Position numbers and translations under genes: made by a program. A model generated the notes under the pieces. That model ran no database searches, was not told where the DNA came from, and was given only the letters and a program-made list of their open reading frames with translations. Below are positions 1 through 63,949 of a stretch of DNA of 63,949 bases, in pieces (positions within the stretch are counted from its first letter, which is position 1; each line of letters opens with the position of its first letter). The stretch is from Candidatus Dormiibacterota bacterium (lineage in GTDB: Bacteria; Methylomirabilota; Methylomirabilia; Rokubacteriales; CSP1-6), in contig DATMMH010000223.1 in the NCBI GenBank assembly GCA_035569855.1, forward strand, positions 1 through 63,949. The letters are read 5' to 3'.

Positions 1-819
1 CTCTTCTATCGCGAGGCGGGTGACCGGCGGCACCCGACGCTCGTGCTGCTGCACGGATTCCCCTCGTCCTCGGTCATGTTCCGGGACCTGATGCCGCGCC
101 TGGCCGACCGGCTTCACCTGCTGGCGCCGGACTTCCCGGGGTTCGGGCGCAGCGAGGCCCCGCCGCCTCATGCGTTCCGGTACACGTTCGATCACCTGGC
201 CGAGGTGGTCGACCACTTTCTCGAGCAGCGGGGCGCCGATCGCTACGCGCTGTACCTCCAGGACTACGGCGGCCCGGTCGGATTCCGCATCGCCCTGGCC
301 CATCCCGAGCGGATGCGCGCGCTGGTCGTCCAGAACGCGGTCGCGCACGAGCAGGGGTTGTCGGAGCTCTGGGCACCGCGCCGGGCATTCTGGGCCGATC
401 GCGGGGCGAACGAGGCCGCGGTGCGCGAGAACCTGCTCTCTCTGGCCGCCACGCGGCTACGGCACGTCGGTCGCAGTCCCCATCCCGAGTGGATCGACCC
501 AGACACCTGGGAGAGCGAGTACGCATTTCTCACCCGGCCCGGCATGGTGGATATCCACCTCGACCTGTTCCACGACTATCGAACCAACGTCGCGTCCTAC
601 CCGCGGTGGCAGGCGTATCTCCGCGAGCGGCAGCCGCCGACGCTGGTGGTGTGGGGCAAGCACGACCTTTCGTTCACGGTGGCCGGTGCGGTGGCCTTCG
701 GCGAGGACGTGGCCACCGCCGAGGTAGACCTGCTCGACGCGGGACATTTTGCCCTGGACGAGGCCGCGCCGCAGATCGCCGAGCTGATCCGGAGTTTCTT
801 CGCCCGCCGCGGGTGGTAG
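1..819 (+). CDS. alpha/beta-hydrolase fold protein (haloalkane dehalogenase/epoxide hydrolase-like), 5' end cut by window edge
   Basis: Frame 1 is open from nt 1 (LFYREAGDRRHPTLVLLHGFPSS...). HGFP oxyanion motif, QDYGGPVG Asp nucleophile elbow and C-terminal AGHF are present. Stop at 817-819. Confidence 0.85.
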   Translation, partial: LFYREAGDRRHPTLVLLHGFPSSSVMFRDLMPRLADRLHLLAPDFPGFGRSEAPPPHAFRYTFDHLAEVVDHFLEQRGADRYALYLQDYGGPVGFRIALAHPERMRALVVQNAVAHEQGLSELWAPRRAFWADRGANEAAVRENLLSLAATRLRHVGRSPHPEWIDPDTWESEYAFLTRPGMVDIHLDLFHDYRTNVASYPRWQAYLRERQPPTLVVWGKHDLSFTVAGAVAFGEDVATAEVDLLDAGHFALDEAAPQIAELIRSFFARRGW

Positions 820-960
820 CGCCGCGGCGGAAGCTAGACGAACTCCTCGCTCAGGATCCGCCAGATCTCGTCTTCCAGGTACTCCTCGCAAGGCGAGGCG
901 AGCGGATCCGTGAAGGTGCTACGATATGTGGCCGTAAGCCACTTACTGGAGGAGCAACCC

Positions 961-1899
961 GTGAGCACATCCGAGCGCACCGATCGTATCCGGGGCGTCC
1001 TCTCCCCGGTCGTCACCCCGTTCAAGGCCGACCTCTCCCCCGACCCCGAGCGCTTCGTCCGCCAGTGCCGCTGGCTCCTGTCGCAGGACGTGGGGCTCGC
1101 GGTGTTCGGGACGAACTCGGAGGCCAACTCGCTGTCGACCGACGAGAAGGTGGAGCTGCTGGACCGCCTGGTCGCGGGCGGCATCGATCCGGGACGGCTC
1201 ATGCCGGGCACGGGTTGTTGCGCGCTCACCGACTCGGTGCGCCTCACCGCGCACGCGATGAAGCTCGGGGCGGGCGGCGTGCTGATGCTGCCGCCGTTCT
1301 ACTACAAGGGCGTCTCCGACGACGGGCTCTTCAAGAGCTTCGCCGAGGTGATCGAGCGCGTGGGCGACCGGCGGCTGCGCGTGTACCTCTACCACATCCC
1401 GCCGGTGTCGAACGTGCCGATCACGCTCGAGCTGATCGAGCGGCTGCTCAAGGCGTATCCCGGCATCGTGGCCGGCGTGAAGGACAGCTCGGGAGACTGG
1501 AAGAATACCAAGGCGATGCTCGACGCCTTCGCGGCCTCGGGTTTCGACGTGTTCGCGGGCAGCGAAACCTTCCTGCTCGCCAACATGCGCAACGGCGGGG
1601 CCGGCTGTATCAGCGCGACCGCCAACGTGAACCCCGCCGCGATCGCGCGGCTCTTCCGCGAGTGGCAGACGCCCGAGGCCGACGCCCAGCAGGCGCGCCT
1701 CGACGAGATCCGCGGCATCGTCCAGCGCTATCCGATGATCCCCGCGCTGAAGGCCGTCATCGCCCGCTACGGGGGCGACGCGGCCTGGGTCACGGTGCGC
1801 CCACCCCTGGTGGCGTTGACCCCGGAGCAGCGCGCCGCGGTGGCCGCCGATCTCGGCCGCGCCGCCTTCACGATGCCCGGCCTCGGGCTAGAGGACTGA
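961..1899 (+). CDS. DapA/NanA-family class I aldolase (dihydrodipicolinate synthase-like)
   Basis: ORF 910..1899 carries GVLSPVVTPF, GTNSE, YHIP and GVKDSSGD (Schiff-base Lys region) motifs. GGAGGAG at 948-954 lies 6 nt before GTG 961, so 961 is preferred over GTG 910. Confidence 0.85.
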   Translation: MSTSERTDRIRGVLSPVVTPFKADLSPDPERFVRQCRWLLSQDVGLAVFGTNSEANSLSTDEKVELLDRLVAGGIDPGRLMPGTGCCALTDSVRLTAHAMKLGAGGVLMLPPFYYKGVSDDGLFKSFAEVIERVGDRRLRVYLYHIPPVSNVPITLELIERLLKAYPGIVAGVKDSSGDWKNTKAMLDAFAASGFDVFAGSETFLLANMRNGGAGCISATANVNPAAIARLFREWQTPEADAQQARLDEIRGIVQRYPMIPALKAVIARYGGDAAWVTVRPPLVALTPEQRAAVAADLGRAAFTMPGLGLED

Positions 1900-1904
1900 T
1901 CGCC

Positions 1905-2744
1905 ATGAAGGAGCTGACCGCCCGCCTGAACGCTCTCTGTGACGCGGCGCCGTTCCAGACCAGCTGGTACCTGAAGGATCTCGCCACCGGCGAGCGCACC
2001 GATCGCCTCGGAGACGTGCCGGTACCCTCGGCCAGCACGCGGAAGATCTCGATCCTGATGGCCGCGCTCAAGGCGGTGCACGACGGCAAGCTCGCGCTGG
2101 ACCAGAAGGTCACGGTGGACGCGCGCTATCAGGACAACGACTCGGGCACCTTCCAGCACCTGACGCCCGGCTTCTGGATCACCTTCCGCGACGCGCTGGT
2201 GATGATGATCATCGTCAGCGACAACACCTGTACCGGGCTCGTCGTGGATCTGGTCAGGCTCAGCGAGCTGCAGCGCTACTGCGATTCGGTCGGCCTCACC
2301 CGCACCATCCATCGCTTCGGCATCCCGCCGCGCCTCGGCCCCGACCACTCGCTCGATCAGGTGACCACCACCACCCCCAACGACCAGGGCATGCTGCTCG
2401 AGCTGATCCTGCGCGGCGCCGACGACCCCGCCATCGCGACCCGTCTTGGGGTCACGCCCGCGTTGTGCCGGCTCGCGCTCGACATCCTCTCGTGGCAGAA
2501 GCTCAAGAGCCGGCTCCCCTCCCAGCTGCCACTCGGCACCAAGATCGCCCACAAGACCGGGACCGGATCGCGCGGCTACATGGACGCCGGCATCGTCTAC
2601 AAGGACGATCGCCCACTGTTCATCCTGACCGCCTACACCGAGCACGTGCCCGCCGCGCTGCCCGACGGCACCCCCGGCTTTGCGGCCGCCGCCGCCTTGA
2701 TCGGCCGCATGGCGCGGACCTGCTGGGACACGCTCGGCGCGTGA
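1905..2744 (+). CDS. class A beta-lactamase-related serine hydrolase, no signal peptide
   Basis: This is the C-terminal part of shadow-extended ORF 489..2744. ATG 1905 lies 5 nt after the upstream stop. STRK (SxxK), SDN and KTG motifs are present. No ExxLN omega-loop motif is recognisable. Confidence 0.8.
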   Translation: MKELTARLNALCDAAPFQTSWYLKDLATGERTDRLGDVPVPSASTRKISILMAALKAVHDGKLALDQKVTVDARYQDNDSGTFQHLTPGFWITFRDALVMMIIVSDNTCTGLVVDLVRLSELQRYCDSVGLTRTIHRFGIPPRLGPDHSLDQVTTTTPNDQGMLLELILRGADDPAIATRLGVTPALCRLALDILSWQKLKSRLPSQLPLGTKIAHKTGTGSRGYMDAGIVYKDDRPLFILTAYTEHVPAALPDGTPGFAAAAALIGRMARTCWDTLGA

Positions 2745-3481
2745 GCCCCAAGACGCCGCCGAAGGAGCCGGCCGCGCCGGCGCGGGCGATGAGCATCCAC
2801 GCCCATCCCGACGATCAGGAGTTCACCGTCGGGGGCACGCTCGCCAAGTGGGCCCAGGCGGGCAGCGAGATCGTCACGGTGTGCATCACCTCCGGTGGGG
2901 CGGGCTCGAACAAGTTCACGCCGCGCGACATGACGCGGCACGCGCTGGTGGTCATCCGCGAGGACGAGCAGCGGGAGGCGGGCCGGATCCTGGGCGTGAA
3001 GGAGACCATCTTCCTCGGGCGCGAGGACGGCATGCTGGAGCCGTCCATCGGCCTGCGCCGAGAGCTGACGCGCCTCATCCGGCGCCATCGTCCCGACGCG
3101 GTGCTCTGCGGGGATCCCACCGTGCGCTACTACGGCCCCACCTACATGAACCATCCGGACCACCGCGTGGCCAGTGACGTCGCCCTCGACGCGGTGTTCC
3201 CGTCGGCCGGGACCCGCCTGATCTTCCCCGAGCTCCTGGACGAAGGGCTCGAGCCGCACGAGGTGAAGCAGGTCTACATCCACGGGGCCGAGCGGCCGGA
3301 TACCTACATCGACATCTCGAAGGTCCTCGACGTCAAGCTGGCCGCGCTGCGCGCGCACAAGAGCCAGATGGGCGAGTGGGACCCGGGCGAGATGATCACT
3401 CAGTGGGCGCGCGAGCAGGGCAAGCGCCGCAAGCTCGCCGCGGCCGAGTCCTACCGCCGGATGATCCTGCAGGATCCCTGA
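2741..3481 (+). CDS. PIG-L/LmbE-family deacetylase
   Basis: AHPDDQEF and HPDH metal-binding motifs are present. GTG 2741 overlaps the upstream TGA (GTGA coupling). The listed ORF 2465..3481 is extended upstream by shadow sequence. Confidence 0.8.
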   Translation: MSPKTPPKEPAAPARAMSIHAHPDDQEFTVGGTLAKWAQAGSEIVTVCITSGGAGSNKFTPRDMTRHALVVIREDEQREAGRILGVKETIFLGREDGMLEPSIGLRRELTRLIRRHRPDAVLCGDPTVRYYGPTYMNHPDHRVASDVALDAVFPSAGTRLIFPELLDEGLEPHEVKQVYIHGAERPDTYIDISKVLDVKLAALRAHKSQMGEWDPGEMITQWAREQGKRRKLAAAESYRRMILQDP

Positions 3482-3509
3482 CCGGCGCCGCGCTCCTGGC
3501 CGGCGCCGG
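3482..3509. terminator. GC-rich hairpin between convergent genes (candidate bidirectional terminator)
   Basis: Perfect 9-bp stem CCGGCGCCG (3482-3490) / CGGCGCCGG (3501-3509) with a 10-nt loop, starting directly after the stop at 3481. There is no clear U-tract. Confidence 0.4.
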
Positions 3510-3523
3510 CTGCTACGCCTCCG

Positions 3524-3901
3524 CTACTGAGTCGGCGCGACCTGCAGCCAGCCGCTCGGACAGGCCGCGACCTGCGGGTAGTACCCGGCCGGATCCTGAC
3601 AGTAGTACCAGTACTGGCCCGCCGGCTCCTGCTGCACCACCACCGGGGCCGCGTAGCCATACGGGTACCCGTAGGCGTAGCCATAGTAGGGGTACGGGTA
3701 GAAGCCCGGTCCCACGAACACGCGCGGCCCCACGAACCCACGGGAATGGACGAACGCCCGCGGGCCGATGATCACGTGCGGGCTGCCGTGATGGAACCCG
3801 CCGCCCCGCGGCCCGCCGTGATTGAACGCCAAGGCTGGATATATACCGACTGCGCCGACGAGCATCGTCACCAGCGCCAGGATTCCGATCATCCGTTTCA
3901 T
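3524..3901 (-). CDS. small exported Gly/Tyr/Pro-rich protein with C-terminal YWYYC...CPxGW motif
   Basis: 125-aa ORF with a signal-like N-terminus (MKRMIGILALVTMLVGAVG), a YPYPYYGYAYGYPYGY tract and two Cys in YWYYCQDPAGYYPQVAACPSGW. Confidence 0.6.
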   Translation of the reverse strand: MKRMIGILALVTMLVGAVGIYPALAFNHGGPRGGGFHHGSPHVIIGPRAFVHSRGFVGPRVFVGPGFYPYPYYGYAYGYPYGYAAPVVVQQEPAGQYWYYCQDPAGYYPQVAACPSGWLQVAPTQ

Positions 3902-3940
3902 GTGTATGCCCTCCTCCCCGACTTTCCGTTCCTAGTGTCT

Positions 3941-3960
3941 GACCGAGCCAACGCTCGGTC
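3941..3960 (-). terminator. hairpin downstream of the 2OG-oxygenase gene
   Basis: GACCGAGC-caac-GCTCGGTC forms a perfect 8-bp stem with a 4-nt loop, 53 nt after the stop at 4013. There is no U-tract. Confidence 0.3.
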
Positions 3961-4012
3961 TATTCCAGGTCGGCCCGGGTCGGTCAACTCGGCCGGGGTC
4001 AGGAGGACGGGA

Positions 4013-5041
4013 TTAGCCGACGTAGCCCTTCCGGTGGAAGTAGTTGGCGTTGTAGAACTCGAGGACCAGGTCCCCGTAAACGGCCGGGGGATAACGCGGC
4101 GAGTCATCCGGCCCGGTGCAGCTCGGCAGGCATTCGATCACCGCCGCCGGCGTCGGGCTGTAGAAGAAGGCGATCGAGTAGCGATCGGCGCCGGATTCGT
4201 TCAGCACCGCATGCGGCGTGGAGAGGAAGCGGTCGTTGGACCAGCGCTTCATCATGTTGCCCAGGTTGACCAGGAACGTGCCCGGGATCAACGGAGGCGC
4301 GAGCCACTCTCCGGAGGGCAGCCGGACCGCGAGTCCGGGCACGTCCGTCCGCGCCAGGATCGTGATGAACGAGTTGTCCGTGTGCGGACCCTGGCCGAAC
4401 TGCTCCTCGTCGCTCACGTCCTGCGGCGGGTAGTGCAGGAAGCGCAGGTTGACGTGCGCCTCCCCGGCGAAGAACGGGGCGAAGTAGCCGGCCGGCATGC
4501 CCAGCGCGCGGGCCAGTACCGGCAACATGCGCGCGCCCACCGCGTCGAGCGTCTTGAAGTAGGTCACCATCGCCGCGCGCATGGCCGCGTGCCCTTCCGG
4601 CCACCGGTTGCGCCCACGCAGCGGGGTGCCCGCCAGGACGTCGGGATGATCGGCGGCGCGGTCGTGGCTGATGAAGAAGCTCTCGTTGAAGTTTGGCCGC
4701 GTGGCCTTGTGGACGGTGGACGCCTTCTGGATGGACTGGTTCACCGGCAGGTAGCCGATGTTGTTCTCGTTGAGCGACAGCCGCATCTTCTCCTCGAGCG
4801 GCAGCGCGTGGAACTCGCGGGAGGCCGCGAAGGCCGCGTCCACCACCTCGTCCAGCACGCCGTGGCCCGCGAGGTAGAAGAAGCCGACGGTCTCGCTGGC
4901 GTGCCGCACCTGGGCCGCGAGGGCCTCGAGCGCGGCCGGGTCGCCGGGGTCGGAGCGGAACGCGGGGGAGAAGTCGATGACCGGGATGGCCCGCGTCGCC
5001 TCCTCGATGTCCTTCACCGCCAGGGCCTTGAGGATGTTCAC
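4013..5041 (-). CDS. 2-oxoglutarate/Fe(II)-dependent oxygenase (isopenicillin N synthase-like family)
   Basis: HTDNSF (HxD), distal His in STPHAV and RYSIAFF (RxS) motifs are present. GTG 5041 is preceded by GGGAGG 7 nt upstream. The listed ORF 4013..5266 has an Arg-rich shadow N-terminus. Confidence 0.85.
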   Translation of the reverse strand: MNILKALAVKDIEEATRAIPVIDFSPAFRSDPGDPAALEALAAQVRHASETVGFFYLAGHGVLDEVVDAAFAASREFHALPLEEKMRLSLNENNIGYLPVNQSIQKASTVHKATRPNFNESFFISHDRAADHPDVLAGTPLRGRNRWPEGHAAMRAAMVTYFKTLDAVGARMLPVLARALGMPAGYFAPFFAGEAHVNLRFLHYPPQDVSDEEQFGQGPHTDNSFITILARTDVPGLAVRLPSGEWLAPPLIPGTFLVNLGNMMKRWSNDRFLSTPHAVLNESGADRYSIAFFYSPTPAAVIECLPSCTGPDDSPRYPPAVYGDLVLEFYNANYFHRKGYVG

Positions 5042-5147
5042 GCGCGAGCCTCCCGGTGCGGATCGTAGCGCATCCCGGCGACGGCGGCCAGCACCGGTGG
5101 GCGGCGGACGCCCCGGCCTGGACCGCGCCGAGGGTCCGCCGCCTCGA

Positions 5148-5429
5148 TCAGCAGTTCGGGATCGCCCGCAGCCGCGCCTCGATCTGGTCGCCGACCTTGA
5201 GGTCCTGCAGAGTCTCCTTCGAGGCCTGAAACTCGTGGGTCTTGCCGTCCGCCTCGACGACGGCAACCCGGCCGCCGGCCTCGTCGACCCGGACGACCTT
5301 GCCCTCCACCTTCTGGGGGGCTCCCGCCTTCATCTGCTCACACGTGGGCTTGCTCTGACCCGCCGCGAACCCCGCCCAGAGCGGGACCGCCAGCATGACG
5401 CCCATTGCCACGGCCGTGTACGGTCTCAT
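5148..5429 (-). CDS. small exported hypothetical protein
   Basis: 93-aa ORF with signal peptide MRPYTAVAMGVMLAVPLWAGFAAG, followed by a beta-rich domain (KVEGKVVRVDEAGGRVAVVEADGKTHEF). Confidence 0.6.
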   Translation of the reverse strand: MRPYTAVAMGVMLAVPLWAGFAAGQSKPTCEQMKAGAPQKVEGKVVRVDEAGGRVAVVEADGKTHEFQASKETLQDLKVGDQIEARLRAIPNC

Positions 5430-5444
5430 GATCTCCTCCAGCGG

Positions 5445-5666
5445 TTAGTGTCTGGTGATGTCGTAGATGGCGCCGGCCGCGGCGCCGACGCCGGTTCCGA
5501 TCAACGCGCCCTTGCCCGCCCCGTAGCCGGTGCCGGCGCCGACCGCGGCGCCCGCTCCCGCCCCGACCGCGGCCCCGCCCAGCGTTCCGCACGCGGTGGC
5601 GGTCAGCGAGATGAGCGCGAGACCGATCACGGCGGATGCCTTGCTCTTCGTCTTGGTCGTCGTCAT
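5445..5666 (-). CDS. glycine-zipper lipoprotein (Rick_17kDa/Gly-zipper type)
   Basis: ATG 5666 follows AAGGAGG by 6 nt. Lipobox LTATAC is present, followed by a G-x3-G repeat tract (GAAVGAGAGAAVGAGTGYGAGKGALIGTGVGAAAGA). Confidence 0.7.
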   Translation of the reverse strand: MTTTKTKSKASAVIGLALISLTATACGTLGGAAVGAGAGAAVGAGTGYGAGKGALIGTGVGAAAGAIYDITRH

Positions 5667-5902
5667 GGTCGACCTCCTTGCCGGGTGCACAACGCAACGG
5701 CCGTGCCACGAGCCTTGGCCGCGACCCTCCCGCGCAACTCCTCGCCACGTCGATCGGCGCGTCCGCGCGCGCGAGCAGTCGCGAGAAAATCCTACGCGGC
5801 GGTCGAGGAAAGAATTACTTCACCGAGGCTCTTGCTTCGCCGCGGCCGGTGGGTGATTCTTTCCCGGCCGCCGCTGCGAACGCCGCGCTCCGAGGGAGAG
5901 AC

Positions 5903-6685
5903 ATGGGACAGCTCGATGGCAAGGTCGCGCTCATCACGGGCGCCAGCAAGGGAATCGGGCGGGTGATGAGCCGCCTCTTCGCGCAGGAGGGCGCCGCGGT
6001 GATCTGCGCGGCCCGGAGCCGGGACCTGGTGGCGGAAACCGCGGCCCTCATCGAGGCCGACGGCGGCCGGGCGCTGGCGGTGACCGGCGACGCGGCCACC
6101 GAGGCCGACGTGCAGCGGATGGTGGAGGCCTCGGTCAAGGCCTTCGGCAAGCTCGACACCCTCGTCAACAACGCGGGCGACGGCGGACCGACCAAGCGGG
6201 TGCAGGAGTACACCACCGACGACTGGTTCTACACGATCAACTCCTGCCTCACCAGCTCCTACATGTGCATCCGCTTCGCGGTGCCCGCGATGATCAAGGC
6301 GGGCGGCGGCGCCATCGTCAGCGTCTCGTCCACCGCTGGCCGCCGCGGGCTGCCGTTCCGCATCGGCTACTGCTCGGCCAAGGCCGGGCAGGTCGGGATG
6401 ACCTACGGCATGGCGCTCGAGCTGGCCCCGCACAACATCCGGGTCAACGCCATCGCGCCGGGCGCGGTCGCGGGCGACCGGATCGACCGGGTCATCGCCG
6501 GGCAGGCGGAGGTGCGCGGGGTGGCGCTCGAGGACATGCGGCGCAACTTCGTCGAGCGCGCGCCGCTCAAGCGCATGTCCACCGCGGAGGACATCGCGAC
6601 GCTGGCAGTATACCTCTGCAGCGAGGCGGCCAAGAACCTCTCCGGCCAGTGCATCGCGGTCACCGCGGGCGAGCCCGCGGTCTGA
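5903..6685 (+). CDS. SDR-family oxidoreductase
   Basis: TGASKGIG cofactor motif, NNAG and YCSAKAG (YxxxK) are present. The ATG at 5903 was chosen within shadow-extended ORF 5636..6685. Confidence 0.9.
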   Translation: MGQLDGKVALITGASKGIGRVMSRLFAQEGAAVICAARSRDLVAETAALIEADGGRALAVTGDAATEADVQRMVEASVKAFGKLDTLVNNAGDGGPTKRVQEYTTDDWFYTINSCLTSSYMCIRFAVPAMIKAGGGAIVSVSSTAGRRGLPFRIGYCSAKAGQVGMTYGMALELAPHNIRVNAIAPGAVAGDRIDRVIAGQAEVRGVALEDMRRNFVERAPLKRMSTAEDIATLAVYLCSEAAKNLSGQCIAVTAGEPAV

Positions 6686-6698
6686 GCGGGGGCGCGCC

Positions 6699-8621
6699 GT
6701 GAAGCCAAGCGCCGGCCGCCTCGCCGTCTTCCTGTTCGTCTTCGCTTCGGCCGCGACCGCCCAGTCGCCGACCGATTCCGGCTGGCCCACCTACGGCAAC
6801 GATCCCGGTGGGGCCCGCTACTCGCCGGCCGAGCAGATCGATCGAACGAACGTGGCGCAGCTTCGGGTCGCGTGGACGTACCGGACCGGCGCGCTCGACG
6901 CGGCCACCCCGCTCAACCGCAAGGCCGCGTTCGAGGCCACGCCCATCCTGGTCGACGGCAAGCTCTTCCTGAGCACGCCGTACAACCACGTCATCGCGCT
7001 CGATCCGCGGAGCGGCGCGAGGCTCTGGGAGTACGACGCCGCCCTCGATCTCTCGCACGGCTACTCCGAGGTCACCTCTCGAGGCGTGGCGGCCTGGCGG
7101 GACCCGACCGCCGGGCGGTCGTGCCGGCTTCGCATCTTCATGGGCACGCTCGACGCCCGGCTCATCGCGCTCGACGGCGACACCGGGAAGCCCTGTGCCG
7201 ACTTCGGCGCGGGTGGCCAGGTCGATCTCACTCGTGGAGTCGACCTTCGCGACCTCGGCAACTACCAGGTGACCTCCGCTCCCGCGGTGGCCGGCGACCT
7301 CGTGATCGTCGGCTCGTCCATCGGCGACAACCGGGCGGTGGACGTCGAGCGGGGAATCGTGCGCGCCTTCGACGCCCGTTCGGGCGCGCTCCGCTGGACC
7401 TGGGACCCGATTCCCTGGGCGAGCCAGACCACTCCGCGCACCGGCGCGGGCAACGCCTGGTCGACCGTGTCCGTCGATCCGGAGCGCGGTCTGGTCTTCG
7501 TCCCCACCGGCAGCGCCAGCCCCGACTACTTCGGCGGCGTTCGAAAGGGCGACAACCGGTGGGCCAATTCCGTCGTCGCCCTGCGCGCGGCCACCGGCGA
7601 GCTCGTCTGGGGGTTCCAGGTCGTCCACCACGATCTCTGGGACTACGACGTCGCGTCCCAGCCGACGCTCTTCACGTGGCGGGACCGCACGCCCGCCATC
7701 GCCATCACCACGAAGATGGGGCGCGTATTCATCCTGGATCGCGTGACCGGTACGCCGCTCATCCCGGTGGAGGAGCGCCCGGCGCCCGCGAGCGACGTCC
7801 CCGGCGAGGAAGCGTGGCCGACGCAGCCCTCCTCCGGCATCTCGGTCGTTCCGGAGCGACTCACGCCGGACGACGCGTGGGGCGCCACCGAGGCCGATCG
7901 CACGTGGTGCCGCGACCGGATCGCGGCCTTGCGCTCGGAGGGCATCTTCACGCCCCCGAGCCTGCGGGGCACCGTGGTGTTCCCGGGCCACGTGGGCGGC
8001 GTGAACTGGGGCAGCTCGGCCTACGATCCGGCCCGCCACCTGCTCTTCATGAACACGAACCGCCTGGCCATGACGGTGCGGCTCATCCCGCACGACAAGC
8101 TCGCGCTGGAATCGGCCCACGGCACGAGCGACGAGCGCCTGCGCGCGGAGCTGGCCCTGCAGGCGGGCACGCCGTACGCGATGCGCCGAGTGCCGCTGCT
8201 CTCTCCCGGCGGGACGCCGTGCAATGCGCCGCCGTGGGGCACCCTCGCCGCGGTGGACTTGTTCTCGGGCAAGACCGCGTGGGACGTGCCGCTCGGCTCG
8301 CCGGCGTACAGCACCTTCCGATGGATGCTGGTGTGGCTTTTCCGGCCCGAGCTGCTCCGGGCCGGCAGCCCGAATCTGGGCGGACCGATGGCGACCGCGG
8401 GCGGCCTCGTCTTCAGCGCGGCCTCCATGGACGACCATCTCCGGGCCTTCGACTCCTCCACCGGGCAGGAGGTCTGGAAATACGCGCTGCCCGCGGGCGG
8501 CCAGGCGACGCCGATGAGCTATCGCCTCGACGGACGCCAGTACGTAGTCATCGCGGCGGGCGGCCACGGCAAGCTCGGCACGACGTTGGGCGACTACGTC
8601 GTCGCGTTCACCTTGCCCTGA
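6699..8621 (+). CDS. PQQ-dependent dehydrogenase (glucose/quinate/shikimate family), soluble periplasmic form
   Basis: 640 aa with signal peptide MKPSAGRLAVFLFVFASAATAQ. WPTYGNDPGGARYSP and repeated W-containing propeller motifs are typical of quinoproteins. Confidence 0.85.
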   Translation: MKPSAGRLAVFLFVFASAATAQSPTDSGWPTYGNDPGGARYSPAEQIDRTNVAQLRVAWTYRTGALDAATPLNRKAAFEATPILVDGKLFLSTPYNHVIALDPRSGARLWEYDAALDLSHGYSEVTSRGVAAWRDPTAGRSCRLRIFMGTLDARLIALDGDTGKPCADFGAGGQVDLTRGVDLRDLGNYQVTSAPAVAGDLVIVGSSIGDNRAVDVERGIVRAFDARSGALRWTWDPIPWASQTTPRTGAGNAWSTVSVDPERGLVFVPTGSASPDYFGGVRKGDNRWANSVVALRAATGELVWGFQVVHHDLWDYDVASQPTLFTWRDRTPAIAITTKMGRVFILDRVTGTPLIPVEERPAPASDVPGEEAWPTQPSSGISVVPERLTPDDAWGATEADRTWCRDRIAALRSEGIFTPPSLRGTVVFPGHVGGVNWGSSAYDPARHLLFMNTNRLAMTVRLIPHDKLALESAHGTSDERLRAELALQAGTPYAMRRVPLLSPGGTPCNAPPWGTLAAVDLFSGKTAWDVPLGSPAYSTFRWMLVWLFRPELLRAGSPNLGGPMATAGGLVFSAASMDDHLRAFDSSTGQEVWKYALPAGGQATPMSYRLDGRQYVVIAAGGHGKLGTTLGDYVVAFTLP

Positions 8622-8670
8622 GCCGCCGATCGTGACGGTTAGCCACCGGCGTCGGCTGGTGGTACGCTTC

Positions 8671-8994
8671 ATGCCGATGACCTTTGCTCGTCCTAGGGGC
8701 TGGTGGGTGGCGCTCCTCACCGGCGTCGTGGTGGCTCTGTTCAGCCCGCTCGTCCACGCCTGTCCTTCCGACCCGTCCCGGACAGCCGCCTTCTACGACG
8801 ATCCCGATTTCGACGACGTCGTCGACTTCATCCACTCGAGCGCCGGGGTCGTCGCGATCACCACGACGCTCCCCAAGCCCACGCTCCGCACCCAGGGCGT
8901 GGTGGCCGACGCGGAGGACGTGTGCCCGGCGGCCACCCCCGGCGTTTCTCCCCCCACGCGCTCGCCTCCGGTCTCGCCGATCCCTTCGCTCTGA
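8671..8994 (+). CDS. exported hypothetical protein (FYDDPDFDDVVDF motif)
   Basis: ATG 8671 gives a signal peptide MPMTFARPRGWWVALLTGVVVALFSPLVHA followed by Cys. I recognise no family. The C-terminus is Pro-rich. Confidence 0.45.
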   Translation: MPMTFARPRGWWVALLTGVVVALFSPLVHACPSDPSRTAAFYDDPDFDDVVDFIHSSAGVVAITTTLPKPTLRTQGVVADAEDVCPAATPGVSPPTRSPPVSPIPSL

Positions 8995-9070
8995 TCCGTG
9001 CCACGAAGGCGATCGAGACCCCAGCAGCCGCCGTGCGCCACCGCGCGCGCGGTGGCGGGAGGAACACGAA

Positions 9071-9376
9071 ATGAAGCGCATGATGATCTACGCGATGGTC
9101 GGAGTTTGCACGATGGGCGTGGGCGTTGCGTCCGCGCAGGCGGCCGAGCTCACCAACCAGGGCACCGCCACCACCGACGAGGCCAAGATGCCCTCGACCG
9201 CCGAGTTCGCCAACGGTCCGGCCGGCGGCGGCGCCACGCTCGGCTCGAAGGATCACATCCCGACCGGCTCGGAGTTCGCCAACGGACCGATCGGAGGAGC
9301 ACAGACCGACCCGAACGAGCGCCGCATGCCCTCCGCCGGGGAATTCAGCAACGGCCCCACCGGCATCAGCAAGTAG
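9071..9376 (+). CDS. small secreted protein with three EF(A/S)NGP repeats
   Basis: ATG 9071 follows GGGAGG. Signal peptide MKRMMIYAMVGVCTMGVGVASAQA is present. Three repeats: MPSTAEFANGPAGGG / IPTGSEFANGPIGGA / MPSAGEFSNGPTGIS. Confidence 0.65.
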   Translation: MKRMMIYAMVGVCTMGVGVASAQAAELTNQGTATTDEAKMPSTAEFANGPAGGGATLGSKDHIPTGSEFANGPIGGAQTDPNERRMPSAGEFSNGPTGISK

Positions 9377-9395
9377 TCGTTCTCTCGTTGCGCCG

Positions 9396-9425
9396 CGGCG
9401 GCGCGTCCCTCGGGGCGCGCCGCCG
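9396..9425 (+). terminator. GC-rich hairpin terminator candidate
   Basis: Perfect 10-bp stem CGGCGGCGCG (9396-9405) / CGCGCCGCCG (9416-9425), 20 nt after the stop at 9376, followed by GCTTCGTT. Confidence 0.45.
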
Positions 9426-9431
9426 GCTTCG

Positions 9432-9460
9432 TTGACACCCTCCCCGCCCCCGCGTAGAGT
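9432..9460 (+). promoter_or_regulatory. sigma70-type promoter candidate for the DUF35/thiolase operon
   Basis: TTGACA (9432-9437), a 17-nt spacer, then TAGAGT (9455-9460). The ATG at 9482 is preceded by GGAGAGGAGAG. Confidence 0.45.
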
Positions 9461-9481
9461 CTCACGCCGGAGAGGAGAGCC

Positions 9482-9898
9482 ATGGACATCGATCGCCCCC
9501 TGCCGACCCCGATCACCCCGGAGGCCAAGCCCTTCTGGGACGGCTGCAAGGCCCAGAAGCTGATGCTGCCCCGCTGCGAGGAGTGCGGACACGTGTTCTT
9601 CTATCCACGCATCCTGTGCCCGCGCTGTCACTCCCGCCGGATCGGCTGGATGCAGGCGAGCGGGCGCGGCAAGCTCCACTCCTTCGAGATCGCCCACCAG
9701 GCTTTCCAGAAGGCGTGGAAGATCAAGCCGCCCTACGTGCTGGCGATGATCCAGCTCGACGAGGGCCCGCGCCTGATGTCCAACCTCATCAACGTCGAGC
9801 CGGATCCGCGGGTGGTCAAGTGCGACATGCCGGTCGAGGTGGTGTTCACTAAGATCACCGACGAGGTGACCCTTCCGTTGTTCCAGCCGAGGCGGTGA
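9482..9898 (+). CDS. DUF35-type Zn-ribbon/OB-fold protein (thiolase partner)
   Basis: CEECGHVFFYPRILCPRC rubredoxin-like Cys4 motif followed by an OB-fold-like C-terminus. The stop overlaps the next start (GTGA). Confidence 0.85.
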   Translation: MDIDRPLPTPITPEAKPFWDGCKAQKLMLPRCEECGHVFFYPRILCPRCHSRRIGWMQASGRGKLHSFEIAHQAFQKAWKIKPPYVLAMIQLDEGPRLMSNLINVEPDPRVVKCDMPVEVVFTKITDEVTLPLFQPRR

Positions 9899-11070
9899 TC
9901 GTCATGGCCAGCACGACCGACCGGCAGCGCGAGCTCCGCAACGTGGCCTGCATCGTGGGCGTGGACGAGAGCGACGAGATCGGAACCCTGCCCCAGAAGA
10001 GTCAGCTCTCGCTGCATCTCGAAGCCATTTCCAACGCGGTCCGCGACGCGGGGCTCAAGGTCTCCGACGTGGACGGCGTCTTCACAGCGGGCCAGCACTC
10101 GCCCGCCACCCTGGGCGAGGCCCTCGGGGTCAAGCCGCGCTACGTGGACGGCACCACGGTGGGCGGCTGCTCCTTCATCATCATGGTCGGCCACGCGGTG
10201 GCCGCCCTGCACCACGGGCTCTGCGACGTGGCGGTGGTCTCGCACGGGGAGAGTGGGCGCTCCGGCACCGGGGTCACGCGCAGCCGCGACACCGCGCTGA
10301 GCGGGCAGTTCGAGTTCCCCTACGGTTTCGGCGGCGCGACCACCTATTTCGGCATGATCACCACCCGCCACATGCACGACCACGGCACCACGCTCGAGCA
10401 GTGGGCGCAGGTGGCGGTGTCCACCCGGAAGTGGGCGGCCCTGAACCCCAAGGCGCGCTTCCGGGATCCGATCACGGTGGCCGACGTGCTCAACTCTCGC
10501 CCGGTCTCGTATCCGTTCAACCTGCTCAACATCTGCCTCGTGACCGACGCGGGCGGAGCGGTGGTCCTCACCCGCGCGGACCGAGCGCGCGATTGCGCCA
10601 AGGCACCGGTCTACGTGCGCGGCTTCGGCGAGGCCACCGAGCACGTGATGGTCACGCAGATGGAGGATCTCAGCGCCAGCGCGGCCACGCGACTGGCCGG
10701 CGAGCGCGCCTTCTCGATGGCGGGGGTGAGCGCGCGGGACTTCAACCACGTGATGCTCTACGACGCCTTCACCTCGGGCCCGCCCATCATGCTCGAATCG
10801 CTCGGCATGGCGAAGCCGGGCGAGGGTGTGCAGTTCTTCACCGAGGGTCGCGCGACCCCGGGCGGGACCCTGCCGATCAACACCAACGGGGGCGGGCTCT
10901 CCTATACCCACTCCGGCATGTACGGCATCTTCCCGATCATCGAGGCCACCCGCCAGCTCCGCGGCGAAGGCGGCGCGCGCCAGGTGCCCGGGGTTCGCTG
11001 CTCCCTGGTCAACGGCATGGGGGGCATGCTCTCCGCCGCCGGCACCCTCGTCCTCGCCAACCAGACCTGA
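9895..11070 (+). CDS. thiolase-like protein (SCP-x/non-specific lipid-transfer thiolase type)
   Basis: 391 aa with NTNGGGLSYTHSGMYG and a Gly-rich C-terminus typical of DUF35-associated thiolases. The start is GTG 9895 or ATG 9904. Confidence 0.85.
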   Translation: MIVMASTTDRQRELRNVACIVGVDESDEIGTLPQKSQLSLHLEAISNAVRDAGLKVSDVDGVFTAGQHSPATLGEALGVKPRYVDGTTVGGCSFIIMVGHAVAALHHGLCDVAVVSHGESGRSGTGVTRSRDTALSGQFEFPYGFGGATTYFGMITTRHMHDHGTTLEQWAQVAVSTRKWAALNPKARFRDPITVADVLNSRPVSYPFNLLNICLVTDAGGAVVLTRADRARDCAKAPVYVRGFGEATEHVMVTQMEDLSASAATRLAGERAFSMAGVSARDFNHVMLYDAFTSGPPIMLESLGMAKPGEGVQFFTEGRATPGGTLPINTNGGGLSYTHSGMYGIFPIIEATRQLRGEGGARQVPGVRCSLVNGMGGMLSAAGTLVLANQT

Positions 11071-11086
11071 GCGGCGGGCTCGCCGG

Positions 11087-11437
11087 CTACTCGATCGGCA
11101 CGAAGATGCAATGCCGCAGCTTGCCGTCGATCGCCTTGGACAGGTGCCCCTTGCCCCAGGTGTCCTCCACCAGGATGACCTCGCCCGCGCCGATGCGGCG
11201 CGCCTCACCGTCACTCGCGGTGATCTGCACGCCCGCGTCGAGGTTGATGATGTATTGCCGGCGCGGCGCCGGATGCCAGTCGAGATCGTAGTCCGGCTGG
11301 ACCTCGCGGAAGATGATGCCGGTGGCGGGCAGGCGCGCCGACAACCGGCCGGCGCGGCCCGACTCGGTGTACGGGACCTCCATGTCCTCGAAGTGCGACT
11401 CGCCCTTCTGGTCGACGTACAGATGATGGATCTTCAT
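11087..11437 (-). CDS. cupin-domain protein
   Basis: ATG 11437 follows GAGGAG. 116 aa with a beta-barrel-like sequence (WHPAPRRQYIINLDAGVQITASDGEARRIGAGEVILVED). The listed ORF 11087..11641 is N-terminally shadow-extended. Confidence 0.65.
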   Translation of the reverse strand: MKIHHLYVDQKGESHFEDMEVPYTESGRAGRLSARLPATGIIFREVQPDYDLDWHPAPRRQYIINLDAGVQITASDGEARRIGAGEVILVEDTWGKGHLSKAIDGKLRHCIFVPIE

Positions 11438-11699
11438 GGACGCTCCTCTCTCTGATCGCGCCGCGGCTCGGTCGCTCTCGGGAGCCGACATCCGGTGGCG
11501 GCTCCTGGCGATTCTGACGACATCATACGGCGCGGGCGCCTTCGGCACGAGTGGAGGAGGGCGCTCTCCCCCACTCGGCGCGCACCCAGCCGCCATCGTA
11601 CCCGACCGGGATGGCGCGCCCACGGTGCGACGCGCTATCATGCGACTCCACGACCGCCGCCGCGCCGGGCACGGTCATCACCCGCGAAGGAGCACGCAC

Positions 11700-12521
11700 A
11701 TGGGCTACGAGCAGATCCTCTACGAGGTGCGGGACCGCATCGCCACCGTCACCCTGAATCGTCCGGACAAGCTCAACGCGTGGACCGCGGTGATGGGGCA
11801 CGAGGTACGGCGGGCGATGCAGGAGGCGGCGCGGGACGAGGCGGTCCGCGTGATCGTGCTGACCGGCGCGGGGCGCGGCTTCTGCGCGGGCGCCGACATG
11901 CAGATGCTCTCCGGCATCGTGAGCGAGGGCGGCATCCGGGCGGAGGCCGAGCGGGCGGCCCCGCGCGAGTCGAACGAGACGCGGCTCGACTTCCAGGGGC
12001 CCTACGCCTACTTCCCGACCGTGCCGAAACCCATCATCGCCGCGCTCAACGGCGCCACCGCGGGCCTGGGCCTGGTGGTCTCGCTCTACTGCGACTTCCG
12101 CATCGCGGCCGACCGCGCGGTCTTCACCACCGCCTTCTCGCGACGCGGGCTGATCGCCGAGCACGGCGTGAGCTGGATGCTGCCGCGCCTCGTCGGCCTG
12201 CCGCACGCGCTGGACCTGCTCCTCTCCGCCCGCAAGATCGGCGCCCAGGAGGCGCTCGCGATGGGACTGGTGTCGCAGGTGCTGCCGGCGGACTCGTTCA
12301 CCGACGGGGTGCGCGCGTACGCCCGCGAGCTGGCCGACCTGGTCTCGCCGCGCTCGATGCAGGTCATGAAGCGGCAGCTCTGGGAAGCCCAGTTCCAGAC
12401 GCTCGCGGAGGCGACCGCCGTCGCCGACGAGGAGATGCGCCGGAGCTTCGGCACCGAGGACTTCAAGGAGGGCGTGGCCCACTTCATGGAGAAGCGGTCG
12501 CCGCGCTTCACGGGTCGGTAG
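11700..12521 (+). CDS. enoyl-CoA hydratase/isomerase (crotonase) family protein
   Basis: [14 protein letters not shown] and [17 protein letters not shown] oxyanion-hole motifs are present. ATG 11700 lies within the longer ORF 11436..12521. Confidence 0.9.
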
Positions 12522-12549
12522 CCGCGCGGGTGCGCAGACCTCCTCGCCG

Positions 12550-13101
12550 GTGAAGCGCCCCGTACTGATCCTCCTCAACAAGCCGTACGGCGTGCTCTGC
12601 CAGTTCACCGACCGGGCCGGGCGGCCGACGCTCGCCGACCACGTACCGGTGCGCGACGTCTACGCGGCGGGCCGCCTCGACCACGACAGCGAGGGCCTCG
12701 TGCTCCTCACCGACGACGGCGTCCTCCAGGCGCGCCTCTCCGATCCCCGCCACGGAACCGAGAAGACCTACTGGGCGCAGGTCGAGGGTGAGCCGGGGCC
12801 GGAGGTGATCGAGCACCTGGGGCGCGGGGTCGTCCTCAAGGACGGGCGGACACGGCCGGCGCGAGTCCAGCGGATCTCCGAGCCGGCCGGGTTGTGGCCG
12901 CGCGAGCCCCCGATCCGGTACCGGGCGGCGATTCCGACCGCGTGGATCGAGATCACGCTGCGGGAGGGCCGCAACCGGCAGGTTCGGCGGATGACCGCGG
13001 CGGTCGGCTATCCGACGCTGCGGTTGATCCGGGTGGGGATCGGGGAGTACGCGCTCGGGGAGCTCCGGCCGGGTGAGTGGCGGGAAGCGAAGCGCTCTTA
13101 G
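12550..13101 (+). CDS. rluE: 23S rRNA pseudouridine synthase E
   Basis: Recognisably colinear with E. coli RluE as I remember it: [25 protein letters not shown] (catalytic Asp), [25 protein letters not shown]. Confidence 0.85.
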
Positions 13102-13874
13102 AAGATGGCGTAGCCGCCGTCGATGATGAAGGTGTCGCCGGTGTGGTAGCTGCTGGCGTCGCTCGTGAGGTAGACCGCGATGCCCCCGAAGTCGCCGCCC
13201 GTGCCCCAGCGCCGCGCCGGCACTCGAGGAAGCACCCGCGTCTTGAAGGCGTCGCCGTGCACCGCCTTCTCGGTCATCGGCGTGTCGATCCAGCCGGGCA
13301 CGATCGCGTTGACGCGGATCTTGTGCCGCGCGAGGCCCACCGCGAGCGCGCGCATCACCGAGAGCATCGCGCCCTTGCTGGCCGCGTAGTGCGCGCTGAG
13401 CGGCGAGCCTTCGAGCGCGGCCAGGCTCGCGGTGACGGCCAGCGAGCCGCCTTCACCACGCGCGGTCATGTGCCGCGCCGCTGCGCGCAGCGTGAAGAAG
13501 GCGCCGTCCAGGTTGACCTTCAGCACCCGATGCCACTCCTCGGTGGTCATCTCCGCGAAGCTGGCCGCCGCGCCGCGGCCGGACACCCCCGCGTTGACGA
13601 AGCAGGCGTCCACGCCGCCGAGGGTCGACACGGTGTGGGCGAACGCGTGGTCCACCGCGGCCTCGTCGCTCACGTCGCAGCGCAGCGCGAGGGCCTTGGC
13701 CCCGATCGCGTGCAGGCGCGCCAGCGCGTGCACGTTCTTGTCCTCGTTGGTGCCCCAGATACAGACCGCGGCGCCCGCGTGCGCGAGCGCCTCCGCCATG
13801 CCGAGCCCGATGCCGCTGTTGCCACCGGTGACGATCGCGGTCTTGCCGGTGAGATCGAAGGCCTGGTACGCCAT
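13098..13874 (-). CDS. SDR-family oxidoreductase
   Basis: [12 protein letters not shown] and YAASKGA (YxxxK) motifs are present. It overlaps the rluE stop convergently by 4 nt. Confidence 0.9.
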
Positions 13875-13887
13875 GGCGAGGGCTCCC

Positions 13888-15435
13888 TCAGGGCCGCATG
13901 CGGTGGGTGGACGGGCCGGGCTCGCGTAGCGGCGCCGACAGCTCGGCGAACTCGCAGAGCAGGGGGCGGGTGGCCCGCGGATCGATGATCTCCTCGATCC
14001 AGAACGTCTCCGCCGAGCGGAACGGCGAGCGGAGCTTCTGCAGCCGCTCTTCGATCTCGACCATCTTGGCGGCGCGATCCGGGGCCGCGTCGAGATCGGC
14101 GCGGTAGGCGGCCTCGATGCCGCCTTCGAGCGGCAGCGAGCCCCAGCGCCCCGACGGCCACGCGTAGCGCGGACCGTAGCGCGCGCCCGGCTTGTGGGCC
14201 GCGCCCGCCACTCCGAACACGTTGCGGATGATGACCGCGCACCACGGCATGGTGGACTGCCAGATCGCGGACATCGCGCGCACGCCCTGCTTGATCGTGC
14301 CGGTCTGCTCCGCCTCGAGGCCGATCAGGAAGCCCGGGCAATCCACCAAGTAGACCACCGGCAGGTGGAAGGTCTGCGCGAAATCGACGAACCGCTCCAC
14401 CTTCTGGCAGGTGTCCGCGGTCCACGCGCCCCCGTAGAAGTACGGATCGCTCGCCAGGACCGCGACCGGCCAGCCGTCGAGCCGGGCCAGCCCGGTGACG
14501 ATCGCGCGGCCGTAGAGCGGCTGGATCTCGAAGAACGAATCGCGGTCCACCACCGCCTCCACGATCGCGCGCATCTTGTACGGCTTGCGGATGTCGCGCG
14601 GTACCGCGTCGCTGAGCCACTCCTCGCGACGCTCCGGGTCGTCGCTCTGCGGCCCCCGCGGCGGCAGCTCGTAGATCGACGAGGGCAGGTAGGAGAGGAA
14701 ACGCCGGGCCGCCGCGAAGGCCTCCTCCTCCGTATCCACCGCCTGGTCCACCGCGCCGGCCTTGAGCTGGATCTGCCAGCCGCCGAGCTGGTTCTTGGTG
14801 AGCTTCTGCCCGAGCCTCGCCACCACCGGCGGACCGGCGACGAACAGCGCCGACTTGTCCTTGATCATCACCGAGAAGTGGGCCGCCGCGAGGTGCGCGG
14901 CCCCGAGCCCAGCCACCGAGCCCAGGCCCAGCGCCACTCGCGGCACGGTGCCGATGCTGTTGACCACCCACTCCCAGCCGGAGACGCCGGGCACGTTGGC
15001 CCGCCCGGTGGTCTCGATCGTCTTCACCGAGCCGCCGCCGCCCGAGCCCTCCACGAGGCGAATGAGCGGCAGTCTGAGCTCGTTGGCCATCTGCTCGCAC
15101 TGATTGTGCTTGCCCTTGATGGTGGCGTCGGCCGAACCGCCGCGCACCGTGAAGTCGTCGCCGCCGACCACCACCGGTCGGCCGTCGAGTCGGGCGCGGC
15201 CGAAGACGAAGTTCGACGGGGTCAGCTCCTTGAGGTCGTTGTTGGCGTCGTAGGAGGCCTTCCCCGCGATCTTGCCGATCTCATGGAAGCTGTCGCCATC
15301 CACCAACCGCGCGATGCGCTCGCGGATCGTGTAGCGCCCGCCGTCGTGCTGCCTCTTGACCCGTTCGGCGCCGCCCAGCTGCTCCGCGAACTCCTCGCGG
15401 CGCTTGAGCTCGTCCATCTCCGACTTCCAGTTCAT
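13888..15435 (-). CDS. acyl-CoA carboxylase carboxyltransferase subunit (carboxyl_trans domain)
   Basis: 515 aa with DDFTVRGGSADA, RLVEGSGGGGSV and FGVAGAAH motifs typical of the propionyl/methylcrotonyl-CoA carboxylase beta family. Confidence 0.85.
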   Translation of the reverse strand: MNWKSEMDELKRREEFAEQLGGAERVKRQHDGGRYTIRERIARLVDGDSFHEIGKIAGKASYDANNDLKELTPSNFVFGRARLDGRPVVVGGDDFTVRGGSADATIKGKHNQCEQMANELRLPLIRLVEGSGGGGSVKTIETTGRANVPGVSGWEWVVNSIGTVPRVALGLGSVAGLGAAHLAAAHFSVMIKDKSALFVAGPPVVARLGQKLTKNQLGGWQIQLKAGAVDQAVDTEEEAFAAARRFLSYLPSSIYELPPRGPQSDDPERREEWLSDAVPRDIRKPYKMRAIVEAVVDRDSFFEIQPLYGRAIVTGLARLDGWPVAVLASDPYFYGGAWTADTCQKVERFVDFAQTFHLPVVYLVDCPGFLIGLEAEQTGTIKQGVRAMSAIWQSTMPWCAVIIRNVFGVAGAAHKPGARYGPRYAWPSGRWGSLPLEGGIEAAYRADLDAAPDRAAKMVEIEERLQKLRSPFRSAETFWIEEIIDPRATRPLLCEFAELSAPLREPGPSTHRMRP

Positions 15436-15516
15436 GGGGAAGAGACCTCCGCGGGGATGGTAGCAGGCCGCGCCCGGCTCTGCCTAGGCTCCGGCCGGGC
15501 GCCGGGTCACCGGCGG

Positions 15517-15939
15517 TCAGGAGACGATACCGATGACGAGCGAGATGCGGTTGCGGTCGCCGTCCCGCCGGTACTCCACCTGCTGGGCCATCGCCGAGAC
15601 GAGCAGCACGCCGAGCCCTCCCACCGGGCGATCCTCGATGTCCGCGGCCGCATCGGGCGCGACCACCTGGCCGAACGGGTCGTGCGCGGGCCCGGTGTCC
15701 TCGTAGGTGAGCGCGATACGGCCGGGGGCCACGTCACAGTCGAGCCGCACTGGCTCGTCGCTATCCGCCCCGTGGCCGTGGACCACCGTGTTGGTGAAGA
15801 GCTCCTCCACCAGAAGGGTGAGGCGCAGGCAGGCCTCCCGCCCGAGCTCGGCCGCGGCGCATACCTCCGCGAGAAAAGCGTCGACCTGCGGCAGGGCGTC
15901 GCGACGGGCGGGAAAGATCCGGCTGAAGCGGCCGCTCAT
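15517..15939 (-). CDS. RsbW/SpoIIAB-like anti-sigma serine kinase (HATPase_c_2)
   Basis: ATG 15939 is preceded by GGAGGTG. N-box EELFTNTVVHG, G1 EDTGPAHDP and G2 GGLGVLLV are present. Confidence 0.75.
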   Translation of the reverse strand: MSGRFSRIFPARRDALPQVDAFLAEVCAAAELGREACLRLTLLVEELFTNTVVHGHGADSDEPVRLDCDVAPGRIALTYEDTGPAHDPFGQVVAPDAAADIEDRPVGGLGVLLVSAMAQQVEYRRDGDRNRISLVIGIVS

Positions 15940-16155
15940 GGCGTACGAATCACCTCCCCGGCGCACTGTACGATCGGCGTTGTCTCGAGGACGTGTACGA
16001 GCGGCTGCCCGACGACCGGAGGGACTTCACTGCGCACGCCTCCCCACTCGCCTTCATCATTTCCGCGAGCTTCTGAGCCCCGCACTTTGGGCTATTATAG
16101 GCCTCGCCCGGGCGGCGTCCGGCGGCCCGGCAGTCCCATCGAGAAGGAGAACCGC

Positions 16156-16611
16156 ATGTCCCGCTCGTTCGCGCTGCTGGCCGCTTCCGCCGTCCTCATG
16201 GCGACCCTGCCGGCGATGGCCGGCGCCCAGGAGGCCGGCCACGTCAAGGTGTCCAAGGGCGTGGTGCAGATCGGCCGCGCGGGCCAGACGATTCCCGCCG
16301 CGGTGGGCGCCACGGTGCAGGCCGGCGACGTGGTGACCACGGGCGCCGACGGATCGGTGGGCATCACCTTCCTCGACAACAGCCTGCTCTCCGCCGGACC
16401 CAACAGTGTGCTCGCCATCGATCGCTTCGCCTTCGACCCGACGACCCACCAGGGCTCCTTCGAGAGCAGCCTCCAGAAGGGTACGCTCGCGGTGGTCTCG
16501 GGCAAGCTCGCGAAGGCTTCGCCGGACGCGATGAAGGTGAAGACCCCGGCCGCGGTGCTGGGCGTGCGCGGTACCGAGTTCCTCGTCCGCACCGGCGACG
16601 CCAAGGACTGA
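16156..16611 (+). CDS. FecR-domain periplasmic protein
   Basis: ATG 16156 follows GAAGGAG. Signal peptide MSRSFALLAASAVLMATLPAMAGA is present. GDVVTTGADGSVGITFLDNS and LGVRGTEF are typical FecR-domain motifs. Confidence 0.8.
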   Translation: MSRSFALLAASAVLMATLPAMAGAQEAGHVKVSKGVVQIGRAGQTIPAAVGATVQAGDVVTTGADGSVGITFLDNSLLSAGPNSVLAIDRFAFDPTTHQGSFESSLQKGTLAVVSGKLAKASPDAMKVKTPAAVLGVRGTEFLVRTGDAKD

Positions 16612-16623
16612 TCCGGTCTCGCG

Positions 16624-17223
16624 ATGGGTAGGCTGGCCGGGCTCGCGGCGCTCGGGATCCTGCTGCTGTCCGGTTGCGCCAAGCCCGCCCGCAACGATCT
16701 CTACGTGCTCATCCCGGCCCAGGACGGACACGTCGGCGCGGTGAGCGTGGAGAGCGGCGGCAGGCAGACCGTGCTCGATCAGCCGTATGCGACGGCGCGG
16801 GTGACAGAGCCGGGTCGGGTCGAGCCGGGAGCGATCACCGAGCAGGAAGTCCAGAAAGCCTTCGGCGTCGCGCTGGCCGCCCAGCCCGGCCGGCCGATCT
16901 CGTTCATCGTCTACTTCCTCGAGGCGCGCGACGAGCTGACCCCGGACTCGAAGCAGATCGTGGGCCGGATCATCGACGAGATCGCCCGGCGACCCGCCCC
17001 GGAGATCATCGTGATCGGGCATACCGACCGCGTCGGCACCGTACCCTACAACGACGCGCTCTCGCTCCGGCGCGCGGAGCGCGTACGGGACGAGCTGGTG
17101 AAGGCGGGCGTCGCGGTCGAGCGGATCCGCGTCGAGGGCCGCGGGGAGCGCGAGCCGCTCGTGCCCACGGCCGACGAGGTGGCCGAGCCGCGGAATCGAC
17201 GCGTGGAGATCAACGTTCGATAG
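16624..17223 (+). CDS. OmpA-family lipoprotein
   Basis: Lipobox LLSGC is present. The C-terminal OmpA-like domain reads IGHTDRVGTVPYNDALSLRRAERVRDELV...NRRVEI. Confidence 0.85.
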   Translation: MGRLAGLAALGILLLSGCAKPARNDLYVLIPAQDGHVGAVSVESGGRQTVLDQPYATARVTEPGRVEPGAITEQEVQKAFGVALAAQPGRPISFIVYFLEARDELTPDSKQIVGRIIDEIARRPAPEIIVIGHTDRVGTVPYNDALSLRRAERVRDELVKAGVAVERIRVEGRGEREPLVPTADEVAEPRNRRVEINVR

Positions 17224-19390
17224 CAGAGTGGGCGATAGCAGCAGAGTGGGCGCCAGACACCGACGCGGTTCCGGCGAAGCGTAGGATGAGCACCGCGATG
17301 TCGTCGGAGGGCTCGGCGCTGCCGGTGAACCCGGCCACGTCACCCCGGATGGTCTCCGCGACCTCGGCCGCGCTCGTGAGTGAGCCGAGTCGCCCGAGCA
17401 GCGCCTCGAGGCGCGCGCGCCCGTAGAGCTCGCCGCTCGGGCTCGCCGCCTCCGTGATGCCGTCGGTGATGAGGCACAGCGTATCGCCGGGCTCCAACCG
17501 CCGCCCGGCCGCCGTATAGGGGAACCCGTCCACCGCGCACAGCGGCGGGCCACCGCCTTCGTCCAGCCGGCTCAGGAGACGTGCGCCTCGTGGCAGCAGA
17601 TACGGCGGCTCGTGGCCCGCGATGCAGTACTCGAGATCGCCCGTCCGCGCGTCCAGGATGCCGGCCAGCACCGTCACGAACAGACCCTCGCCGTTGTCAC
17701 GGGAGATCTCCGCGTCGGCCTCGCGCATCATCGCGGCCACCTGACCGTGCCGGCGCAGCGCGGTGCTCTTGTAGAGCGCCTTGCTGATCGCCATGAAGAG
17801 GCTCCCGGGCAACCCCTTGCCGGACACGTCGCCGATCATGAAGAAGAGGTGGTCGGGGTCCAGGTAGAAGAAATCGTAGAGGTCGCCGCCCACCTCTCGG
17901 GCCGGCTCGAGCAGCGCGTAGAGATCGAAGCGGGTCTCGCCGGGGAAGGCCACCGCGGGGCGGGGCAGCGTGCCCATCTGGATGCGCCGCGCCGCTTCGA
18001 GCTCGCCGGCGAGCCGGGCCGCCGCCTCGCGCTGCTGCTCGATCTGCCGGCGCAGCGCGCGACGCTGGCTCTCCGCCTCGGTGAGGGTGAGCGCGAGCAT
18101 CACCGTGAACAGCACCGCGAGAGCGAGCGAGGGCGTGGCGGCGTCGAAGAGCACGCCCCGGCCGAGGTAGCCGAGCACGCCCAGCGCGACGAACGTGCCG
18201 ATCAGCAGCAGGAGCAGCGCCACCGACCGCCGCGCGCGAAGCCGCGGCACCGCCGCGAGCAGGAGGAGGCCGCCCAGCGATAACCCGACGATCTCGATCC
18301 AGTGCACGAGCGTGGGCCGGGACAGGAGCGACCCCTCGACCAGGCCTTCGAGGAGCTGGGCGTGGATCTCGACGCCCGACATCTGATCCGCTACTGGAGT
18401 CCCCTGAGCATCGGACAGGCCGAGCGCGTTCGCCCCGATCAGGACGAGGCGTCCCTGGAAACGCTCCGCCTCGACGAGCCCGGCGAGCACATCGGCGGCC
18501 GAGACGAACCGCGCGGGGTCGTGGTGGCTGTAGTGCAGCCACACCCGGCTATCCCGCTCGGTCGGCACCACCAGATCCCCGACGGCGGCCACCAGCATCC
18601 CGCGCGCCCCGACCCGCACGGTGACGGCCGGCACGCGCGCGGCCACGCGCAGCATCTCAAGCGCAAGGGTGGGCATCACGGTGCCGCCTACCACCGCGAG
18701 GAGCGGCACGCGCCGCACCACGCCACGCTCGGCGTCGACGCTGACCAGTCCGCGACCCATCGCGGCCCCGTCGATCTCCGGTACGCTGCCGACCCCGGTC
18801 GAGAACCTCGGCAGGAACGGGGCGGGGTCGGCACCGAAGGCCCGCACCGGGGCGGACCCGACGGCCCCCGGCGTGGCGTCACCACCGTCGGCGCCGGCCA
18901 CGCCCAGGACGACCGGCCGGCCGCGCAGGGCGCGGGCGAGTACCGCGTCATTGCTGGCCATCGCCGCGAGCTTTTGAGCCAGGTCCGCGTCGAGGCCCTC
19001 GACGAGCTCTCCGAGCCGACCAGGGGAGAGCCGATCGTACTCGGGCATCAGGATGTCGAGCCCGATCGCCGCCGGGTGTGCGTCGCTGATCCGGCTCACG
19101 AGCCGGGCCAGCCGGGTGCGCGGCCACGGCCACTGGCCGAGCCGCTTCAGGCTTTCGTCGTCGATGGCGACGATCACCACCGAATCCGAGCGGCGAACCC
19201 GCGGCGCGCGACTCTGGTAGGTGTCGAAGCAGGCCAGGCGGAGGACCTGGAGCCCGGGCGTCTCGGGCAGCCACACCAGGACCACCAGCACCGCGAGCAG
19301 CAGGAGACCCAGCGGGCGGCCTCGCCCGCCGCGGAGCAGGCGGGCCCATCGCCGCTCCATCCAGTGCGCCGCACCCGACGGCGCGCCCAC
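17210..19390 (-). CDS. CHASE2 sensor - transmembrane - PP2C/SpoIIE serine phosphatase
   Basis: The N-terminal CHASE2 domain shows VVIVAIDDESLKRLGQWPWPR, followed by 3 predicted TM helices. The C-terminal SpoIIE domain shows GGDLYDFF...MIGDVSGKGLPGSLFMA. The start may instead be ATG 19360 (MERRWARLL). Confidence 0.8.
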   Translation of the reverse strand: MGAPSGAAHWMERRWARLLRGGRGRPLGLLLLAVLVVLVWLPETPGLQVLRLACFDTYQSRAPRVRRSDSVVIVAIDDESLKRLGQWPWPRTRLARLVSRISDAHPAAIGLDILMPEYDRLSPGRLGELVEGLDADLAQKLAAMASNDAVLARALRGRPVVLGVAGADGGDATPGAVGSAPVRAFGADPAPFLPRFSTGVGSVPEIDGAAMGRGLVSVDAERGVVRRVPLLAVVGGTVMPTLALEMLRVAARVPAVTVRVGARGMLVAAVGDLVVPTERDSRVWLHYSHHDPARFVSAADVLAGLVEAERFQGRLVLIGANALGLSDAQGTPVADQMSGVEIHAQLLEGLVEGSLLSRPTLVHWIEIVGLSLGGLLLLAAVPRLRARRSVALLLLLIGTFVALGVLGYLGRGVLFDAATPSLALAVLFTVMLALTLTEAESQRRALRRQIEQQREAAARLAGELEAARRIQMGTLPRPAVAFPGETRFDLYALLEPAREVGGDLYDFFYLDPDHLFFMIGDVSGKGLPGSLFMAISKALYKSTALRRHGQVAAMMREADAEISRDNGEGLFVTVLAGILDARTGDLEYCIAGHEPPYLLPRGARLLSRLDEGGGPPLCAVDGFPYTAAGRRLEPGDTLCLITDGITEAASPSGELYGRARLEALLGRLGSLTSAAEVAETIRGDVAGFTGSAEPSDDIAVLILRFAGTASVSGAHSAAIAHSAIER

Positions 19391-19424
19391 CGGGCCATCC
19401 GGGCCTGCGCTCAGAGCCGTCGCC

Positions 19425-20402
19425 TCAGAGCGCGATCTCCATCCCGTCGTAGGCCGAGTGGACCTCGACCCGGTGATCGGTCCGCGTGATCTCTTCCAGC
19501 CGCCGGGTCTCGGCCAGCAGCTTCGCGATGCGCTCGTCGTCGAAGATCGGCTCGTGGTGATAGAGACAGAGCCGGCGCGCCCGCGCGAGCTGGCACATCT
19601 CCACCCCCACCACGTTGCTCGAATGCCCCCAGTCCTCCTTGACCGAGATGGCGTCGGCGAGCGAGTACTGCGCGTCGAAGATCACGAGATCGGCGTCGCG
19701 GAAGAACTCCACGAAGGCCTTCACCTCCTCCGGGTCGTCCTGCTTGTGCTCGGAGTCGGTGGAGTAGACGACCACCTTGCCGTGCCGCTCGATGCGGTAG
19801 CCGTAGGAGTCGCCGCCGTGGTGCTGGCGCTTGGCCCGGACCCGCAGCCCCGCGATATCGTAGTCGCGCTCGGGCTCGAGCCGGATGAACTCGATCCGGG
19901 CGTTCATCCGAGAGAAATCGACCGGGAACGACGGCGCCGCGTTCTGTCGGCGGAAGGCTTCCTCGAGGGTCGCGTGACAGCCGTAGATGCGCACGTGGTT
20001 GCCCGGCAGGTAGGCGGGCATGAAGAACGGGAATCCCATGATGTGGTCCCAGTGGAGATGCGACATGAAGACGTGGAAACGATGGCCGCCGGGCCCGCGC
20101 GTCGCCAGGACGCTGTTACCGAACAGCCGCGCGCCGCTGCCCAGGTCGCATAGCACGTAGTCCTCCGCGCCCGTCTCGATCTGCACGCACGAGGAGTTGC
20201 CCCCGAAGGTGTGGGAGACCGAGAAGTCGAGCTGCTGCTCGACGAAGGCGCGCGCCTTGCCCGGGGTGTCGAGCCCGCGCCCGGCGGCGGCGACCAGCGC
20301 GGCGACGAGCTTGCGCTTCACCTCGGCCGAGGTCATGGCCACCGGGATCGAGCCCCGCGTGCCCCAGAACCGGACGAGCACCGGTCCGCCCTCAGGCGGC
20401 AT
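19425..20402 (-). CDS. MBL-fold metallo-hydrolase
   Basis: HLHWDH (HxHxDH) motif and an N-terminal VRFWGTRGSIP are present. ATG 20402 lies 8 nt upstream of the STAS stop codon (11-nt overlap). Confidence 0.8.
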   Translation of the reverse strand: MPPEGGPVLVRFWGTRGSIPVAMTSAEVKRKLVAALVAAAGRGLDTPGKARAFVEQQLDFSVSHTFGGNSSCVQIETGAEDYVLCDLGSGARLFGNSVLATRGPGGHRFHVFMSHLHWDHIMGFPFFMPAYLPGNHVRIYGCHATLEEAFRRQNAAPSFPVDFSRMNARIEFIRLEPERDYDIAGLRVRAKRQHHGGDSYGYRIERHGKVVVYSTDSEHKQDDPEEVKAFVEFFRDADLVIFDAQYSLADAISVKEDWGHSSNVVGVEMCQLARARRLCLYHHEPIFDDERIAKLLAETRRLEEITRTDHRVEVHSAYDGMEIAL

Positions 20403-20766
20403 CGAAGGCGGCCAACGCGGCGGCCGAAAGCTTGGCCAGGGCCTCGCGCAAGGTCGGGAAGACCTCGAGCACCAGGTGGAAGCGGCTGATCTCGAAGATC
20501 TCGCGCACGACGGGCTGCAGCCCGGCCACCACCAGAGCACCGCCCTGCGCCTTCGCCTGCTTGGAGGCCAGCATGAGCACGCGAAGGCCGACGCTGCTGA
20601 TGTACTCGACGCCGGTCAGGTCGAGCACCATCCGGTCGCGGCCGGCCGCGCAGGTCGTGAGATGGGGAGCGAGCGCCGCCTTGAATCCGTCCGCCGTCGC
20701 GTGGTCGATGCGGCCCTGAGGGAACAGGGCCACCATGTCGGCGAAGCGCTTCGACATCAGCTCCAT
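20392..20766 (-). CDS. STAS-domain anti-sigma-factor antagonist (SpoIIAA/RsbV-like)
   Basis: LDLTGVEYISSVGLRVL carries the conserved phosphorylatable Ser context. About 124 aa. The start is uncertain (ATG 20766, 20757 or 20817). Confidence 0.75.
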   Translation of the reverse strand: MELMSKRFADMVALFPQGRIDHATADGFKAALAPHLTTCAAGRDRMVLDLTGVEYISSVGLRVLMLASKQAKAQGGALVVAGLQPVVREIFEISRFHLVLEVFPTLREALAKLSAAALAAFDAA

Positions 20767-20985
20767 ATCCCACTCCCACGCTCTGTTCAGGTCGACTCGG
20801 GGGCCCGATTCTATCATTGCGCCGCGCTCGTGGGGGCCGGGCTTGTGGCACACCTGAGATCTCGTGCCTGAGCGCGATATCCCATGGACTAGTCGGCTTG
20901 TGGTTCGGGCTGCCCCGGGGCCGGGCGCCGGTGGTACAGACCACGGTGGCCCGCGGGGGGCACACCGGCCGGCCCGCGGGCCCGG

Positions 20986-21014
20986 TTGACTCGGGCTGCG
21001 GGCCGGGCTAGCCT
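20986..21014 (+). promoter_or_regulatory. sigma70-type promoter candidate for the D-aminoacylase gene
   Basis: TTGACT (20986-20991), a 17-nt spacer, then TAGCCT (21009-21014). GGAGG at 21043-21047 precedes GTG 21056. Confidence 0.35.
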
Positions 21015-21055
21015 CGGTCGGTCAGCCGAGCCCCACTCCCCAGGAGGCCTCTCTC

Positions 21056-22756
21056 GTGTACGATCTCGTGATCGACAACGCTCGGCTCATCGACGGTCTC
21101 GGAACTTCTGCGCGCGACGGCAGTCTCGCGGTGACGGACGGGCGCATCGCGGCGATCAGCGGCGACCGCCGCGCCGGCGATCTCGGACCCGCGCGCGAGC
21201 GCGTGGACGCGGGCGGGCTCGTGCTGGCCCCGGGCATCGTGGACCTGCACACGCACTATGACGCGCAGCTCACCTGGGATCCCTACGCGACGCCATCGAC
21301 CGCGCTCGGCGTCACCACGGTGGTGATCGGCAACTGCGGTTTCACCATCGCCCCGTGCCGTCCCGCACATCGCGACCTCACCGTGCGCAATCTCACCCAC
21401 GTCGAGGGGATGTCGCTCGAGGCCATGCGCGCCGGGATCAACTGGGACTTCGAGAGCTATCCGGAATACCTGGGCTCGCTGGAGCGCCGCGGGCTCGTGC
21501 CCAACGTGGCGTCGTTCGTCGGCCACTCCTCGGTGCGCACCTACGTGCTCGGCGAGGAGGCCAGCTCGCGCAAGGCCACCGACGCCGAGATCGCGGAGAT
21601 GCGCCGGATCGTGGTCGAGGCGCTGCGGGCCGGGGCCATCGGCTTCGCCACGTCCACCCTCGAGCAGCACAACGGCGAGAATGGCATCCCGATGCCCTCG
21701 CGCCTGGCCGACGAGCGCGAGATGACCGCGCTGACCGGCGCGCTCGGCGAAGTGGGGCGCGGCGTCTTCATGCTCACCAAGGGCATGACCACCACGGTGC
21801 CGTGGCTCGAGTCCATCGCGGCGGCCAACCGCCGTCCGGTGATGATCGCGGCCATGTTCGTCGACCCGGGCGATCCGACTCGCGTCTTCCGCGAGCTGTC
21901 CGAGATCGAGGCGGCCCGCTCCCGCGGGCGGGAGCTGTGGGCGCAGGTCGGGTGTTTCCCGCTGGGCATGGAGTTCACCCTGCGGCATCCCTACCCGCTC
22001 GAGGCGTTCCTCGCGTGGCGCCCCGCCATCGTGGCGGAGGGCGAGACGCGCTATCGCGCGGTACTCGCGGACCCTTCTTTCCGGGCCGCGCTCAAGAAGG
22101 AGATCGGCCAGCCGGGCGTGCCGAACCGCTTCAGCGACAAGAACTGGGATCACCTGACCATCACGGCGGCGACGCGCCCCGAGCATCGGGCGCTCGAGGG
22201 CCAGACCATCGGGACGCTCGCGCGCGAGCGGGGCCAGGACCCGTGGGACTGCTTCCTCGACTTCGGCCTCGACGGTGAGCTCGACGCGATGTTCGACTGC
22301 CGGCTCTTCAATATCGACGAGGATGAGGTGCGACGGCTCCTGCGCCATCCCAACGCGGCGGTGGCCCTCTCCGACGCGGGCGCCCATCTCTCGTTTCTCT
22401 GCGACGCGGGCTTCGGGCTCCATCTCTTCGGGCACTGGGCGCGCGAACGCGGCGACCTCACGCTCGAGCAGGCGGTGCGCGCGGTGACCGCCGCGGTGGC
22501 CGACGCCTACCGCATCAAGGATCGCGGGCGGCTCCGGCCCGGTGCGTGGGCCGACCTAATGCTGTTCGATCCGGCCACGGTGGGGCGCGGCGGCAAGCGG
22601 CGCGTGAACGATCTGCCCACCGGGGCGAGCCGCCTCGACACCGGCGCGGTGGGACTCCTCGGGGTGTGGGTCAACGGGGTTCGGACCGTGGACGAGCGCG
22701 GCGTGGTCCGTGACTGCGGCCGCCCGGGCCGCCTCCTCCGCGATTTCAAGGACTGA
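21056..22756 (+). CDS. N-acyl-D-amino-acid deacylase family amidohydrolase
   Basis: 566 aa with an N-terminal DLVIDNARLIDG...APGIVDLHTHYD metal-binding HxH, and PGAWADLMLFDP near the C-terminus. Confidence 0.85.
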   Translation: MYDLVIDNARLIDGLGTSARDGSLAVTDGRIAAISGDRRAGDLGPARERVDAGGLVLAPGIVDLHTHYDAQLTWDPYATPSTALGVTTVVIGNCGFTIAPCRPAHRDLTVRNLTHVEGMSLEAMRAGINWDFESYPEYLGSLERRGLVPNVASFVGHSSVRTYVLGEEASSRKATDAEIAEMRRIVVEALRAGAIGFATSTLEQHNGENGIPMPSRLADEREMTALTGALGEVGRGVFMLTKGMTTTVPWLESIAAANRRPVMIAAMFVDPGDPTRVFRELSEIEAARSRGRELWAQVGCFPLGMEFTLRHPYPLEAFLAWRPAIVAEGETRYRAVLADPSFRAALKKEIGQPGVPNRFSDKNWDHLTITAATRPEHRALEGQTIGTLARERGQDPWDCFLDFGLDGELDAMFDCRLFNIDEDEVRRLLRHPNAAVALSDAGAHLSFLCDAGFGLHLFGHWARERGDLTLEQAVRAVTAAVADAYRIKDRGRLRPGAWADLMLFDPATVGRGGKRRVNDLPTGASRLDTGAVGLLGVWVNGVRTVDERGVVRDCGRPGRLLRDFKD

Positions 22757-23012
22757 GGGGACCGCTCCGGCCGTCTGAAGACTCGCTGAAGATTAGGGTT
22801 AGGCTACCTAATGCCGCCCTGCTAGCCTCTTGGTGTCGATCGACGCGAGCCAGCGCGGGGTGGCACCCATGGGTCGGCGCCGGTCATTCTCAGGCACATC
22901 CAGCGGGCCAAGCGATCGTCTGGTCCGGCATCGCGTTGGCCTGGCGGCCTCCCAGAACTGGCGGAGGCGGGCCGCCGCTCGTGAGCTGCTGCATTCCCGA
23001 GTCGGCCGAGAA

Positions 23013-23030
23013 GTGTCAGCTGACTGACAC
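23013..23030. promoter_or_regulatory. 18-nt inverted repeat GTGTCAG-ctga-CTGACAC
   Basis: Perfect 7-bp arms at 23013-23019 and 23024-23030, inside the 424-nt spacer and about 40 nt upstream of the predicted -35. Confidence 0.3.
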
Positions 23031-23070
23031 TCTGGGGTAGCCGCAAGGCCCCTCATACCCTACCGGGCCA

Positions 23071-23100
23071 GTTACAGATACGTAATCAACTACTTACAAT
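23071..23100 (+). promoter_or_regulatory. sigma70-type promoter candidate for the SPFH operon
   Basis: GTTACA (23071-23076), an 18-nt spacer, then TACAAT (23095-23100), in the most AT-rich stretch of the spacer. RBS AAGAGGAGGGG lies before ATG 23181. Confidence 0.4.
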
Positions 23101-23180
23101 CCTCCCTCTGTGGCAATCCGATTGCACATTCCTCCCGACTGGTCCGGCACGCCGCCGGCCAACAGTAAGAGGAGGGGCTC

Positions 23181-23681
23181 ATGGCAGTGACCGTCGCCAG
23201 CAGACTCGAGCGCCTGGTCCGCTTCGTCCCGGGGGTCGCCGGGTACCAGGACCGCGAGAACTCTCGGGCCACCGACAAGCAGGTCCGGATGCGGCTCGTC
23301 GCGGAGATGCGGCGCCTAATGCGTGGGCTGGAGGAGGACAAGGCCCGGCTCGCCGGATCGCAAGACCTGAGCGCCCTGCCCCGGCTCGAGCGGCTCTCGG
23401 GCCGGCTCGAGCGCCTGACCCGCACCGTCGAATTCGCGGGCCAGGGCTACGCCGGGCTCTTCGACCTCCACCGGGTCGACGAGGAGACTCTCGACCAGCT
23501 CTACGCCTTCGACCTGGGCCTGTTCGACGCGCTCAACGTGGTGCGGGCCAAGGCCGAGGCGCTCCGCGCGGCGCTCGGCGACGCGGAGGCGCTGGACGGT
23601 GCGGCGCGACACATGAAGGAAACCCTCGACGACTTCGAAGAGCTCTTCGACAAGCGTCGGCGCATCGTCGACGCGGACTAG
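23181..23681 (+). CDS. hypothetical all-helical protein, first gene of the SPFH operon
   Basis: 166 aa with a strong RBS (GAGGAGGGG 4 nt before the ATG). The sequence is heptad-like and Leu/Arg/Glu-rich ([19 protein letters not shown]...). I recognise no family. Confidence 0.7.
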
Positions 23682-23695
23682 GACGGATCGACCCC

Positions 23696-24751
23696 ATGGC
23701 CATCCTGATGGAAGTCATCGAGTGGTTCGACCAGACCGGCACCGGCATCGTGCATCGCTATCCGGAGGGGGGCTCCGGCGACATCAAGATGGGCGCACAG
23801 CTCATCGTGCGCGAGAACCAGGCCGCGGTCTTCTTCCGCGACGGTCAGGGCCTCGACGTGCTCGGGCCCGGCCGGCACACCCTCTCGACCCAGAACCTGC
23901 CAATCCTCACTCGCCTGCTCTCGCTGCCGTGGGGCTTCACGAGCCCGTTCCGCGCCGAGGTGTACTTCGTCAATCTGAAGGTGTTCACCAACATGCGCTG
24001 GGGCACCAAGGACCCGGTGACCTTCAAGGACACCCAGCTCGGCCTCATCCGGCTTCGCGCGTTCGGCAGCTTCACCATGCGCGTGAGCCAGCCGCTGCTC
24101 TTCGTGAACAGCCTGGTGGGCACCCAGGGCTCCTACACCACGGACCAGATCGAGGACTACCTGCGCGACGTCATCGTCGCGCGACTGAACGACTTCCTCG
24201 GCGAGACGGTCCAGAGCCTGATCGATCTTCCCCAGAGGTACGACGAGATGGCGGCAGCGGTGAAGACCCGTCTCGTCGACGAGTTCCGGAAGTACGGCAC
24301 CGAGATCGTCGACTTCTACATCAACCGCATCACCCCGCCCGAAGAAGTGGAGCGGATGATCGACGAGCGCTCCGGCATGGGCGCGGTCGGCGATCTCGAT
24401 CGCTTCCTCAAGTTCAAGGCCGCGAAGGCCATGGGCGACGCCGCGCAGAGCGGCGGCGGAGTGGGCGGCGGCGCGGCGGCAGGCGTGGGAGTCGGCGTGG
24501 GCGCGGGCCTCGGCATGATGATGCCGGGCATGCTCGCCCGGACCATGGGCGGGGAGCCCGCGGCCGGCACCGCCGCGGCGGTCACGGTCACGTGTCCCGG
24601 CTGTCAGGCGACGGTCGCCGCGGACAATCGGTTCTGCCCTCGCTGCGGCCGACTGCTCGCGACCGCGGTCCGCTGTGCGCGCTGTCAGACCGAGCTGCCC
24701 GGCGGCGCCCGGTTCTGTCCCTCGTGCGGGCAGGCGGTGACCGGAAGCTAG
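23696..24751 (+). CDS. SPFH/band-7 protein of the YdjI (COG4260) type with C-terminal double zinc ribbon
   Basis: VIEWFDQTG...[17 protein letters not shown]...RAEVYFVN...WGTKDP...RLRAFGSF is typical of this family. It is followed by a Gly-rich linker and then CPGC-x10-CPRC and CARC-x10-CPSC. Confidence 0.85.
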
Positions 24752-24774
24752 CGCCGGTCGCCCCGGCCGCGGCC

Positions 24775-26265
24775 ATGAGCCAGGTCGTCGTCTCGACGGA
24801 GTGTCCCTCCTGTGGTGGGCCGCTCGACTTCTCCGAAGGCGCCAACGCCATCCGCTGCCCGAGCTGTCGCTCCACGCTCCTCGTGACCGGCCGCAAGCAG
24901 GTGCTGAGCTATTGGGTGGCACCGAAGGTCAAGGCGGAGGTGGCCGGCGCGGCCGCCCGCACCGGGCGGATCGAGGCCCGGGTGGCGCGGGCCGAACTCT
25001 ACTTCGTTCCCTTCTACCGGCTGACCGGCCACGACTTCCAGTGGCAGGACGCCCCGCCCCGGCCCGCTCCCGAGCCGGGCGTGTTCTCCCTCGGCGGCGC
25101 GGGTGGGTCCGATCCGGCCGAGCTCGATCTCCAGGTCGGCTCGATGCTGAGCTGGAGCGCCGACGTGCTCCTCGGCAAGCGGGCCGGCAACGTGGTGCGC
25201 GATCTGCTCGGAGAGAATCGGCCGTCCCCGCGTACGCTCGAGCAGGCGGTGCTGACCGTCCCACGCGCCGCCCCCGCGCCGAGCGCCGAGCGGTCGGTAC
25301 AGTTTCTCGACCGCTACGTGGAGAAGACGTTCCCGGCCGCCGACCTCCCGGGCCTCGGCGCCTTCTCCCTGGGCGTGCGCACCCAGGCGCTCCGGATCTC
25401 GCTGTTCCAGCGCGACGCGCTGGCCGCGCTCGGTAAGGTCGTCGCGGTACAGGTGAGCCAGGACGCGGCGATGACGCAGGGGCTCGCCGCGCCCGGTTTC
25501 GAGCACGTCGTCTATCGCCAGGTGCTCGGACGCATCCTCTCGGTGATCTACTTCCCGTTCTGGGTCGTCGAGCTCTCCCAAGGCGGTCAGGAGTGGCTCA
25601 CCATCGTGGCCGGCGTGGCCGAGAGCGTGATCCAGCCCCGCGCCCCGCTCGCCCTCTACGAGGCACTCGGCCGGACCGCGAGCGACGCCCCGCTCACGGT
25701 GGGCTTTCGCCCGCTCGTCTGCCCCAACTGCGGATGGGATCTACCGGTCGAGCCCGACGACGTGATCTTCTGCTGCACCTCGTGTCAGCGGACGTGGCAG
25801 ATTCACGGCACCGAGATGGCCGAGATCCCGCACGAGATCGCCACACCGAGCACGGCCGATCAGATCTCGGGCACCTCGGGCGCTCCGCTGTACCTGCCAT
25901 TCTGGCAGCTCGCCCCGTCGGCGGGCACCGGGTCCCACGTCTGGGAGCCCGCATTCCGCTACCGGCGTCTCAAGGTCCTGCACGATCTCGGACTTCGGCT
26001 GTCGACCAAGACACCGGCCTATACGCCGTGGGCCGGCGAGTGTCCGACGCTTCGTGGCTGCTTCTACGATGCCGAGGACGCGACGCGGCTGGCGCGCTTC
26101 ACCGCGGCGGGAGAGCGCCGGACCCCGGAGGCGGTGAAGGTGGCCGCAGCGGCCGAGCCGATCTTCGAGGCCCCGCGTCTGACGTGGATTCCCTTCAAGC
26201 GTGAGAGCCAGTCACTGGTCGATCCGTTTACCGGGCTCGCGCTCCAGGAGGCCCTGCTTGGCTAA
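24775..26265 (+). CDS. 496-aa hypothetical protein with two zinc ribbons
   Basis: ATG 24775 lies within the out-of-frame-extended ORF 23722..26265. Two ribbons are present: CPSCGGPL-x12-CPSC at the N-terminus and CPNCGWDL-x11-CCTSC at about residue 320. Recurrent motifs are YFVPFY, YFPFW and YLPFW. Confidence 0.75.
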   Translation: MSQVVVSTECPSCGGPLDFSEGANAIRCPSCRSTLLVTGRKQVLSYWVAPKVKAEVAGAAARTGRIEARVARAELYFVPFYRLTGHDFQWQDAPPRPAPEPGVFSLGGAGGSDPAELDLQVGSMLSWSADVLLGKRAGNVVRDLLGENRPSPRTLEQAVLTVPRAAPAPSAERSVQFLDRYVEKTFPAADLPGLGAFSLGVRTQALRISLFQRDALAALGKVVAVQVSQDAAMTQGLAAPGFEHVVYRQVLGRILSVIYFPFWVVELSQGGQEWLTIVAGVAESVIQPRAPLALYEALGRTASDAPLTVGFRPLVCPNCGWDLPVEPDDVIFCCTSCQRTWQIHGTEMAEIPHEIATPSTADQISGTSGAPLYLPFWQLAPSAGTGSHVWEPAFRYRRLKVLHDLGLRLSTKTPAYTPWAGECPTLRGCFYDAEDATRLARFTAAGERRTPEAVKVAAAAEPIFEAPRLTWIPFKRESQSLVDPFTGLALQEALLG

Positions 26266-26704
26266 GACACGCACGGTCGTTCGCGGTCTGCTCATCGTCC
26301 TGGTCCTCTCGCTGGTCGGGTTCGTGGGCTTTCACGCGGCGCGCTTCGCGCGCTCCTGCGTCACCCTCGACGGCGCTCGCGAGGCCATCGAGGCCCACGT
26401 CAAGCATCGGCAGGTGCGCCGGATGGCGCGCGTCATGAAGGCGGCCGACCAGCAGGTACTGGCCGCTCGAACGGTGGTGCACGTGACCACGCTCTCCTGC
26501 GGGCCGAGCCTGCTCGGAGGCATGACCTGCCGCGCTCACTACGTGGTCAACGGTCAGAGCGCGGGGATGGAGAGCACCGACCACTACTTCCGATTGGCGT
26601 ACTCGCTGCTGGCGGGCTGGCAGGTGACGAGCGTCACCGAGACGTCGGGACTGCGCTACTCGCTGGCGCCCTGCCGCTGCTCGCTGGTCGCCGACGCGCG
26701 GTAA
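26258..26704 (+). CDS. small N-terminally membrane-anchored hypothetical protein
   Basis: TTG 26258 lies 6 nt after GGAGG (26247-26251) and overlaps the upstream TAA by 8 nt. The TM helix is GLLIVLVLSLVGFVGF. About 148 aa. Confidence 0.55.
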   Translation: MAKTRTVVRGLLIVLVLSLVGFVGFHAARFARSCVTLDGAREAIEAHVKHRQVRRMARVMKAADQQVLAARTVVHVTTLSCGPSLLGGMTCRAHYVVNGQSAGMESTDHYFRLAYSLLAGWQVTSVTETSGLRYSLAPCRCSLVADAR

Positions 26705-27303
26705 CCGTGGCGGGCCGCCGGCCGCGGCCGCCGGTGGCGATGGCCGTCTCGGCGGCCCGGCATCCAGGCCTCCGGCTTGCGCCCGCCGTCGGCGGGCTCG
26801 GGGCGTGAGCCCAGGATCGGGAAAACCCGGGTGACGAGATCTTCGTACTCCTCCACTGTCTTCCGGTAGATGTCGAGCCCGGCCACCAGGTGGAGATCGA
26901 GCGAGGCCGGAAACCCAGCGTCCGCCCGGGCCGAGACGTGCACCGCCTGGAAGCACGAGCGCCCCGTCGCAGGCCGGTCGGTCACGATGATCTCGTAGAG
27001 CTCGGGCCACTGGTGGGCGATCTCCGGCGACCGCGAAAGCGAGTCGCGTCGGAGATAGTCCTCGAGATCGGCGCGGTACTTCACCTCCACCGCGAGCAGC
27101 CGATACGAGTGGTGACCGAGGCTCGGCTCGTCCAGCGCCCGCCACACCACGAAGTCGGGCATGAACTCGGCCCGGCCCGTCCGCACGAGGGCCGAGATCT
27201 GGCTCTCCCGCCCCACCCGGGCTACGGTGTAGCCCGCGCGCTTGAAGATGCCTTCGACCAGCGCCTCGGCCATGCGGCCCTTCAGGAGGTTGATCTGATC
27301 CAT
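26656..27303 (-). CDS. PD-(D/E)xK nuclease-fold protein (restriction endonuclease/Hjc-like)
   Basis: GRMAEALVEGIFKRAGYTV...MPDFVVW...LLAVEVKYR matches the E / PD / ExK core order. The C-terminal 40 aa are Arg-rich and overlap the convergent gene by 49 nt. Confidence 0.6.
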   Translation of the reverse strand: MDQINLLKGRMAEALVEGIFKRAGYTVARVGRESQISALVRTGRAEFMPDFVVWRALDEPSLGHHSYRLLAVEVKYRADLEDYLRRDSLSRSPEIAHQWPELYEIIVTDRPATGRSCFQAVHVSARADAGFPASLDLHLVAGLDIYRKTVEEYEDLVTRVFPILGSRPEPADGGRKPEAWMPGRRDGHRHRRPRPAARHGYRASATSEQRQGASE

Positions 27304-27306
27304 GGC

Positions 27307-27723
27307 TCAGCGCTGCGAATCGGAGATCTTGACCGAGAGCGCGCGAAGCCGCTCCAGGGTCTCGGGTCGTAGCATCGCGGCGAAGCCGGCCGGATCCGAC
27401 TTGGCCCGATCGAGGGCCTCGCTCATGAGCTTCGGATCGCCCCCCGAATTCCGCACCAGGTCCGCGAACACCTCGGCCGCGAGCCCGTAAACCTCCGGGG
27501 CGAGCTGGGCGCCCGCCATACCCTGCACCTGGCGGTCGATCTCGGAGGCGGCCGGGCTGGTGGCGATCACCTGGCCCCGCATCGCGGGATCGGCCAGCAT
27601 CTTGAGCGTCGCGGCCAGAGCCTCGGCGGAGGCCGGGTCGAGCGTCTGGGGATGGAGCGGAGTCGCGGTGAGCGTCAGGAGGAGGATCGAAGCGAGCCAG
27701 GCCGTCGCGAGCTTGGTGATCAT
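27307..27723 (-). CDS. exported helical hypothetical protein
   Basis: ATG 27723 gives signal peptide MITKLATAWLASILLLTLTATPLHP. The stop lies 3 nt before the ATG of the nuclease-fold gene. Confidence 0.6.
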   Translation of the reverse strand: MITKLATAWLASILLLTLTATPLHPQTLDPASAEALAATLKMLADPAMRGQVIATSPAASEIDRQVQGMAGAQLAPEVYGLAAEVFADLVRNSGGDPKLMSEALDRAKSDPAGFAAMLRPETLERLRALSVKISDSQR

Positions 27724-27825
27724 GACGCCGAAACCAGCAAGAGTCGGACCACCGCGGAGCGCTCCCTGCACGTAGAGAAAATCCGCACTTGGCAACGCGC
27801 CGCGCCGGCCGGTTGACACCCCGCT

Positions 27826-27840
27826 TGACATCCGATGTCA
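27826..27840. promoter_or_regulatory. 15-nt palindrome TGACAT-ccg-ATGTCA in a divergent promoter region
   Basis: Perfect 6-bp arms. It is preceded by a direct TTGACA...TTGACA repeat (27813-27818 and 27825-27830). Confidence 0.3.
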
Positions 27841-27866
27841 GACCGCTCACCGGGAGTGGACACGGC

Positions 27867-27895
27867 TTGACCGCCCGCTCCCTCGGGAGAATAAT
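27867..27895 (+). promoter_or_regulatory. sigma70-type promoter candidate for the RidA gene
   Basis: TTGACC (27867-27872), a 17-nt spacer, then AATAAT (27890-27895). GAGGAGAGGA precedes ATG 27948. Confidence 0.4.
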
Positions 27896-27947
27896 CGCCG
27901 GGCGACCCCACCCCTTCCGTCACCTCGTCGAGAGAGAGGAGAGGACG

Positions 27948-28418
27948 ATGGCCACGACCGCTCACCGGGAAGAGATCTGGGTGCCGGGCATGCCCGAGCC
28001 CATCAGTCACTTCGTCCACGTGGTCCGCGCCGGACGGCTGGTCTTCGTCTCCGGCTGCGTGGCCAGCGATGACCACGGGCGCACCGTGGGCGGCAACGAC
28101 ATCGTCGCCCAGACCCGCCAGGTCCATGAGAACATCAAGCGCTGCCTGGCCGCGGCCGGCGCGACCTTCGCCGATGTCTGCAAGGTGACCGTCTACCTCA
28201 AGAACGTGGCGCACCGCGAAGCGGTCAACACGGTCCGGAAAGAGTACTTCGGGGCGAGCCGGCCCGCCAGCACCCTGATCGAGATCTCCCAGTTCGTCCG
28301 GCCGGACCTGCTCATCGAGGTCGAGGCGGTGGCGGTGCTGCCGGAGCGGAAGAGCGCGAAGCCGCGCCGGCCGGCGCGGGCGGGCCGAGCCCCCGCACGG
28401 AAGGCGCGCCGCCGCTGA
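27948..28418 (+). CDS. RidA/YjgF/UK114-family protein with polybasic C-terminal tail
   Basis: VRAGRLVFVSG...DIVAQTRQVHENIKRCL...VTVYL...IEVEAVA is typical of RidA. ATG 27948 lies within the longer ORF 27789..28418. Confidence 0.8.
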   Translation: MATTAHREEIWVPGMPEPISHFVHVVRAGRLVFVSGCVASDDHGRTVGGNDIVAQTRQVHENIKRCLAAAGATFADVCKVTVYLKNVAHREAVNTVRKEYFGASRPASTLIEISQFVRPDLLIEVEAVAVLPERKSAKPRRPARAGRAPARKARRR

Positions 28419-28431
28419 GGCGAGGCGGGCC

Positions 28432-29292
28432 TCAGCCCTTGACCGCACCCGCCGACAGCCCCTGGATCAGGTGGCGCTGGAGGTAGGTGAAGAGGATCGC
28501 CACCGGGATCGTGCTGATGATGACCCCAGCCGAGAGCTGCCCCCACTGGATCTCGTACTGGCCAACCATGAACAGCAACCCGGCCGAAAGCGTACGCATC
28601 TCGGTCTGCGACGTGAACGTGATCGCGAAGAGGAGCTCGCTCCACGAGGCCACGAAGGCGAAGATCGCGGTCGCGGCCACCCCGGGAGCGGCCAGGGGCA
28701 GGACGATGCGACAGAGGGCGCCGAAGTTCGTGCAGCCGTCGAGCATGGCGCTCTCCTCCAGCTCGCGGGGGATGGATTCGAAGTAGCCCACCAGCATCCA
28801 GACCGTGAACGGGACCGTGAAGGAGAGGTTGGAGTAGATCAGCACCTGGTAGGTGTCGATCAGGCCGAGCGCGTACCATTGCGAGAGCAGCGGGGCGATG
28901 AGCAACACCGCCGGGAACATCTGGGTGGCCAGGAAGACGAGCAAGAAGGTCTGGCGACCGGCAAAGCGGAAGCGGGCCAGCGCGTAGCCGGCGAGGATGG
29001 AGATCAGTGTGGTCACCACCATGGTCACCGACGAGACCCACAGGCTATTGGCGAAGAAGCGGCTGAACGGGGTCAGCCGCGAGGTCCACGCTTCGACGTA
29101 GTTGGCCAGGCTCAGGGTGGCGGGCAGGTAGACGATGGGGGTAGCGTAGAGCTCGGCCCGGGTCTTGAACGAGGCCAGCAGCACCCACACGAACGGCGCG
29201 ACCGCGAAGAGCGACAGCGCGACGAGTCCGATCCAGAGCACGGGCCCCCCCAGCACGCGCTCCACCAGGCCGCTCCCAGGCGTCCGCCTCAT
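28432..29292 (-). CDS. carbohydrate ABC transporter permease
   Basis: EAA-loop ESAMLDGCTNFGALCRIVLPLAAPG and 6 predicted TM helices. ATG 29292 overlaps the upstream stop (ATGA type). The listed ORF 28432..30141 is a read-through artefact. Confidence 0.9.
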   Translation of the reverse strand: MRRTPGSGLVERVLGGPVLWIGLVALSLFAVAPFVWVLLASFKTRAELYATPIVYLPATLSLANYVEAWTSRLTPFSRFFANSLWVSSVTMVVTTLISILAGYALARFRFAGRQTFLLVFLATQMFPAVLLIAPLLSQWYALGLIDTYQVLIYSNLSFTVPFTVWMLVGYFESIPRELEESAMLDGCTNFGALCRIVLPLAAPGVAATAIFAFVASWSELLFAITFTSQTEMRTLSAGLLFMVGQYEIQWGQLSAGVIISTIPVAILFTYLQRHLIQGLSAGAVKG

Positions 29293-30221
29293 GCCACGCC
29301 CTCGAGCCCGCGGGTGAGCCGCAGGTAGAGCACCGTGAACGCCAGCATGATCAAGAGGAGCGTCACCGAAAGGGTCGCCGCATAGCCGAAGTCGAGATTC
29401 GAGTAGGCCTGGAGCAGCGTGTACGTCGAGGTGATCTGGGTGGCGTTGGCGGGCCCGCCGCTGGTCATGACAAAGATGAGATCGGCGTAGTTGAACGTCC
29501 ACACGACGCGGGTGGCGGTGGCCACCACGATGATCGGCTTGAGCATCGGCAGCGTGATGCAGCGGAAACGCTGGAGCACGGAGGCGCCGTCCACCCGCGC
29601 GGCCTCGTACAGCTCGCCCGGGATCGCCTGCAGCCCGGCGAGCAGCATGATGGCGAAGAACGGCACGCCGCGCCAGATGTTGGCAAGGATCACCGCGGGC
29701 ATCGCGAGGCTCGGATTGGCCAGCCACGCGATCCGCTCCGTCATCAGGCCCGCCCGGCTCAGGATGTCGTTCAGCAGCCCGTAGTTGGGCTGGTAGATGA
29801 ACTCCCAGATCAGCGCCACCACCACCCCCGGAATGATCCAGGGCAGCAGCGTGAGGGTCCGGACCACCACGCGCGCCCGGAACGGCTGATGGAGCAGCAG
29901 CGCGGCCGCGAACCCGCCGAGGAACTGGAACGTCACCGAGCCGAACACCCATACGAAGGAGTTCCACAGGCTGAGCCAGAAGACCTCGTCGTGGAGCAGG
30001 CGCGCGTAGTTGGCGAGCCCCACGTAGCCGTATTCCTGGGGCTTGATCAGCACGTGGTTGTAGAGGCTCATCTGCATGGCCTTGAGGATCGGGAACAGTA
30101 CCGTGCAGCCGAGCGCGAGGATGACCGGGATCAGGTAGCAATAGCCGGTCAGGAGCTCCCGGGCGTGCCGCGAGAGGAGCGGGCGCACGACCGGAGCGGC
30201 GAGGGTGGCTTCGCGGGCCAT
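29289..30221 (-). CDS. carbohydrate ABC transporter permease
   Basis: EAA-loop EAARVDGASVLQRFRCITLPMLKP with MalF/UgpA-like topology. Confidence 0.9.
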   Translation of the reverse strand: MAREATLAAPVVRPLLSRHARELLTGYCYLIPVILALGCTVLFPILKAMQMSLYNHVLIKPQEYGYVGLANYARLLHDEVFWLSLWNSFVWVFGSVTFQFLGGFAAALLLHQPFRARVVVRTLTLLPWIIPGVVVALIWEFIYQPNYGLLNDILSRAGLMTERIAWLANPSLAMPAVILANIWRGVPFFAIMLLAGLQAIPGELYEAARVDGASVLQRFRCITLPMLKPIIVVATATRVVWTFNYADLIFVMTSGGPANATQITSTYTLLQAYSNLDFGYAATLSVTLLLIMLAFTVLYLRLTRGLEGVA

Positions 30222-30228
30222 CGCGCGC

Positions 30229-31533
30229 TCAGGACATATTCTTGGTCAGGACCTCGGCGAACTTGTCGAGGAAATCCTTCGACGAGAGCTTGCCCACCAG
30301 GGCCTGCTGGAAGAGCGGCACGCCCTCGGAATCGATCTTGCCGCCCCAACCCGCGTAGGCCAGGTAGGGACTCACGATCGAGAACGGGAAGGACTTGATG
30401 AAGCCCTGGTACGCGGGGTCCTTCATGAACTCGGGCCGCTCGAACAGTGTCTTGCGGGAGGGCAGCAGCCCGAGCCCCTTCGTGTACATGAGATTGGGCT
30501 CGTCCTCCATCAGCCAGGTCATGAAGCTCCAGGCGCCGTCTCGATTCTTTCCCTTGTTGAAGGCGGTCAGGGTCTCGGAGAAGTAGAACGACGTGCGCTT
30601 CTTGGCGGGACCGACGGGCAACGGCACCGTGGAGAAGTTCTGCTCGCCCACGAATCCCTTCTGCTCCTCCGCCGATCCCGAGTTGTGGATGTAGGTGTTG
30701 GTGATCCCGCGGCCGAAGCCCTCGACGATCCCGCGCCAGCCGTCGGTGGGCACCGAGGGGGGACAGACCTTGTGCTTGCGGAAGAGGTCGAGATACCAGT
30801 CGAGCGCCTCCGCGGCCTCTCGGGAGTTGATGGCCACCTTGCCGTCCTTCAGTACCTGAGCCCCGTTGGCATACATGAACTCGGTGGCGTAGAGCACCGC
30901 CCAGGTCCCCTGCCCGCGCATGCCGAAGCCGTACTGGTTCTTGTCCGTCTTCGTGAACGCCTTGGCGAAGGCGAGGAACTGGTCGAAGCCCCAGTCGTCC
31001 TTCGGGGCCGCGATCCCGTACTCCTTCATGCGATCGGTGCGGTAGTAGAGCGCGTCGTTGGTGACCACCCAGGGGAACGACGCGATCTTGTTCTTGACGG
31101 TGACGGTCTGCCACGCGAGTGGCAGCACGTCCTTATAGTGCTTCCAGTCCTTGGCCCTCGAGGTCAGGTCCTCGAGCGCCCCCATTCCCTCGAACTCCCC
31201 CACCCAGTTGTCCCAGACCTGGCAGCAGTCCGGTGGGCTACCCGCGGCCACCGAAGTGATCAGCTTCTGACGGGCCTGAGCCTGCGGCACGAACTCGACC
31301 TTCACCTCGAAGTCTTTCTGGGTCTGGTTGAAGCGCTGCACCAGCGAGTCGACCAGCGCGTTGCGCTTGGGCTCGGGCACGCTGAACTGGAAGCGGACGG
31401 GCGCGGCGCCCCACGCGCGCCGAGGCCGCAGCAGCGGCTCCTCCCACCACTTGAGCTCGGCCGCGGTGAAGGCTCCCGCGGCCGCCATGGTCCGCAGCAA
31501 GGTGCGACGGGACAGAAGCCGGCGTTCGTCCAT
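30229..31533 (-). CDS. ABC transporter extracellular solute-binding protein (family 1), Tat signal
   Basis: N-terminal MDERRLLSRRTLLRTMAAAGAFTAA contains the twin-arginine motif. 434 aa. First gene of the permease operon. Confidence 0.85.
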   Translation of the reverse strand: MDERRLLSRRTLLRTMAAAGAFTAAELKWWEEPLLRPRRAWGAAPVRFQFSVPEPKRNALVDSLVQRFNQTQKDFEVKVEFVPQAQARQKLITSVAAGSPPDCCQVWDNWVGEFEGMGALEDLTSRAKDWKHYKDVLPLAWQTVTVKNKIASFPWVVTNDALYYRTDRMKEYGIAAPKDDWGFDQFLAFAKAFTKTDKNQYGFGMRGQGTWAVLYATEFMYANGAQVLKDGKVAINSREAAEALDWYLDLFRKHKVCPPSVPTDGWRGIVEGFGRGITNTYIHNSGSAEEQKGFVGEQNFSTVPLPVGPAKKRTSFYFSETLTAFNKGKNRDGAWSFMTWLMEDEPNLMYTKGLGLLPSRKTLFERPEFMKDPAYQGFIKSFPFSIVSPYLAYAGWGGKIDSEGVPLFQQALVGKLSSKDFLDKFAEVLTKNMS

Positions 31534-31653
31534 GACGCGTCTCCCTTCATCGGTGAAAGGTCGGAGCTAGACGGTAGCGGATGGACCGCTCCCGAGGCAA
31601 GTCCCGATCACTGGCGCGGGATACTCGGCTTTCGAGAGGTTGTCAATCACGCG

Positions 31654-31683
31654 TTGACACTCCGGGGACGTGCCCGGTAGCAT
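31654..31683 (+). promoter_or_regulatory. sigma70-type promoter candidate; very short or absent leader
   Basis: TTGACA (31654-31659), an 18-nt spacer, then TAGCAT (31678-31683). The ATG at 31694 lies only 10 nt after the -10. TGTCAA at 31641-31646 is an inverted copy and a possible -35 for the divergent ABC operon. Confidence 0.35.
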
Positions 31684-31693
31684 CCGGCCCACG

Positions 31694-32107
31694 ATGACGG
31701 CGACGCTCCGCATCCGCCTGGGGTCGCTCGCGTTCACCGCGCGCTGGGAGGAGGCCGCCGCGCCGCGCACGTGCGCGGCCTTCCGCTCGCTCCTGCCGTA
31801 TCGTGAGCGCATCATCCAGGCCCGCTGGAGCGGCGAGGCCGGCTGGATCCCGCTCGGCGACTTCGATCTCGGCGTCACCCCCGAGAACTCCACCGGCGAG
31901 CCCGCGCCCGGCGCGATCCTGTTCTATCCGGCGGGAATCAGCGAGACCGAAATCCTCTTCCCGTACGGCCCCGCACGCTTCGCGAGCAAGATGGGCCCGC
32001 TCGCGGGCAACCACTTCCTCACGATCGTGGACGGCCGCGACCGGCTTCCGGAGGTGGGGCGGCTGCTCTGCTGGGAAGGCGCGCAGGACATCCTCTTCGA
32101 GGCGTAG
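31694..32107 (+). CDS. DUF3830-family (cyclophilin-like fold) protein
   Basis: MTATLRIRLGSLAFTARWEEAAAPRTCAAFRSLLP resembles the family's N-terminus as I remember it. 137 aa. Confidence 0.6.
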   Translation: MTATLRIRLGSLAFTARWEEAAAPRTCAAFRSLLPYRERIIQARWSGEAGWIPLGDFDLGVTPENSTGEPAPGAILFYPAGISETEILFPYGPARFASKMGPLAGNHFLTIVDGRDRLPEVGRLLCWEGAQDILFEA

Positions 32108-32128
32108 CCGCGCGGCGCGTCGGAAGGA

Positions 32129-33865
32129 TCAGTTGGCGCGTGGACGGGCCGCCGCAGCACCGGGCTTCTCCGGCGTCGGCTTCCAGGCCGCCACCATCCG
32201 ATCGGCGCGGGTCGCCTGGTCGTCAGACAGCGTGTTCCTGATCGCATCGCGCGCCTGACGCGCGGTGTCCGCCTCCTGGCCGAGCAGCCCCTGGGCGGCC
32301 AGGCTGAACCACATGTAGGCGAGCACCGGGTCGCGCTCCACGCCCTGGCCGTTGGCGTACCGCACGCCCAGATTGAACTGGGCGAAGGCCACGCCCTGCT
32401 GGGCGGCGCGGCGATACCAGTTCACCGCCTCCGCGAAATCCTTCGTGACTCCGTCGCCGTTGGTGTAGCGGAGGCCGAGCTGATACTGCGCGGGCGCCAG
32501 CCCCTGCTCGGCGGCGCGCCGATACCACCGCACCGCCTCCTCGGCGTCCTGGGGCACGCCCTCCCCGTTGGCGTAGCGAAGGGCGAGCTGATACTGGGCC
32601 CCCGCGGAGCCGCGCTCGGCCGCGCGTCGCAGCGGCGGGACCTCCCGGGCCGCGTTGCCGACGCTCTCGGCCGGCGCGCTCGGCAATTCGCGCGGGCCGA
32701 CGCGGACCTCGGGTGGAACGACGGGGGCGCCGCCAGTACCGGCTGGCGGCGGACTGCCGCTCGCCGCGGAGGTGCTCGTGGACTCGGGCGCCTTGGCAAT
32801 GGCCGGCGGCGGCTCGGCGACCGGCGGGGCCGCTTGCCCTACCGGCTCGGGCGGCCTCGTTGGCTCCTCCGGAGCGCGGCCGCGCCCGGCGGCATCACTC
32901 GCTGCACTCTGGCGTGAGCTGTCAGGAGTGACGGGCGGGGCGACAACAGCGACCGGCGAGGCGACGGCAGCCTCTGGTGGGACGACCGCAGCGGTCGGCG
33001 GGGCGACGGGAGCTACCGGCGCGATCTCGGCGACCGGGGACGCGTCGCTCGCGGACTCTGGCGACTTTGTGACGGGCTCGCTGGGCTTCACCTCTGGTGC
33101 CGCCGCGACCGGTGGTACCGGCGCAACCGGCTCGCTGGTGTCGGCCTCCGGCACCGCCGCAACCCGCTGGCTCGTGTCGAGGTCCGGCGCAGTCGTGGCG
33201 GGTACGGGCGGCGCTTTCACGGGCTCGGGTTCAGACGCCGGAGCCGCGGGCGCCGGAGCTTTGGCAACGGGCTCCGGCGAGGCTGCGGGAGGCGTCGACG
33301 CTTCGGATCGCTCCGTCGGGGCGGGTGTCGGCGACGGGGGCGGCGCCACGAGGGCCGCCGGGGGCGGGCTCGGAGCGGGTTCGGGTGCCTGCTCGGCGGC
33401 CGGTGGGGCCGCGCTCAGGGCAGCGAGCCGCCCCTCGCGGCGCATCTGATCGAGCGCGACCTGTGCGGCCCGATTACCTTGCGATGCCGCGCGCTCGTAC
33501 CACATCGCGGCCTGCCGATCATCGCGCGCGACACCCCGGCCATAGGCGTAGAGAAAGCCCAGACGGAACTGCGCGTGCACGTCGCCCTGCCGCGCGGCGC
33601 GCCGGTACCAGGCGATCGCCTCGGTGGCATCCGGGGGCACGCCTTGCCCGCGCTCGTGCATGAAGCCCACGAGGAACTGCGCGGCGGAGTTCCCGCCGTC
33701 GGCGAGCGGCCGCCACTCGCGGTAGGCCGTGGCATAGTCGGCCGTGTCGTAGGCGCGCCGGCCGTCTTCGAAATCGGCCCAGGCGGGAATCGTCGGGAGC
33801 AGGCATGCCAGCGCCAGCAGCGCGGCGCCGGAGGACAGAACGGGGCGGGGGCGCATCCCCTTCAT
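32129..33865 (-). CDS. Sel1-repeat protein with long Pro/Ala-rich central linker
   Basis: It has a signal peptide. Sel1 repeats occur at both ends (AQFLVGFMHERGQGVPPDATEAIAWYRRAARQG..., AQYQLALRYANGEGVPQDAEEAVRWYRRAAEQG...). The central linker is about 260 aa of low-complexity sequence. Confidence 0.85.
   Translation of the reverse strand: MKGMRPRPVLSSGAALLALACLLPTIPAWADFEDGRRAYDTADYATAYREWRPLADGGNSAAQFLVGFMHERGQGVPPDATEAIAWYRRAARQGDVHAQFRLGFLYAYGRGVARDDRQAAMWYERAASQGNRAAQVALDQMRREGRLAALSAAPPAAEQAPEPAPSPPPAALVAPPPSPTPAPTERSEASTPPAASPEPVAKAPAPAAPASEPEPVKAPPVPATTAPDLDTSQRVAAVPEADTSEPVAPVPPVAAAPEVKPSEPVTKSPESASDASPVAEIAPVAPVAPPTAAVVPPEAAVASPVAVVAPPVTPDSSRQSAASDAAGRGRAPEEPTRPPEPVGQAAPPVAEPPPAIAKAPESTSTSAASGSPPPAGTGGAPVVPPEVRVGPRELPSAPAESVGNAAREVPPLRRAAERGSAGAQYQLALRYANGEGVPQDAEEAVRWYRRAAEQGLAPAQYQLGLRYTNGDGVTKDFAEAVNWYRRAAQQGVAFAQFNLGVRYANGQGVERDPVLAYMWFSLAAQGLLGQEADTARQARDAIRNTLSDDQATRADRMVAAWKPTPEKPGAAAARPRAN
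32636..33415 (-). repeat. low-complexity Pro/Ala/Val/Glu/Ser-rich coding region
   Basis: Residues ~151-410 of the Sel1 protein (APEPAPSPPPAALVAPPPSPTPAP..., IAPVAPVAPPTAAVVPPEAAVASPVAVVAPPV...). Confidence 0.7.
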
Positions 33866-33919
33866 CCCCGGCGGGGGATGCGCGCCGTGATCAGTCGGTG
33901 GCTTTCGGCGGGCCGAAGC

Positions 33920-34201
33920 CTACCGCCAACGGATCTGGGTCTTGATCTTGGGATACTCCGGCTCACGGCCTTCGACGTCCACGATGCGCAGCATGCCGTC
34001 GCTGCTCTCGAGCAGCAGATTGTTGTTCGAGAAGCCCACCAGCTTGCCCCAAGCCTTCGGGATGCTGACCTCGTACTTCGCCGGCGTCTCGGCCACCGCG
34101 ACGGTGGGACGGAGCTGCGCGAGCCACAGGTTGGCGGCGATCGCCATGAGGGCCACTGCGATCACGGTGAACACACTCTTGACGTAACGGTCGGTGAGCA
34201 T
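33920..34201 (-). CDS. small membrane-anchored hypothetical protein
   Basis: 93 aa with the TM helix VFTVIAVALMAIAANLWLA, followed by a beta-rich domain. Confidence 0.55.
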   Translation of the reverse strand: MLTDRYVKSVFTVIAVALMAIAANLWLAQLRPTVAVAETPAKYEVSIPKAWGKLVGFSNNNLLLESSDGMLRIVDVEGREPEYPKIKTQIRWR

Positions 34202-34218
34202 CGTCGTCGTCCCTCCGG

Positions 34219-35091
34219 CTAGAGGAGTCCGGGCACGAAGGCGTCGCGGCCGCGCACGTAGGTGGCCTGGCGCTGGGCCGCGTTGCGGTTGACCAGCGGG
34301 CGCATGTACATGGGATGGGTCGCGCAGCGGACCTCGTGCTCCAGCTCGGACAGCTGCTTGCCGCTGTCCGGGTCCACGATCACCTGGAACCGGTACTGAT
34401 ACGGATTGCTCTCTTCGGTGACGAGGTTGTGCTTGACGAGCCAGTCGTGCGGCCCGGAGAAGTCCGCGATGTAGATCGCGATGTGGTGGCCGTCGTAGGG
34501 GGCGATCGGGGCGTCGGTTTCCCGGAACACGACCTCCTGGTGGTGGCCCACGCTCACGTGCGCGGCCGCGCCCGCGTCACCCCGGCTCACGGTGGCGGTG
34601 GCGTGCAGCGCCTGCTGGTAGAAGCGCGCGATGCCCGCGGCCGCCCCGCGGCCGACCGGCACCTCGACCCGGCCGATCCCGAGCGTCATCTCGCCCCACT
34701 CCGGACCGGGGCCCACGCAGCGGAACTGGTTGCCCCACGGACACGTGACCGCGACGTGCTTGTCGCGCATCTCGTACGTGAAGGCGGTACCCGCCAGGGC
34801 CTCGCGCACCGAGGCCAGCCGCCGGGTCAACGCGTCGAGATCGGGAACCACCAGCTCGACGTGGCCCTGCACCACCTGGGGCTTCGCGGTGGGCAGGTGG
34901 AACTGGGTCTGCCCGGCGTTGGCCCACATATTCTCCACGCTCACCATCAGATAGGGATCGCGCGTCAGCCCGAGTCCCGCGATGTAGAAGAGCGTTCCCG
35001 CCTGCTGGTCCGGAATGCGCACGTTCACGTGCTCCAGCAGCAGGATGTTGCCGAGGTCCTGCTCCCGCCGATCGTAGGTCATCGCCGCCAT
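34219..35091 (-). CDS. hypothetical protein, possibly VOC (glyoxalase/dioxygenase) fold
   Basis: 290 aa with normal composition. LEHVNVRIPD...FHLP...HVELVVPDLDAL and HHIAIYIADF resemble duplicated VOC modules. The assignment is weak. Confidence 0.5.
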   Translation of the reverse strand: MAAMTYDRREQDLGNILLLEHVNVRIPDQQAGTLFYIAGLGLTRDPYLMVSVENMWANAGQTQFHLPTAKPQVVQGHVELVVPDLDALTRRLASVREALAGTAFTYEMRDKHVAVTCPWGNQFRCVGPGPEWGEMTLGIGRVEVPVGRGAAAGIARFYQQALHATATVSRGDAGAAAHVSVGHHQEVVFRETDAPIAPYDGHHIAIYIADFSGPHDWLVKHNLVTEESNPYQYRFQVIVDPDSGKQLSELEHEVRCATHPMYMRPLVNRNAAQRQATYVRGRDAFVPGLL

Positions 35092-35129
35092 GGCCCGGCC
35101 CCCCTCTGGCCTGCGGCAAGCATACTACC

Positions 35130-35342
35130 TCAGCGCGCCACCCGCACCCCTGCATTCGGGCCCGACGGTCCGTCCTGGGCCAGCCACCGGCCGAGGCGAA
35201 TCAGGACCACGCCGAGGCCGGACCATACCCCGCGCCGAGCCAGCCGGGCCGAGCGCAGGCGTCCGATCCGCTCGCTCTCCGCCCGCAGATCGGCAAGACG
35301 GAGCGCCGCCATCTTCTCGGTGACGTAGACTCCAAAGTCCAT
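35130..35342 (-). CDS. small hypothetical protein (70 aa)
   Basis: ATG 35342 follows AAGGGAGG and lies 18 nt after the upstream stop. It has a hydrophobic stretch (VWSGLGVVLIRLG). The longer listed ORFs are shadow-extended. Confidence 0.35.
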   Translation of the reverse strand: MDFGVYVTEKMAALRLADLRAESERIGRLRSARLARRGVWSGLGVVLIRLGRWLAQDGPSGPNAGVRVAR

Positions 35343-35359
35343 CGTGCGCGCGCCTCCCT

Positions 35360-35764
35360 TCACGCCGCCCGGCTGAGCCGTCCGGCGGGGTGGGCGGGTC
35401 CGGCCGCCATCCCCGGCCGCACCGGCCGGGGCTCCTGGGGCAGGAGGACGATTCGCACCCGCGGCGGATCCTGCCGGTCGAGCCGTCGGAAGACATCCTG
35501 GGTGATCCGCGTGACCGTCCCCACCAGCCGCTCGTGGTGAAGCGGAAGCCGCACCGACACGACCCACTCTCCCGACCCTCCGACTCGCACATCGGGCGCC
35601 GCCGCGGCGCCCAGCTCACGATGGATCGCATCGGTGAGCGCGATCTGCCGCGCCACCCCGGTATCGCGGCGCCGGGCCCGCCGGTCCATGACCCACACCA
35701 GCGCCCCGATGGCCAGGAACGGCAGCATCGCCGCCAACATCGTGATCTCCGGTTGCACGTTCAT
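35360..35764 (-). CDS. N-terminally membrane-anchored hypothetical protein
   Basis: ATG 35764 follows GGAGGAGGAGAGG. The TM helix is MLAAMLPFLAIGALVWV. 134 aa. Confidence 0.5.
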   Translation of the reverse strand: MNVQPEITMLAAMLPFLAIGALVWVMDRRARRRDTGVARQIALTDAIHRELGAAAAPDVRVGGSGEWVVSVRLPLHHERLVGTVTRITQDVFRRLDRQDPPRVRIVLLPQEPRPVRPGMAAGPAHPAGRLSRAA

Positions 35765-35868
35765 CCTCTCCTCCTCCGCTCGTCGTTCGCTCGTTCACGG
35801 ATTGAGACCCCATGGACGGACCGATGTGAAACGACGGCGAGGCAGCGTACGCGGGAGGAGCGGCGGCG

Positions 35869-36834
35869 CTACGCGGGCAGCGGATGCAGATCGGGCCGGC
35901 AGCTCGTGCAGGGCGAGAAGCCGGCGGCCTCCGCGCGCTCGCGCGTGCCGAAGAGCGTGAGCACCGACAGGGGCTGGGAAGAAAGCGAGCCGCAGGTGGG
36001 CACACAGTACTCGCGCTCACCATCCATCAGGGTGTACATCGCCTCGCGGCGCACCTTGAAGTCGTGATGCGCGGCGACCGTCCTCACGCCCTCCACGGCG
36101 AGCAGCCGCTGCTTGAGCTCGACGTGCTTGCCCGCGTACCCGGTGAGCGCGCCGGTGCTGCCGATCACCCGATGGCAGGGGATGACGATCGGCAGCGGAT
36201 TCCAGCGCAGCGCCTGTGCCACCGACCGCACCGCGGAGGGGGCACCGATGCGCGCGGCGATCCCCGCGTACGACGCGACCGCCCCGTAGGGCAGCGCCGC
36301 GGTGGCTTCGAGCACGCGCCGCTGGAACTCGCTCCGCATCCGGCCCGAGTCGAGCGGCCAGTCGAGCCGAGCGCGACGGCCTTCGAGATACTCGATCAGC
36401 TCCGCGCTCAGCGTCTCGGTCGCGGCGCGATCCTCCACCGCGTCCTCACCGAGGAGGCGCCGGACGTGGCCGGGGATCGAGCCGGCCTTGTGGAGGTACT
36501 GCACGAGGGCCACGCCGTGTTCGGAGCGGGCGATGAGCACCGGGCCGAGCGGTGACGGGAAGATCCCGTACCCGACCATGCGGGAGCGCAGATCGGCCAG
36601 CCGGGACACGAGCTCCGCGCGCGCCAACGTTCCATCTTCCCCGGCGAGCGGAGCCGCCCGCAGCTCGCCCACCATCCCGTCCACGACCCGGTAGTGCCCG
36701 AGCTCCTCCCGGCACGAGCGGCAGGTCGCCACGTGCCCGTCCACGCGCTCGACGGCGCGCGCGCTCGCTTCGCCGGTGGCGACCGCCAGCAGGTCGGGCT
36801 CGATCTCGTCGCAGACGGAGCGTGGTGTCCTCAT
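35869..36834 (-). CDS. soluble zf-HC2 anti-sigma factor fused to O6-alkylguanine-DNA alkyltransferase (Ogt/MGMT) and an Ada-type Cys4 Zn domain
   Basis: ATG 36834 overlaps the sigma stop (ATGA). The N-terminus shows C8...HVATCRSC, the MGMT core shows NPLPIVIPCHRVIGS, and the C-terminus shows YCVPTC...FSPCTSCRP. No TM helix is present. The listed ORF 35869..37164 is shadow-extended. Confidence 0.8.
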   Translation of the reverse strand: MRTPRSVCDEIEPDLLAVATGEASARAVERVDGHVATCRSCREELGHYRVVDGMVGELRAAPLAGEDGTLARAELVSRLADLRSRMVGYGIFPSPLGPVLIARSEHGVALVQYLHKAGSIPGHVRRLLGEDAVEDRAATETLSAELIEYLEGRRARLDWPLDSGRMRSEFQRRVLEATAALPYGAVASYAGIAARIGAPSAVRSVAQALRWNPLPIVIPCHRVIGSTGALTGYAGKHVELKQRLLAVEGVRTVAAHHDFKVRREAMYTLMDGEREYCVPTCGSLSSQPLSVLTLFGTRERAEAAGFSPCTSCRPDLHPLPA

Positions 36835-37346
36835 AAGTGCCCCTCGAGGCCTCGCCGGATCTTCCGGAGGGCCTGGAAGACGTGGGCGCGCGCGCTCTCC
36901 TCCGAGCAACGCAGGCTCGCCCCGATCTCCGTGTATTCCAGCTCGTGCATCTTCCGCATGATGAAGGCCACGCGCTGCTTCTCCGGCAGCGCACCGATCA
37001 TCCGTTCCATCCGCTTCCGCGCCTCGTCCGCCAGCAGCTGCCCATCGGCCCGCTCCGAGGCACCCGCCGGCGCATGCTGGGCCACCTCGGCGTACGCCCG
37101 TCGCCTCCGCGACAGGCCCCGGAAGTGGTTTCGCCCGAGGTTCGTCGCGATCGTGAACAGCCACGCGCGCACGTTCGCGCCGGGTGGCAGCGCGCGGTAG
37201 GCCCGGAACGCGCGCAGAAACGTCTCCTGCGAGAGATCGTCGGCGTCGCTCGCGCGGGCCGTGATCCGCAGCAGGTAGCGCCGTATCTCCGCGTGGTGAG
37301 CCGCCACCACCGCCTCGAACGCATCCTCTGCCATCACCCTGCCCAT
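36831..37346 (-). CDS. ECF-type RNA polymerase sigma factor
   Basis: Region 2 reads ADDLSQETFLRAF...WLFTIATN and region 4 reads LPEKQRVAFIMRKMHELEYTEIGASL...ARAHVFQALRKIR. The start is 37346, 37334 or 37391. Confidence 0.85.
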   Translation of the reverse strand: MGRVMAEDAFEAVVAAHHAEIRRYLLRITARASDADDLSQETFLRAFRAYRALPPGANVRAWLFTIATNLGRNHFRGLSRRRRAYAEVAQHAPAGASERADGQLLADEARKRMERMIGALPEKQRVAFIMRKMHELEYTEIGASLRCSEESARAHVFQALRKIRRGLEGHL

Positions 37347-37394
37347 TGAGACCCCGGAGGGGACCGGTCGTGAAACGGACGACCCGGCCATCGC

Positions 37395-37409
37395 GCTAAC
37401 TCCGTGCCA
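37395..37409 (-). promoter_or_regulatory. sigma54-type -24/-12 element candidate upstream of the ECF sigma gene
   Basis: The minus strand reads TGGCAC-GGAGT-TAGC against the consensus TGGCAC-N5-TTGC. The GG and GC dinucleotides are correctly spaced and there is one mismatch. It overlaps the Cache gene stop codon. Confidence 0.25.
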
Positions 37410-38388
37410 CCTCGACGGTTTTACCGGCCGCCGCGGCCTGCTGCTCGCGGACGAACCGCATGGCAACCACGGTACTGACGGCCAGGCTCATCCCGACCGA
37501 GGCCAGGAGGGTAGCGACCAGCGTCAAGAGCACCGCGCGCTGGCCTTCGAGGATGTGGCGGACCGATGCCGCGTAGATCAGATTGACGTGCAGCGTGGGC
37601 ATGACCGCCTGGGTCACCAGCCACTCGTCCTCGTCCATGCCGACGATGCCGTCCCCTTCGCGACGGCCCAGCTCCTCGACGATCGGGTGGCGCTTCCAGT
37701 CCTGCTGGGTGACCTGGCGCGTCTTCGGATCCAGGTAGATCGCCTGCCGGTCGGCGTCGATCATCACCAGCCAGCCGCCGGGGCCGGCGGCGGCCTGCTC
37801 GATGGCCTCGATCGAGGCCTGCAGCCGGATGCTGCCGAGCAGGTAGGCGACGATCTGCTGGTCCATGCGGATCGGGACCGCCGCGCCGACGATGAAATCG
37901 CGGGTGGCCCGACCGAAGACGATGCCCGAGACCGCGGGCCGCTGGGTCTGGATCGCCTGCTGGAGCAGCGGGCGGTCGTGGTAGCGCAGGTCCAGGTTGG
38001 AGCTGCCGTCGGGCGAGGTGAGCGGACTGAACGCGAGCGGCCGGCCGTCGGGGGACACCACGAACAGGGTGGGCATCTGCAGCATCGCGCGCATCGCGTC
38101 GATCTCGCGTTGGAGCGCCCGCGGCTCGTGCGAGGCCCAGCTCTGGGCCAAGTAGGCCGCCATCGGGCCGAGCGCGTCGAGCTTGTCGCGCACCTGCGCG
38201 TCGCCGAGGCGGGCAAGGACGCGCACGATCTCCTGGCGCTGGGCGCGCGAGTCCGCGAGGGCCTGCGGCTTCAGCTTCGTCGTCCAGGCCAGCCCCACCA
38301 CGGTGAGGGACAGGAACGAGACCACCACCCACGTGGAGAGCAGGAAGAACACGTGCGACCAGCGAAGGCCCGCCCCCGGCAGTCCCAT
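37396..38388 (-). CDS. Cache-like extracytoplasmic sensor protein without output domain
   Basis: The layout is TM1 (VFFLLSTWVVVSFLSLTVVGLAW), a periplasmic domain of ~250 aa (LFVVSPDGRPLAF...YHDRPLLQQA...) and TM2 (LLTLVATLLASVGMSLAVSTVVA). The protein ends about 20 aa after TM2. Confidence 0.7.
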   Translation of the reverse strand: MGLPGAGLRWSHVFFLLSTWVVVSFLSLTVVGLAWTTKLKPQALADSRAQRQEIVRVLARLGDAQVRDKLDALGPMAAYLAQSWASHEPRALQREIDAMRAMLQMPTLFVVSPDGRPLAFSPLTSPDGSSNLDLRYHDRPLLQQAIQTQRPAVSGIVFGRATRDFIVGAAVPIRMDQQIVAYLLGSIRLQASIEAIEQAAAGPGGWLVMIDADRQAIYLDPKTRQVTQQDWKRHPIVEELGRREGDGIVGMDEDEWLVTQAVMPTLHVNLIYAASVRHILEGQRAVLLTLVATLLASVGMSLAVSTVVAMRFVREQQAAAAGKTVEVARS

Positions 38389-38409
38389 AGGCGCCCGATC
38401 ATACCTTGC

Positions 38410-38438
38410 TTGACAGGGCCCCCGCCCCGCCGCATCAT
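38410..38438 (+). promoter_or_regulatory. sigma70-type promoter candidate for the OsmC gene
   Basis: TTGACA (38410-38415), a 17-nt spacer, then CATCAT (38433-38438). GGGAGGAG precedes ATG 38469. Confidence 0.4.
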
Positions 38439-38468
38439 CGGCGCGCAGTCCCCTCCCGGGAGGAGCGC

Positions 38469-38822
38469 ATGACCGACGGCGTCAAGATCGACACGGTGCG
38501 GTCCGGCTCGAGCGGCGTGCTCGGGCGCTCGCTCAATCACGCCCGCCAGCAGCACTTCGTGCTCGACTCGCCCTCCGGGCCGAACGAGGCCATCACCAAC
38601 GGCGAGGCCTTCCTCGCCGGCATCTCCTCGTGCGGGGTCACCCTGATCGAGAAGCACGCGCACGACACCGGCGTGCCGCTCGCCGGCATGGAGGTGGTGA
38701 TCGAGGGGGTGCGCAGCAACGCGGCGCCCAACCGCTTCCAGGCCATCAACGTGAGGTTCGAGCTCCGCGGCGTGGACCAGGCCCGCGCGGAGGCGCTCGT
38801 CGAGACGTGGCGCGAGCGTTGA
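38469..38822 (+). CDS. OsmC/Ohr-family protein
   Basis: 117 aa. GEAFLAGISSCGVTLIE has the conserved Cys context, with VIEGVR...F downstream. Confidence 0.7.
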   Translation: MTDGVKIDTVRSGSSGVLGRSLNHARQQHFVLDSPSGPNEAITNGEAFLAGISSCGVTLIEKHAHDTGVPLAGMEVVIEGVRSNAAPNRFQAINVRFELRGVDQARAEALVETWRER

Positions 38823-38940
38823 CCGCTCTATCGCACGGTCGCGGTGGCGACCGAGGTGAAGGTGGAAGTGACCGCCGTTCCCGCGTGAACGCAGGGCCTG
38901 CCCTCGCCCCCGACGGGAGAGGGGTAGCAAGGAGAGCGCC

Positions 38941-40035
38941 GTGAAAGCCGCCGTCCTCTACAAAGCCAATACTCCTCTCGAGGTGGTCGATCTCGTCCAG
39001 GAAGGCCCGCGGGCCGGCGAAGCCCGCGTCAAGGTCAAGGCCGCCGGCATCTGCCATAGCGACTGGCACATCATGAACGGGGACTGGACGCCGCCGCTCC
39101 CCATGGTGCTGGGCCACGAGGCGGCCGGCGTCGTGGAAGAGGTCGGCGCCGGCGTGACCACCGTGAAGCCGGGCGATCACGTCATCTTCTCGTTCCGGCC
39201 TCACTGCGGCCGCTGCCTCTACTGCTCGATCGGACGCTCCATCCTGTGCGACGGGCACACCTCGCCCCGCTGGGGCATGCTCGACGGCACCTATCGGCTC
39301 AAGCGTGACGGGCAGGACATCTACCAGATGGCGCGCATCGGCACCTTCTCGGAGAAGGTGGTGTGTCCGGCCGAGATGCTGGTGCCGATTCGCAAGGAGA
39401 TGCCGTGGCCACAGGCCGCGCTGGTCGGCTGCTGCGTGCCCACCGGGGTCGGCGCGGTCACGCGCTGCGCGGAGGTGGAGGCCGGCGCCTCCGTCCTCGT
39501 CATCGGCTGCGGCGGCGTGGGGCTCAACGTGGTCCAGGGCGCGCGGCTGGCCGGGGCGTCGATCATCGCGGCCGCCGATCTGCTCGACAGCAAGCTCCGC
39601 TACGCGAAGGACTTCGGCGCCACCCACACCATCAACGCCAAGGCGGAGAACGTGGTGGAGCGCGTACGCGAGCTCACCCAGGGTCGCGGGGTGGACTACG
39701 CCTTCGACGCCATCGGCGGCGAGGCCACCACGCTCCAGATCGTGGACGCGATCCGGCCCGGCGGCCTCGCGGTGATCGTGGGGATGGCCGCCCTGAACGT
39801 GCGGGCTCCGATCACGCCCTACAACATGGCGCTGCAGGAGAAGGCCATCAAGGGCACGATGTACGGCTCGGTGCGCCCAGACATCGACTTCCCGAAGCTG
39901 GTGGACCTCTATCTCGACGGGCGACTCAAGCTCGACGAGCTGGTGAGTCGCACCTACACCCTCGACCAGATCAACGAGGGCTTCACCGCGCTCAGAACCG
40001 GCCAGGTGGCCCGCGGCGTCGTCGTCTTCAACTGA
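38941..40035 (+). CDS. Zn-dependent alcohol dehydrogenase (class III/FDH-like MDR)
   Basis: GICHSDWH and GHEAAGVVEEVG are present, with structural-Zn Cys in CGRCLYCS and the Rossmann motif GCGGVGL. Confidence 0.9.
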   Translation: MKAAVLYKANTPLEVVDLVQEGPRAGEARVKVKAAGICHSDWHIMNGDWTPPLPMVLGHEAAGVVEEVGAGVTTVKPGDHVIFSFRPHCGRCLYCSIGRSILCDGHTSPRWGMLDGTYRLKRDGQDIYQMARIGTFSEKVVCPAEMLVPIRKEMPWPQAALVGCCVPTGVGAVTRCAEVEAGASVLVIGCGGVGLNVVQGARLAGASIIAAADLLDSKLRYAKDFGATHTINAKAENVVERVRELTQGRGVDYAFDAIGGEATTLQIVDAIRPGGLAVIVGMAALNVRAPITPYNMALQEKAIKGTMYGSVRPDIDFPKLVDLYLDGRLKLDELVSRTYTLDQINEGFTALRTGQVARGVVVFN

Positions 40036-40109
40036 GCGCGGCCCTCGCGCTGCGCCGGCTGCTGCTGCGGACGCTGGGGCGGCTCGTCACCCGCCGCCCC
40101 GGCGGACCG

Positions 40110-40973
40110 GTGGCGCCGCCGGTGCCCCTGGACCAGGTGCTCGCGGGCGACGACGAGCCGCTCGCGCTCGCCCGCCTGCTGACCGGCCGCGACAACGCGG
40201 CTCGTGAGACGGCGCTTCCCCGCTACTTCCAGCATCGCGGGATCGCCTTCTCGCGCCATCCCTTCGAGCGGCGGGAGGGCCGCGGAGAGACGTACGCGGT
40301 CGAGCTGGGGCTGGGGGAGCGCGTGCTCGTGCTGTGCGCCCACCACGACGCGGTCGCGGGCAGCCCGGGCGCCAACGACAACGCGGCCGCGGTGGGCATC
40401 CTGCTCCACCTGATCCCCCGCCTGCCGCCCCGCATCCCGCCCGGCTGGCGCGTGCGCCTGCTCTTCACCGCCGCGGAGGAGATCGACTACCTGGGCGCGC
40501 GTGTCTACGTGGAGGAGACGCCGCTCGACGCGGTCGCGGGAGTGCTGAGCCTCGAGCTGTGCGGGATCGGCGACGCGGTCGCGCTGTGGGACGCGGGCGA
40601 GCCCTCAGCGTTTCTTGCCCGCGTCAGCGCCGCGCTCGAATCGGCAGGGCTCGCCCGCGACTCGGGCCACCACGTGGTCGGGCGAATCCCGGTGTTCGGC
40701 AGCGACCACCGAGCCTTCGCGGCGGTCGGCGTTCCCGCCTACGGCTTCACGATGGTGCCGGTGGCCCACGCGGACGCGCTGCGCCGCTTCGTGCTGAGCC
40801 CGGTGCGGTCCACGTTCCGGAGCCTGATCCAACGCCCGCCGCCCTTTCGCACCTACCACACGAGCGGCGACGCGTTCGAAACGCTCGAGCCCGCCGCGCT
40901 CCGCCGCGCGGTGAGCGCGCTCACCGCGGTGGTGGCCGGGCTCTCCGCAGAGCCGGGCCGTGCGCGCGGCTAA
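40110..40973 (+). CDS. M28-family metallopeptidase
   Basis: HHDAVAGSPGANDNAAAVGILL, FTAAEEIDYLG and GSDHRAF motifs are present. The start is uncertain: the first canonical start after the ADH stop is GTG 40110, and a CTG lies at 40032. Confidence 0.7.
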   Translation: MAPPVPLDQVLAGDDEPLALARLLTGRDNAARETALPRYFQHRGIAFSRHPFERREGRGETYAVELGLGERVLVLCAHHDAVAGSPGANDNAAAVGILLHLIPRLPPRIPPGWRVRLLFTAAEEIDYLGARVYVEETPLDAVAGVLSLELCGIGDAVALWDAGEPSAFLARVSAALESAGLARDSGHHVVGRIPVFGSDHRAFAAVGVPAYGFTMVPVAHADALRRFVLSPVRSTFRSLIQRPPPFRTYHTSGDAFETLEPAALRRAVSALTAVVAGLSAEPGRARG

Positions 40974-42079
40974 CGCAGCACCGCCACCTTCTTCCGCTCG
41001 ATCAGGTCGAAGTCGATCTGGGCGCCCAGGCCGGGCGCGGTTGGCGCGCGCACCATGCCGTGCGAGTCCACCTCGATGTCCTGTACCAGACCATACTTCT
41101 GGGCCTCCGCGGGCAGCAGCACCTCGAAGAACTCACAGTTCCGGATCGCCATCGCCACGTGGAGGTTCGCCACGTTGTTGAGCGAGTTGCCCCCGTGGTG
41201 GATCTCGAAGTTCATGTGGAAGCCCTCGGCCAGGTGGGCCGTCTTCACCAGGGCCGAGATGCCCCCCTTCACCGCCACGTCGCCGCGCAGGAAGTCGGTG
41301 GCGCGGGCCACCAGCCATGGGGCGTACGCGGTGAAGCCGCCCGGGGCGTACTCGGTGGCCAGGATCGGGATCGAGAGATGCTGCTTGAGCTTCACGTAGT
41401 TGTAGAGGTCGTCGTCGGCCAGCGGATCCTCGTACCAGTAGTAGCCGAGCCGCTCGATGGCGCGCCCGACCCGGATCGCGGCCGGGTAGTCGTAGGCCCA
41501 GGTGGAGTCGAGCATGAGGGTGAACGCGTCGCCCACCACGCCGCGCACCGCCTCGCAGATCTCGATGTCGAGACGGGGATCGGTGGGCGGATGGATCTTG
41601 TACGCGGTCCAGCCCGAAGCCTTGAAGCGAGCCGCCTCCTCCGCGTAGGCCTGCTTGGTCGGCAGCACCGCGGAGCTCGCGTAGGCGGGCAGCCGTTCGC
41701 GATAGGTGCCGAGCAGCCGATGGATCGGCAGTCCGGCCAACTTGCCCGCGAGATCCCAGAGCGCCACGTCCACCGCTCCGATGGCGCGCCACGTGGTCTG
41801 GCGGCTGCGGGAGAGCAGCGTCTGGTAGAGCCGCTCGCGCTCCAGCGGATCCTGGTCCATCACGAGCGGCTTGAGGGCGCCGATCAGCGACTCCGCGTCG
41901 TACTGGGCGCCGCGGCTCGCCGAGCCCAGGAACGCGTGACCCTCCGCGCCCTCGTCGGTGCGCAAGGTCAGCAATCCGAGCTGGCTCTTGCCGCCGAACT
42001 TGCCGGTGTGCCGGCCGTACGTGGTGGCGGGGATGTTCTCCCAGGCGAACAGCGTGAGGGTGAGGTCGGTGATCTTCAC
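40970..42079 (-). CDS. enolase-superfamily enzyme (mandelate racemase/muconate lactonizing family)
   Basis: GTG 42079 lies 4 nt after GGGAGGAG. AIGAVDVALWDLAGK, KIHPP, LMLDSTWAY and YWYEDPL (metal ligand context) are present. Confidence 0.85.
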   Translation of the reverse strand: MKITDLTLTLFAWENIPATTYGRHTGKFGGKSQLGLLTLRTDEGAEGHAFLGSASRGAQYDAESLIGALKPLVMDQDPLERERLYQTLLSRSRQTTWRAIGAVDVALWDLAGKLAGLPIHRLLGTYRERLPAYASSAVLPTKQAYAEEAARFKASGWTAYKIHPPTDPRLDIEICEAVRGVVGDAFTLMLDSTWAYDYPAAIRVGRAIERLGYYWYEDPLADDDLYNYVKLKQHLSIPILATEYAPGGFTAYAPWLVARATDFLRGDVAVKGGISALVKTAHLAEGFHMNFEIHHGGNSLNNVANLHVAMAIRNCEFFEVLLPAEAQKYGLVQDIEVDSHGMVRAPTAPGLGAQIDFDLIERKKVAVLR

Positions 42080-42188
42080 GAGGCTCCTCCCATCCGGCAA
42101 CACGGGCCGGCCCGCGCACGAGGCGGCGGTTGCGGCTGCTCCCGAGCCTACACCGATTCGGGCGGACCGATTCTGCTAGATTACCGCG

Positions 42189-42449
42189 GTGGCCCAGACC
42201 ATTCCGCGCGACGGCGTCGTCCGGCTGTTCCGCGATCGCGGCGGCCGCAACGGCAAGACCGTCACCGTCATCCACGGGCTCCCGGAGCGAGGGCGCGCCC
42301 TCGAAGCGCGCCTCTCCGAGCTGAAGCGGCTCTGCGGAGCCGGCGGCACCGTCAAGGACGGCGTGGTCGAGGTCCAGGGCGATCACCGCGAGCGACTGGC
42401 CGAGCGGCTGCGCGCGCTGGGCTACACCGTGAAGCTCGCCGGAGGCTGA
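42189..42449 (+). CDS. yciH: SUI1/eIF1-family translation initiation factor homologue
   Basis: 86 aa. GRNGKTVTVIHGL...LKRLCGAGGTVKDGVVEVQGDHRERL is typical of YciH. The start is a GTG. Confidence 0.8.
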   Translation: MAQTIPRDGVVRLFRDRGGRNGKTVTVIHGLPERGRALEARLSELKRLCGAGGTVKDGVVEVQGDHRERLAERLRALGYTVKLAGG

Positions 42450-42452
42450 ACG

Positions 42453-42740
42453 CTACTCGACCTCTTTCAGCCGCAGCACCTCCGGGCGGCCGTCCATGAA
42501 CTCGCCCATCTTCCGCCCGAGCGCCTTGAAGTAGTCGGTCCCGCGATGGGCGTCCACCGCCGCCTGGTCGGCGTAGCGCTCCATGAACACGTAGATCTGC
42601 GGCGCCTCCCCGCGGTGGAGTGCGTACAGCCGGCACCCCGGCTCGTTGGCGTTGACCTTGGCCACCAGCTCCTTGGCCACGGCCTCGAACTGCGGCTCCA
42701 TTCCAGGCTTCACCTTGATCGTCGCGACGATACCGAGCAT
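42453..42740 (-). CDS. ABM-domain (antibiotic biosynthesis monooxygenase-like) protein
   Basis: 95 aa. IVATIKVKPGMEPQFEAVAKELV...YVFMERYADQAAVDAHRGTDYF is a ferredoxin-like ABM signature. Confidence 0.8.
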   Translation of the reverse strand: MLGIVATIKVKPGMEPQFEAVAKELVAKVNANEPGCRLYALHRGEAPQIYVFMERYADQAAVDAHRGTDYFKALGRKMGEFMDGRPEVLRLKEVE

Positions 42741-42930
42741 CGGGGCACCTCCGGGTGTGGTGCCCGATGGGCACCCCCTGTTCGTGGATTGACAACCTCT
42801 GGCGGCTGAAGGCCAAATTTTGTAGTGGTTCGAGCCGCCCGAGCCGCGTCATGCGACATATAACTATCCGATAACATGGAACTTTGTTCCAGTGTCAACT
42901 GTGGAACGCCTCTTGCTCCCAGGGCCTTGC

Positions 42931-43344
42931 ATGAGAAATCGAGATCGCGTACACGGCCCCCGCGACGCCGCAGCCAGACAGCACATCACCGAGCCGCATC
43001 CCCCCGAGGTCCGTCGCCGCCGGGGCCGGCCCAAGGGTAGCACCGGTATCAGCCGGCGCCACCCGGACTCGCTCCTCGCCGCCGAGATCGCCAAGTCGCC
43101 GCTCGCCACCGTCTACGCGAGCCCGGACGGCGAGCTCTATCACGGCGTGTGCAAGCAGCCGCTCGAGTTCCAGGGCCGGCGCGCCCAGCTCGAGTTCGAC
43201 TTCTACTGCCTGCGGTGCATGGAGCACGTGGCGCTGCCCGCGTTCGCGCTGAGCCGCGTACGCTTCGACGTGCCGCGCCCTTCCGATCTGCCGCTGCCCG
43301 AGTGGGTGGCCAGCATCGCGACGTATCACGAGCCGCTGCACTAG
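42931..43344 (+). CDS. hypothetical protein with AT-hook-like RGRPKG motif and H/C-rich C-terminal half
   Basis: ATG 42931 is one possible start and GTG 42892 the alternative. RRRRGRPKGSTG is present, followed by YHGVC...YCLRCMEH. The gene lies behind the lowest-GC spacer of the window. Confidence 0.5.
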   Translation: MRNRDRVHGPRDAAARQHITEPHPPEVRRRRGRPKGSTGISRRHPDSLLAAEIAKSPLATVYASPDGELYHGVCKQPLEFQGRRAQLEFDFYCLRCMEHVALPAFALSRVRFDVPRPSDLPLPEWVASIATYHEPLH

Positions 43345-43422
43345 CGCCTTCCCGCCGACCCCTCGGGCAACCATCGACGTCTGACGGTTGTCAAGATCAG
43401 GACCGCGTGCCAGCATGCGGCG

Positions 43423-44235
43423 GTGCTGATCGAGGACGTGGACGATCCACGCGTCGCGGCCTATCGCGCGGTGAAGTCGGGCGGCGCGATGGCGGCCGGT
43501 GGCACCTTTCTCTGCGAGGGGCGTCACGTGGTCCGCCGGCTCCTTTCCTCGCGCTACCCGGTGCGCTCGGTGTTGCTCACCCCCCGGGCGCACGCGGACC
43601 TGGACGACGCCCTGCGCGCGCGACCGGCCACGCCCGTCTTCGTGGCCTCCCCGGCCCTGATCCAGACCATCGTGGGCTTCAAGTTCCACCGCGGCTGCCT
43701 GGCCCTGGGGGAGCGAGGCGGCGCCGCCGAGCCCGCCGAGATCATCGCCCCCGCGGGGCCGCGCCTCCTGCTGGGCCTCGAGGAGCTGGCCGATCCCGAC
43801 AACGTGGGCGCCGTCTTCCGGACCGCGGCGGCCTTCGGCGCGGCGGGGGTGCTGCTCTCGCCCGGGTGCGCCGACCCGCTCTATCGCAAGGCCATCCGCG
43901 TCGCGATGGGCGCCACGCTCACGACCCCGTTCGCCCGGATCGAGACACGGGCCGCGGTCGTCGCCATGCGCGAGGCCGGCTACACGGTGGTGGCGCTGAC
44001 GCCGGACCGCCTGGCCGAGGACATCGCGACCGTGACCGGGCGAGAGACACCACGACGCCTCGGCGTGCTCCTCGGCTCGGAGGGCTCGGGCCTCCACCCG
44101 GACACGCTGGCCGCGGCGGATCTCTGGGTGCGCATCGGCATGGCGTCGGGGGTGGACTCGCTCAACGTGACGACGGCCTGCGGGATCGCGCTCCACCGTC
44201 TGGCCTCCGGTATCATGGGCCCGGACGGCTCATGA
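43423..44235 (+). CDS. TrmH/SpoU-family RNA 2'-O-methyltransferase
   Basis: DPDNVGAVFRTAAAFG, LGSEGSGL and VDSLNVTTACGIALH motifs are present. Confidence 0.85.
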   Translation: MLIEDVDDPRVAAYRAVKSGGAMAAGGTFLCEGRHVVRRLLSSRYPVRSVLLTPRAHADLDDALRARPATPVFVASPALIQTIVGFKFHRGCLALGERGGAAEPAEIIAPAGPRLLLGLEELADPDNVGAVFRTAAAFGAAGVLLSPGCADPLYRKAIRVAMGATLTTPFARIETRAAVVAMREAGYTVVALTPDRLAEDIATVTGRETPRRLGVLLGSEGSGLHPDTLAAADLWVRIGMASGVDSLNVTTACGIALHRLASGIMGPDGS

Positions 44236-44933
44236 TCCGCATCGGCACTTCCGGCTACAACTACCCCGAGTGGCGAGGCACCTTCTACCCGGAGAAGTTC
44301 CCGACCGGCAAGATGCTGCCCTACTACGCGGAGCGCTTCTCCACCGTCGAGATCAACTACACCTTCTACCGGATGCCCAACGCCAAGACCATCGCGGGCT
44401 GGGTGGCGGAGACTCCGCCGGACTTCTCCTTCACGCTGAAGGCGCCCCAGCGCATCACCCACTTCGCGCGGTTGCGCGAGATCGAGGATCCGCTCCGCTA
44501 TTTCCTCGACACCGCGTCGGGCCTCGGATCGAAGCTCGGCACCGTCCTCTTCCAGCTGCCGCCCAACTTCAAGAAGGACCTGGCCCGGCTGGGCGGGCTG
44601 CTCGACCAGCTCCCGGCGGGCCTGCGCTGCGCCTTCGAGTTTCGCCACGAGAGCTGGCTCGCGGAGGACGTGTACGCGCGGCTGCGGGCCGCCAACGCCG
44701 CGCTCTGCGTCGCCGACACCGAGGAGACGACGACGCCCATCGAGGCCACGGGGGACTGGGGCTATCTGCGCCTTCGGGACCAGGGCTACGCGGAGACGGA
44801 TCTGGCCGAGTGGGCCCGGACCGTCGAGCGGATGAGCGCCCACTGGCGCGACACGTTCGTCTACTTCAAGCACGAGGAGGCCGGGACCGGCCCCGCGTTC
44901 GCCCGGCAGCTCCACGCGATCCTGAGCCGGTAG
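44232..44933 (+). CDS. DUF72-family protein
   Basis: MIRIGTSGYNYPEWRGTFYP...STVEINYTFY is the family's hallmark N-terminus. The ATG overlaps the upstream TGA (ATGA). Confidence 0.85.
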   Translation: MIRIGTSGYNYPEWRGTFYPEKFPTGKMLPYYAERFSTVEINYTFYRMPNAKTIAGWVAETPPDFSFTLKAPQRITHFARLREIEDPLRYFLDTASGLGSKLGTVLFQLPPNFKKDLARLGGLLDQLPAGLRCAFEFRHESWLAEDVYARLRAANAALCVADTEETTTPIEATGDWGYLRLRDQGYAETDLAEWARTVERMSAHWRDTFVYFKHEEAGTGPAFARQLHAILSR

Positions 44934-47589
44934 CGTCGCCGGGCGCGGGAGCCGAAAGCCGCGACTGGATGCGCTCGAGCGCCGCCGCGATGTCGACGCC
45001 ATCGCCCAGTACCGGGCGCAGAGGGTCGGCCATCTTCTCGAATCGCGCAGCGATGGTCTGGAGGTTGAAGTGTGCCGGGTCGAGGCGCGGCGTCACCTCG
45101 CGCCATTCGAGCGGGCAGGACGCGGGCGCGCCGGGCAGCGGCCGCAGCGAATAGGGCGCCACGATCGTCTGGCCGTGCCCGTTCTGGCCGAAGTCGATGT
45201 AGACCTTGCCGCCGCGGGCCCGGAGCGGCCGCGCCACCGTGGAGATCTCGGGGAGGGCCTCCACGCCCAGCATGGCGAGCAGGCGCGCGAAGGTCCGCGC
45301 TTGCTCGTAGGTGTAGCGGGCCCCCAGCGGCAGCAGGATGTGGAGTCCGGTGGCCCCCGACGTCTTCACGTAGCTCGGCAGCTCGAGCCCGTCCAGGATG
45401 CGCCGGAGCGCCAGCGCCACCTTCACGACGTCGGTGAACGGCGCACCCTTCGGATCGAGATCGAGCACGACCCAGTCCGGGCGCTCGAGCGACGGGATCC
45501 GCGAGGCCCACAGGTGTAGCGGGATCGCCCCGCTGTTGGCGACGTAGCGCAACATCTCCGCGTCGTCCACCACGAGGTACGCGATGTCCCGCTCGGTGTC
45601 GCGCGAGTAGATCCGTTCGGTGCGCACCCACCGCGGCGCGAAGTCCGGCGCGTCCTTCTGGTAGAAGGACTTGCCGGTGATGCCGTCCGGGAATCGCGTG
45701 AGCACGAGCGGCCGGTCCCGGAGGTACGGCAACATCAGCGGGGCCACGCGCTCGTAGTAGGCGATCAGGTCGCCCTTGGTGTAGCCCTCGCCCGGCCAGA
45801 AGATCTTCCCGGCATTGGTGATCCTCGTCTCCCGCGAGCCATCCGGAGGCGGTGGGGGGGCGTGGGGGAGGAGCGGCGCCCGCTCCCCGCCACTTCGATC
45901 GGGCAGTTTCGGTGGCACCACGTCCGGCTCCTCGCGCCGGCAATCCAGCGGCTTCTTGTCGGTGCGAATTCCGATGAACGTGGGATGGCGAATGCCCCCG
46001 TCCTCGGTCCAGTCCGAGAAGCGTACCTCGCAGACCAGGCGCGGCTCGACCCAGTGATGCCCACGGCCGCTCGGGATCGCGCCGGCCTCGAAGGGCGCCT
46101 GTTCGCGGGCCAGCGGACGCAGCCGCTCCCAGATCGCCCGGAGCTTCTCCTGGTCGAAGCCGGTGCCCACCTTCGAGACGTAGACCAGGCGCGGGGCGGA
46201 GGCCGGACCGTCGTAGAGGCCGACATGGAGCGCGCCGAAATAGCCGCGCGAGCCCTGCGGATCGGTGTAGCCACCGACGACGAACTCCTGCCGCCGCTGG
46301 CACTTGATCTTGATCCAGTCGCCCGAGCGCCGGCCGCTGTAGGTGCTCCGCGCCTTCTTGGCCACGACGCCCTCGAGGCGCTGCTCGGAGGCGGCCTCGA
46401 AGAACGCGCGGCCCTCCCCGGCGATGTGATCGCTGTAGCGCGCGGGGCCGAGTCGGGGCACCAGGAGCCGCAGGCACTCCTTGCGGTCGACGAGGGGCAG
46501 GCGCCGCAGGTCGCGGTCCTCCAGCGTCAGGCAGTCGAAGAAGATGCCCACCGCGGGACGCTGCGCGGCCATGCGCGCGGCCTCGCGCGGGTCGGTCAAC
46601 GCCATGCGCGGCTGCAACCGCTGGAAGCTCGGCCGGCCCGCGTCGTCCAGCGCGACGATCTCGCCGTCGATCACGAAGCGATCCACCGGGAGGGCGTGCA
46701 GTGCGCGTACGACCTCCGGGTAGCGGGACGTCGTGTCCTGGCCGCTGCGGCCGTAGAGCGTGACGCGGTCGCCCGCGCGGGAGGCGAGCACCCGCACGCC
46801 GTCGTACTTGATCTCGTAGAGCCAGGCCGGATCGGAGAAGGGTCGCTCGGCGAGCGTGGCCAGCGTGAACGGCTGCGCGGCCGCGTCCACCTCGCCTCGC
46901 GGGGCCCCGAGCGCGTCGAGCCGCGCGCGGATCGCGGCGAGGCGGCCCGGCACGTCGGCGATCTCCTCCACGGTGAGGCCGGAGATCACCGATTGCGGAT
47001 ATCGCTCGGTCAGCTCCGCGATCTCGGGCGGCTGCGCGGCGCCGTCCGCCTTCTTCAGCAGCAGCCAGTCGCGATCCTTGCCGGACATCCGGGCGAGCGT
47101 CCAGCGGCCGCGCATCTTGTGGCCGAAGATCTCCACCTCGAGCCGGCCGCGGGCGAGCTGGTCGAGTGGATCCTCCGGCTTCGCGGAGCGGTACCAGCCT
47201 TGATCCCACACGATGACCGAGCCGGCGCCGTAGTTGCCGGGCGGGATCACGCCCTCGAAGTCGCCGTACTCGATCGGATGATCCTCCACGTGCACGGCGA
47301 GCCGCTTCTCCTCCGGATGGACCGACGGGCCCTTCGGCACGGCCCAGCTCTTCAGCACCCCGTCCATCTCGAGCCGCAGGTCGTAGTGCAGCCGGCGCGC
47401 CGCGTGCTTCTGCACCACGAAGAGTCGCCCGCCGGAGGGGGGACGGCCCCCGAACGGCTCCGGCGTGCGATCGGGATCGCGCTTCTTCCGGTAGGTCGCG
47501 AGCTGCGGCGGACGCTCGCTCTCGAGCGAGTCACGCACAACCCCTCGCCCCTTCCCGTCCGGCCCACCACCATGACGTGAGGTCGCCAT
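44866..47589 (-). CDS. ligD: ATP-dependent DNA ligase D (phosphoesterase - ligase - polymerase/primase)
   Basis: The PE domain shows FVVQKHAARRLHYDLRLE...WAVPKGPS. The ligase domain shows YEIKYDGVR (KxDG). The C-terminal Pol domain shows VVLDLDP and LHILLPL. ATG 47589. The low-complexity last ~30 aa overlap the DUF72 gene. Confidence 0.9.
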   Translation of the reverse strand: MATSRHGGGPDGKGRGVVRDSLESERPPQLATYRKKRDPDRTPEPFGGRPPSGGRLFVVQKHAARRLHYDLRLEMDGVLKSWAVPKGPSVHPEEKRLAVHVEDHPIEYGDFEGVIPPGNYGAGSVIVWDQGWYRSAKPEDPLDQLARGRLEVEIFGHKMRGRWTLARMSGKDRDWLLLKKADGAAQPPEIAELTERYPQSVISGLTVEEIADVPGRLAAIRARLDALGAPRGEVDAAAQPFTLATLAERPFSDPAWLYEIKYDGVRVLASRAGDRVTLYGRSGQDTTSRYPEVVRALHALPVDRFVIDGEIVALDDAGRPSFQRLQPRMALTDPREAARMAAQRPAVGIFFDCLTLEDRDLRRLPLVDRKECLRLLVPRLGPARYSDHIAGEGRAFFEAASEQRLEGVVAKKARSTYSGRRSGDWIKIKCQRRQEFVVGGYTDPQGSRGYFGALHVGLYDGPASAPRLVYVSKVGTGFDQEKLRAIWERLRPLAREQAPFEAGAIPSGRGHHWVEPRLVCEVRFSDWTEDGGIRHPTFIGIRTDKKPLDCRREEPDVVPPKLPDRSGGERAPLLPHAPPPPPDGSRETRITNAGKIFWPGEGYTKGDLIAYYERVAPLMLPYLRDRPLVLTRFPDGITGKSFYQKDAPDFAPRWVRTERIYSRDTERDIAYLVVDDAEMLRYVANSGAIPLHLWASRIPSLERPDWVVLDLDPKGAPFTDVVKVALALRRILDGLELPSYVKTSGATGLHILLPLGARYTYEQARTFARLLAMLGVEALPEISTVARPLRARGGKVYIDFGQNGHGQTIVAPYSLRPLPGAPASCPLEWREVTPRLDPAHFNLQTIAARFEKMADPLRPVLGDGVDIAAALERIQSRLSAPAPGDATGSGSRGAAGRTRGRSRPPRA

Positions 47590-47595
47590 CGAAGC

Positions 47596-47624
47596 TTGGA
47601 GCATAGCGGGGCACGTGGTAGTGT
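47596..47624 (+). promoter_or_regulatory. sigma70-type promoter candidate for ku
   Basis: TTGGAG (47596-47601), a 17-nt spacer, then TAGTGT (47619-47624), within the 51-nt ligD/ku divergent spacer. Confidence 0.3.
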
Positions 47625-47640
47625 GCAAAGCCTTACGGCC

Positions 47641-48531
47641 ATGCCGCCGCATTCAATCGGCTCGGGCACCATCTCATTCGGGCTTGTCGCGATCCCGGTC
47701 AAGCTCTACACCGCCGCCTCCTCCGGGAACGTCAGCTTCAACCTGTTGCACGCCAAATGTGGAAGCCGCATCAAGCAGCAGACCTTCTGCCCGGTGTGCA
47801 ACGAGGTGGTGGAGCGGGGCCAGCTCGTGAAGGGCTACGAGTTCCAGAAGGAGCAATACGTGCGCTTCAGCGACGAGGAGCTCAAGTCGCTGGAGGGCGA
47901 GGCCTCCAAGGTCATCGACATCACCGAGTTCGTGCCGCTCGCCTCGGTGGATCCGATCTACTTCGAGAAGACCTACTACCTCGGCCCCGACAAGGGCGGC
48001 GAGAAGCCGTACCGGCTCCTGGCCGACGCGATGGCCAAGAGCGACCGCGTCGCGCTCGCCAAGTTCGTGATGCGCGGCAAGGAAAGCCTGGTGTTGATCC
48101 GGCCCTCGCAGGACGGACTCATGCTGCACACGATGTACTTCGCGGACGAGGTGCGCGCCTTCGGCGAGATCGAGAAGGGCAAGTCGGTCAAGCTCCGCGA
48201 GGGCGAGCTCGAGCTCGCCGAGCGGCTGATCGGTGAGCTGTCGCACGACGAGTTCAAGCCCGAGCAGTACGAGGACGAGTACCGCACCCGCGTGCTCGAG
48301 ATGGTGAACTCCAAGGTGGAGGGCAAGGAGATCACCACCGCGGCTCCCGAGGCCCAACGCGCCCAGGTGATCGACCTGATGGATGCGCTCAAGCAGAGTC
48401 TGGCCAAGCGCAGCGCGGGCGCCGACGAGCCGGCGACCGCCCCGATGGGCAAGAAGCCCCCCGTGAAGGCCGTGCCCAAGCGCGCGGCCGCCACCGACAA
48501 GGACAGGAAGGCCCAGACCGGGAGGAAATGA
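47641..48531 (+). CDS. ku: NHEJ protein Ku
   Basis: GTISFGLVAIPVKLYTA...FNLLH and KGYEF...YV motifs are present, with a Lys-rich C-terminal tail. ATG 47641 lies within ORF 47596..48531. Confidence 0.9.
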   Translation: MPPHSIGSGTISFGLVAIPVKLYTAASSGNVSFNLLHAKCGSRIKQQTFCPVCNEVVERGQLVKGYEFQKEQYVRFSDEELKSLEGEASKVIDITEFVPLASVDPIYFEKTYYLGPDKGGEKPYRLLADAMAKSDRVALAKFVMRGKESLVLIRPSQDGLMLHTMYFADEVRAFGEIEKGKSVKLREGELELAERLIGELSHDEFKPEQYEDEYRTRVLEMVNSKVEGKEITTAAPEAQRAQVIDLMDALKQSLAKRSAGADEPATAPMGKKPPVKAVPKRAAATDKDRKAQTGRK

Positions 48532-49373
48532 CGCACTTCTCCACCCACGAGGTGGCGAAGATCCTCGGCGTGTCGGATTCCCGCGTTCGCGCCTGCGCGC
48601 GCGCCGCCCTGCTCGCCCCCGGCCGCGGGCCGGCGGGACGCCTGCGGTGGTCTTTCCAGGACGTGCTGCTGCTCAAGACCACGCGCGGATTGCTCGACGC
48701 CCGCGTCCCGGCCCGCCGGATCCGCCGCATGGTGGCGTCGCTGCGGCGCCAGCTTCCCGAGGACCGGGGGCTCTCGAGCCTCACGATCTACGCCGACGGC
48801 CGCCGCGTCGTCGCGTGGGACGGCACCGCGCGCTGGCAGCCCGACTCCGGCCAGTTCCTCTTCAACTTCGACGCGCAGACGGTTTCCCCATCCGCGGCGC
48901 CCCCGCGCGCGCGGCCGGCCCCGGCCGCGTCGACGGCGCCTCCAGGCCCGGCCCGCACCGCCGCCGAATGGTTCGACCTCGGCTGCGAGCTCGACGCGGC
49001 CTCTCCCGACGAGGCGCGCCACGCCTACGCGCAGGCGATCGAGCTCGATCCCACGCTCGCGGACGCGCACGTCAACCTCGGGCGTCTCTGCCATCACGGC
49101 GGCGATCGCGGGCGCGCGGAAGCGCACTATCGGGCGGCCCTTCGGCACGCTCCGCACGATGCGATCGCGCACTTCAATCTGGCCGGGCTGCTCGAGGAGA
49201 GCGGCCGCGCCGCCGACGCGGTGGAGTCGTACCACCGCGCGCTGGCGGCGGATCCCGACTTTGCCGACGCGCACTACAATCTCGGCCTGCTGCAGGATTC
49301 GCTCGGGCGCCGCCCCGCCGCCATGACCCACCTCCGCGCGGCCCGCCGCCTCTACACGCGCCACTCCGCCTAG
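48528..49373 (+). CDS. MerR/excisionase-type HTH protein with C-terminal TPR repeats
   Basis: The ATG overlaps the ku stop (ATGA). The N-terminus reads FSTHEVAKILGVSDSRVRACARA. The C-terminus has 3-4 TPR-like units (AEWFDLGCEL...AYAQAIELDP, AHVNLGRL..., AHFNLAGLL...YHRALAADP, AHYNLGLL). Confidence 0.7.
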   Translation: MTHFSTHEVAKILGVSDSRVRACARAALLAPGRGPAGRLRWSFQDVLLLKTTRGLLDARVPARRIRRMVASLRRQLPEDRGLSSLTIYADGRRVVAWDGTARWQPDSGQFLFNFDAQTVSPSAAPPRARPAPAASTAPPGPARTAAEWFDLGCELDAASPDEARHAYAQAIELDPTLADAHVNLGRLCHHGGDRGRAEAHYRAALRHAPHDAIAHFNLAGLLEESGRAADAVESYHRALAADPDFADAHYNLGLLQDSLGRRPAAMTHLRAARRLYTRHSA

Positions 49374-49394
49374 CTCGGGCCTTCGGGGACCCGT

Positions 49395-49431
49395 GCCGCA
49401 AAAGTGCGGCCGGCCTGACGTCACCCGTCAG
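49395..49431 (+). terminator. two tandem hairpins after the ku operon
   Basis: GCCGCA-aaag-TGCGGC (49395-49410) and CTGACG-tcacc-CGTCAG (49415-49431), 22 nt after the stop at 49373. Confidence 0.35.
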
Positions 49432-49555
49432 CCCCGCCGTGCTTCAGGTTTGAACTCGCCTGATATTTCAATCGCTTGGCCGCTGGCAGTCCCATTGCAG
49501 CCTCCGAGTGGACGTAGGTCGAACTCATACATCCGCGTGCAAAAAGGAGAAGGCC

Positions 49556-50053
49556 ATGAGGACATTGATCGGCTGGACGGTAGGCGCCGCGTGCGTCACC
49601 GTGATCGTGACCGGGTTCTCCGCGCTTCCCGCGCAGCCCCAGACCGTGCGGAACGACGTGCAGGACCTCCACCAGGACAATCGCGACGTCCGGCAGGATC
49701 GCCGGGACATCCGCCAGGACAACCGCGATATCCGGACCGACAAGCAGGACATCGCCAAGGACACGCAGGACGTCCGCCAGGATCGCAAGGATCTCCAGGG
49801 GGCCCGCCAGCAGCTCCGCGACGCCTACAAGTCCGGCGACCCGAACGCGATCAAGGCCGCGCGCGAGAACTTCCAGAAGACGCGCGGCGAGCTCAAAGGT
49901 GACCTGAAGGAACGTCGCACGGACGAGCGCGACCTCCACAAGGACCGGCAGGACCGCCGCGCCGACGCCCGCGATCTGCGCAAGGACAAGGAAGAGCGCC
50001 ACGACGACCGGCAGGACCTGAAGAGCGACCTGAACGCCCGCCGCACGAAGTAG
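49556..50053 (+). CDS. secreted, highly charged heptad-repeat protein
   Basis: ATG 49556 follows AAAGGAGAAGG. The signal/anchor is MRTLIGWTVGAACVTVIVTGFSALPAQP. The remainder is D/R/Q/K-rich 7-aa repeats. Confidence 0.7.
   Translation: MRTLIGWTVGAACVTVIVTGFSALPAQPQTVRNDVQDLHQDNRDVRQDRRDIRQDNRDIRTDKQDIAKDTQDVRQDRKDLQGARQQLRDAYKSGDPNAIKAARENFQKTRGELKGDLKERRTDERDLHKDRQDRRADARDLRKDKEERHDDRQDLKSDLNARRTK
49646..49798 (+). repeat. 21-nt (7-codon) tandem coding repeat, about 7 units
   Basis: VRNDVQD LHQDNRD VRQDRRD IRQDNRD IRTDKQD IAKDTQD VRQDRKD. A second, looser block lies at about 49898-50050. Confidence 0.8.
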
Positions 50054-50081
50054 CCCTCAGGCGCGCCAGCCAGATCACGAC

Positions 50082-50120
50082 GGGGGAGAGGCCGGATCCG
50101 GCCCTCCCCCGTGTTTCTTC
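50082..50120. terminator. intrinsic terminator between convergent genes
   Basis: GGGGGAGAGGCCGG / CCGGCCCTCCCCC forms a stem with one bulge, followed by GTGTTTCTTC. It lies 29 nt after the stop at 50053 and just before the amidase stop at 50122. Confidence 0.6.
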
Positions 50121-50121
50121 G

Positions 50122-51522
50122 CTACGGGTCAGCCGGATGCCGCTCGTGCCAGTCGGTCACGGACTGGTAGGCGCGCGCAGCGGCGAGGATGGTGTTCTCC
50201 TCCCACACCCGGCCCATGAACTGCAGGCTCGTCGGCAGCCCGCGCGCCCCGAAGCCGTTGGGCACCGCCACCGCGGGAAGCCCCGCCCCGTTACCCACCG
50301 CCCCCATCACGTCGCGGGCGGTCCCGCGGATGGCGCTGCGCACCTCGGTCCCCAGCATGGCCGCCACCGTGAGGCGTCCCGGGGCCACCAGCGCGTCAAG
50401 CCGCGCCAGCACCCGATCGGCCTCGCGGGCCATCACCCCGCGCAGCCGCAGGGCCTTCAGATAGTCCTTGGCGAGGACGGTGTCGCGCACGTAGGGCATG
50501 TAGTGATCCTCGGGCGCGGTCAGCTCCGCGATCCGCCCGCTCTCGATCAGGTCCTCGAACGCGCTCGCCGCCTCGGCGAAGAGAATCGTCCGGGTGATGT
50601 CGTCGTACGGCAGGTCCGGCAGCGTGACCTCCTCGAGGGTCCCGATACCCCTGAGCGCCTCGAGCGAGCGCTCGAAGTTCTCGCGCACCGCGTCCTCGCA
50701 GCCGTCGGTCACCCCGCGGAGGACGCCGAAGCGGAAGCGCCGCGCGCGGGAGCCGTCGGCGTCGTAGCGGAACGGCCGGTCCGCCGACGTGGGATCCGCG
50801 GGATCCCGACCGGCGATGGCCTCGAGAACCAGGCCGCAGTCGTCCGCGCTGAGGGCGAGCGGACCGAGCTTGTCGAGCGTCCAGCAGAGCGCCATCGCGC
50901 CGTGCCGGCTCACCCGGCCGTAGGTAGGCCGCAGCCCGGCGATGCCGCAGTTACCCGCGGGCGAGAGGATGGAGCCCCACGTCTCCGATCCGATCGCGAA
51001 GGGCACGAGCCCGGCCGAGACCGCGGAGCCGGAGCCGCTCGATGAGCCCCCGCTCCACGCGTCGCGGTTCCACGGGTTGATACCGGGACCGGTGAAGGAG
51101 GCGTTGGGTTGGCGATAGCCCATGCCGCCGGCCAGCTCGACCATCGCGAGCTTGGCGCAAAGCACCGCGCCCGCGTCTTCCAGCTTCCGGACGACGGTCG
51201 CGTCGAAATCGAAGACGCGATCCTTGAACGGGGCGGCGCCCCACGTGGTCGGGACCCCGCCCGACGTGGCGAGCAGATCCTTGGCTCCGTAGGGAATGCC
51301 GTGGAGCGGCCCGCGATAGCGGCCGGCCGCGATCTCGCCCTCGGCGCGCCGGGCCTGCTCGAGCGCGCGGGCTCGCGTGACGGTGACCACCGCGTTGTAG
51401 CGAGGACCCAGCCGCTCGAGCCGATCGAGAAACGTCTCGGCGAGCGCCACCGGAGAGAGCCGCCGCTCGCGAATCAGCTCGCCGAGCCGGCGCACCGGGA
51501 CGAAGACCACGTCCTCGGCCAT
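50122..51522 (-). CDS. amidase-signature enzyme (GatA/AtzE-like)
   Basis: 466 aa with a GGSSSGSGSAVSAGL amidase signature and a GIPYGAKDL Lys context. Confidence 0.9.
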   Translation of the reverse strand: MAEDVVFVPVRRLGELIRERRLSPVALAETFLDRLERLGPRYNAVVTVTRARALEQARRAEGEIAAGRYRGPLHGIPYGAKDLLATSGGVPTTWGAAPFKDRVFDFDATVVRKLEDAGAVLCAKLAMVELAGGMGYRQPNASFTGPGINPWNRDAWSGGSSSGSGSAVSAGLVPFAIGSETWGSILSPAGNCGIAGLRPTYGRVSRHGAMALCWTLDKLGPLALSADDCGLVLEAIAGRDPADPTSADRPFRYDADGSRARRFRFGVLRGVTDGCEDAVRENFERSLEALRGIGTLEEVTLPDLPYDDITRTILFAEAASAFEDLIESGRIAELTAPEDHYMPYVRDTVLAKDYLKALRLRGVMAREADRVLARLDALVAPGRLTVAAMLGTEVRSAIRGTARDVMGAVGNGAGLPAVAVPNGFGARGLPTSLQFMGRVWEENTILAAARAYQSVTDWHERHPADP

Positions 51523-51734
51523 CAGCCGTCCGCCCGGAACGGGGTGAAGGGCTGGCCCGGCTCGTCGGCATTGTCGAGCCGCACCGCGCGAAGGGCGTGC
51601 GCGGCCTCCACGACACCCTCGATGCCCTTGCGTACCGCCTCCAGCTCCTCCGCGGTCAGGCGGCTCCCGTAGCGGTCGCGCACCAGCGCGAACAGGGCCT
51701 CGACTTCCGCGCGCGCCGCCTCGGTCCCGCTCAT
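51522..51734 (-). CDS. GatC/AtzG-like small subunit candidate (70 aa)
   Basis: Its stop overlaps the amidase ATG (TGATG). The helical N-terminus plus LRAVRLDNADEPGQPFTPF resembles the GatC C-terminal V-x-EP...F pattern. Confidence 0.55.
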   Translation of the reverse strand: MSGTEAARAEVEALFALVRDRYGSRLTAEELEAVRKGIEGVVEAAHALRAVRLDNADEPGQPFTPFRADG

Positions 51735-51746
51735 CGCGCTCGCATT

Positions 51747-52586
51747 CTAGCGGAGGCGTGGATCGAGCGCATCGCGGAGTCCGTCGCCGAGCAGGTTGAA
51801 CCCGAGGACGGCCATGAAGATCGCGAGTCCGGGCAGCGCGGCCACATGCGGGGCCACGTTCATGTACTGCCGGCTGCTGCTGAGCATGCTGCCCCAGTCG
51901 GAGGTGGGCGGCTGGACACCGAGGCCGAGAAAGGACAGGCCCGCCAGCGCGGTGATCATGCCGCCCACGTTGAGGGTGACCGCCACGATGAGGGGGGCCA
52001 GGCAGTTGCGCAGCACGTGGGTGAGCGAGAGCCGCAGCTCGGAGACGCCGAGCGCCCGCGCGGCCTCGACGTATTCGGTCTGCTTCACCGCCAGCACGGT
52101 GGCGCGCACGATGCGCCCATAGAACGGGATGTTGACGATGGCCACCGCCACCATGCCGTTGACCAGCCCGGGCCCCAGGGTCGCGATGATCGCGATCGCG
52201 AGGAGAAAATACGGAAAGGCCATCAGCGTGTCGATCGAGCGCATCACGAGCTGATCGACCCAGCGGCCGATGAAGCCCGCGAGCAGCCCGCAGACCGAGC
52301 CCAGCGCGGCGGCGAGCGCGGTCGCGGCCAGGCCCACCACCAGCGAGGTGCGCGCGCCGTAGAGGAGCCGGCTCAGCAGGTCGCGGCCGAACTCGTCGGT
52401 CCCGAGCGGATGCCCCACCGTGAGGGGCCGGATCAGCCGCCGCGCGGTATCGATCGTGTCCGGGTCGTGAGGCGCGAGCAGCGGCGCCAGGAGAGCGGCC
52501 GCGCCGAGCACCACCACCAGCGCCAGCCCGAAGACCGCGCTGCCGCTCTTGCGGAACATCCGGACGACGTCGGTCACCGCGCTCAC
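51747..52586 (-). CDS. peptide/nickel ABC transporter permease (DppC/OppC-like)
   Basis: GTG 52586 overlaps the upstream TGA (GTGA). HPLGTDEFGRDLLSRLLYG and EYVEAARALGVSELRLSLTHVLRN are present. Confidence 0.85.
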   Translation of the reverse strand: MSAVTDVVRMFRKSGSAVFGLALVVVLGAAALLAPLLAPHDPDTIDTARRLIRPLTVGHPLGTDEFGRDLLSRLLYGARTSLVVGLAATALAAALGSVCGLLAGFIGRWVDQLVMRSIDTLMAFPYFLLAIAIIATLGPGLVNGMVAVAIVNIPFYGRIVRATVLAVKQTEYVEAARALGVSELRLSLTHVLRNCLAPLIVAVTLNVGGMITALAGLSFLGLGVQPPTSDWGSMLSSSRQYMNVAPHVAALPGLAIFMAVLGFNLLGDGLRDALDPRLR

Positions 52587-53557
52587 TCGTACCGGATACG
52601 CGGATCGAAGACCGCGTAGAGCAGGTCGACGATCAGGTTGACCACGACGAACGTGGTGGCGATCAGCAGCACGCCGCCCTGCACCAGCGGATAATCGCGG
52701 GCCTGGATGGCCCGTACCATCATCGAGCCGAGCCCCGGCCACGAGAAGACCGTCTCGGTCAGGATGGCCCCGCCCAGGAGATATCCCACCTGCACTCCCA
52801 CCACGGTGAGGATGGGGTTGAGCGCGTTCTTCAGCACGTGACGCGCGATGACCGCCCGCTCGGTCAGGCCCTTGGCGCGGGCCGCCCGCACGTAGTCCTG
52901 GCGGATGATCTCGAGCACGCTCGAGCGGGTGAGCCGCGCCACCGCCGCCGCGGACGCGGTGCCCAGCGTGACCGCGGGCAGGGCCAGGTGCCAGAGCAGG
53001 TCGGCGCCGCCGCCGCTGCCATAGGGCGAGACCATGCCCGCCGAGGGAAACCAGCGGAGCGACAGCGCGAACACGAGGATCAGCATGATCCCGGTCCAGA
53101 AGACGGGCAGGCTCACCCCGGTCACCGCGATCGCCATGCTGAGCTTGTCGAGCCAGGAGTACTGCCGGGTCGCCGAGACGATGCCCGCAGCCAGACCCAT
53201 GGCCACCGCGATCAGCAGGGCGCCGCTGGTCAACAGCACGGTGGCCTTGAAGCGCAACAGCACCTCGGGCAGCACCTCGCGACCGAGCGGGATCGACCGG
53301 CCGAGGTCACCCTGGAGGACCCGGCCCATCCACTGGAGGTATTGCACCGCCACCGGCCGATCCAGTCCGAGATCGCGGCGCAGCCGGGCCACGTCCTCCG
53401 CGGTTGCCTGGGCGCCCAGCATGATGGCGGCCGGATCGCCCGGGGCCAGGCGCATCACCCCGAAGACCAGGAGCGAGACGCCGACCAGGACCGGCAGCGC
53501 GAGCAGGATGCGGCGGGCGACGTAGCCCTGGAGGCCGTGCCCTCCTACTGCAGCCAC
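52583..53557 (-). CDS. peptide/nickel ABC transporter permease (DppB/OppB-like)
   Basis: YVARRILLALPVLVGVSLLVFGVMRLAPGDP and DYVRAARAKGLTERAVIARHVLKNA are present. The start is taken as GTG 53557, which overlaps the SBP stop by 13 nt and is uncertain. Confidence 0.8.
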   Translation of the reverse strand: MAAVGGHGLQGYVARRILLALPVLVGVSLLVFGVMRLAPGDPAAIMLGAQATAEDVARLRRDLGLDRPVAVQYLQWMGRVLQGDLGRSIPLGREVLPEVLLRFKATVLLTSGALLIAVAMGLAAGIVSATRQYSWLDKLSMAIAVTGVSLPVFWTGIMLILVFALSLRWFPSAGMVSPYGSGGGADLLWHLALPAVTLGTASAAAVARLTRSSVLEIIRQDYVRAARAKGLTERAVIARHVLKNALNPILTVVGVQVGYLLGGAILTETVFSWPGLGSMMVRAIQARDYPLVQGGVLLIATTFVVVNLIVDLLYAVFDPRIRYE

Positions 53558-55101
53558 ACCTGCGTCAGCACGAGATCGAAGTTGGGGTGGAGCTTGAACC
53601 CCTGCACGCGCTTCCGGTACACGATGACCTGCTTGCCGTGGTCCACGAAGATCCACGGCGCGTCCTCGGTCACCAGCCGCTGGGCCTCCCGGTAGAGCGG
53701 AATGCGGTCCTTCTCGTCGATGGTGGTGCGGCCCTTGCGGAGCAAGTCGTCGACGCGCGGGTTCTGGTAGTAACCGGCGTTGAATGCGGGCGGGAAGCGA
53801 TCGGACGAGAGCAGCATGTACATCATGTGGTCGGGGTCGCCGATCGACGGGTTCCACGACATCTCGGCCATGTCGGGGCTGTCGAGGTACTTCTTGAGAT
53901 AGGCGCCCCACTCCATGGTCTGGATCTTCGCGCGCACGCCCACCGCGGCCAGGTTCGCCTGGATGACGGTGCCCATCTCCACCGGCGACTGCATGCCGGA
54001 GCCGGACTCGGGCACGAAGAAGGTGAGGTCGAAACCGTTGGCGTAGCCCGCTTCCTTCAACAGGGCCTTGGCCTTCTCCGGATCGTAGGGGTACCGGACG
54101 GTCTTGTCCTCGTGATAGGGCCCGTAGACCGGCGACAGCGGCGTGGTCGCCACGATCGCGGTGCCCTTGAGGATGTCACGGATGATCGCGTCCTTCTGCA
54201 CCGCGTAGTTCAGGGCCTGGCGCACCCGTCGGTCCCGGAGCGCGGGGTGCTTCGTGTTGAGCGCGATGTACCACACCGCGGAGGAGTTGGCCTCCGCGAC
54301 CACCACGTCCGGGTCCTTCCGGAGGTCCGCGAGGCTGTCGGGCGGCACGTCCATGGTGAGGTCGATCTCGCCGGTCTTGATCGCGGACAGCCGCGCCTGG
54401 GCCTCGATGATCGGCACGTAGATGGCCTGGCGGATCTTGGGCGCCCCGCCCCAGTACTGATCGTTGCGCGAGAGCACCACCCGCACGCCGGGCTCCCACG
54501 TCTCGAGCTTGAAGGGCCCGGTGCCCACCGGGTGCTTGACGATGTCCTTACCCCACTTCTTGAGCGCCTCGGGGCTGTAGACGTAGAGCGAGTGGTGCGC
54601 GAGGTACTGGAGAAACGGCGTGAGCGGAGCCTTGAGCCGGATCTGCAGCGTGCTCGGGTTCACGACCTCGACGCCGGCCACGTTGCCGAGGAAGCCCTTC
54701 ACGTAGGGATACGTGCCCGTCCCGTAGAAGGGGCCCTGGTCGTTCATCTGCCGATCGAGGCAGAACTTCACCGCCTCGGCGGTGAGCGGCGTGCCGTCGT
54801 GGAACTTCACGTTCTGACGCAGATTGAACGTGTAGGTCAGCCCGTCCTTCGAGATGTCCCACGACTGGGCCAGGCCCGGAACGATCTTGTAGGTCCCGAG
54901 CTCCTGGGCGACCAGCCCCTCGAACATGCGCTTGATGACCCGCGTGGAGTTCAGATCCGTGATCTGCGGCGGATCCATGGTGACGGGCTCGGCGAGCAGC
55001 CCGATCACGATGGCGTCCTTCGGCGGCGCCGCGACCGCGGTGGACACCAGAGCCACCGCCAGCAGGACCAGCCCGATTCCCCACGCCCGACGTCTCGACA
55101 T
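53545..55101 (-). CDS. ABC transporter substrate-binding protein, family 5 (peptide/nickel)
   Basis: ATG 55101 follows GGGAGG. Signal peptide MSRRRAWGIGLVLLAVALVSTAVAAP is present. 518 aa. Confidence 0.85.
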   Translation of the reverse strand: MSRRRAWGIGLVLLAVALVSTAVAAPPKDAIVIGLLAEPVTMDPPQITDLNSTRVIKRMFEGLVAQELGTYKIVPGLAQSWDISKDGLTYTFNLRQNVKFHDGTPLTAEAVKFCLDRQMNDQGPFYGTGTYPYVKGFLGNVAGVEVVNPSTLQIRLKAPLTPFLQYLAHHSLYVYSPEALKKWGKDIVKHPVGTGPFKLETWEPGVRVVLSRNDQYWGGAPKIRQAIYVPIIEAQARLSAIKTGEIDLTMDVPPDSLADLRKDPDVVVAEANSSAVWYIALNTKHPALRDRRVRQALNYAVQKDAIIRDILKGTAIVATTPLSPVYGPYHEDKTVRYPYDPEKAKALLKEAGYANGFDLTFFVPESGSGMQSPVEMGTVIQANLAAVGVRAKIQTMEWGAYLKKYLDSPDMAEMSWNPSIGDPDHMMYMLLSSDRFPPAFNAGYYQNPRVDDLLRKGRTTIDEKDRIPLYREAQRLVTEDAPWIFVDHGKQVIVYRKRVQGFKLHPNFDLVLTQVWLQ

Positions 55102-55160
55102 ACCGGCCTCCCGGAAAGGGTTCGAGTGAGTGCCCCGCATCTTGCCCCAGGGCGCGCGGC

Positions 55161-55189
55161 TTGGCAACGGCTCCCGGCGGCGCTAAGAT
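55161..55189 (+). promoter_or_regulatory. sigma70-type promoter candidate for the ketopantoate-reductase-like gene
   Basis: TTGGCA (55161-55166), a 17-nt spacer, then TAAGAT (55184-55189). GAAGGAGA precedes ATG 55226. Confidence 0.45.
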
Positions 55190-55225
55190 CTCGGCGGGAC
55201 TTCTCTCCAACCGAAGGAGACCGAG

Positions 55226-56278
55226 ATGGCCAAGCGAATGCTCTTCATCGGCGGCGGCGCGATCGGCAGCTACCTGGGCTCGTTCCTCACGCGGGCCGGT
55301 CACGACGTCACGATCGTGGATCCATGGCCCGAGCAGGTCGAGACGGTGCGGAGCCGCGGCATCACGGTGACCGGGCCCCACGATCCGTTCGAGGCGCGGC
55401 CCACCGCGCTGCACGTGCACGAGCTGCAACGGCTCGGCGCGGACTTCGACATGGCCTTCATCGCGATGAAGGCCTACGACACCGCGTGGGCCACCTGGAT
55501 GGCCCTGCCCCACCTCAAGCCCGAGGGCTACGTGATCTCCGCCCAGAACTGCTGGAACGACCCGGTGGTCGCCTCGGTCGCGGGAGTGGAGCGCTCGGTG
55601 GGCCTCATCATGTCGAAGATCGGGGTCGCCCTCTGGAAGCCCGGTCAGGTCGAGCGCGGCATGGAGAAGGGCCAGGGCGCGGGGCACGACGTCTTCCGCG
55701 CGGGCGAGCACGACGGACGCATCACCGACCGCACCACCGAGCTGGCCGACCTCCTGAGCGTGGTGGACGGCGCGCGGCCCACCGACAACCTGTGGGGCGA
55801 GCGCTGGTCCAAGCTTTGCGCCAACTGCATGGGCAATCCGGTGCAGGCCATGACCGGGCTCGGCAGCGTGGAGATTGCCGCGCAACCGCGCGGCCGCGAG
55901 ATCACCATCCGCATCGCGCAGGAGTCGGCCGCGGTCGGACTCAAGCAGGGCTACCGCATTCCCAAGTTCAACGGGCGCGAGGCCGAGCAGTGGGCGCAGG
56001 CCGGCCAGCCCGACATCTACCAGGAGCTCGACTCGATGCTGAAGCCGAAAGAGGGCGCGAGCCGCAATTGGCGCGCCTCGATGGCCCAGGACGTGATCAA
56101 GGGACGCCGGAGCGAGATCGACTACATGAACGGGCGCGTGGTGGACAAGGGCCGCGAGCTGGGCGTGCCCACCCCGGTGTCGACGGCGGTGGTGGAGCTG
56201 ATGCGCGAGGTGGACGCGGGCACCCGGAAGCCGGCGCCCGAGCACATCGAGATCGCCCTCACGCGCGCGGGGGCCTGA
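55226..56278 (+). CDS. ketopantoate reductase (ApbA/PanE) family oxidoreductase
   Basis: The N-terminal Rossmann motif is FIGGGAIGSYLGSFLTRAGHDVTIV. The C-terminal helical domain shows SMAQDVIKGRRSEIDYMNG. Confidence 0.8.
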   Translation: MAKRMLFIGGGAIGSYLGSFLTRAGHDVTIVDPWPEQVETVRSRGITVTGPHDPFEARPTALHVHELQRLGADFDMAFIAMKAYDTAWATWMALPHLKPEGYVISAQNCWNDPVVASVAGVERSVGLIMSKIGVALWKPGQVERGMEKGQGAGHDVFRAGEHDGRITDRTTELADLLSVVDGARPTDNLWGERWSKLCANCMGNPVQAMTGLGSVEIAAQPRGREITIRIAQESAAVGLKQGYRIPKFNGREAEQWAQAGQPDIYQELDSMLKPKEGASRNWRASMAQDVIKGRRSEIDYMNGRVVDKGRELGVPTPVSTAVVELMREVDAGTRKPAPEHIEIALTRAGA

Positions 56279-56293
56279 GGCCCGCGCAGGCGC

Positions 56294-56962
56294 TCAGCGC
56301 ATCGGCACCAGCTCGACCACGCGGAGGTTGCTGAAGACCACCTCCATGCCGCGCTGGTCGACGTAGAGCCCGACGGTGCCCGCACCGTCCGCGGGCAGCT
56401 CCGCGGTGGCCACCGGCCGGCCGTTGACGTAGGCCACGATGCTCTTGTCGCGCACCTCCACCGCCAGGTGGTTGACCGCGCCGTAGTCACTCTTGACGCT
56501 GCGGCTGGCGGTGGGCGGCACGGGGTAGCTCCACTTGCCGGTCCAGTGCGCCACTCGGTAGGTACCGTTGGCGGTGAGCCCGAAGGTCGCGAAGGTGCGG
56601 CCGTCCGCCGCGCCACGGCTGCCGAACATGAGGCCGAAGGCGCCCTCGCGGGTGCCCTTGCGCTGGCGGGCGTCCACCTCGATGCGGACGCCGGCGGGGT
56701 AGGCCTCCGGGCGCACCGGACCGAGCAGGCACGGCGTGGAGGCGCCGATGTTCTCGACCATGTACCCGCCGTCGGCGTAGGACGACTTGCAGATCGAGCC
56801 CTGGGCGGCGGGCCAGTTACGCGGGCTGCGCAGCTCGTCCTCGAAGAGGACCCGCGGCCCCCCGCCGCTGCCCGCGATCGTGGTGCGGGGCTCGATGGGA
56901 GGCCCGCACGCGCCGGCCGCGAGCGCCCCCGCCAGCGCGAGCGTCACGGCAAGCCGCGACAT
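56294..56962 (-). CDS. lipoprotein with lectin/glucanase-like beta-sandwich domain
   Basis: ATG 56962 is the chosen start. Lipobox LAAGAC is present. The pattern is DUF1080-like (F.D.F...W...G.W.V.DG, HLAVEVRDKSIVAYVNGRPV). The family assignment is weak. Confidence 0.6.
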   Translation of the reverse strand: MSRLAVTLALAGALAAGACGPPIEPRTTIAGSGGGPRVLFEDELRSPRNWPAAQGSICKSSYADGGYMVENIGASTPCLLGPVRPEAYPAGVRIEVDARQRKGTREGAFGLMFGSRGAADGRTFATFGLTANGTYRVAHWTGKWSYPVPPTASRSVKSDYGAVNHLAVEVRDKSIVAYVNGRPVATAELPADGAGTVGLYVDQRGMEVVFSNLRVVELVPMR

Positions 56963-57075
56963 CGATCGCCTCCCTTTGTCATGAGTGGTGAGCACTGCTG
57001 GCCGAGAGCCACCTCATCTTTTACACTACACCGGGCTCAAACGACAACCGCGCGCCAGCGGCAGGGAGACCACCA

Positions 57076-58125
57076 ATGCGAGGCATCGTGTTCACCGGCA
57101 ATCGGCAGCTCGAGCTGCGAGACGTTCCGGATCCGACGCCCGGTCCCGGCGAGGTCGTGCTGGAGATCAAGGCCTCCGGCATGTGCGGCAGCGATCTGAA
57201 GTTCTACCGCGCCGCCGGCAACGAGGCGGCGTCCCTCGGCCTGGGCGGCAGCGGCAAGCAGGTGATCGCCGGGCACGAGCCCTGCGGCGTCATCGCCGCT
57301 GTCGGCGCGAGCGTGCACGAGACGGAGGCGCGGGTGGGCCAGCGCGTGATGAACCATCACTACGCCGGCTGCGGCCGATGCAAGCACTGTCGCGTCGGCT
57401 GGTCGCAGCTCTGTCCGCACGGCATCACCGTGTTCGGGGTCACGGGTGACGGCGCGCACGCCCGCTACATGAAGGTACCGGCCCGCACCAACGTGCCGCT
57501 GCCCGACGAGCTCACCTTCGAAGAAGGCGCCGCGGTCTCCTGCGGCACCGGCACCGCCTACGGCGCGCTCAAGCGCATCGACGTCTCCGGCCGCGACACC
57601 CTGGCCGTCTTCGGCCAGGGCCCGGTCGGCCTCTCCGCCACCATGCTGGGATCCGCGATGGGCGCGCGAGTGATCGCGGTGGACATCGCCAACGAGCGGC
57701 TGGCCCTCGCGAAGGAGCTCGGCGCCGACGCGGTGGTGAACTCGCGCGAGACCGACCCGGTGAAGGCGATCCGGGAGCTGACCCACGGCGAGGGCGCGGA
57801 GGCCACCATGGACTGCACCGGGTTGCCCGAGCCGCGGGTGGCCGCGGTGAAGAGCGCGGCCACCTGGGGCCGGATGTGCTTCGTGGGCGAGGGCGGCGCC
57901 ACGACCTTCGACATCAGCAGCGACCTCATCCGCAAGCAGCTCACCCTGATCGCCTCGTGGACCTTCAGCAGCGCGGGCCAGTGGGAGTGCGCGCGTTTCG
58001 TGGCCGACCGGAAGATCCCGCTCGGGCGGCTGCTCACCCACCGCTTCAGCCTCGGCCAGGCCGCCGAGGCCTACAAGCTCTTCGACAGCCAGACGACCGG
58101 CAAGGGCGTGTTCACGTCGTTCTAG
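57076..58125 (+). CDS. Zn-dependent alcohol/threonine dehydrogenase-like MDR oxidoreductase
   Basis: GMCGSDLKFY, GHEPCGVIAAVG, structural Zn in CGRCKHCRVGWSQLC, and GQGPVGL are present. Confidence 0.9.
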   Translation: MRGIVFTGNRQLELRDVPDPTPGPGEVVLEIKASGMCGSDLKFYRAAGNEAASLGLGGSGKQVIAGHEPCGVIAAVGASVHETEARVGQRVMNHHYAGCGRCKHCRVGWSQLCPHGITVFGVTGDGAHARYMKVPARTNVPLPDELTFEEGAAVSCGTGTAYGALKRIDVSGRDTLAVFGQGPVGLSATMLGSAMGARVIAVDIANERLALAKELGADAVVNSRETDPVKAIRELTHGEGAEATMDCTGLPEPRVAAVKSAATWGRMCFVGEGGATTFDISSDLIRKQLTLIASWTFSSAGQWECARFVADRKIPLGRLLTHRFSLGQAAEAYKLFDSQTTGKGVFTSF

Positions 58126-58129
58126 GAGA

Positions 58130-58690
58130 GTGCGCGTGCCCGACGTCAAGATCCTTGGCATTCCCGGCAGCCTGCGCCGGGCTTCGTTCAACCGATTGGC
58201 GCTGGAATCGGCCCGCTGGCTCCTACCCGAGGGTGCCACCCTCGACATCTATGGGCTCGAGGACATCCCGCCGTACAACCAGGACCTCGAGCGGCAGCCG
58301 CCGGCCCAGGTGGTGGAGCTCAAGGCGCGCATCCGCGCGACCGACGCGGTGCTCTTCTCGACGCCCGAGTACAACTACTCGATGCCCGGCGTGCTGAAGA
58401 ACGCGATCGACTGGGCGTCGCGGCCCTACGGCGACAGCGCCTGGCGCGGCAAGCCGGTGGCGGTGATGGGCGCCTCGGTGGGCACCCTCGGGAGCGCGCG
58501 CGCCCAGTACCATCTGCGCCAGTGCTTCGTGTACCTCGACATGCCCCAGGTCAACCAGCCGGAAGTGCTGATCGCGAACGTGGCCCAGCGCTTCAACGAC
58601 CGGGGCGAGCTGACCGACGAGACGTCGCGCGAGCTGATCCGGAAGCTGCTCGCCGAGCTGGTGGCGTGGACGAGACGCCTCCGGGGCTAG
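58130..58690 (+). CDS. NAD(P)H-dependent FMN reductase
   Basis: ILGIPGSLRRASFN and LFSTPEYNYSMPGVLKNAIDWASRP are present. Confidence 0.85.
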   Translation: MRVPDVKILGIPGSLRRASFNRLALESARWLLPEGATLDIYGLEDIPPYNQDLERQPPAQVVELKARIRATDAVLFSTPEYNYSMPGVLKNAIDWASRPYGDSAWRGKPVAVMGASVGTLGSARAQYHLRQCFVYLDMPQVNQPEVLIANVAQRFNDRGELTDETSRELIRKLLAELVAWTRRLRG

Positions 58691-58706
58691 CCCCGGGAGA
58701 GGGAGG

Positions 58707-59798
58707 TCACGACTCGACGCGCTGCCAGCCTCCGTCGGTGAGCGAGCGCAGCACCGCGTCGAGGACGAGCTGCGCGCGCACGCCGTCCTCGAGCGAGGGC
58801 GACGGGTTCTCGCCCTTGCGGATGCCGTCGAGGAAGCGCTTCACGAGGGGGGCGATGGTGGCCTTGCCGGTGACTTCGAGCGGGTCACCCTCACCCGCGG
58901 ATCGAGGCAAACCCGCGGTGATGGCCACCGGCTGCAGCGTGCCGCTGGCGCCCGCGGCACGCAGCTCGCCCACATACCACTTCGGCCGCTCGCGATCGAG
59001 CCGATAGACGAGCGAGCCCTGGCTCCCGTAGGCCTCGAGGAACGCCTCGTTGGCGCCGCGCGCGGCGCGACTCACCGACAGCGTCACCTGCCCGCCCGAG
59101 GCCAGCTCGCCCATCACGCTGCAGAAGTCCTCCGCGTCGGCCGGCTTGCCGCCGCCCGGCACCGAGCGGGACGAGTAGGCCACGCCGGCCTGGGCGGACA
59201 CCTTCGCGAACTCACCGAAGTTCCAGCGCACCATGTCGATCAGGTGCACGCCCATGTCGCCCATCGCCCCGTGCCCGGCCTGGGCGCGATCCATGCGCCA
59301 CGTGGACGCGGCCGCCTCGTCGGCCCAGCGCGCGCCGAGCCACCGGCCGGCCGCGTGGAAGAGCCGGCCGACTCCGCCCTCCTCCACCATCGCGTGGAAG
59401 CGCTGCATCGCCGGGATGAAGCGCCAGTTGAAGCAGGTCATCGCCACGCGCTGGGCGCGGGCGGCCGCCTCGACCATCTCGCGCCCCTCCGCTGCGCTCA
59501 TCGCGAGCGGCTTCTCGCAGAGCACGTGCGCCCCCTGCCCGAGCGCCCGTAGCGCGATCTCGCGGTGGAGGCTCGGCGGCGAGGCGATCACCACGATGTC
59601 GGGCTTGGCCTCCTCGAGCATCTGCTCCCAGCGCTCGAACACGCCCGGCACGTTGTAGCGCGCGGCCACCGACCGGGCCGTCTCCTGATTACGCTGGCAG
59701 ACCGCCACGACCTCGCATCCGTTCGTCTGGAACGCTGGAATGTGGGCGCGGCCGAAGCCGAGCCCGATGATGCCCACGCTATACTTCTTCCGTGCCAT
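58707..59798 (-). CDS. Gfo/Idh/MocA-family oxidoreductase
   Basis: The N-terminus reads VGIIGLGFGRAHIPAF...VVAVCQRN, and EKPLA is present. Confidence 0.85.
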   Translation of the reverse strand: MARKKYSVGIIGLGFGRAHIPAFQTNGCEVVAVCQRNQETARSVAARYNVPGVFERWEQMLEEAKPDIVVIASPPSLHREIALRALGQGAHVLCEKPLAMSAAEGREMVEAAARAQRVAMTCFNWRFIPAMQRFHAMVEEGGVGRLFHAAGRWLGARWADEAAASTWRMDRAQAGHGAMGDMGVHLIDMVRWNFGEFAKVSAQAGVAYSSRSVPGGGKPADAEDFCSVMGELASGGQVTLSVSRAARGANEAFLEAYGSQGSLVYRLDRERPKWYVGELRAAGASGTLQPVAITAGLPRSAGEGDPLEVTGKATIAPLVKRFLDGIRKGENPSPSLEDGVRAQLVLDAVLRSLTDGGWQRVES

Positions 59799-59889
59799 GC
59801 CTCATCGGTCCTTTCGCCGCCGGATTCCCTTCACCCGCGGATTGAGTTAGAGTCGGCCCCATCCTACAGCACGTCCAGAGGAGGCTCCC

Positions 59890-61527
59890 ATGAAGGCGGT
59901 CGCCGCCGTTGCCGAGATCCTGAAGCGCGAAGGTACCACCTTTCTGATCGGCTATCCGGTGAACCCGATCATCGAGGCGGCCGCCCAAGCCGACATCCGC
60001 ACCATCATCGTGCGCCAGGAGCGCACCGGTCTCCACATGGCGGACGCGGTGAGCCGGATCACCTCCGGCCAGAAGATCGGCGTGTTCACCATGCAGCACG
60101 GGCCCGGATCAGAAAATGCCTTCGGGGGCGTGGCCCAGGCCTACGGCGACTCGGTGCCGATCGTGGTGCTGCCCGGCGGCTACCCGCGCCGCATCACCAA
60201 CATCCCGCCCAACTTCAACTCGTTCATCAACTACCGCAACGTCACCAAGTGGTGCGAGCAGGTCATCATGGGCGACGCGGTGCCCGACGCGATGCGCCGG
60301 GCCTTCACCCAGGTGAAGAACGGCCGCCCGCGACCGGTGCTGGTGGAGATTCCCGTCGACGTCTACCAGGAGGAGGTGCCGGAGCCGCTCAACTACAAGG
60401 CGACGCCACGCACCCGGGTCGCGCCGGATCCCGACGCGGTGACCGAGGCCGCGCGGATCCTCGTGGAAGCGGAACGTCCGGTGATCTACGCGGGCCAGGG
60501 CGTGCACTACGCGCGCGCGTGGCAGCAGCTGCGCGAGCTGGCCGAGCTGCTCGAGGCACCGGTCACCACCAGCCTCGAGGGCAAGAGCGCGTTCCCGGAG
60601 AACCACCCGTTGTCGCTGGGCTCGGGCGGCCGGTCCATGCCCAAGACGGTCCACGAGTTCCTCAAGAACTCGGACGTGATCTTCGGCATCGGCTGCAGCT
60701 TCTCGACCACGAACTACGGCGTGACGATGCCGAAAGGCAAGACCATCATCCACTCCACCATCGACGTGGCCGATCTCAACAAGGACATCGTGGCCGAGCA
60801 CGCGGTCATCGGTGACGCGGGCCTCGTGCTGGACGCGCTGCTCGCCGAGGTGCGCGATCGCCTGAAGGGCAAGCCCCGCGGCCGCAAGGCCGAGGTGACC
60901 AAGCAGATCGCGACCATGAAGGGTGAGTGGCTGGCCCAGTGGATGCCCAAGCTAACGTCCAACGACAAGCCGCTCTCGCCCTACCGCGTGATATGGGACC
61001 TGCTGCACACGGTGGACGCCGCCAACACCATCATCACTCACGACGCGGGCAGCCCGCGGGACCAGCTCTCTCCCTTCTGGGAGAGCACGCACCCGCTCAC
61101 CTACATCGGCTGGGGCAAGACCACCCAGCTCGGCTACGGCCTCGGCTTGGCGATGGGCGCCAAGCTCGCCAAGCCGGAGTCGCTCTGCATCAACGTGTGG
61201 GGCGACGCGGCGATCGGCTTCACCGGCATGGACTTCGAGACCGCGGTGCGCGAGCGCATCCCGATCCTCTCGATCCTGCTCAACAACTTCTCCATGGCCA
61301 TCGAGCTGCCGATCATGAAGACGGCCACCGAGAAGTACCGCTCGACCGACATCAGCGGCCACTGCGCGGACATGGCGAAGGCCTTCGGCGGCTACGGCGA
61401 GCGCATCACCGAGCCCGGCGAGATCATCCCCGCGCTCAAGCGCGGCATCGCCAAGACCCGCGACGGCGTCCCCGTCCTGCTGGAGTTCATCACCGAGAAA
61501 GAGATCAACTTCTCGATCTTCAAATAG
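59890..61527 (+). CDS. thiamine-diphosphate-dependent enzyme (acetolactate synthase-like family)
   Basis: 545 aa. The N-terminal Pyr domain shows RQERTGLHMADA. The TPP motif is GDAAIGFTGMDFETAVRERIPILSILLNN. Confidence 0.85.
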   Translation: MKAVAAVAEILKREGTTFLIGYPVNPIIEAAAQADIRTIIVRQERTGLHMADAVSRITSGQKIGVFTMQHGPGSENAFGGVAQAYGDSVPIVVLPGGYPRRITNIPPNFNSFINYRNVTKWCEQVIMGDAVPDAMRRAFTQVKNGRPRPVLVEIPVDVYQEEVPEPLNYKATPRTRVAPDPDAVTEAARILVEAERPVIYAGQGVHYARAWQQLRELAELLEAPVTTSLEGKSAFPENHPLSLGSGGRSMPKTVHEFLKNSDVIFGIGCSFSTTNYGVTMPKGKTIIHSTIDVADLNKDIVAEHAVIGDAGLVLDALLAEVRDRLKGKPRGRKAEVTKQIATMKGEWLAQWMPKLTSNDKPLSPYRVIWDLLHTVDAANTIITHDAGSPRDQLSPFWESTHPLTYIGWGKTTQLGYGLGLAMGAKLAKPESLCINVWGDAAIGFTGMDFETAVRERIPILSILLNNFSMAIELPIMKTATEKYRSTDISGHCADMAKAFGGYGERITEPGEIIPALKRGIAKTRDGVPVLLEFITEKEINFSIFK

Positions 61528-61547
61528 TCGCGTCTCCCTCCCCTCCA

Positions 61548-61581
61548 CCCTCTCCCTTCCGGGAGAGGGCAGGGTGAGGGG
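61548..61581. repeat. REP-like hairpin element / terminator
   Basis: CCCTCTCCC-ttcc-GGGAGAGGG is a 9-bp stem (61548-61569), followed by CAGGGTGAGGGG. This sequence type recurs intergenically in many high-GC genomes. Confidence 0.45.
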
Positions 61582-61593
61582 GTCGGAGCGGTC

Positions 61594-62085
61594 ATGACCT
61601 TTCGCCTCGCCTCGATGTCGGTCCCGATCCTCGTCCTCACCGTCATCCTTCTCGCGCTGCCGCTCGCGCTTCTGCTCCTGGCCGCCCGCTGGACGCCGCT
61701 GCTCCTCGGACCCGCGGTCTTCATCCTCGTGATCTACGCGTGGGTCTGGCTCCGCTGCCGCCCGACCGCGTTCGTGGTGCACCCGAGGATCCTCGAGGTG
61801 ACCTGGCCGCTCAAGCGCCGGGAGATCCCCCGTGACGACATCTCCGCGGTGCGCGCCCTCGATCGGCAGACGCTCCGCCGCGAAGTGGGCTGGGGCATGC
61901 GGGTGGGCGCGGGTGGCCTCTTCGGGGCATTCGGCTATTTGTGGACCACGAGGCGCGGGCTCGTGCGGATGTACGTCTCGCGGACCGACCGGTTCGTGTG
62001 GATCGAGCGGAAGAGCGACCGCCCGTGGCTCGTCACGCCCGATCAGCCGGACGCCTTCGTCCGGGCCCTGGCGGCCCGTGATTGA
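61594..62085 (+). CDS. membrane protein with bacterial PH (bPH)-like domain
   Basis: There are two N-terminal TM helices, then VVHPRILEVTWPLKRREIPRDDISAVR...WIERKSDRPWLVTPDQPDAF. Confidence 0.65.
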   Translation: MTFRLASMSVPILVLTVILLALPLALLLLAARWTPLLLGPAVFILVIYAWVWLRCRPTAFVVHPRILEVTWPLKRREIPRDDISAVRALDRQTLRREVGWGMRVGAGGLFGAFGYLWTTRRGLVRMYVSRTDRFVWIERKSDRPWLVTPDQPDAFVRALAARD

Positions 62086-62587
62086 TCTCACCTACCGCTC
62101 GCCGAAGACCGAGGTACGCCCGAGCCCGATTCACGGCACCGGTCTGTTCGCCGCGCAAGCCATCGCGACGGGCGAGATCGTCGCGGTCAAGGGTGGCCAC
62201 GTGCTCACGCGAGCTCAGTGGACCGCCCTCGAACCCACGCTCGGCGCCGCCGAGATCCAGATCGCGGAGGACCTCTTCATCGCGCCGGTGCGACCGGATC
62301 ACCGCCACGGCAGCATGCTCTACACCAACCACTCCTGCGATCCCAACCTGGCCATCCAGGGCCAGATCGTCCTGGTCGCGATGCGGGACATCGCCGCCGG
62401 CGAGGAGCTCACGATCGACTGGGCCACCACCGACGACGGGGACTACGAGCTGGCCTGCCGGTGCGGCAGCCCGCGCTGCCGCGGCACGGTGACCGGCAAG
62501 GACTGGATGAAGCCGGAGCTGCAGGCCAGGTACGAGGGATGGTTCTGCTGGTTTCTCCAGCGGAAGATCGCCCGCGGGATCGGGTAG
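62078..62587 (+). CDS. SET-domain protein (putative lysine methyltransferase)
   Basis: GTG 62078 overlaps the upstream stop by 8 nt. IHGTGLFA, YTNHSCDPN, EELTIDW and a post-SET CRCGSPRCRG are present. Confidence 0.8.
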   Translation: MIDLTYRSPKTEVRPSPIHGTGLFAAQAIATGEIVAVKGGHVLTRAQWTALEPTLGAAEIQIAEDLFIAPVRPDHRHGSMLYTNHSCDPNLAIQGQIVLVAMRDIAAGEELTIDWATTDDGDYELACRCGSPRCRGTVTGKDWMKPELQARYEGWFCWFLQRKIARGIG

Positions 62588-62590
62588 GTC

Positions 62591-63028
62591 GTGCTACTCG
62601 ACCTGATCGCGCTGCTGAGCACGGGGCTCTTCGCCGGCGCCGCGCTGTACGTCACCCTGGTCGAGCACCCGGCGCGGCTTCAATGCGGCATCGCGGCCGC
62701 GGTCACCGAGTTCGGCCCGAGCTATCGGCGGGCGGCCGTGCTGCAGGCGTCGCTCGCCGCGGTGGGAGGCCTCGCGGGGGTCGCCGCGTGGTCGCGCGGC
62801 CATGGGCCGGCGACGCTGATCGCCGGCCTGCTGCTCGTCGCGATCATCGCGTTCACTCTGATCGTGATTCTGCCGACGAACAAGCGGCTGCTGGATCCCA
62901 CGCTCGACCCGGGCTCCGCGGAGGCTGCGACGCTCCTGGCGCGCTGGGGTCGCCTGCACGCCTTCCGTACGCTGGCGGGCGCCGTCGCGTTCCTCCTCCT
63001 GGGCCTCCACCTCATCGGAGCGCTCTGA
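62591..63028 (+). CDS. DUF1772-family membrane protein (anthrone-oxygenase-like)
   Basis: 145 aa with 4 predicted TM helices. GLFAGAALYVTLVEHPA and the ILPTNKRLL motif are present. Confidence 0.7.
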   Translation: MLLDLIALLSTGLFAGAALYVTLVEHPARLQCGIAAAVTEFGPSYRRAAVLQASLAAVGGLAGVAAWSRGHGPATLIAGLLLVAIIAFTLIVILPTNKRLLDPTLDPGSAEAATLLARWGRLHAFRTLAGAVAFLLLGLHLIGAL

Positions 63029-63030
63029 CC

Positions 63031-63762
63031 ATGGCGGCGGATCGTGGGAGCGCCGTCGTGACGCCGGAACGCTTCGCGAGCGGGATGACCTTCGAGCAGT
63101 ACATGGCGTTCATCGGCACACCCGAGAACCTCGCGCGTGAGGCCGGCTGGTGGCGCGGCCCCGAGCGCATGGACTGGAGCGGCCCGCTCCGGACCTGGTA
63201 CGGGGGGCTGCGGCTCCACGACCACCAAGTCGAGGCGATCCGATGGCTGGCCGCGCAGCCGAGCGGCCCGGCGAAGATTCTCGTGATCTCGGAAGAGTGG
63301 TCGTCGGACTGCCGCCGCGCGGTCCCGCCGCTCGCGCGACTGGCCGAGGCCGGAGGACTCGAGCTCCGCATCTTCCCACGCGACGGGCTCACGGTCGGTC
63401 GCGAGGCGAGAGCGAACCCGGCCGACTCCCCGAACGCCGATCTCATGAGCGAATTCTTGCGGGAGCGAGACGGGCGTACCTACCAGTCGATCCCGGTCGT
63501 CGTCTTCTACACGAGGGGAATGGAGTACCTGTATCACTTCACCGAGAGGCCCGCGATCTACCATCCCGACCGCCTGTCCGGGGCCATGCGGGCGTCCAGA
63601 TCAGGCGAGACGGCGGAGGAGACGTGGGAGCGCTTCATGCGGGAGTGGGCCGCGATGCAGCGGTCGCCATTTTTCAAGGTGTGGGCCTTCGCGGGGATCG
63701 ACGAGATGCTGTCGGCGTTGTACGAACGGATCGTCCTGGGGAGGGTCGCGAATTGTGAATAG
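63031..63762 (+). CDS. thioredoxin-fold protein, monothiol variant
   Basis: ATG 63031 lies 2 nt after the upstream stop. ILVISEEWSSDCRRAVP occupies the position of a W-C-x-x-C motif, with the first Cys replaced by Ser. IPVVVFY follows. Confidence 0.6.
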   Translation: MAADRGSAVVTPERFASGMTFEQYMAFIGTPENLAREAGWWRGPERMDWSGPLRTWYGGLRLHDHQVEAIRWLAAQPSGPAKILVISEEWSSDCRRAVPPLARLAEAGGLELRIFPRDGLTVGREARANPADSPNADLMSEFLRERDGRTYQSIPVVVFYTRGMEYLYHFTERPAIYHPDRLSGAMRASRSGETAEETWERFMREWAAMQRSPFFKVWAFAGIDEMLSALYERIVLGRVANCE

Positions 63763-63949
63763 CGCCGTCGCCTTCGCCATCCTGGCCGGCGTGTCCGCGG
63801 CGACCTGGACCGTCTGCCTCAAGCTCGGCTCCGCGCGGATCAGCGCCGTGGTCGGCGCGATGGTGATCACCAGCGTGGCCCTCGTGGTCAACTCGGTCGT
63901 GCTGACCGTCATGCGCGCGGGAGGCCACGAGATCGTCTGGAGCCGCGAT
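63755..63949 (+). CDS. membrane protein, 3' end cut by window edge (EamA/SMR-like?)
   Basis: GTG 63755 overlaps the upstream stop by 8 nt. The frame stays open to the window end and is hydrophobic (VNSAVAFAILAGVSAATWTVCLKLG...VVGAMVITSVALVVNSVVL). It is absent from the ORF track because it has no stop. Confidence 0.45.
   Translation, partial: MNSAVAFAILAGVSAATWTVCLKLGSARISAVVGAMVITSVALVVNSVVLTVMRAGGHEIVWSRD

Follow-up and report, generated by a model that had tools for sequence, protein, structure and literature searches.

Four co-directional genes on the + strand, g1 to g4 (ORF coordinates 23181-26704 of the window, the whole 63,949-nucleotide stretch of DNA analysed here), may form a stress-induced SPFH module of the YdjI/SamI type that works independently of PspA, a reading to which we assign a probability of about 0.5. 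The features of the locus are:

23013..23030, no strand: perfect palindrome GTGTCAG-CTGA-CTGACAC, a candidate upstream activator sequence for an enhancer-binding protein
23111..23126, + strand: predicted sigma-54 (RpoN) -24/-12 promoter TGGCAATCCGATTGCA, fitting TGGCA-N6-TTGCW with exact spacing
23169..23175, + strand: Shine-Dalgarno sequence GAGGAGG of g1, 5 nt ahead of the ATG and invariant in the 11-locus alignment A5
23181..23681, + strand: g1, 166 aa, predicted four-helix-bundle protein of a family that has no Pfam model and accompanies YdjI-type SPFH genes
23696..24751, + strand: g2, 351 aa, YdjI/SamI-type SPFH protein with a double zinc ribbon (nt 24584-24733)
24775..26265, + strand: g3, 496 aa, soluble protein with zinc ribbons at nt 24802-24867 and nt 25720-25785
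26258..26704, + strand: g4, 148 aa, TTG start at 26258, single-pass membrane or secreted protein, lineage-specific accessory

The sequence-only reading of this DNA had described a four-gene operon behind a strong RBS, and this layout holds, with gaps of 14 nt between g1 and g2 and of 23 nt between g2 and g3, an 8-nt overlap of g3 with g4, and GAGGAGG as the ribosome-binding site. As an evolutionary unit, the proposed set of four stands only in part: our distribution survey recovered g1-g2-g3 in this order in all 31 genome loci with enough downstream DNA to judge, so that the arrangement is non-random, whereas a number of Methylomirabilota loci, and all loci in other phyla, lack g4. The loci with the triad span Methylomirabilota, Nitrospirota, Chloroflexota, Acidobacteriota and Binatia, at least five phyla, and the triad is additionally present in locus L003. 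Distant stand-alone homologues of g1 (26-34% identity) adjoin a gene for a Band_7_1+DZR protein, or lie one gene away from it, in five of five cases, and every stand-alone member of the g1 family that was sampled has a Band_7_1 gene nearby. Searches with phmmer for PspA and YdjH homologues in the window and in 37 related loci found none.

Judged by its sequence, g2 is clearly a YdjI/SamI-type SPFH protein with COG4260-type architecture. It matches the Pfam family Band_7_1 (PF13421) over aa 19-229 (7.3e-70), scoring 235.3 bits where the cut-off is 24 and spanning positions 1-210 of a model with 211 positions, and its double zinc ribbon (aa 297-346) matches DZR at 2.7e-10 as well as Zn_Ribbon_1. 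A BLASTP comparison with YdjI, taken from the B. subtilis-type contig L005, gave 26% identity over 347 columns, the full length, at E=3e-35, and the Gly/Met-rich linker of g2 aligns with the corresponding stretch of YdjI. The succession of SPFH domain, Gly/Met-rich linker and C-terminal zinc ribbon is that of YdjI, which bears out the YdjI-type membership recognised from the letters alone. A transmembrane segment was not found in g2, where hydropathy stays below the threshold of 1.6 in all 19-residue windows.

The protein encoded by g1 had been described as all-helical, and its AlphaFold2 model agrees (pLDDT 91.6, pTM 0.85): a short N-terminal helix precedes a compact four-helix bundle formed by residues 25-59, 66-96, 101-130 and 135-165. 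The family comprises 942 representative clusters at E<=1e-3 and has a conserved motif, PGxxGYxDRExxRxxDK, and conserved buried charged residues (R29, D32, R36, D111, R159). No Pfam family matches g1. The NCBIfam model NF047596, “LIMLP_15305 family protein” from Leptospira, a family without a described function, matches it weakly (E=3e-8, 33.8 bits) but almost over its full length, with g1 aa 30-162 spanning positions 39-172 of 175; as the curated cut-off, at 210 bits, lies far higher, we consider g1 a distant relative of this family rather than a member. The g1-like domain also occurs fused to DUF4178, a domain that has been reported from PspA operons (PMC11237479).

The sequence-only reading had further allowed that g1 might replace PspA. 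In profile comparisons, the g1 family reached an hhalign probability of 0.4% with PspA, and among the 25 most-matched of the 157 Pfam families that 60 g1-family members hit weakly (E<=1), PspA_IM30 and Snf7 were absent. Foldseek searches of the g1 model against PDB returned 494 weak matches, the best with E=0.08; the best 50 of these were generic bundles, with no PspA, Vipp1, CHMP, Snf7 or other ESCRT-III structure among them. Neither these profiles nor the predicted fold support g1 as a homologue of PspA or ESCRT-III proteins, whose long α1-α2 hairpin with α3-α5 is absent from the model.

The idea can be put functionally: the locus would be a diverged pspA-ydjGHI operon in which g1, as a non-ESCRT-III analogue, replaces PspA and is recruited by the SPFH protein to damaged membrane for remodelling or sealing. 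We regard this as unlikely. It would agree with the place of g1, which immediately precedes the SPFH gene much as pspA heads the Bacillus operon, with the short helix in front of the longer ones, with a predicted sigma-54 control that parallels that of E. coli pspA, and with the deep conservation of the g1-SPFH linkage. Yet, besides the profile and fold comparisons above, the modelled bundle of g1 is compact, its four helices having about 30 residues each, and the last gene of the operon is unrelated to YdjH.

The two zinc ribbons previously noted in g3, like those in g2, are present (CPSC...CPSC at aa 10-31 and CPNC...CTSC at aa 316-337), and their cysteines are invariant in 20 homologues (alignment A1). 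Each ribbon runs into an α/β module bearing a Y-x-P-F-W strand, and a variable, disordered linker occupies aa 100-172. We found no Pfam domain in g3, no transmembrane segment in a hydropathy scan and, for its AlphaFold2 model (pLDDT 74.5, pTM 0.72), no Foldseek match in PDB or BFVD. Proteins of the YdjG type combine a pair of zinc ribbons with an NTF2-like domain and end in a transmembrane segment at the C-terminus (PMC11237479). Residues 6-85 of g3 align to residues 52-145 of YdjG with 96% hhalign probability over 77 columns, comprising the zinc ribbon and the element that follows it; the ribbons of g3 match those of YdjG with 95-96% probability and, about equally well, those of g2 itself with 91-94%. 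Without the ribbons, the probability for g3 and YdjG falls to a non-significant value of about 1%. Ribbon-free HMMs of the two nevertheless match each other reciprocally and exclusively through the Y-x-P-F-W strand, at sub-threshold E-values of 0.06 or worse; homology beyond the ribbons is suggestive at most.

An AGGAGG sequence at 26246-26251 precedes the TTG start of g4. The single-pass membrane protein seen there earlier is borne out by one N-terminal hydrophobic segment (aa 2-31), with which the protein may be either membrane-bound or secreted; no Pfam or NCBIfam family matches it. It had also been put forward as a possible counterpart of YdjH. We reject this assignment: YdjH matches TPM_phosphatase (PF04536) at 3.1e-23, whereas g4 has no TPM domain. 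Homologues of g4 occur only in 12 close Methylomirabilota loci and are missing from L014, L025-L027 and all loci of other phyla, a distribution by which g4 is an optional, lineage-specific accessory outside the conserved core.

Convergent to the operon lies a gene for a PD-(D/E)xK-like protein with a PD...EVK motif (26656-27303), and from its nearness a phage or envelope-stress defence role had been called conceivable. This nearness, with the gene being kept alongside g4 and g6 in close relatives, is the sole point in favour of an anti-phage or abortive-infection system in which the operon acts with that gene, a role which we consider very improbable. The nuclease-like gene is absent from triad loci outside the close Methylomirabilota, and neither viral contigs nor phage genomes nor plasmids yielded relatives of g1 or g3. 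The six proteins of this region have no match in PADLOC-DB v2 except for one of the g3 zinc ribbon to HEC-08 (E=0.005), and the triad is surrounded by housekeeping-type genes that differ between phyla.

The promoter candidate proposed earlier calls for a correction: the sole sigma-70-like site (23071-23100) lies where the sequence is not conserved among relatives, and it is the predicted sigma-54 element that is invariant. The pattern TGGCA-N6-TTGCW occurs twice in the window, where 0.03 matches are expected by chance. Its TGGCAAT and TTGCA parts do not vary across the 11 loci of alignment A5, and 18 Methylomirabilota loci have a corresponding site, at -56 to -74 relative to the start of g1. 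In loci of other phyla we looked for a sigma-54 element upstream of g1 and did not find one; the regulation therefore appears to be lineage-specific. The palindrome, centred some 90 bp ahead of the -24 element, occurs once in the window; 11 Methylomirabilota loci have it as well, at -154 to -163 relative to the ATG of g1. Its block AGAAGTGTCAG..ACTGAC is invariant in the 11-locus alignment, with flanks that are otherwise variable. The predicted sigma-54 promoter with upstream palindrome at the head of this operon in Methylomirabilota is new here.

In E. coli, PspF acts at the sigma-54 promoter of pspA via an upstream activator sequence. The pspF-pspABCDE system resembles the present locus in that a stress-type operon is preceded by a -24/-12 promoter and, further upstream at the distance of an enhancer, by a conserved palindrome. 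It differs in that PspA, PspB and PspC are absent here and no gene for an enhancer-binding protein is nearby (a GAFTGA motif was sought in the window and near Methylomirabilota loci, and none was found); binding of an activator to the palindrome is presumed.

With the Bacillus subtilis pspA-ydjGHI operon (also pspA-samGHI), the locus shares a homologous SPFH protein with Band_7_1 domain, low-complexity linker and C-terminal zinc ribbon, a compact co-directional arrangement headed by a helical protein, and a zinc-ribbon protein (YdjG and g3) that starts with a ribbon at about residue 5 and has a second ribbon and repeated Y-x-P-F-W strands. In contrast to it, PspA and the TPM-domain protein YdjH are missing, the SPFH gene is second rather than last, and g3 is about 150 aa longer than YdjG, lacks its C-terminal transmembrane segment and has its ribbons separated by about 300 aa instead of about 45. 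The promoter is predicted to be of the sigma-54 type, whereas the Bacillus operon depends on sigma-W (PMC8581546). In Bacillus, the membrane localisation of YdjI requires YdjG and YdjH, and YdjI recruits PspA to the membrane (PMC8581546); a 2026 preprint describes a PspA-independent role of SamI and a model in which SamI acts as a “brake” on SamGH (bioRxiv 10.64898/2026.02.06.704340). The sequence-only reading had taken the locus for a rearranged and diverged pspA-ydjGHI. Since PspA and YdjH are absent, g1 is not PspA-like and g4 is unrelated to YdjH, we see in it a distinct, PspA-less sister system instead.

A third comparison is offered by the stomatin/SPFH-NfeD operons, such as Pyrococcus PH1510-PH1511 and E. 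coli QmcA-YbbJ. As in these, an SPFH scaffold is encoded together with dedicated partners, and in loci L041-L046, of one lineage, the triad runs into a gene for a long NfeD protein, which overlaps the g3 stop codon or closely trails it and is followed by stomatin in L043. A difference is that g2 belongs to the soluble Band_7_1 branch and is without a transmembrane anchor; g1 and g3 are unrelated to NfeD, and the window contains no NfeD gene. The NfeD of L041-L046, found in this one lineage, may serve the downstream stomatin instead of g2. In another locus (L008), the g1-like gene is separated from that for the SPFH protein by a gene for a ZnR-TM-Toastrack (DUF4097) protein. These contexts in other lineages (ZnR-TM-Toastrack, NfeD-stomatin) and the predicted sigma-54 control both point to the link with membrane or envelope stress that had been drawn before.

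Alternatively, the triad could serve as a scaffold for regulation or quality control and not for repair, with the SPFH ring restraining or enclosing a partner as HflK/C does with FtsH, stomatin with NfeD or SamI with SamGH, g1 as a sequestered signalling or regulatory protein and g3 as gatekeeper. The co-linearity with NfeD-stomatin would fit such a scaffold, as would the “brake” model for SamI (bioRxiv 10.64898/2026.02.06.704340), the conserved buried charges of g1, which suit a structural polymer less well than a bundle that binds a ligand or partner, and a weak match of one of the 60 g1-family members scanned to the TorS sensor four-helix bundle. We find it unlikely nonetheless, as the loci examined show no consistent linkage of the triad with a protease, kinase or transcription factor, and NfeD appears in one lineage alone, with its own stomatin alongside.

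For the PspA-independent, stress-induced module that we prefer, the following mechanism may be envisaged. Modelled on E. coli PspF, an enhancer-binding protein encoded elsewhere would bind the palindrome and turn the operon on upon a signal. The g2 protein would oligomerise on the cytoplasmic side of the membrane, as a ring or cage of the SPFH type; the membrane association is assumed, because no transmembrane segment is predicted for g1, g2 or g3. The role that YdjG has in Bacillus would fall to g3, as a zinc-ribbon adaptor by which the SPFH assembly is docked or regulated. As g3 has no anchor of its own, membrane contact would have to come from the hydrophobic Gly/Met linker of g2, from lineage-specific membrane partners (g4 here, ZnR-TM-Toastrack in one lineage, NfeD-stomatin in another), or from both. 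Finally, the SPFH scaffold would have in g1 its obligate client or regulator, which holds the operon position of PspA while being a different kind of protein.

Within the soluble Band_7_1 branch of SPFH proteins, to our knowledge only YdjI/SamI has been studied, and its function has been read through PspA. Here, in at least five phyla, a YdjI-type SPFH protein is tied to two uncharacterised partners and not to PspA, in agreement with the PspA-independent roles of SamI (bioRxiv 10.64898/2026.02.06.704340). As most of the hosts are uncultured bacteria of soil and sediment, the immediate experimental reach is limited. For the SPFH and Psp fields, the locus offers two new partner families to test, a regulatory handle in the predicted sigma-54 promoter and palindrome, and natural variants that separate the core (g1, SPFH, g3) from its adaptors (g4, Toastrack, NfeD). 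Quite tentatively, and with the odds against it, one may go further and see in g1 and g3 two unrecognised families that, with the YdjI-type SPFH protein, make up an ancient, PspA-independent membrane-stress machine of many phyla, switched by sigma-54 in Methylomirabilota, with g1 as an SPFH-deployed effector that is not an ESCRT-III protein. If this were true, Bacillus PspA would be a lineage-specific substitute for g1, or the reverse.

The four genes of the operon lie on the forward strand in the following arrangement:
23181-23681, forward strand: g1, helical protein of 166 aa
23696-24751, forward strand: g2, SPFH protein of 351 aa
24775-26265, forward strand: g3, zinc-ribbon protein of 496 aa
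26258 (TTG start) to 26704, forward strand: g4, small membrane protein of 148 aa

ORF positions and sequence bear out the sequence-only reading in that the genes are co-directional, with gaps of 14 nt (g1-g2) and 23 nt (g2-g3) and an 8-nt overlap (g3-g4), and are preceded by a strong ribosome-binding site: GAGGAGG is located 5 nt ahead of the g1 ATG, and AGGAGG precedes the TTG of g4. The G+C content is ∼70% along the entire window, whose proteins have their nearest database relatives in Methylomirabilota (Rokubacteria), and we found no Rfam families in 22000-28000. The same reading had interpreted the operon as a rearranged version of the pspA-ydjGHI (pspA-samGHI) envelope-stress operon of Bacillus, with g1 perhaps replacing PspA. 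This interpretation is partly supported, in that g2 is of the YdjI/SamI type, but g1 is not PspA and g4 is not YdjH.

The SPFH protein g2 matches the Pfam SPFH domain Band_7_1 with 235 bits and has two ribbons at its C-terminus. For comparison, we used YdjI from a B. subtilis-type pspA-ydjGHI locus on a metagenome contig, located by means of the ydjG primer sequence given in PMC8581546. The two proteins align over their full length, including a Gly/Met-rich linker and the terminal ribbon, with 26% identity (E=3e-35), and we assign g2 to the YdjI/SamI type on this sequence evidence, as had been proposed. Searches of g2 and g3 against PDB sequences yielded only coiled-coil or zinc-ribbon noise, and we found no functional literature on Band_7_1.

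For g1 there is no Pfam family, and searches against PDB sequences with g1 and its family profile retrieved no relative, only the same kinds of noise. Its sole database family match, sub-threshold but near-full-length, was to NCBIfam NF047596 (‘LIMLP_15305 family’), on which we found no functional literature. An exhaustive HMMER search gathered 942 representative clusters at E≤1e-3, 327 of them at E≤1e-10. Most members are 160-190 aa long and the family has in common a PGxxGYxDRExxRxxDK motif and a GYxGxFD element, with R29, D32, R36, D111 and R159 invariant. The AlphaFold2 model of g1, computed from a 60-sequence alignment (pLDDT 91.6, pTM 0.85), comprises a short N-terminal helix followed by four helices of ∼30 residues each.

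The proposal that g1 stands in for PspA as a relative of it was rejected at the level of both profile and fold. Comparison of the g1 family profile with PspA gave an hhalign probability of 0.4%, and a Pfam scan of 60 family members showed only coiled-coil noise among the most-matched families listed. The best 50 Foldseek matches of the model in PDB were generic helical bundles, led by IncA (E=0.08), and included no PspA, Vipp1 or ESCRT-III entries. Since the profile comparisons and the predicted-fold search were both negative, we conclude that g1 is not a PspA homologue and that its predicted structure is not an ESCRT-III fold.

Some proteins of the g1 family (representatives P0360, P0288, P0359 and P0384) carry a C-terminal DUF4178 domain, which has been reported from PspA-CesT/Tir-polyamine operons (Ravi et al., PMC11237479). 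In another representative, P0357, the g1-like four-helix domain is instead fused to a long, disordered Gly/Ser/Thr-rich tail; its gene adjoins a DUF2207 gene and has no SPFH gene nearby. A 72-aa ORF similar to g1 (profile E=1e-13) at 1945-2163 of the related locus L003, ∼2 kb upstream of a full-length g1 homologue, may represent a fragmented gene or an incomplete duplication.

The third protein, g3, has no Pfam domain except for weak ribbon matches. It carries two CxxC...CxxC ribbons, and their cysteines do not vary across 20 homologues; homologues extend to ∼40% identity and some are from Manganitrophaceae. In the AlphaFold2 model (pLDDT 74.5, pTM 0.72), ribbon 1 is followed by a strand, a helix, a long hairpin, a disordered linker (residues 100-172) and a second α/β region, which contains ribbon 2. 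Foldseek searches with this model against PDB and BFVD returned nothing comparable, with no match below E=0.03 and only Trm112-like ribbons. DUF4178, which some g1-like proteins carry as a fusion, was also considered as a relative and discarded (hhalign probability 0.2%).

According to Ravi et al. (PMC11237479), YdjG combines two ribbons with an NTF2-like domain and a transmembrane segment. Each g3 ribbon matched the YdjG ribbons with 95-96% hhalign probability, and residues 6-85 of g3 aligned to residues 52-145 of YdjG over 77 columns (96%); the ribbons of g2 itself, however, were matched nearly as well (91-94%). Without the ribbons, the probability between g3 and YdjG drops to ∼1%. In a database of 3456 sequences, HMMs lacking the ribbons singled out the respective other family exclusively: the top 15 non-self matches of a ribbon-less YdjG domain HMM were all g3 homologues, at E≥0.06, and a ribbon-less HMM of the g3 C-terminal part matched 120 of 120 YdjG homologues, though only at E-values of 0.06 or worse. 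The ribbon-less matches arise from a repeated Y-[IVL]-P-F-W-h-h-[DE]-L strand. A transmembrane segment, which YdjG has, is absent from g3 and its homologues. The design of g3 is YdjG-like, and the two proteins may share ancestry, the ribbon-less matches being sub-threshold.

A single hydrophobic segment, located N-terminally, is present in g4, which had been described from the sequence as a single-pass membrane protein. Its equation with YdjH failed, because g4 lacks the TPM domain that YdjH has (TPM_phosphatase, 3e-23). A convergent gene (26656-27303, reverse strand), which overlaps g4 by 49 nt at the 3′ end of g4, encodes a 215-aa protein with a PD...EVK (PD-(D/E)xK-like) motif; the product of the gene after it (27307-27831, reverse strand) has 174 aa and a single hydrophobic segment. 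Neither protein has a match in Pfam, NCBIfam or PADLOC. The set formed by these two genes and g4 is restricted to close relatives in Methylomirabilota, of which one (L014) is missing g4; Methylomirabilota loci further removed (L025-L027) have none of the three. All three are outside the conserved system. Upstream of the operon, on the opposite strand, 17210-20853 contains three genes: one for a protein of 726 aa that has hydrophobic segments and, by eye, a PP2C/SpoIIE-type C-terminus, one for a protein with a metallo-β-lactamase fold and one for a STAS-domain protein. Together they may form a partner-switching stress-signalling cluster.

A genome scan with a 13-sequence g1 alignment returned 37 loci, whose record titles name Methylomirabilota, Chloroflexota, Nitrospirota (Thermodesulfovibrionales, Sulfobium), Thermoanaerobaculia, Binatia and other genomes of ∼2 Mb. 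This list of phyla is a lower bound, because the scan reaches only g1 relatives with the motif G[VI][AG]GY[QL]D[RKQ]E. Profile searches of all ORFs found the order g1-g2-g3 in 31 of the 31 loci that extend far enough downstream, the remaining six ending at a contig edge. The four-gene order is co-conserved in its first three members, with g4 confined to close relatives. Two Manganitrophaceae contigs have g2-g3 without g1. Five loci (L010, L011, L014, L016, L021) have a g1 ∼80% identical to that of the window and, where the sequence suffices, the same gene order. Because of this similarity, their labels (Nitrosotalea, Acidoferrum, Limnocylindria, Verrucomicrobiia, Deferrimicrobiaceae) do not fit and are probably due to mis-binning of MAG contigs.

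For five of five distant g1 homologues that stand alone (26-34% identity), a Band_7_1 gene with a double zinc ribbon was adjacent or one gene off, and the third gene near these pairs varied:
L008, 5588-6763, between the g1-like gene and the Band_7_1 SPFH gene: protein combining a zinc ribbon at its N-terminus with a single transmembrane segment and a Toastrack (DUF4097) domain
L006: secreted 400-aa protein, rejected as a g3 relative (probability 0.3%)
L051 and L053: small unknown proteins

In a group of ∼2 Mb genomes (L041-L046), a long NfeD gene overlaps or closely trails the g3 stop. At L043, NfeD is followed by a classical transmembrane stomatin (10947-12443 and 12525-13304), so that this gene string holds two different SPFH systems. 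The system is therefore layered, in that the dyad of g1 and an SPFH gene is most widespread, the triad g1-g2-g3 is present in a large clade and lineage-specific membrane partners are added.

When the 200 nt preceding g1 were aligned for 11 loci, two invariant blocks emerged amid otherwise variable sequence:
23013-23030: palindrome GTGTCAG-N4-CTGACAC, ∼90 bp upstream of the −24 element, sole copy in the window
23111-23126, forward strand: sigma-54 site TGGCAATCCGATTGCA, block TGGCAAT...TTGCA, exact match to TGGCA-N6-TTGCW

The window contains two TGGCA-N6-TTGCW sites, against 0.03 expected by chance, and 18 Methylomirabilota loci have an equivalent site 56-74 nt ahead of the g1 start. A sigma-70-like site at 23071-23100 was not taken as the main promoter, because it lies in a stretch that the alignment shows not to be conserved. 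Judged by sequence, site and palindrome are arranged as in an enhancer-dependent promoter such as that of E. coli pspA, which is activated by PspF. We found no enhancer-binding protein with a GAFTGA motif either within the window or in the sequence flanking related loci, and in other phyla no sigma-54 motif ahead of g1. At the end of locus L008, near 10244 on the minus strand, there is a gene whose product has a GAFTGA motif. The second exact site of the window, TGGCAGTCCCATTGCA (49484-49499, forward strand), is just upstream of an ORF (49508-50053, forward strand) whose product starts with a signal-peptide-like stretch and continues with many charged repeats of the RQDxRDI type. This ORF may be a further gene for envelope or periplasmic stress under sigma-54 control. 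Ahead of this ORF, 48528-49373 encodes a protein resembling an HTH domain with TPR repeats.

A defence role, considered conceivable at the outset, found no backing: PADLOC gave no defence-system match, and searches for relatives of g1 and g3 among IMG/VR contigs, phage genomes and plasmids came back empty. The window as a whole lacks homologues of PspA and of YdjH. A YdjI-type system without PspA is plausible, because SamI is reported to hold back SamGH without need of PspA (2026 preprint, bioRxiv 10.64898/2026.02.06.704340).

Our observations comprise the identity, order and conservation of the genes, the promoter elements and the predicted folds. They are best read as an inducible scaffold module with the SPFH protein at its centre, for which we infer membrane association, protein contacts, an inducing signal and a role for each partner. 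An enhancer-binding protein would switch on the sigma-54 promoter, g2 would form oligomers at the membrane, g3 would act as a YdjG-like ribbon adaptor and g1 as an obligate client or regulator, and the membrane partners would differ by lineage. The locus is a kind of system already known, but in a PspA-less form, and it includes two protein families with neither a Pfam model nor a described function.

Follow-up and report, generated by a model that had tools for sequence, protein, structure and literature searches.

The Ada response is the textbook example of a repair protein that is turned into a regulator by its own irreversible alkylation, and we know of no other wiring of the Ada idea that has been characterized. 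Few bacterial signaling systems are as abundant as ECF sigma factors, many groups of which have no known input; the established mechanisms of anti-sigma factors are proteolysis, partner switching, redox chemistry, and conformational change. One ECF group, ECF122, of which WP_057211282.1 is an example protein, has been catalogued as having a conserved neighbor that encodes a 6-O-methylguanine DNA methyltransferase (MGMT), no anti-sigma factor, and an unknown mechanism (2022 review, PMC8999054, after the classification of Casas-Pastor 2021). Fusions of alkyltransferases with endonuclease V or with histone-like domains are known, and a 2023 review of the alkyltransferase family never mentions sigma factors (PMC10779285).

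Here we describe a locus in which an ECF sigma gene is followed by a gene for an MGMT that is fused both to an anti-sigma domain and to an Ada-type zinc module. The locus, which is that of a soil bacterium, lies in a stretch of 63,949 nucleotides (the window, which is the whole of the DNA that was analyzed). A sequence-only reading had claimed three co-directional genes at positions 35869-38388, and ORF calling placed all three there on the minus strand: a gene for a double-Cache (dCache) membrane protein of 330 residues (37396..38388), the ECF sigma gene, and a gene for a soluble fusion protein of 321 residues (35869..36834). The start of the fusion gene overlaps the stop codon of the sigma gene in the sequence ATGA, as had been claimed and as is evident in the window sequence, and this overlap suggests that synthesis of the two proteins is translationally coupled.

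The sigma factor exhibits clear matches to Sigma70_r2 (E 1.9e-15) and Sigma70_r4_2 (E 1.9e-12) of Pfam and to TIGR02937 (sigma70-ECF, 83.8 bits), in agreement with the earlier assignment of regions 2 and 4. The start codon that had been assigned to it, however, had to be revised from 37346 to the ATG at 37334 (gene at 36831..37334, minus strand, 167 residues). The ATG at 37346 is inside a conserved promoter, in its -10 box, and the ATG at 37334 is kept among orthologues as part of a conserved (G/A)TGATG that follows the -10 box; the GenBank product (HXA95975.1) is likewise 167 residues long. An MGMT gene adjoins the sigma gene in the window as it does in ECF122, a likeness that is through the neighboring gene only. 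Thus, the earlier statement that no example had been described holds for the proposed mechanism and for the present architecture, but not for the pairing of sigma factor and MGMT, which was already catalogued as ECF122 (PMC8999054).

Residues 1-88 of the fusion (36571..36834, minus strand) have the features of a class I zinc-binding anti-sigma domain: an H-x3-C-x2-C motif (H34, C38, C41) with an upstream ligand (C8), a four-helix fold of about 80-90 residues, and an adjoining ECF sigma gene. The zf-HC2 signature that had been claimed for this region was recovered at residues 8-42 with a score just over threshold (22.8 bits against a Pfam gathering cut-off of 22.2), and zf-HC2 was matched by 60/68 members of the fusion family (best E 8e-8). 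A profile of the family gave modest matches to solved anti-sigma domains, those of RsiW (5wuq_C, E 2.9e-4), ChrR (2q1z_B, E 2.5e-3), and RslA (3hug_B, E 5.4e-3). AF2 predicted helices at residues 12-20, 25-35, 39-60, and 68-85 (pLDDT 59-92 for the block); a Foldseek search with the fusion reached ChrR at an E of only 0.42, the MGMT domain dominating the search. Also as claimed, the protein has no transmembrane helix: the maximum Kyte-Doolittle mean over 19 residues is 1.12, and, there being no hydrophobic stretch, it is soluble. Given a full zinc anti-sigma domain in addition to the Ada zinc module, the MGMT partner of the sigma factor is likely to be its anti-sigma factor.

The O6-alkylguanine-DNA alkyltransferase core and the C-terminal four-cysteine module of the sequence-only reading were both borne out, all three Pfam families concerned scoring above their gathering thresholds. 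The alkyltransferase part (residues 89-252; 36079..36570, minus strand) consists of an N-terminal domain (Methyltransf_1N, residues 89-162, 25.7 bits against a cut-off of 21, E 1.6e-5) and a catalytic domain (DNA_binding_1, residues 169-250, 99.6 bits, E 9e-29). Its profile matched Ogt of M. tuberculosis (4bhb, E 1.6e-37) and the C-terminal part of E. coli Ada (1sfe, E 6e-36), and in Foldseek the AF2 model had the two-domain fold of 1sfe (TM 0.86, rmsd 2.3) and of 4zye (TM 0.88). The acceptor C220, which lies in a PCHR motif (codon at 36175..36177, minus strand), and the other active-site residues of Ogt/MGMT proteins, among them the Tyr, Arg-finger, Asn-hinge, and Glu residues (Y189, R203, N212, H221, R222, Y233, K241, and E248), do not vary among 68 sequences, and the MGMT core is, by these residues, catalytically intact. 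Residues 253-321, which with the stop codon occupy 35869..36078 (minus strand), form the Ada-type Zn(Cys)4 module. Ada_Zn_binding matched residues 275-315 (29.3 bits against a cut-off of 23, E 8.9e-7), over profile positions 26-65 of 65 only, and it was matched by 68/68 members of the family. The family profile aligned residues 268-317 with residues 29-77 of N-Ada (1adn/1u8b, E ~1e-8) such that C277, C281, C309, and C312, in CxPxC and PCxxC motifs, are equivalent to C38, C42, C69, and C72 of Ada. The first helix of N-Ada is absent from this module, which was modeled with a pLDDT of ~95. We also considered the possibility that the protein is an Ada orthologue and rejected it because there is no AraC-type helix-turn-helix between the acceptor modules (no match to HTH_AraC or HTH_18 in the fusion at E up to 1, Pfam) and because the score to the NCBIfam Ada equivalog (97 bits) is below the cut-off of 345.

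The fusion is real, as judged from its relatives, and not an artefact, since its length is nearly constant (317-331 residues in nearly all cases) in more than 120 protein clusters of 64-98% identity taken from assemblies that are independent of one another (JGI, ENA, Logan, and NCBI). Of ten key cysteines and histidines, nine (C8, H34, C38, C41, C220, H221, C277, C309, and C312) are present in 100% of 116 aligned relatives and the tenth, C281, in 99%. The earlier reading had been prepared to give way to insignificant MGMT or Ada matches, to loss of the PCHR and C-terminal cysteines, or to separate genes in orthologues; the matches are significant, the cysteines are kept, and no split genes occur among the orthologues.

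Linkage to a sigma gene extends well beyond the window. A sigma gene is directly upstream in 12/12 relatives checked by context and at 20 further loci. The sigma-linked proteins include those of seven Rokubacteria loci (L001-L007), a three-domain protein (P0300) that is 31% identical to the fusion, 4/4 two-domain proteins looked up that consist of MGMT and the Ada zinc module, and 20 of the 76 other MGMT loci that a sample of genomes contained, every one of the 20 being from Actinomycetota or Chloroflexota. The 4-nt stop/start overlap of the window is also seen at 6/7 of the Rokubacteria loci and at 13/20 of the Actinomycetota/Chloroflexota loci, and the sigma factors of the Actinomycetota/Chloroflexota pairs are 31-42% identical to that of the window (31-38% for Actinomycetota). 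PCHR is present in 28/28 sigma-linked proteins scored, and the acceptor cysteine was kept in every sigma-linked protein scored (28/28, 68/68, 40/40). By a crude estimate with a regular expression, sigma-linked MGMTs have N-terminal extensions of 28-60 residues as compared with ~10 in unlinked ones. An hhalign alignment that starts at query position 44 matches the extension of the two-domain family to anti-sigma helices 3-4, and in the Actinomycetota/Chloroflexota pairs the anti-sigma part is trimmed to its last helices; helices 1-2 and all of the zinc ligands are missing from both groups, and the short extensions of the Actinomycetota/Chloroflexota proteins belong to no recognizable family.

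A motif scan identified a candidate ECF-type promoter, P1 (GTTTCAC-N14-GGGGTCTCA; 37347..37376, minus strand), directly 5' of the sigma start, and a second copy, P2 (GTTTCAC-N14-GGGGTCTCA; 35803..35832, minus strand), 38 nt before the next gene. These are the only two matches to TTTCAC-N14-GG(G/T)GTCT in the 64-kb window, as compared with 0.00 expected by chance. P1 is found at the same place at L001, L002, and L004-L006 and in eight metagenome operons, and P2 is found at the homologous position at the same five loci and on twelve metagenome contigs. Both positions are kept in orthologues that are 52-78% identical and both have diverged spacers, although the scan reported perfect boxes only and the conservation of the boxes is thus partly by construction. 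Judging from the position of P1, the transcript made from it would have little or no leader; P2 is followed by a GGAGGAGGAGAGG ribosome-binding site. The first gene of the P2 unit encodes a small protein, p134 (35360..35764, minus strand), that has one transmembrane segment at residues 5-28 and whose homologues follow P2 at L001-L006 and at many metagenome loci. Beyond it is p70 (MDFGVYVTEK...; 35130..35342, minus strand, inside ORF 35130..35567), which, in an unscored comparison by eye, looks like the third of the small genes at L002 (7692-7910). Neither p134 nor p70 has a Pfam match, and these immediate P2 genes are without a known link to alkylation.

On other high-GC contigs the motif occurs 3-60 nt before genes for DinB/ClbS-like, SRPBCC, ABM-like, and DUF2652 proteins and for stand-alone MGMTs; on four of these contigs a DinB-like gene is followed by a stand-alone MGMT gene. 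The proteins of these contigs are labeled Methylomirabilota/Rokuibacteriota by NCBI, and the tie of this dispersed regulon to the lineage is through composition and taxon labels, not through the same genome. The regulon is without the classical alkA, alkB, and aidB genes and would suit a general response to electrophile or thiol stress just as well. Related operons contain second MGMT genes and a gene for Oxygenase-NA (PF09859, an AlkB-like family; E 6e-84), and together with the inferred regulon these gene contents independently support the alkylation theme.

The gene upstream of P1 encodes a protein of which the sequence-only reading had correctly said that a Cache-like domain lies between two transmembrane segments and that there is no output domain. 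The segments are at about residues 10-39 and 284-313, and the chain ends ~17 residues past the second, which leaves no room for an output domain. The protein has no Pfam match of its own, but three homologues have a precomputed match to PF02743, and the AF2 model (pLDDT 76.7) has the double PAS-like periplasmic fold and long N-terminal helix of dCache_1 proteins; Foldseek matched it to the dCache domains of Tlp3 (6w3o), KinD (4jgp), Mlp24 (6ior), and DctB (E ~1e-9, TM 0.63-0.73) and also to PctA. We found 160 homologues, and all of the 120 listed are at least 74% identical.

On the whole, we lean towards the view that the locus encodes an autoregulated ECF sigma/anti-sigma pair whose anti-sigma factor is a single-turnover DNA-alkylation repair protein. 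At rest, the sigma factor would be bound by residues 1-88 of the fusion at a ratio of 1:1, which translational coupling would favor. When DNA is alkylated, the fusion would irreversibly accept an alkyl group on Cys220 from O6-alkylguanine or O4-alkylthymine, and zinc-bound Cys277 might be a second acceptor, with a methylphosphotriester or an SN2 methylating agent itself as the donor. Alkylated alkyltransferases are known to lose contact at the interface of the N- and C-terminal domains; the protein is destabilized through this interface and is then degraded (PMC4605297; PMC10779285), and methylation of Cys38 of Ada is a conformational switch (PMC10779285). Given this loss of N/C contact, and given that strand 1 of the MGMT N-domain is predicted to follow directly on anti-sigma helix 4, it is plausible that the spent fusion, by changing shape or being degraded, would let the sigma factor go. 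Free sigma factor would then direct transcription of its own operon from P1, replacing the consumed repair protein and re-closing the loop, and of the small membrane proteins behind P2 and the dispersed DinB/ClbS-like, SRPBCC, ABM-like, DUF2652, and MGMT genes. We are more hesitant about a broader proposal, which we would place a little short of probable, that a whole ECF clade (spanning Rokubacteria/Methylomirabilota, Actinomycetota, and Chloroflexota, and probably equivalent to ECF122) is controlled by suicide-repair anti-sigma factors, each lesion repaired freeing one sigma factor, such that alkylations would be counted stoichiometrically and exactly the spent molecules replaced. Irreversible covalent self-modification by a DNA lesion would then be a new class of input to sigma/anti-sigma pairs, and the Ada adaptive response would have been invented twice, independently.

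Co-transcription of the MGMT gene with the sigma gene would also be expected if MGMT were mere regulon cargo. The zinc site formed by C8, H34, C38, and C41 might itself sense oxidants or soft electrophiles as an RsrA-type thiol switch, with the MGMT and Ada modules as co-expressed repair cargo. Consistent with this are the absolute conservation of the four ligands, a weak NCBIfam match of the fusion to antisig_RsrA (E 8.8e-4), a C8-H34 spacing of 26 that equals the C11-H37 spacing of RsrA, and a regulon rich in DinB/MDMPI-type proteins, which are thiol-S-transferase-like and typical of thiol-stress regulons. We nevertheless judge a thiol switch unlikely: sigma-linked MGMTs of Actinomycetota, of Chloroflexota, and of the two-domain family keep the linkage and the overlapping genes in the absence of the zinc ligands, and the zinc site is therefore not the common sensor. 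In addition, the profile match to RsiW, which is not known to be redox-regulated, involves the same ligand pattern, and a thiol switch gives no cause for two alkyl-acceptor modules to have stayed fused over 30-98% identity. The earlier suggestion that the thiolates of the ZAS-type domain are the site of modification is likewise improbable as a general mechanism, as related sigma-linked MGMTs are without them. Alternatively, the fusion might sense nothing, the sigma factor being controlled elsewhere (by transcription, proteolysis, or another partner), the MGMT gene being the first gene of the regulon, and the N-terminal domain being a constitutive buffer. Co-transcription alone proves no regulation, the short extensions in Actinomycetota/Chloroflexota match no family, and ECF122 was catalogued without a cognate anti-sigma factor and with its mechanism unknown (PMC8999054). 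But the Rokubacteria proteins have a full four-helix zinc anti-sigma domain of which helices 3-4 are kept in shorter forms, the N-terminal extensions are specific to sigma-linked MGMTs, 4-nt overlaps are typical of sigma/anti-sigma pairs, and an input-less buffer would make the autoregulated P1 loop pointless; we doubt this explanation too.

It is also conceivable that the signal is lesion binding and not alkyl transfer, the MGMT or Ada module docking on damaged DNA and thereby competing with or distorting the binding of sigma factor, in which case release would be reversible and would require no covalent modification. Both modules bind DNA, and the residues that contact it (Y189, R203, and N212) do not vary. 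ATL proteins, which are pure lesion binders of the MGMT fold and structures of which are among the Foldseek matches of the fusion, have lost the acceptor cysteine, however, whereas the sigma-linked proteins keep it strictly; repair function alone would explain the cysteine too, and we regard lesion binding as the signal as quite unlikely. Finally, the Cache protein might be the real sensor, relaying a signal from outside the cell to the sigma/anti-sigma pair, as the earlier reading implied. In the window and at L001, L104, L122, L141, and L157 its gene lies immediately upstream in the same orientation, but it is found only beside fusions that are at least ~75% identical, and at ~75-90% identity synteny is expected by descent alone. 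Where the identity of the fusion is 66% or less the gene is missing, both from eleven orthologous operons whose upstream region is visible (51-66% identity; L002-L007, L123, L124, L137, L148, and L162) and from L204 (31% identity). Moreover, the Cache protein lacks a cytoplasmic output domain, the anti-sigma factor is soluble, and the 61 nt that separate the Cache stop codon from the revised sigma start contain P1. A sensory role for it is thus highly improbable, and by its distribution the Cache gene is a neighbor outside the conserved module.

If release of sigma factor by self-alkylation is correct, then a stoichiometric "consumption sensor" would join the anti-sigma mechanisms. The DinB/ClbS-like, SRPBCC, ABM-like, and DUF2652 proteins would then be candidate defenses against natural alkylating agents in soil bacteria. 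The Rokubacteria fusion may also serve as a Rosetta stone for ECF122, in that a recognizable anti-sigma domain attached to the MGMT neighbor offers a concrete mechanism for that group. Like ECF122, the locus has an ECF sigma factor with a 6-O-methylguanine DNA methyltransferase neighbor, and the Actinomycetota pairs fit this description too; unlike ECF122 as catalogued, the window encodes an MGMT partner that includes both the Ada zinc module and a complete zinc anti-sigma domain.

The fusion resembles E. coli Ada in having both suicide alkyl-acceptor modules, with the zinc cysteines aligned and the same PCHR core, and in the proposed logic by which irreversible self-alkylation would turn on its own gene and a protective regulon. 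It differs in that the order of the modules is reversed (MGMT first and the zinc module C-terminal), in that the first N-Ada helix and the AraC-type helix-turn-helix are absent, and in that it is proposed to act by freeing an ECF sigma factor from the anti-sigma domain, whereas Ada binds promoters directly; the regulon, too, is one of DinB/ClbS-like, SRPBCC, ABM-like, DUF2652, and MGMT genes in place of alkA, alkB, and aidB. [quoted passage not shown] Its proposed sensor, however, is a DNA-repair enzyme and not the zinc site or a cupin domain, and some related proteins do without the zinc site altogether. Lastly, the fusion has the fold and all of the catalytic residues of Ogt/MGMT proteins, and the instability of their N/C interface after reaction (PMC4605297) is the proposed step of signal transduction; ordinary Ogt stands alone and is unregulated, whereas here the enzyme is fused to an anti-sigma domain.

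Five co-directional genes occupy 35130-38388 of the window (G+C content 70%), all on the minus strand. Among them are a gene for an ECF sigma factor with Pfam regions 2 and 4 and a gene for a 321-residue fusion protein (35869..36834, minus strand), the sigma stop codon overlapping the ATG of the fusion gene in the sequence ATGA. The fusion protein has four Pfam domains, each scoring over its gathering threshold: zf-HC2 (residues 8-42), Methyltransf_1N (residues 89-162), DNA_binding_1 (residues 169-250; E 9e-29), and Ada_Zn_binding (residues 275-315, covering positions 26-65 of the 65-position profile). Its O6-alkylguanine-DNA alkyltransferase (MGMT) core was also called by NCBIfam, and it falls far short of the NCBIfam Ada equivalog (97 bits against a cut-off of 345). 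Pfam and NCBIfam scans revealed no AraC-type helix-turn-helix in the protein, and no hydrophobic segment was found in it. The sequence-only reading had described a Cache sensor, an ECF sigma factor, and an anti-sigma factor fused to an alkyltransferase, and had proposed that they form an alkylation-response unit. Open reading frames, Pfam, transmembrane segments, and a structure model bear out its account of the three genes, the start of the sigma gene excepted; of its interpretation, the architecture of the fusion and the pairing with the sigma factor stand, and the membership of the Cache protein falls.

When 5.8 billion proteins were searched, relatives of the fusion filled more than 120 clusters (64-98% identity), with lengths of 317-331 residues in almost every one. 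Assemblies from JGI, ENA, Logan, and NCBI all contribute to these clusters, and the named ones are labeled Methylomirabilota or Rokuibacteriota. Because the length is kept in so many clusters of four independent sources, the possibility entertained in the sequence-only reading that the fusion is a frameshift or an assembly artefact is ruled out; the fusion is not split. Across 116 aligned relatives, conservation reaches 100% at C8, H34, C38, C41, C220, H221, C277, C309, and C312 and 99% at C281. Likewise, the MGMT residues Y189, R203, N212, C220 (the acceptor cysteine), H221, R222, Y233, K241, and E248 are invariant in a family set of 68 sequences that extends down to 28% identity, all 68 of which match both DNA_binding_1 and Ada_Zn_binding and 60 of which match zf-HC2. 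Judged by this conservation, the fusion is a real protein under selection.

The family profile matched solved structures over all three parts of the protein. The MGMT part matched Mycobacterium tuberculosis Ogt (E 1.6e-37) and the C-terminal domain of Escherichia coli Ada (E 6e-36); the Ada zinc part matched N-Ada (E about 1e-8), residues 268-317 aligning to Ada 29-77, which pairs C277, C281, C309, and C312 with Ada C38, C42, C69, and C72; and the anti-sigma part matched RsiW (E 2.9e-4), ChrR (E 2.5e-3), and RslA (E 5.4e-3). For the N- and C-terminal parts this search is more trustworthy than single-sequence searches of the PDB, in which the separate pieces gave weak matches, including spurious ones of the N-terminal piece to designed "Cake" repeat proteins. 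An AlphaFold model of the fusion (pLDDT 86.7, pTM 0.70) has N-terminal helices at 12-20, 25-35, 39-60, and 68-85, with two residues linking helix 4 to the strand that opens the MGMT N-domain. In Foldseek, Ada-C (1sfe) matched the MGMT part of the model with a TM score of 0.86; this domain dominated the whole-model search, which therefore said little about the other two.

The Cache-like gene (37396..38388, minus strand) encodes a protein with two transmembrane segments, no Pfam match, and no output domain. Its AlphaFold model (pLDDT 76.7) matches the double-Cache ligand-binding domains of Tlp3, KinD, Mlp24, and DctB (E about 1e-9, TM 0.63-0.73). Homologs number 160, and the best 120 of these are all at least 74% identical. 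The gene accompanies only those fusions that are at least about 75% identical to that of the window (L001, L104, L122, L141, and L157). It is missing from operons at 51-66% identity whose upstream region is visible and from L204, a locus whose fusion is 31% identical; moreover, a candidate promoter stands between it and the sigma gene. Its distribution thus rules out the Cache protein as a member of the system, to which the sequence-only reading had assigned it. At L001 (4443-5419), on an ENA contig of 5.4 Mb, gene calling breaks the Cache-like gene into two ORFs (208 and 118 residues) that jointly span the 330-residue protein of the window; a frameshift, decay to a pseudogene, or a fault of assembly accounts for the break.

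The motif GTTTCAC-N14-GGGGTCTCA occurs at exactly two sites in the 64-kb window, as against 0.00 expected by chance. One, P1 (37347-37376, minus strand), lies immediately before the sigma gene; the other, P2 (35803-35832, minus strand), lies after the fusion stop codon, ahead of a strong ribosome-binding site and a gene for a 134-residue protein (35360..35764). TTTCAC-N14-GG(G/T)GTCT is found at both homologous positions, with differing spacers, in five other Rokubacteria loci (L001, L002, L004, L005, and L006) whose fusions are 52-78% identical to that of the window. This layout, a -35-like box, about 17 nucleotides, and then GTC, is in its sequence that of an ECF-type promoter. No sigma-70-type promoter was found on the operon strand within 34900-38700, nor was an intrinsic terminator found there. 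A conserved (G/A)TGATG lies 5-13 nucleotides past the GTCT core in L001-L006, and its ATG is at 37334 in the window. This start yields a sigma factor of 167 residues, in agreement with the GenBank annotation, and replaces the ATG at 37346 of the earlier gene call (36831..37346), which is inside the -10 box and not conserved. Given so short a distance from the -10 core to the start codon, the sigma transcript probably has little or no leader.

Relaxed searches found no further motif site in the 64-kb window, and we therefore sought candidate members of the regulon in public metagenome contigs by scanning for GTTTCAC-N14-GGKGTCTCA. Eighty loci were listed among the matches, of which 21 are the sigma-fusion operon itself with the motif at the P1 or P2 position. 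About 30 others are on low-G+C contigs with nothing recurrent, and we take them as chance matches. One low-G+C locus (L094, 8838-9227; G+C 0.32) matches the search motif exactly at three places in 390 nucleotides, presumably through an unrelated tandem repeat that resembles it by chance. About 26 of the listed loci are on high-G+C contigs, with the motif 3-60 nucleotides upstream, in the right orientation, of recurring genes: three subtypes of DinB_2/DUF1706 (ClbS-like)/MDMPI_N proteins, together with SRPBCC (Polyketide_cyc2), ABM-like, and DUF2652 proteins. Members of several of these families have diverged and differ in their spacers, and hence the sites are not one locus resampled. On four of these contigs the DinB-like gene precedes a gene for a stand-alone MGMT (175 residues, with PCHR), and the NCBI labels for members of the putative regulon protein clusters are Methylomirabilota, Rokuibacteriota, or Dormibacteraeota. 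The DUF2652 and ABM-like genes also start 5 nucleotides past the motif. The DinB superfamily includes thiol-S-transferases, and ClbS hydrolyzes a DNA-alkylating warhead; a regulon rich in such proteins would fit defense against electrophiles.

Neither the 134-residue protein behind P2, which has a single N-terminal transmembrane segment, nor the 70-residue product of the following gene (35130..35342, minus strand) had a family match; the former is kept alongside the module across Rokubacteria. Operons at 52-54% identity have an alpha/beta-hydrolase gene after the fusion (L004, about 5960-6865; L006, 5978-6877; L007, 2588-3439), located between the fusion and P2 in L004 and L006 and missing from the window. 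Its motif HG(F/Y)P(Q/E)T...DLRGYG recalls epoxide hydrolases or haloacetate dehalogenases. Farther along the window, a 578-residue protein (32129..33865, minus strand) has, by eye, Sel1-like repeats at both ends and a low-complexity middle of ~270 residues rich in Pro, Ala, and Glu (local G+C up to 0.74). The contig's proteins (HXA95973-5; locus tags VN323_10450-10465) were deposited as "Candidatus Dormibacteraeota"; the named relatives of the fusion and of the Cache-like protein are, unlike this label, mostly Methylomirabilota or Rokuibacteriota, and so the label may be a binning error.

The pairing extends beyond Rokubacteria. An exhaustive HMMER search recovered three-domain relatives down to 33% identity and two other architectures, anti-sigma domain plus MGMT only and MGMT plus Ada_Zn only. 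By context look-up, the gene directly ahead, either overlapping or at most 8 nucleotides away, encodes an ECF sigma factor both for the 31%-identical three-domain protein and for all four of the two-domain MGMT-Ada_Zn proteins tried. In a sample (not a census) of MGMT loci from GTDB genomes, a sigma gene ends at the MGMT start in 20 of 76 non-Rokubacteria loci, all 20 from Actinomycetota or Chloroflexota (among L008-L080, from metagenome-assembled genomes; for example, L012 4534-5582 and L060 4462-5537). The sigma factors of these pairs share 31-42% identity with that of the window, and 13 of the 20 pairs overlap by 4 nucleotides. The linked MGMTs (194-222 residues) have helical N-terminal extensions of 28-60 residues without the zinc motif, as compared with about 10 residues ahead of the conserved SPxG in unlinked MGMTs (both crude regex estimates), and PCHR is present in every sigma-linked protein scored. 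A profile-profile alignment of the two-domain with the three-domain family begins at position 44, indicating that the two-domain proteins keep anti-sigma helices 3-4 without helices 1-2 and the zinc ligands.

Promoters vary too. TTTCAC-type promoters were not seen in the more distant clade L204-L207, and this motif is thus clade-specific; upstream of sigma, TGCAAC is the apparent -35 box of L204-L206, whose -10 box stays similar (GGTGTCT or GGGTTCT), a difference indicating that promoter specificity has drifted within the family. A related motif, TCTCAC-N~16-CGTT(C/T), lies directly before the sigma start codons of the Actinomycetota/Chloroflexota pairs. Neighboring genes differ as well, and two of the operons carry added genes for alkylation repair. 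An Oxygenase-NA gene (PF09859, E 6e-84; 5489-6238) overlaps the MGMT stop codon in L034, and in L207 the pair is preceded by Oxygenase-NA (1747-2544) and a thioesterase, with a further, stand-alone MGMT (5067-5522) directly downstream. Oxygenase-NA, an AlkB-like predicted DNA-damage oxygenase, thus sits beside sigma-MGMT pairs in two lineages. Chloroflexota pairs are followed by a YCII-related protein (L012, 5558-6034; L015, 2773-3150; probably L027, 5708-6067), Pfam-confirmed for L015 alone and unlike the downstream genes of Rokubacteria.

The adjacency of sigma factor and MGMT is already catalogued. The 2022 review PMC8999054, which cites the ECF re-classification of 2021, names group ECF122 (exemplified by Cellulomonas sp. 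Root930) as one of those "without cognate anti-sigma factors". It reports 6-O-methylguanine DNA methyltransferases as the conserved neighbor and assigns the group to "unknown mechanism". The Actinomycetota/Chloroflexota pairs are probably this situation. In the literature searched, "ECF122" appeared in that review only; the main text and preprint of Casas-Pastor 2021 mention neither ECF122 nor methyltransferases, and the supplements to the 2020 anti-sigma classification paper contain no MGMT term. A 2023 review of the alkyltransferase family (PMC10779285) lists, besides Ada, only endonuclease V and histone-like fusions and never mentions sigma factors, and in keyword searching of the literature no paper describing an anti-sigma factor of alkyltransferase type came up. 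Thus, the claim of the sequence-only reading that no example was described does not hold for the pairing but does for the anti-sigma identity of the MGMT partner and the three-domain architecture, which, like the promoters and the regulon, are undescribed in the literature searched.

We consider it very probable that the fusion is the anti-sigma factor of the adjacent sigma factor and that its alkyl-acceptor modules are active. That consumption of this anti-sigma factor by alkyl lesions is the signal is an overall mechanism we favor by a modest degree. Common to all sigma-linked forms is only an MGMT core with its acceptor cysteine and a helical N-terminal piece, and Cys220 is accordingly the most economical choice of a sensor shared by all; a second input could come from the Ada zinc module (Cys277), present in many lineages. 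An RsrA-type thiol switch at the anti-sigma zinc site would invoke ligands that are fully conserved among close relatives of the fusion, but the site is absent from some sigma-linked forms and thus dispensable there, and we regard such a switch as unlikely. Equally improbable is that MGMT is mere operon cargo with no part in sensing, a reading weakened by the anti-sigma domain of the fusion and by N-terminal extensions seen only in sigma-linked MGMTs. Reversible binding of lesions, without alkyl transfer, could also serve as the signal and is somewhat more doubtful still, and sensing through the Cache protein, disfavored by its distribution, is highly improbable.

How might alkylation of the fusion free the sigma factor? 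Once alkylated, alkyltransferases no longer keep their N- and C-terminal domains in contact, drop in thermal stability by up to 20-35 degrees, and are degraded in vivo (PMC4605297; PMC10779285). Helix 4 is welded to the MGMT N-domain in the AlphaFold model, offering a direct path to sigma release: loss of the interdomain contact in the alkylated fusion would be passed to helix 4, and the sigma factor would be let go. Autoregulation from P1 would resupply fresh repair protein, which could re-capture the sigma factor once the lesions were gone. Consumption of an alkyl-accepting anti-sigma factor would supply a testable mechanism for an ECF group now listed as unexplained. Its logic of self-alkylation would be like that of Ada, but here routed through an ECF sigma/anti-sigma pair.
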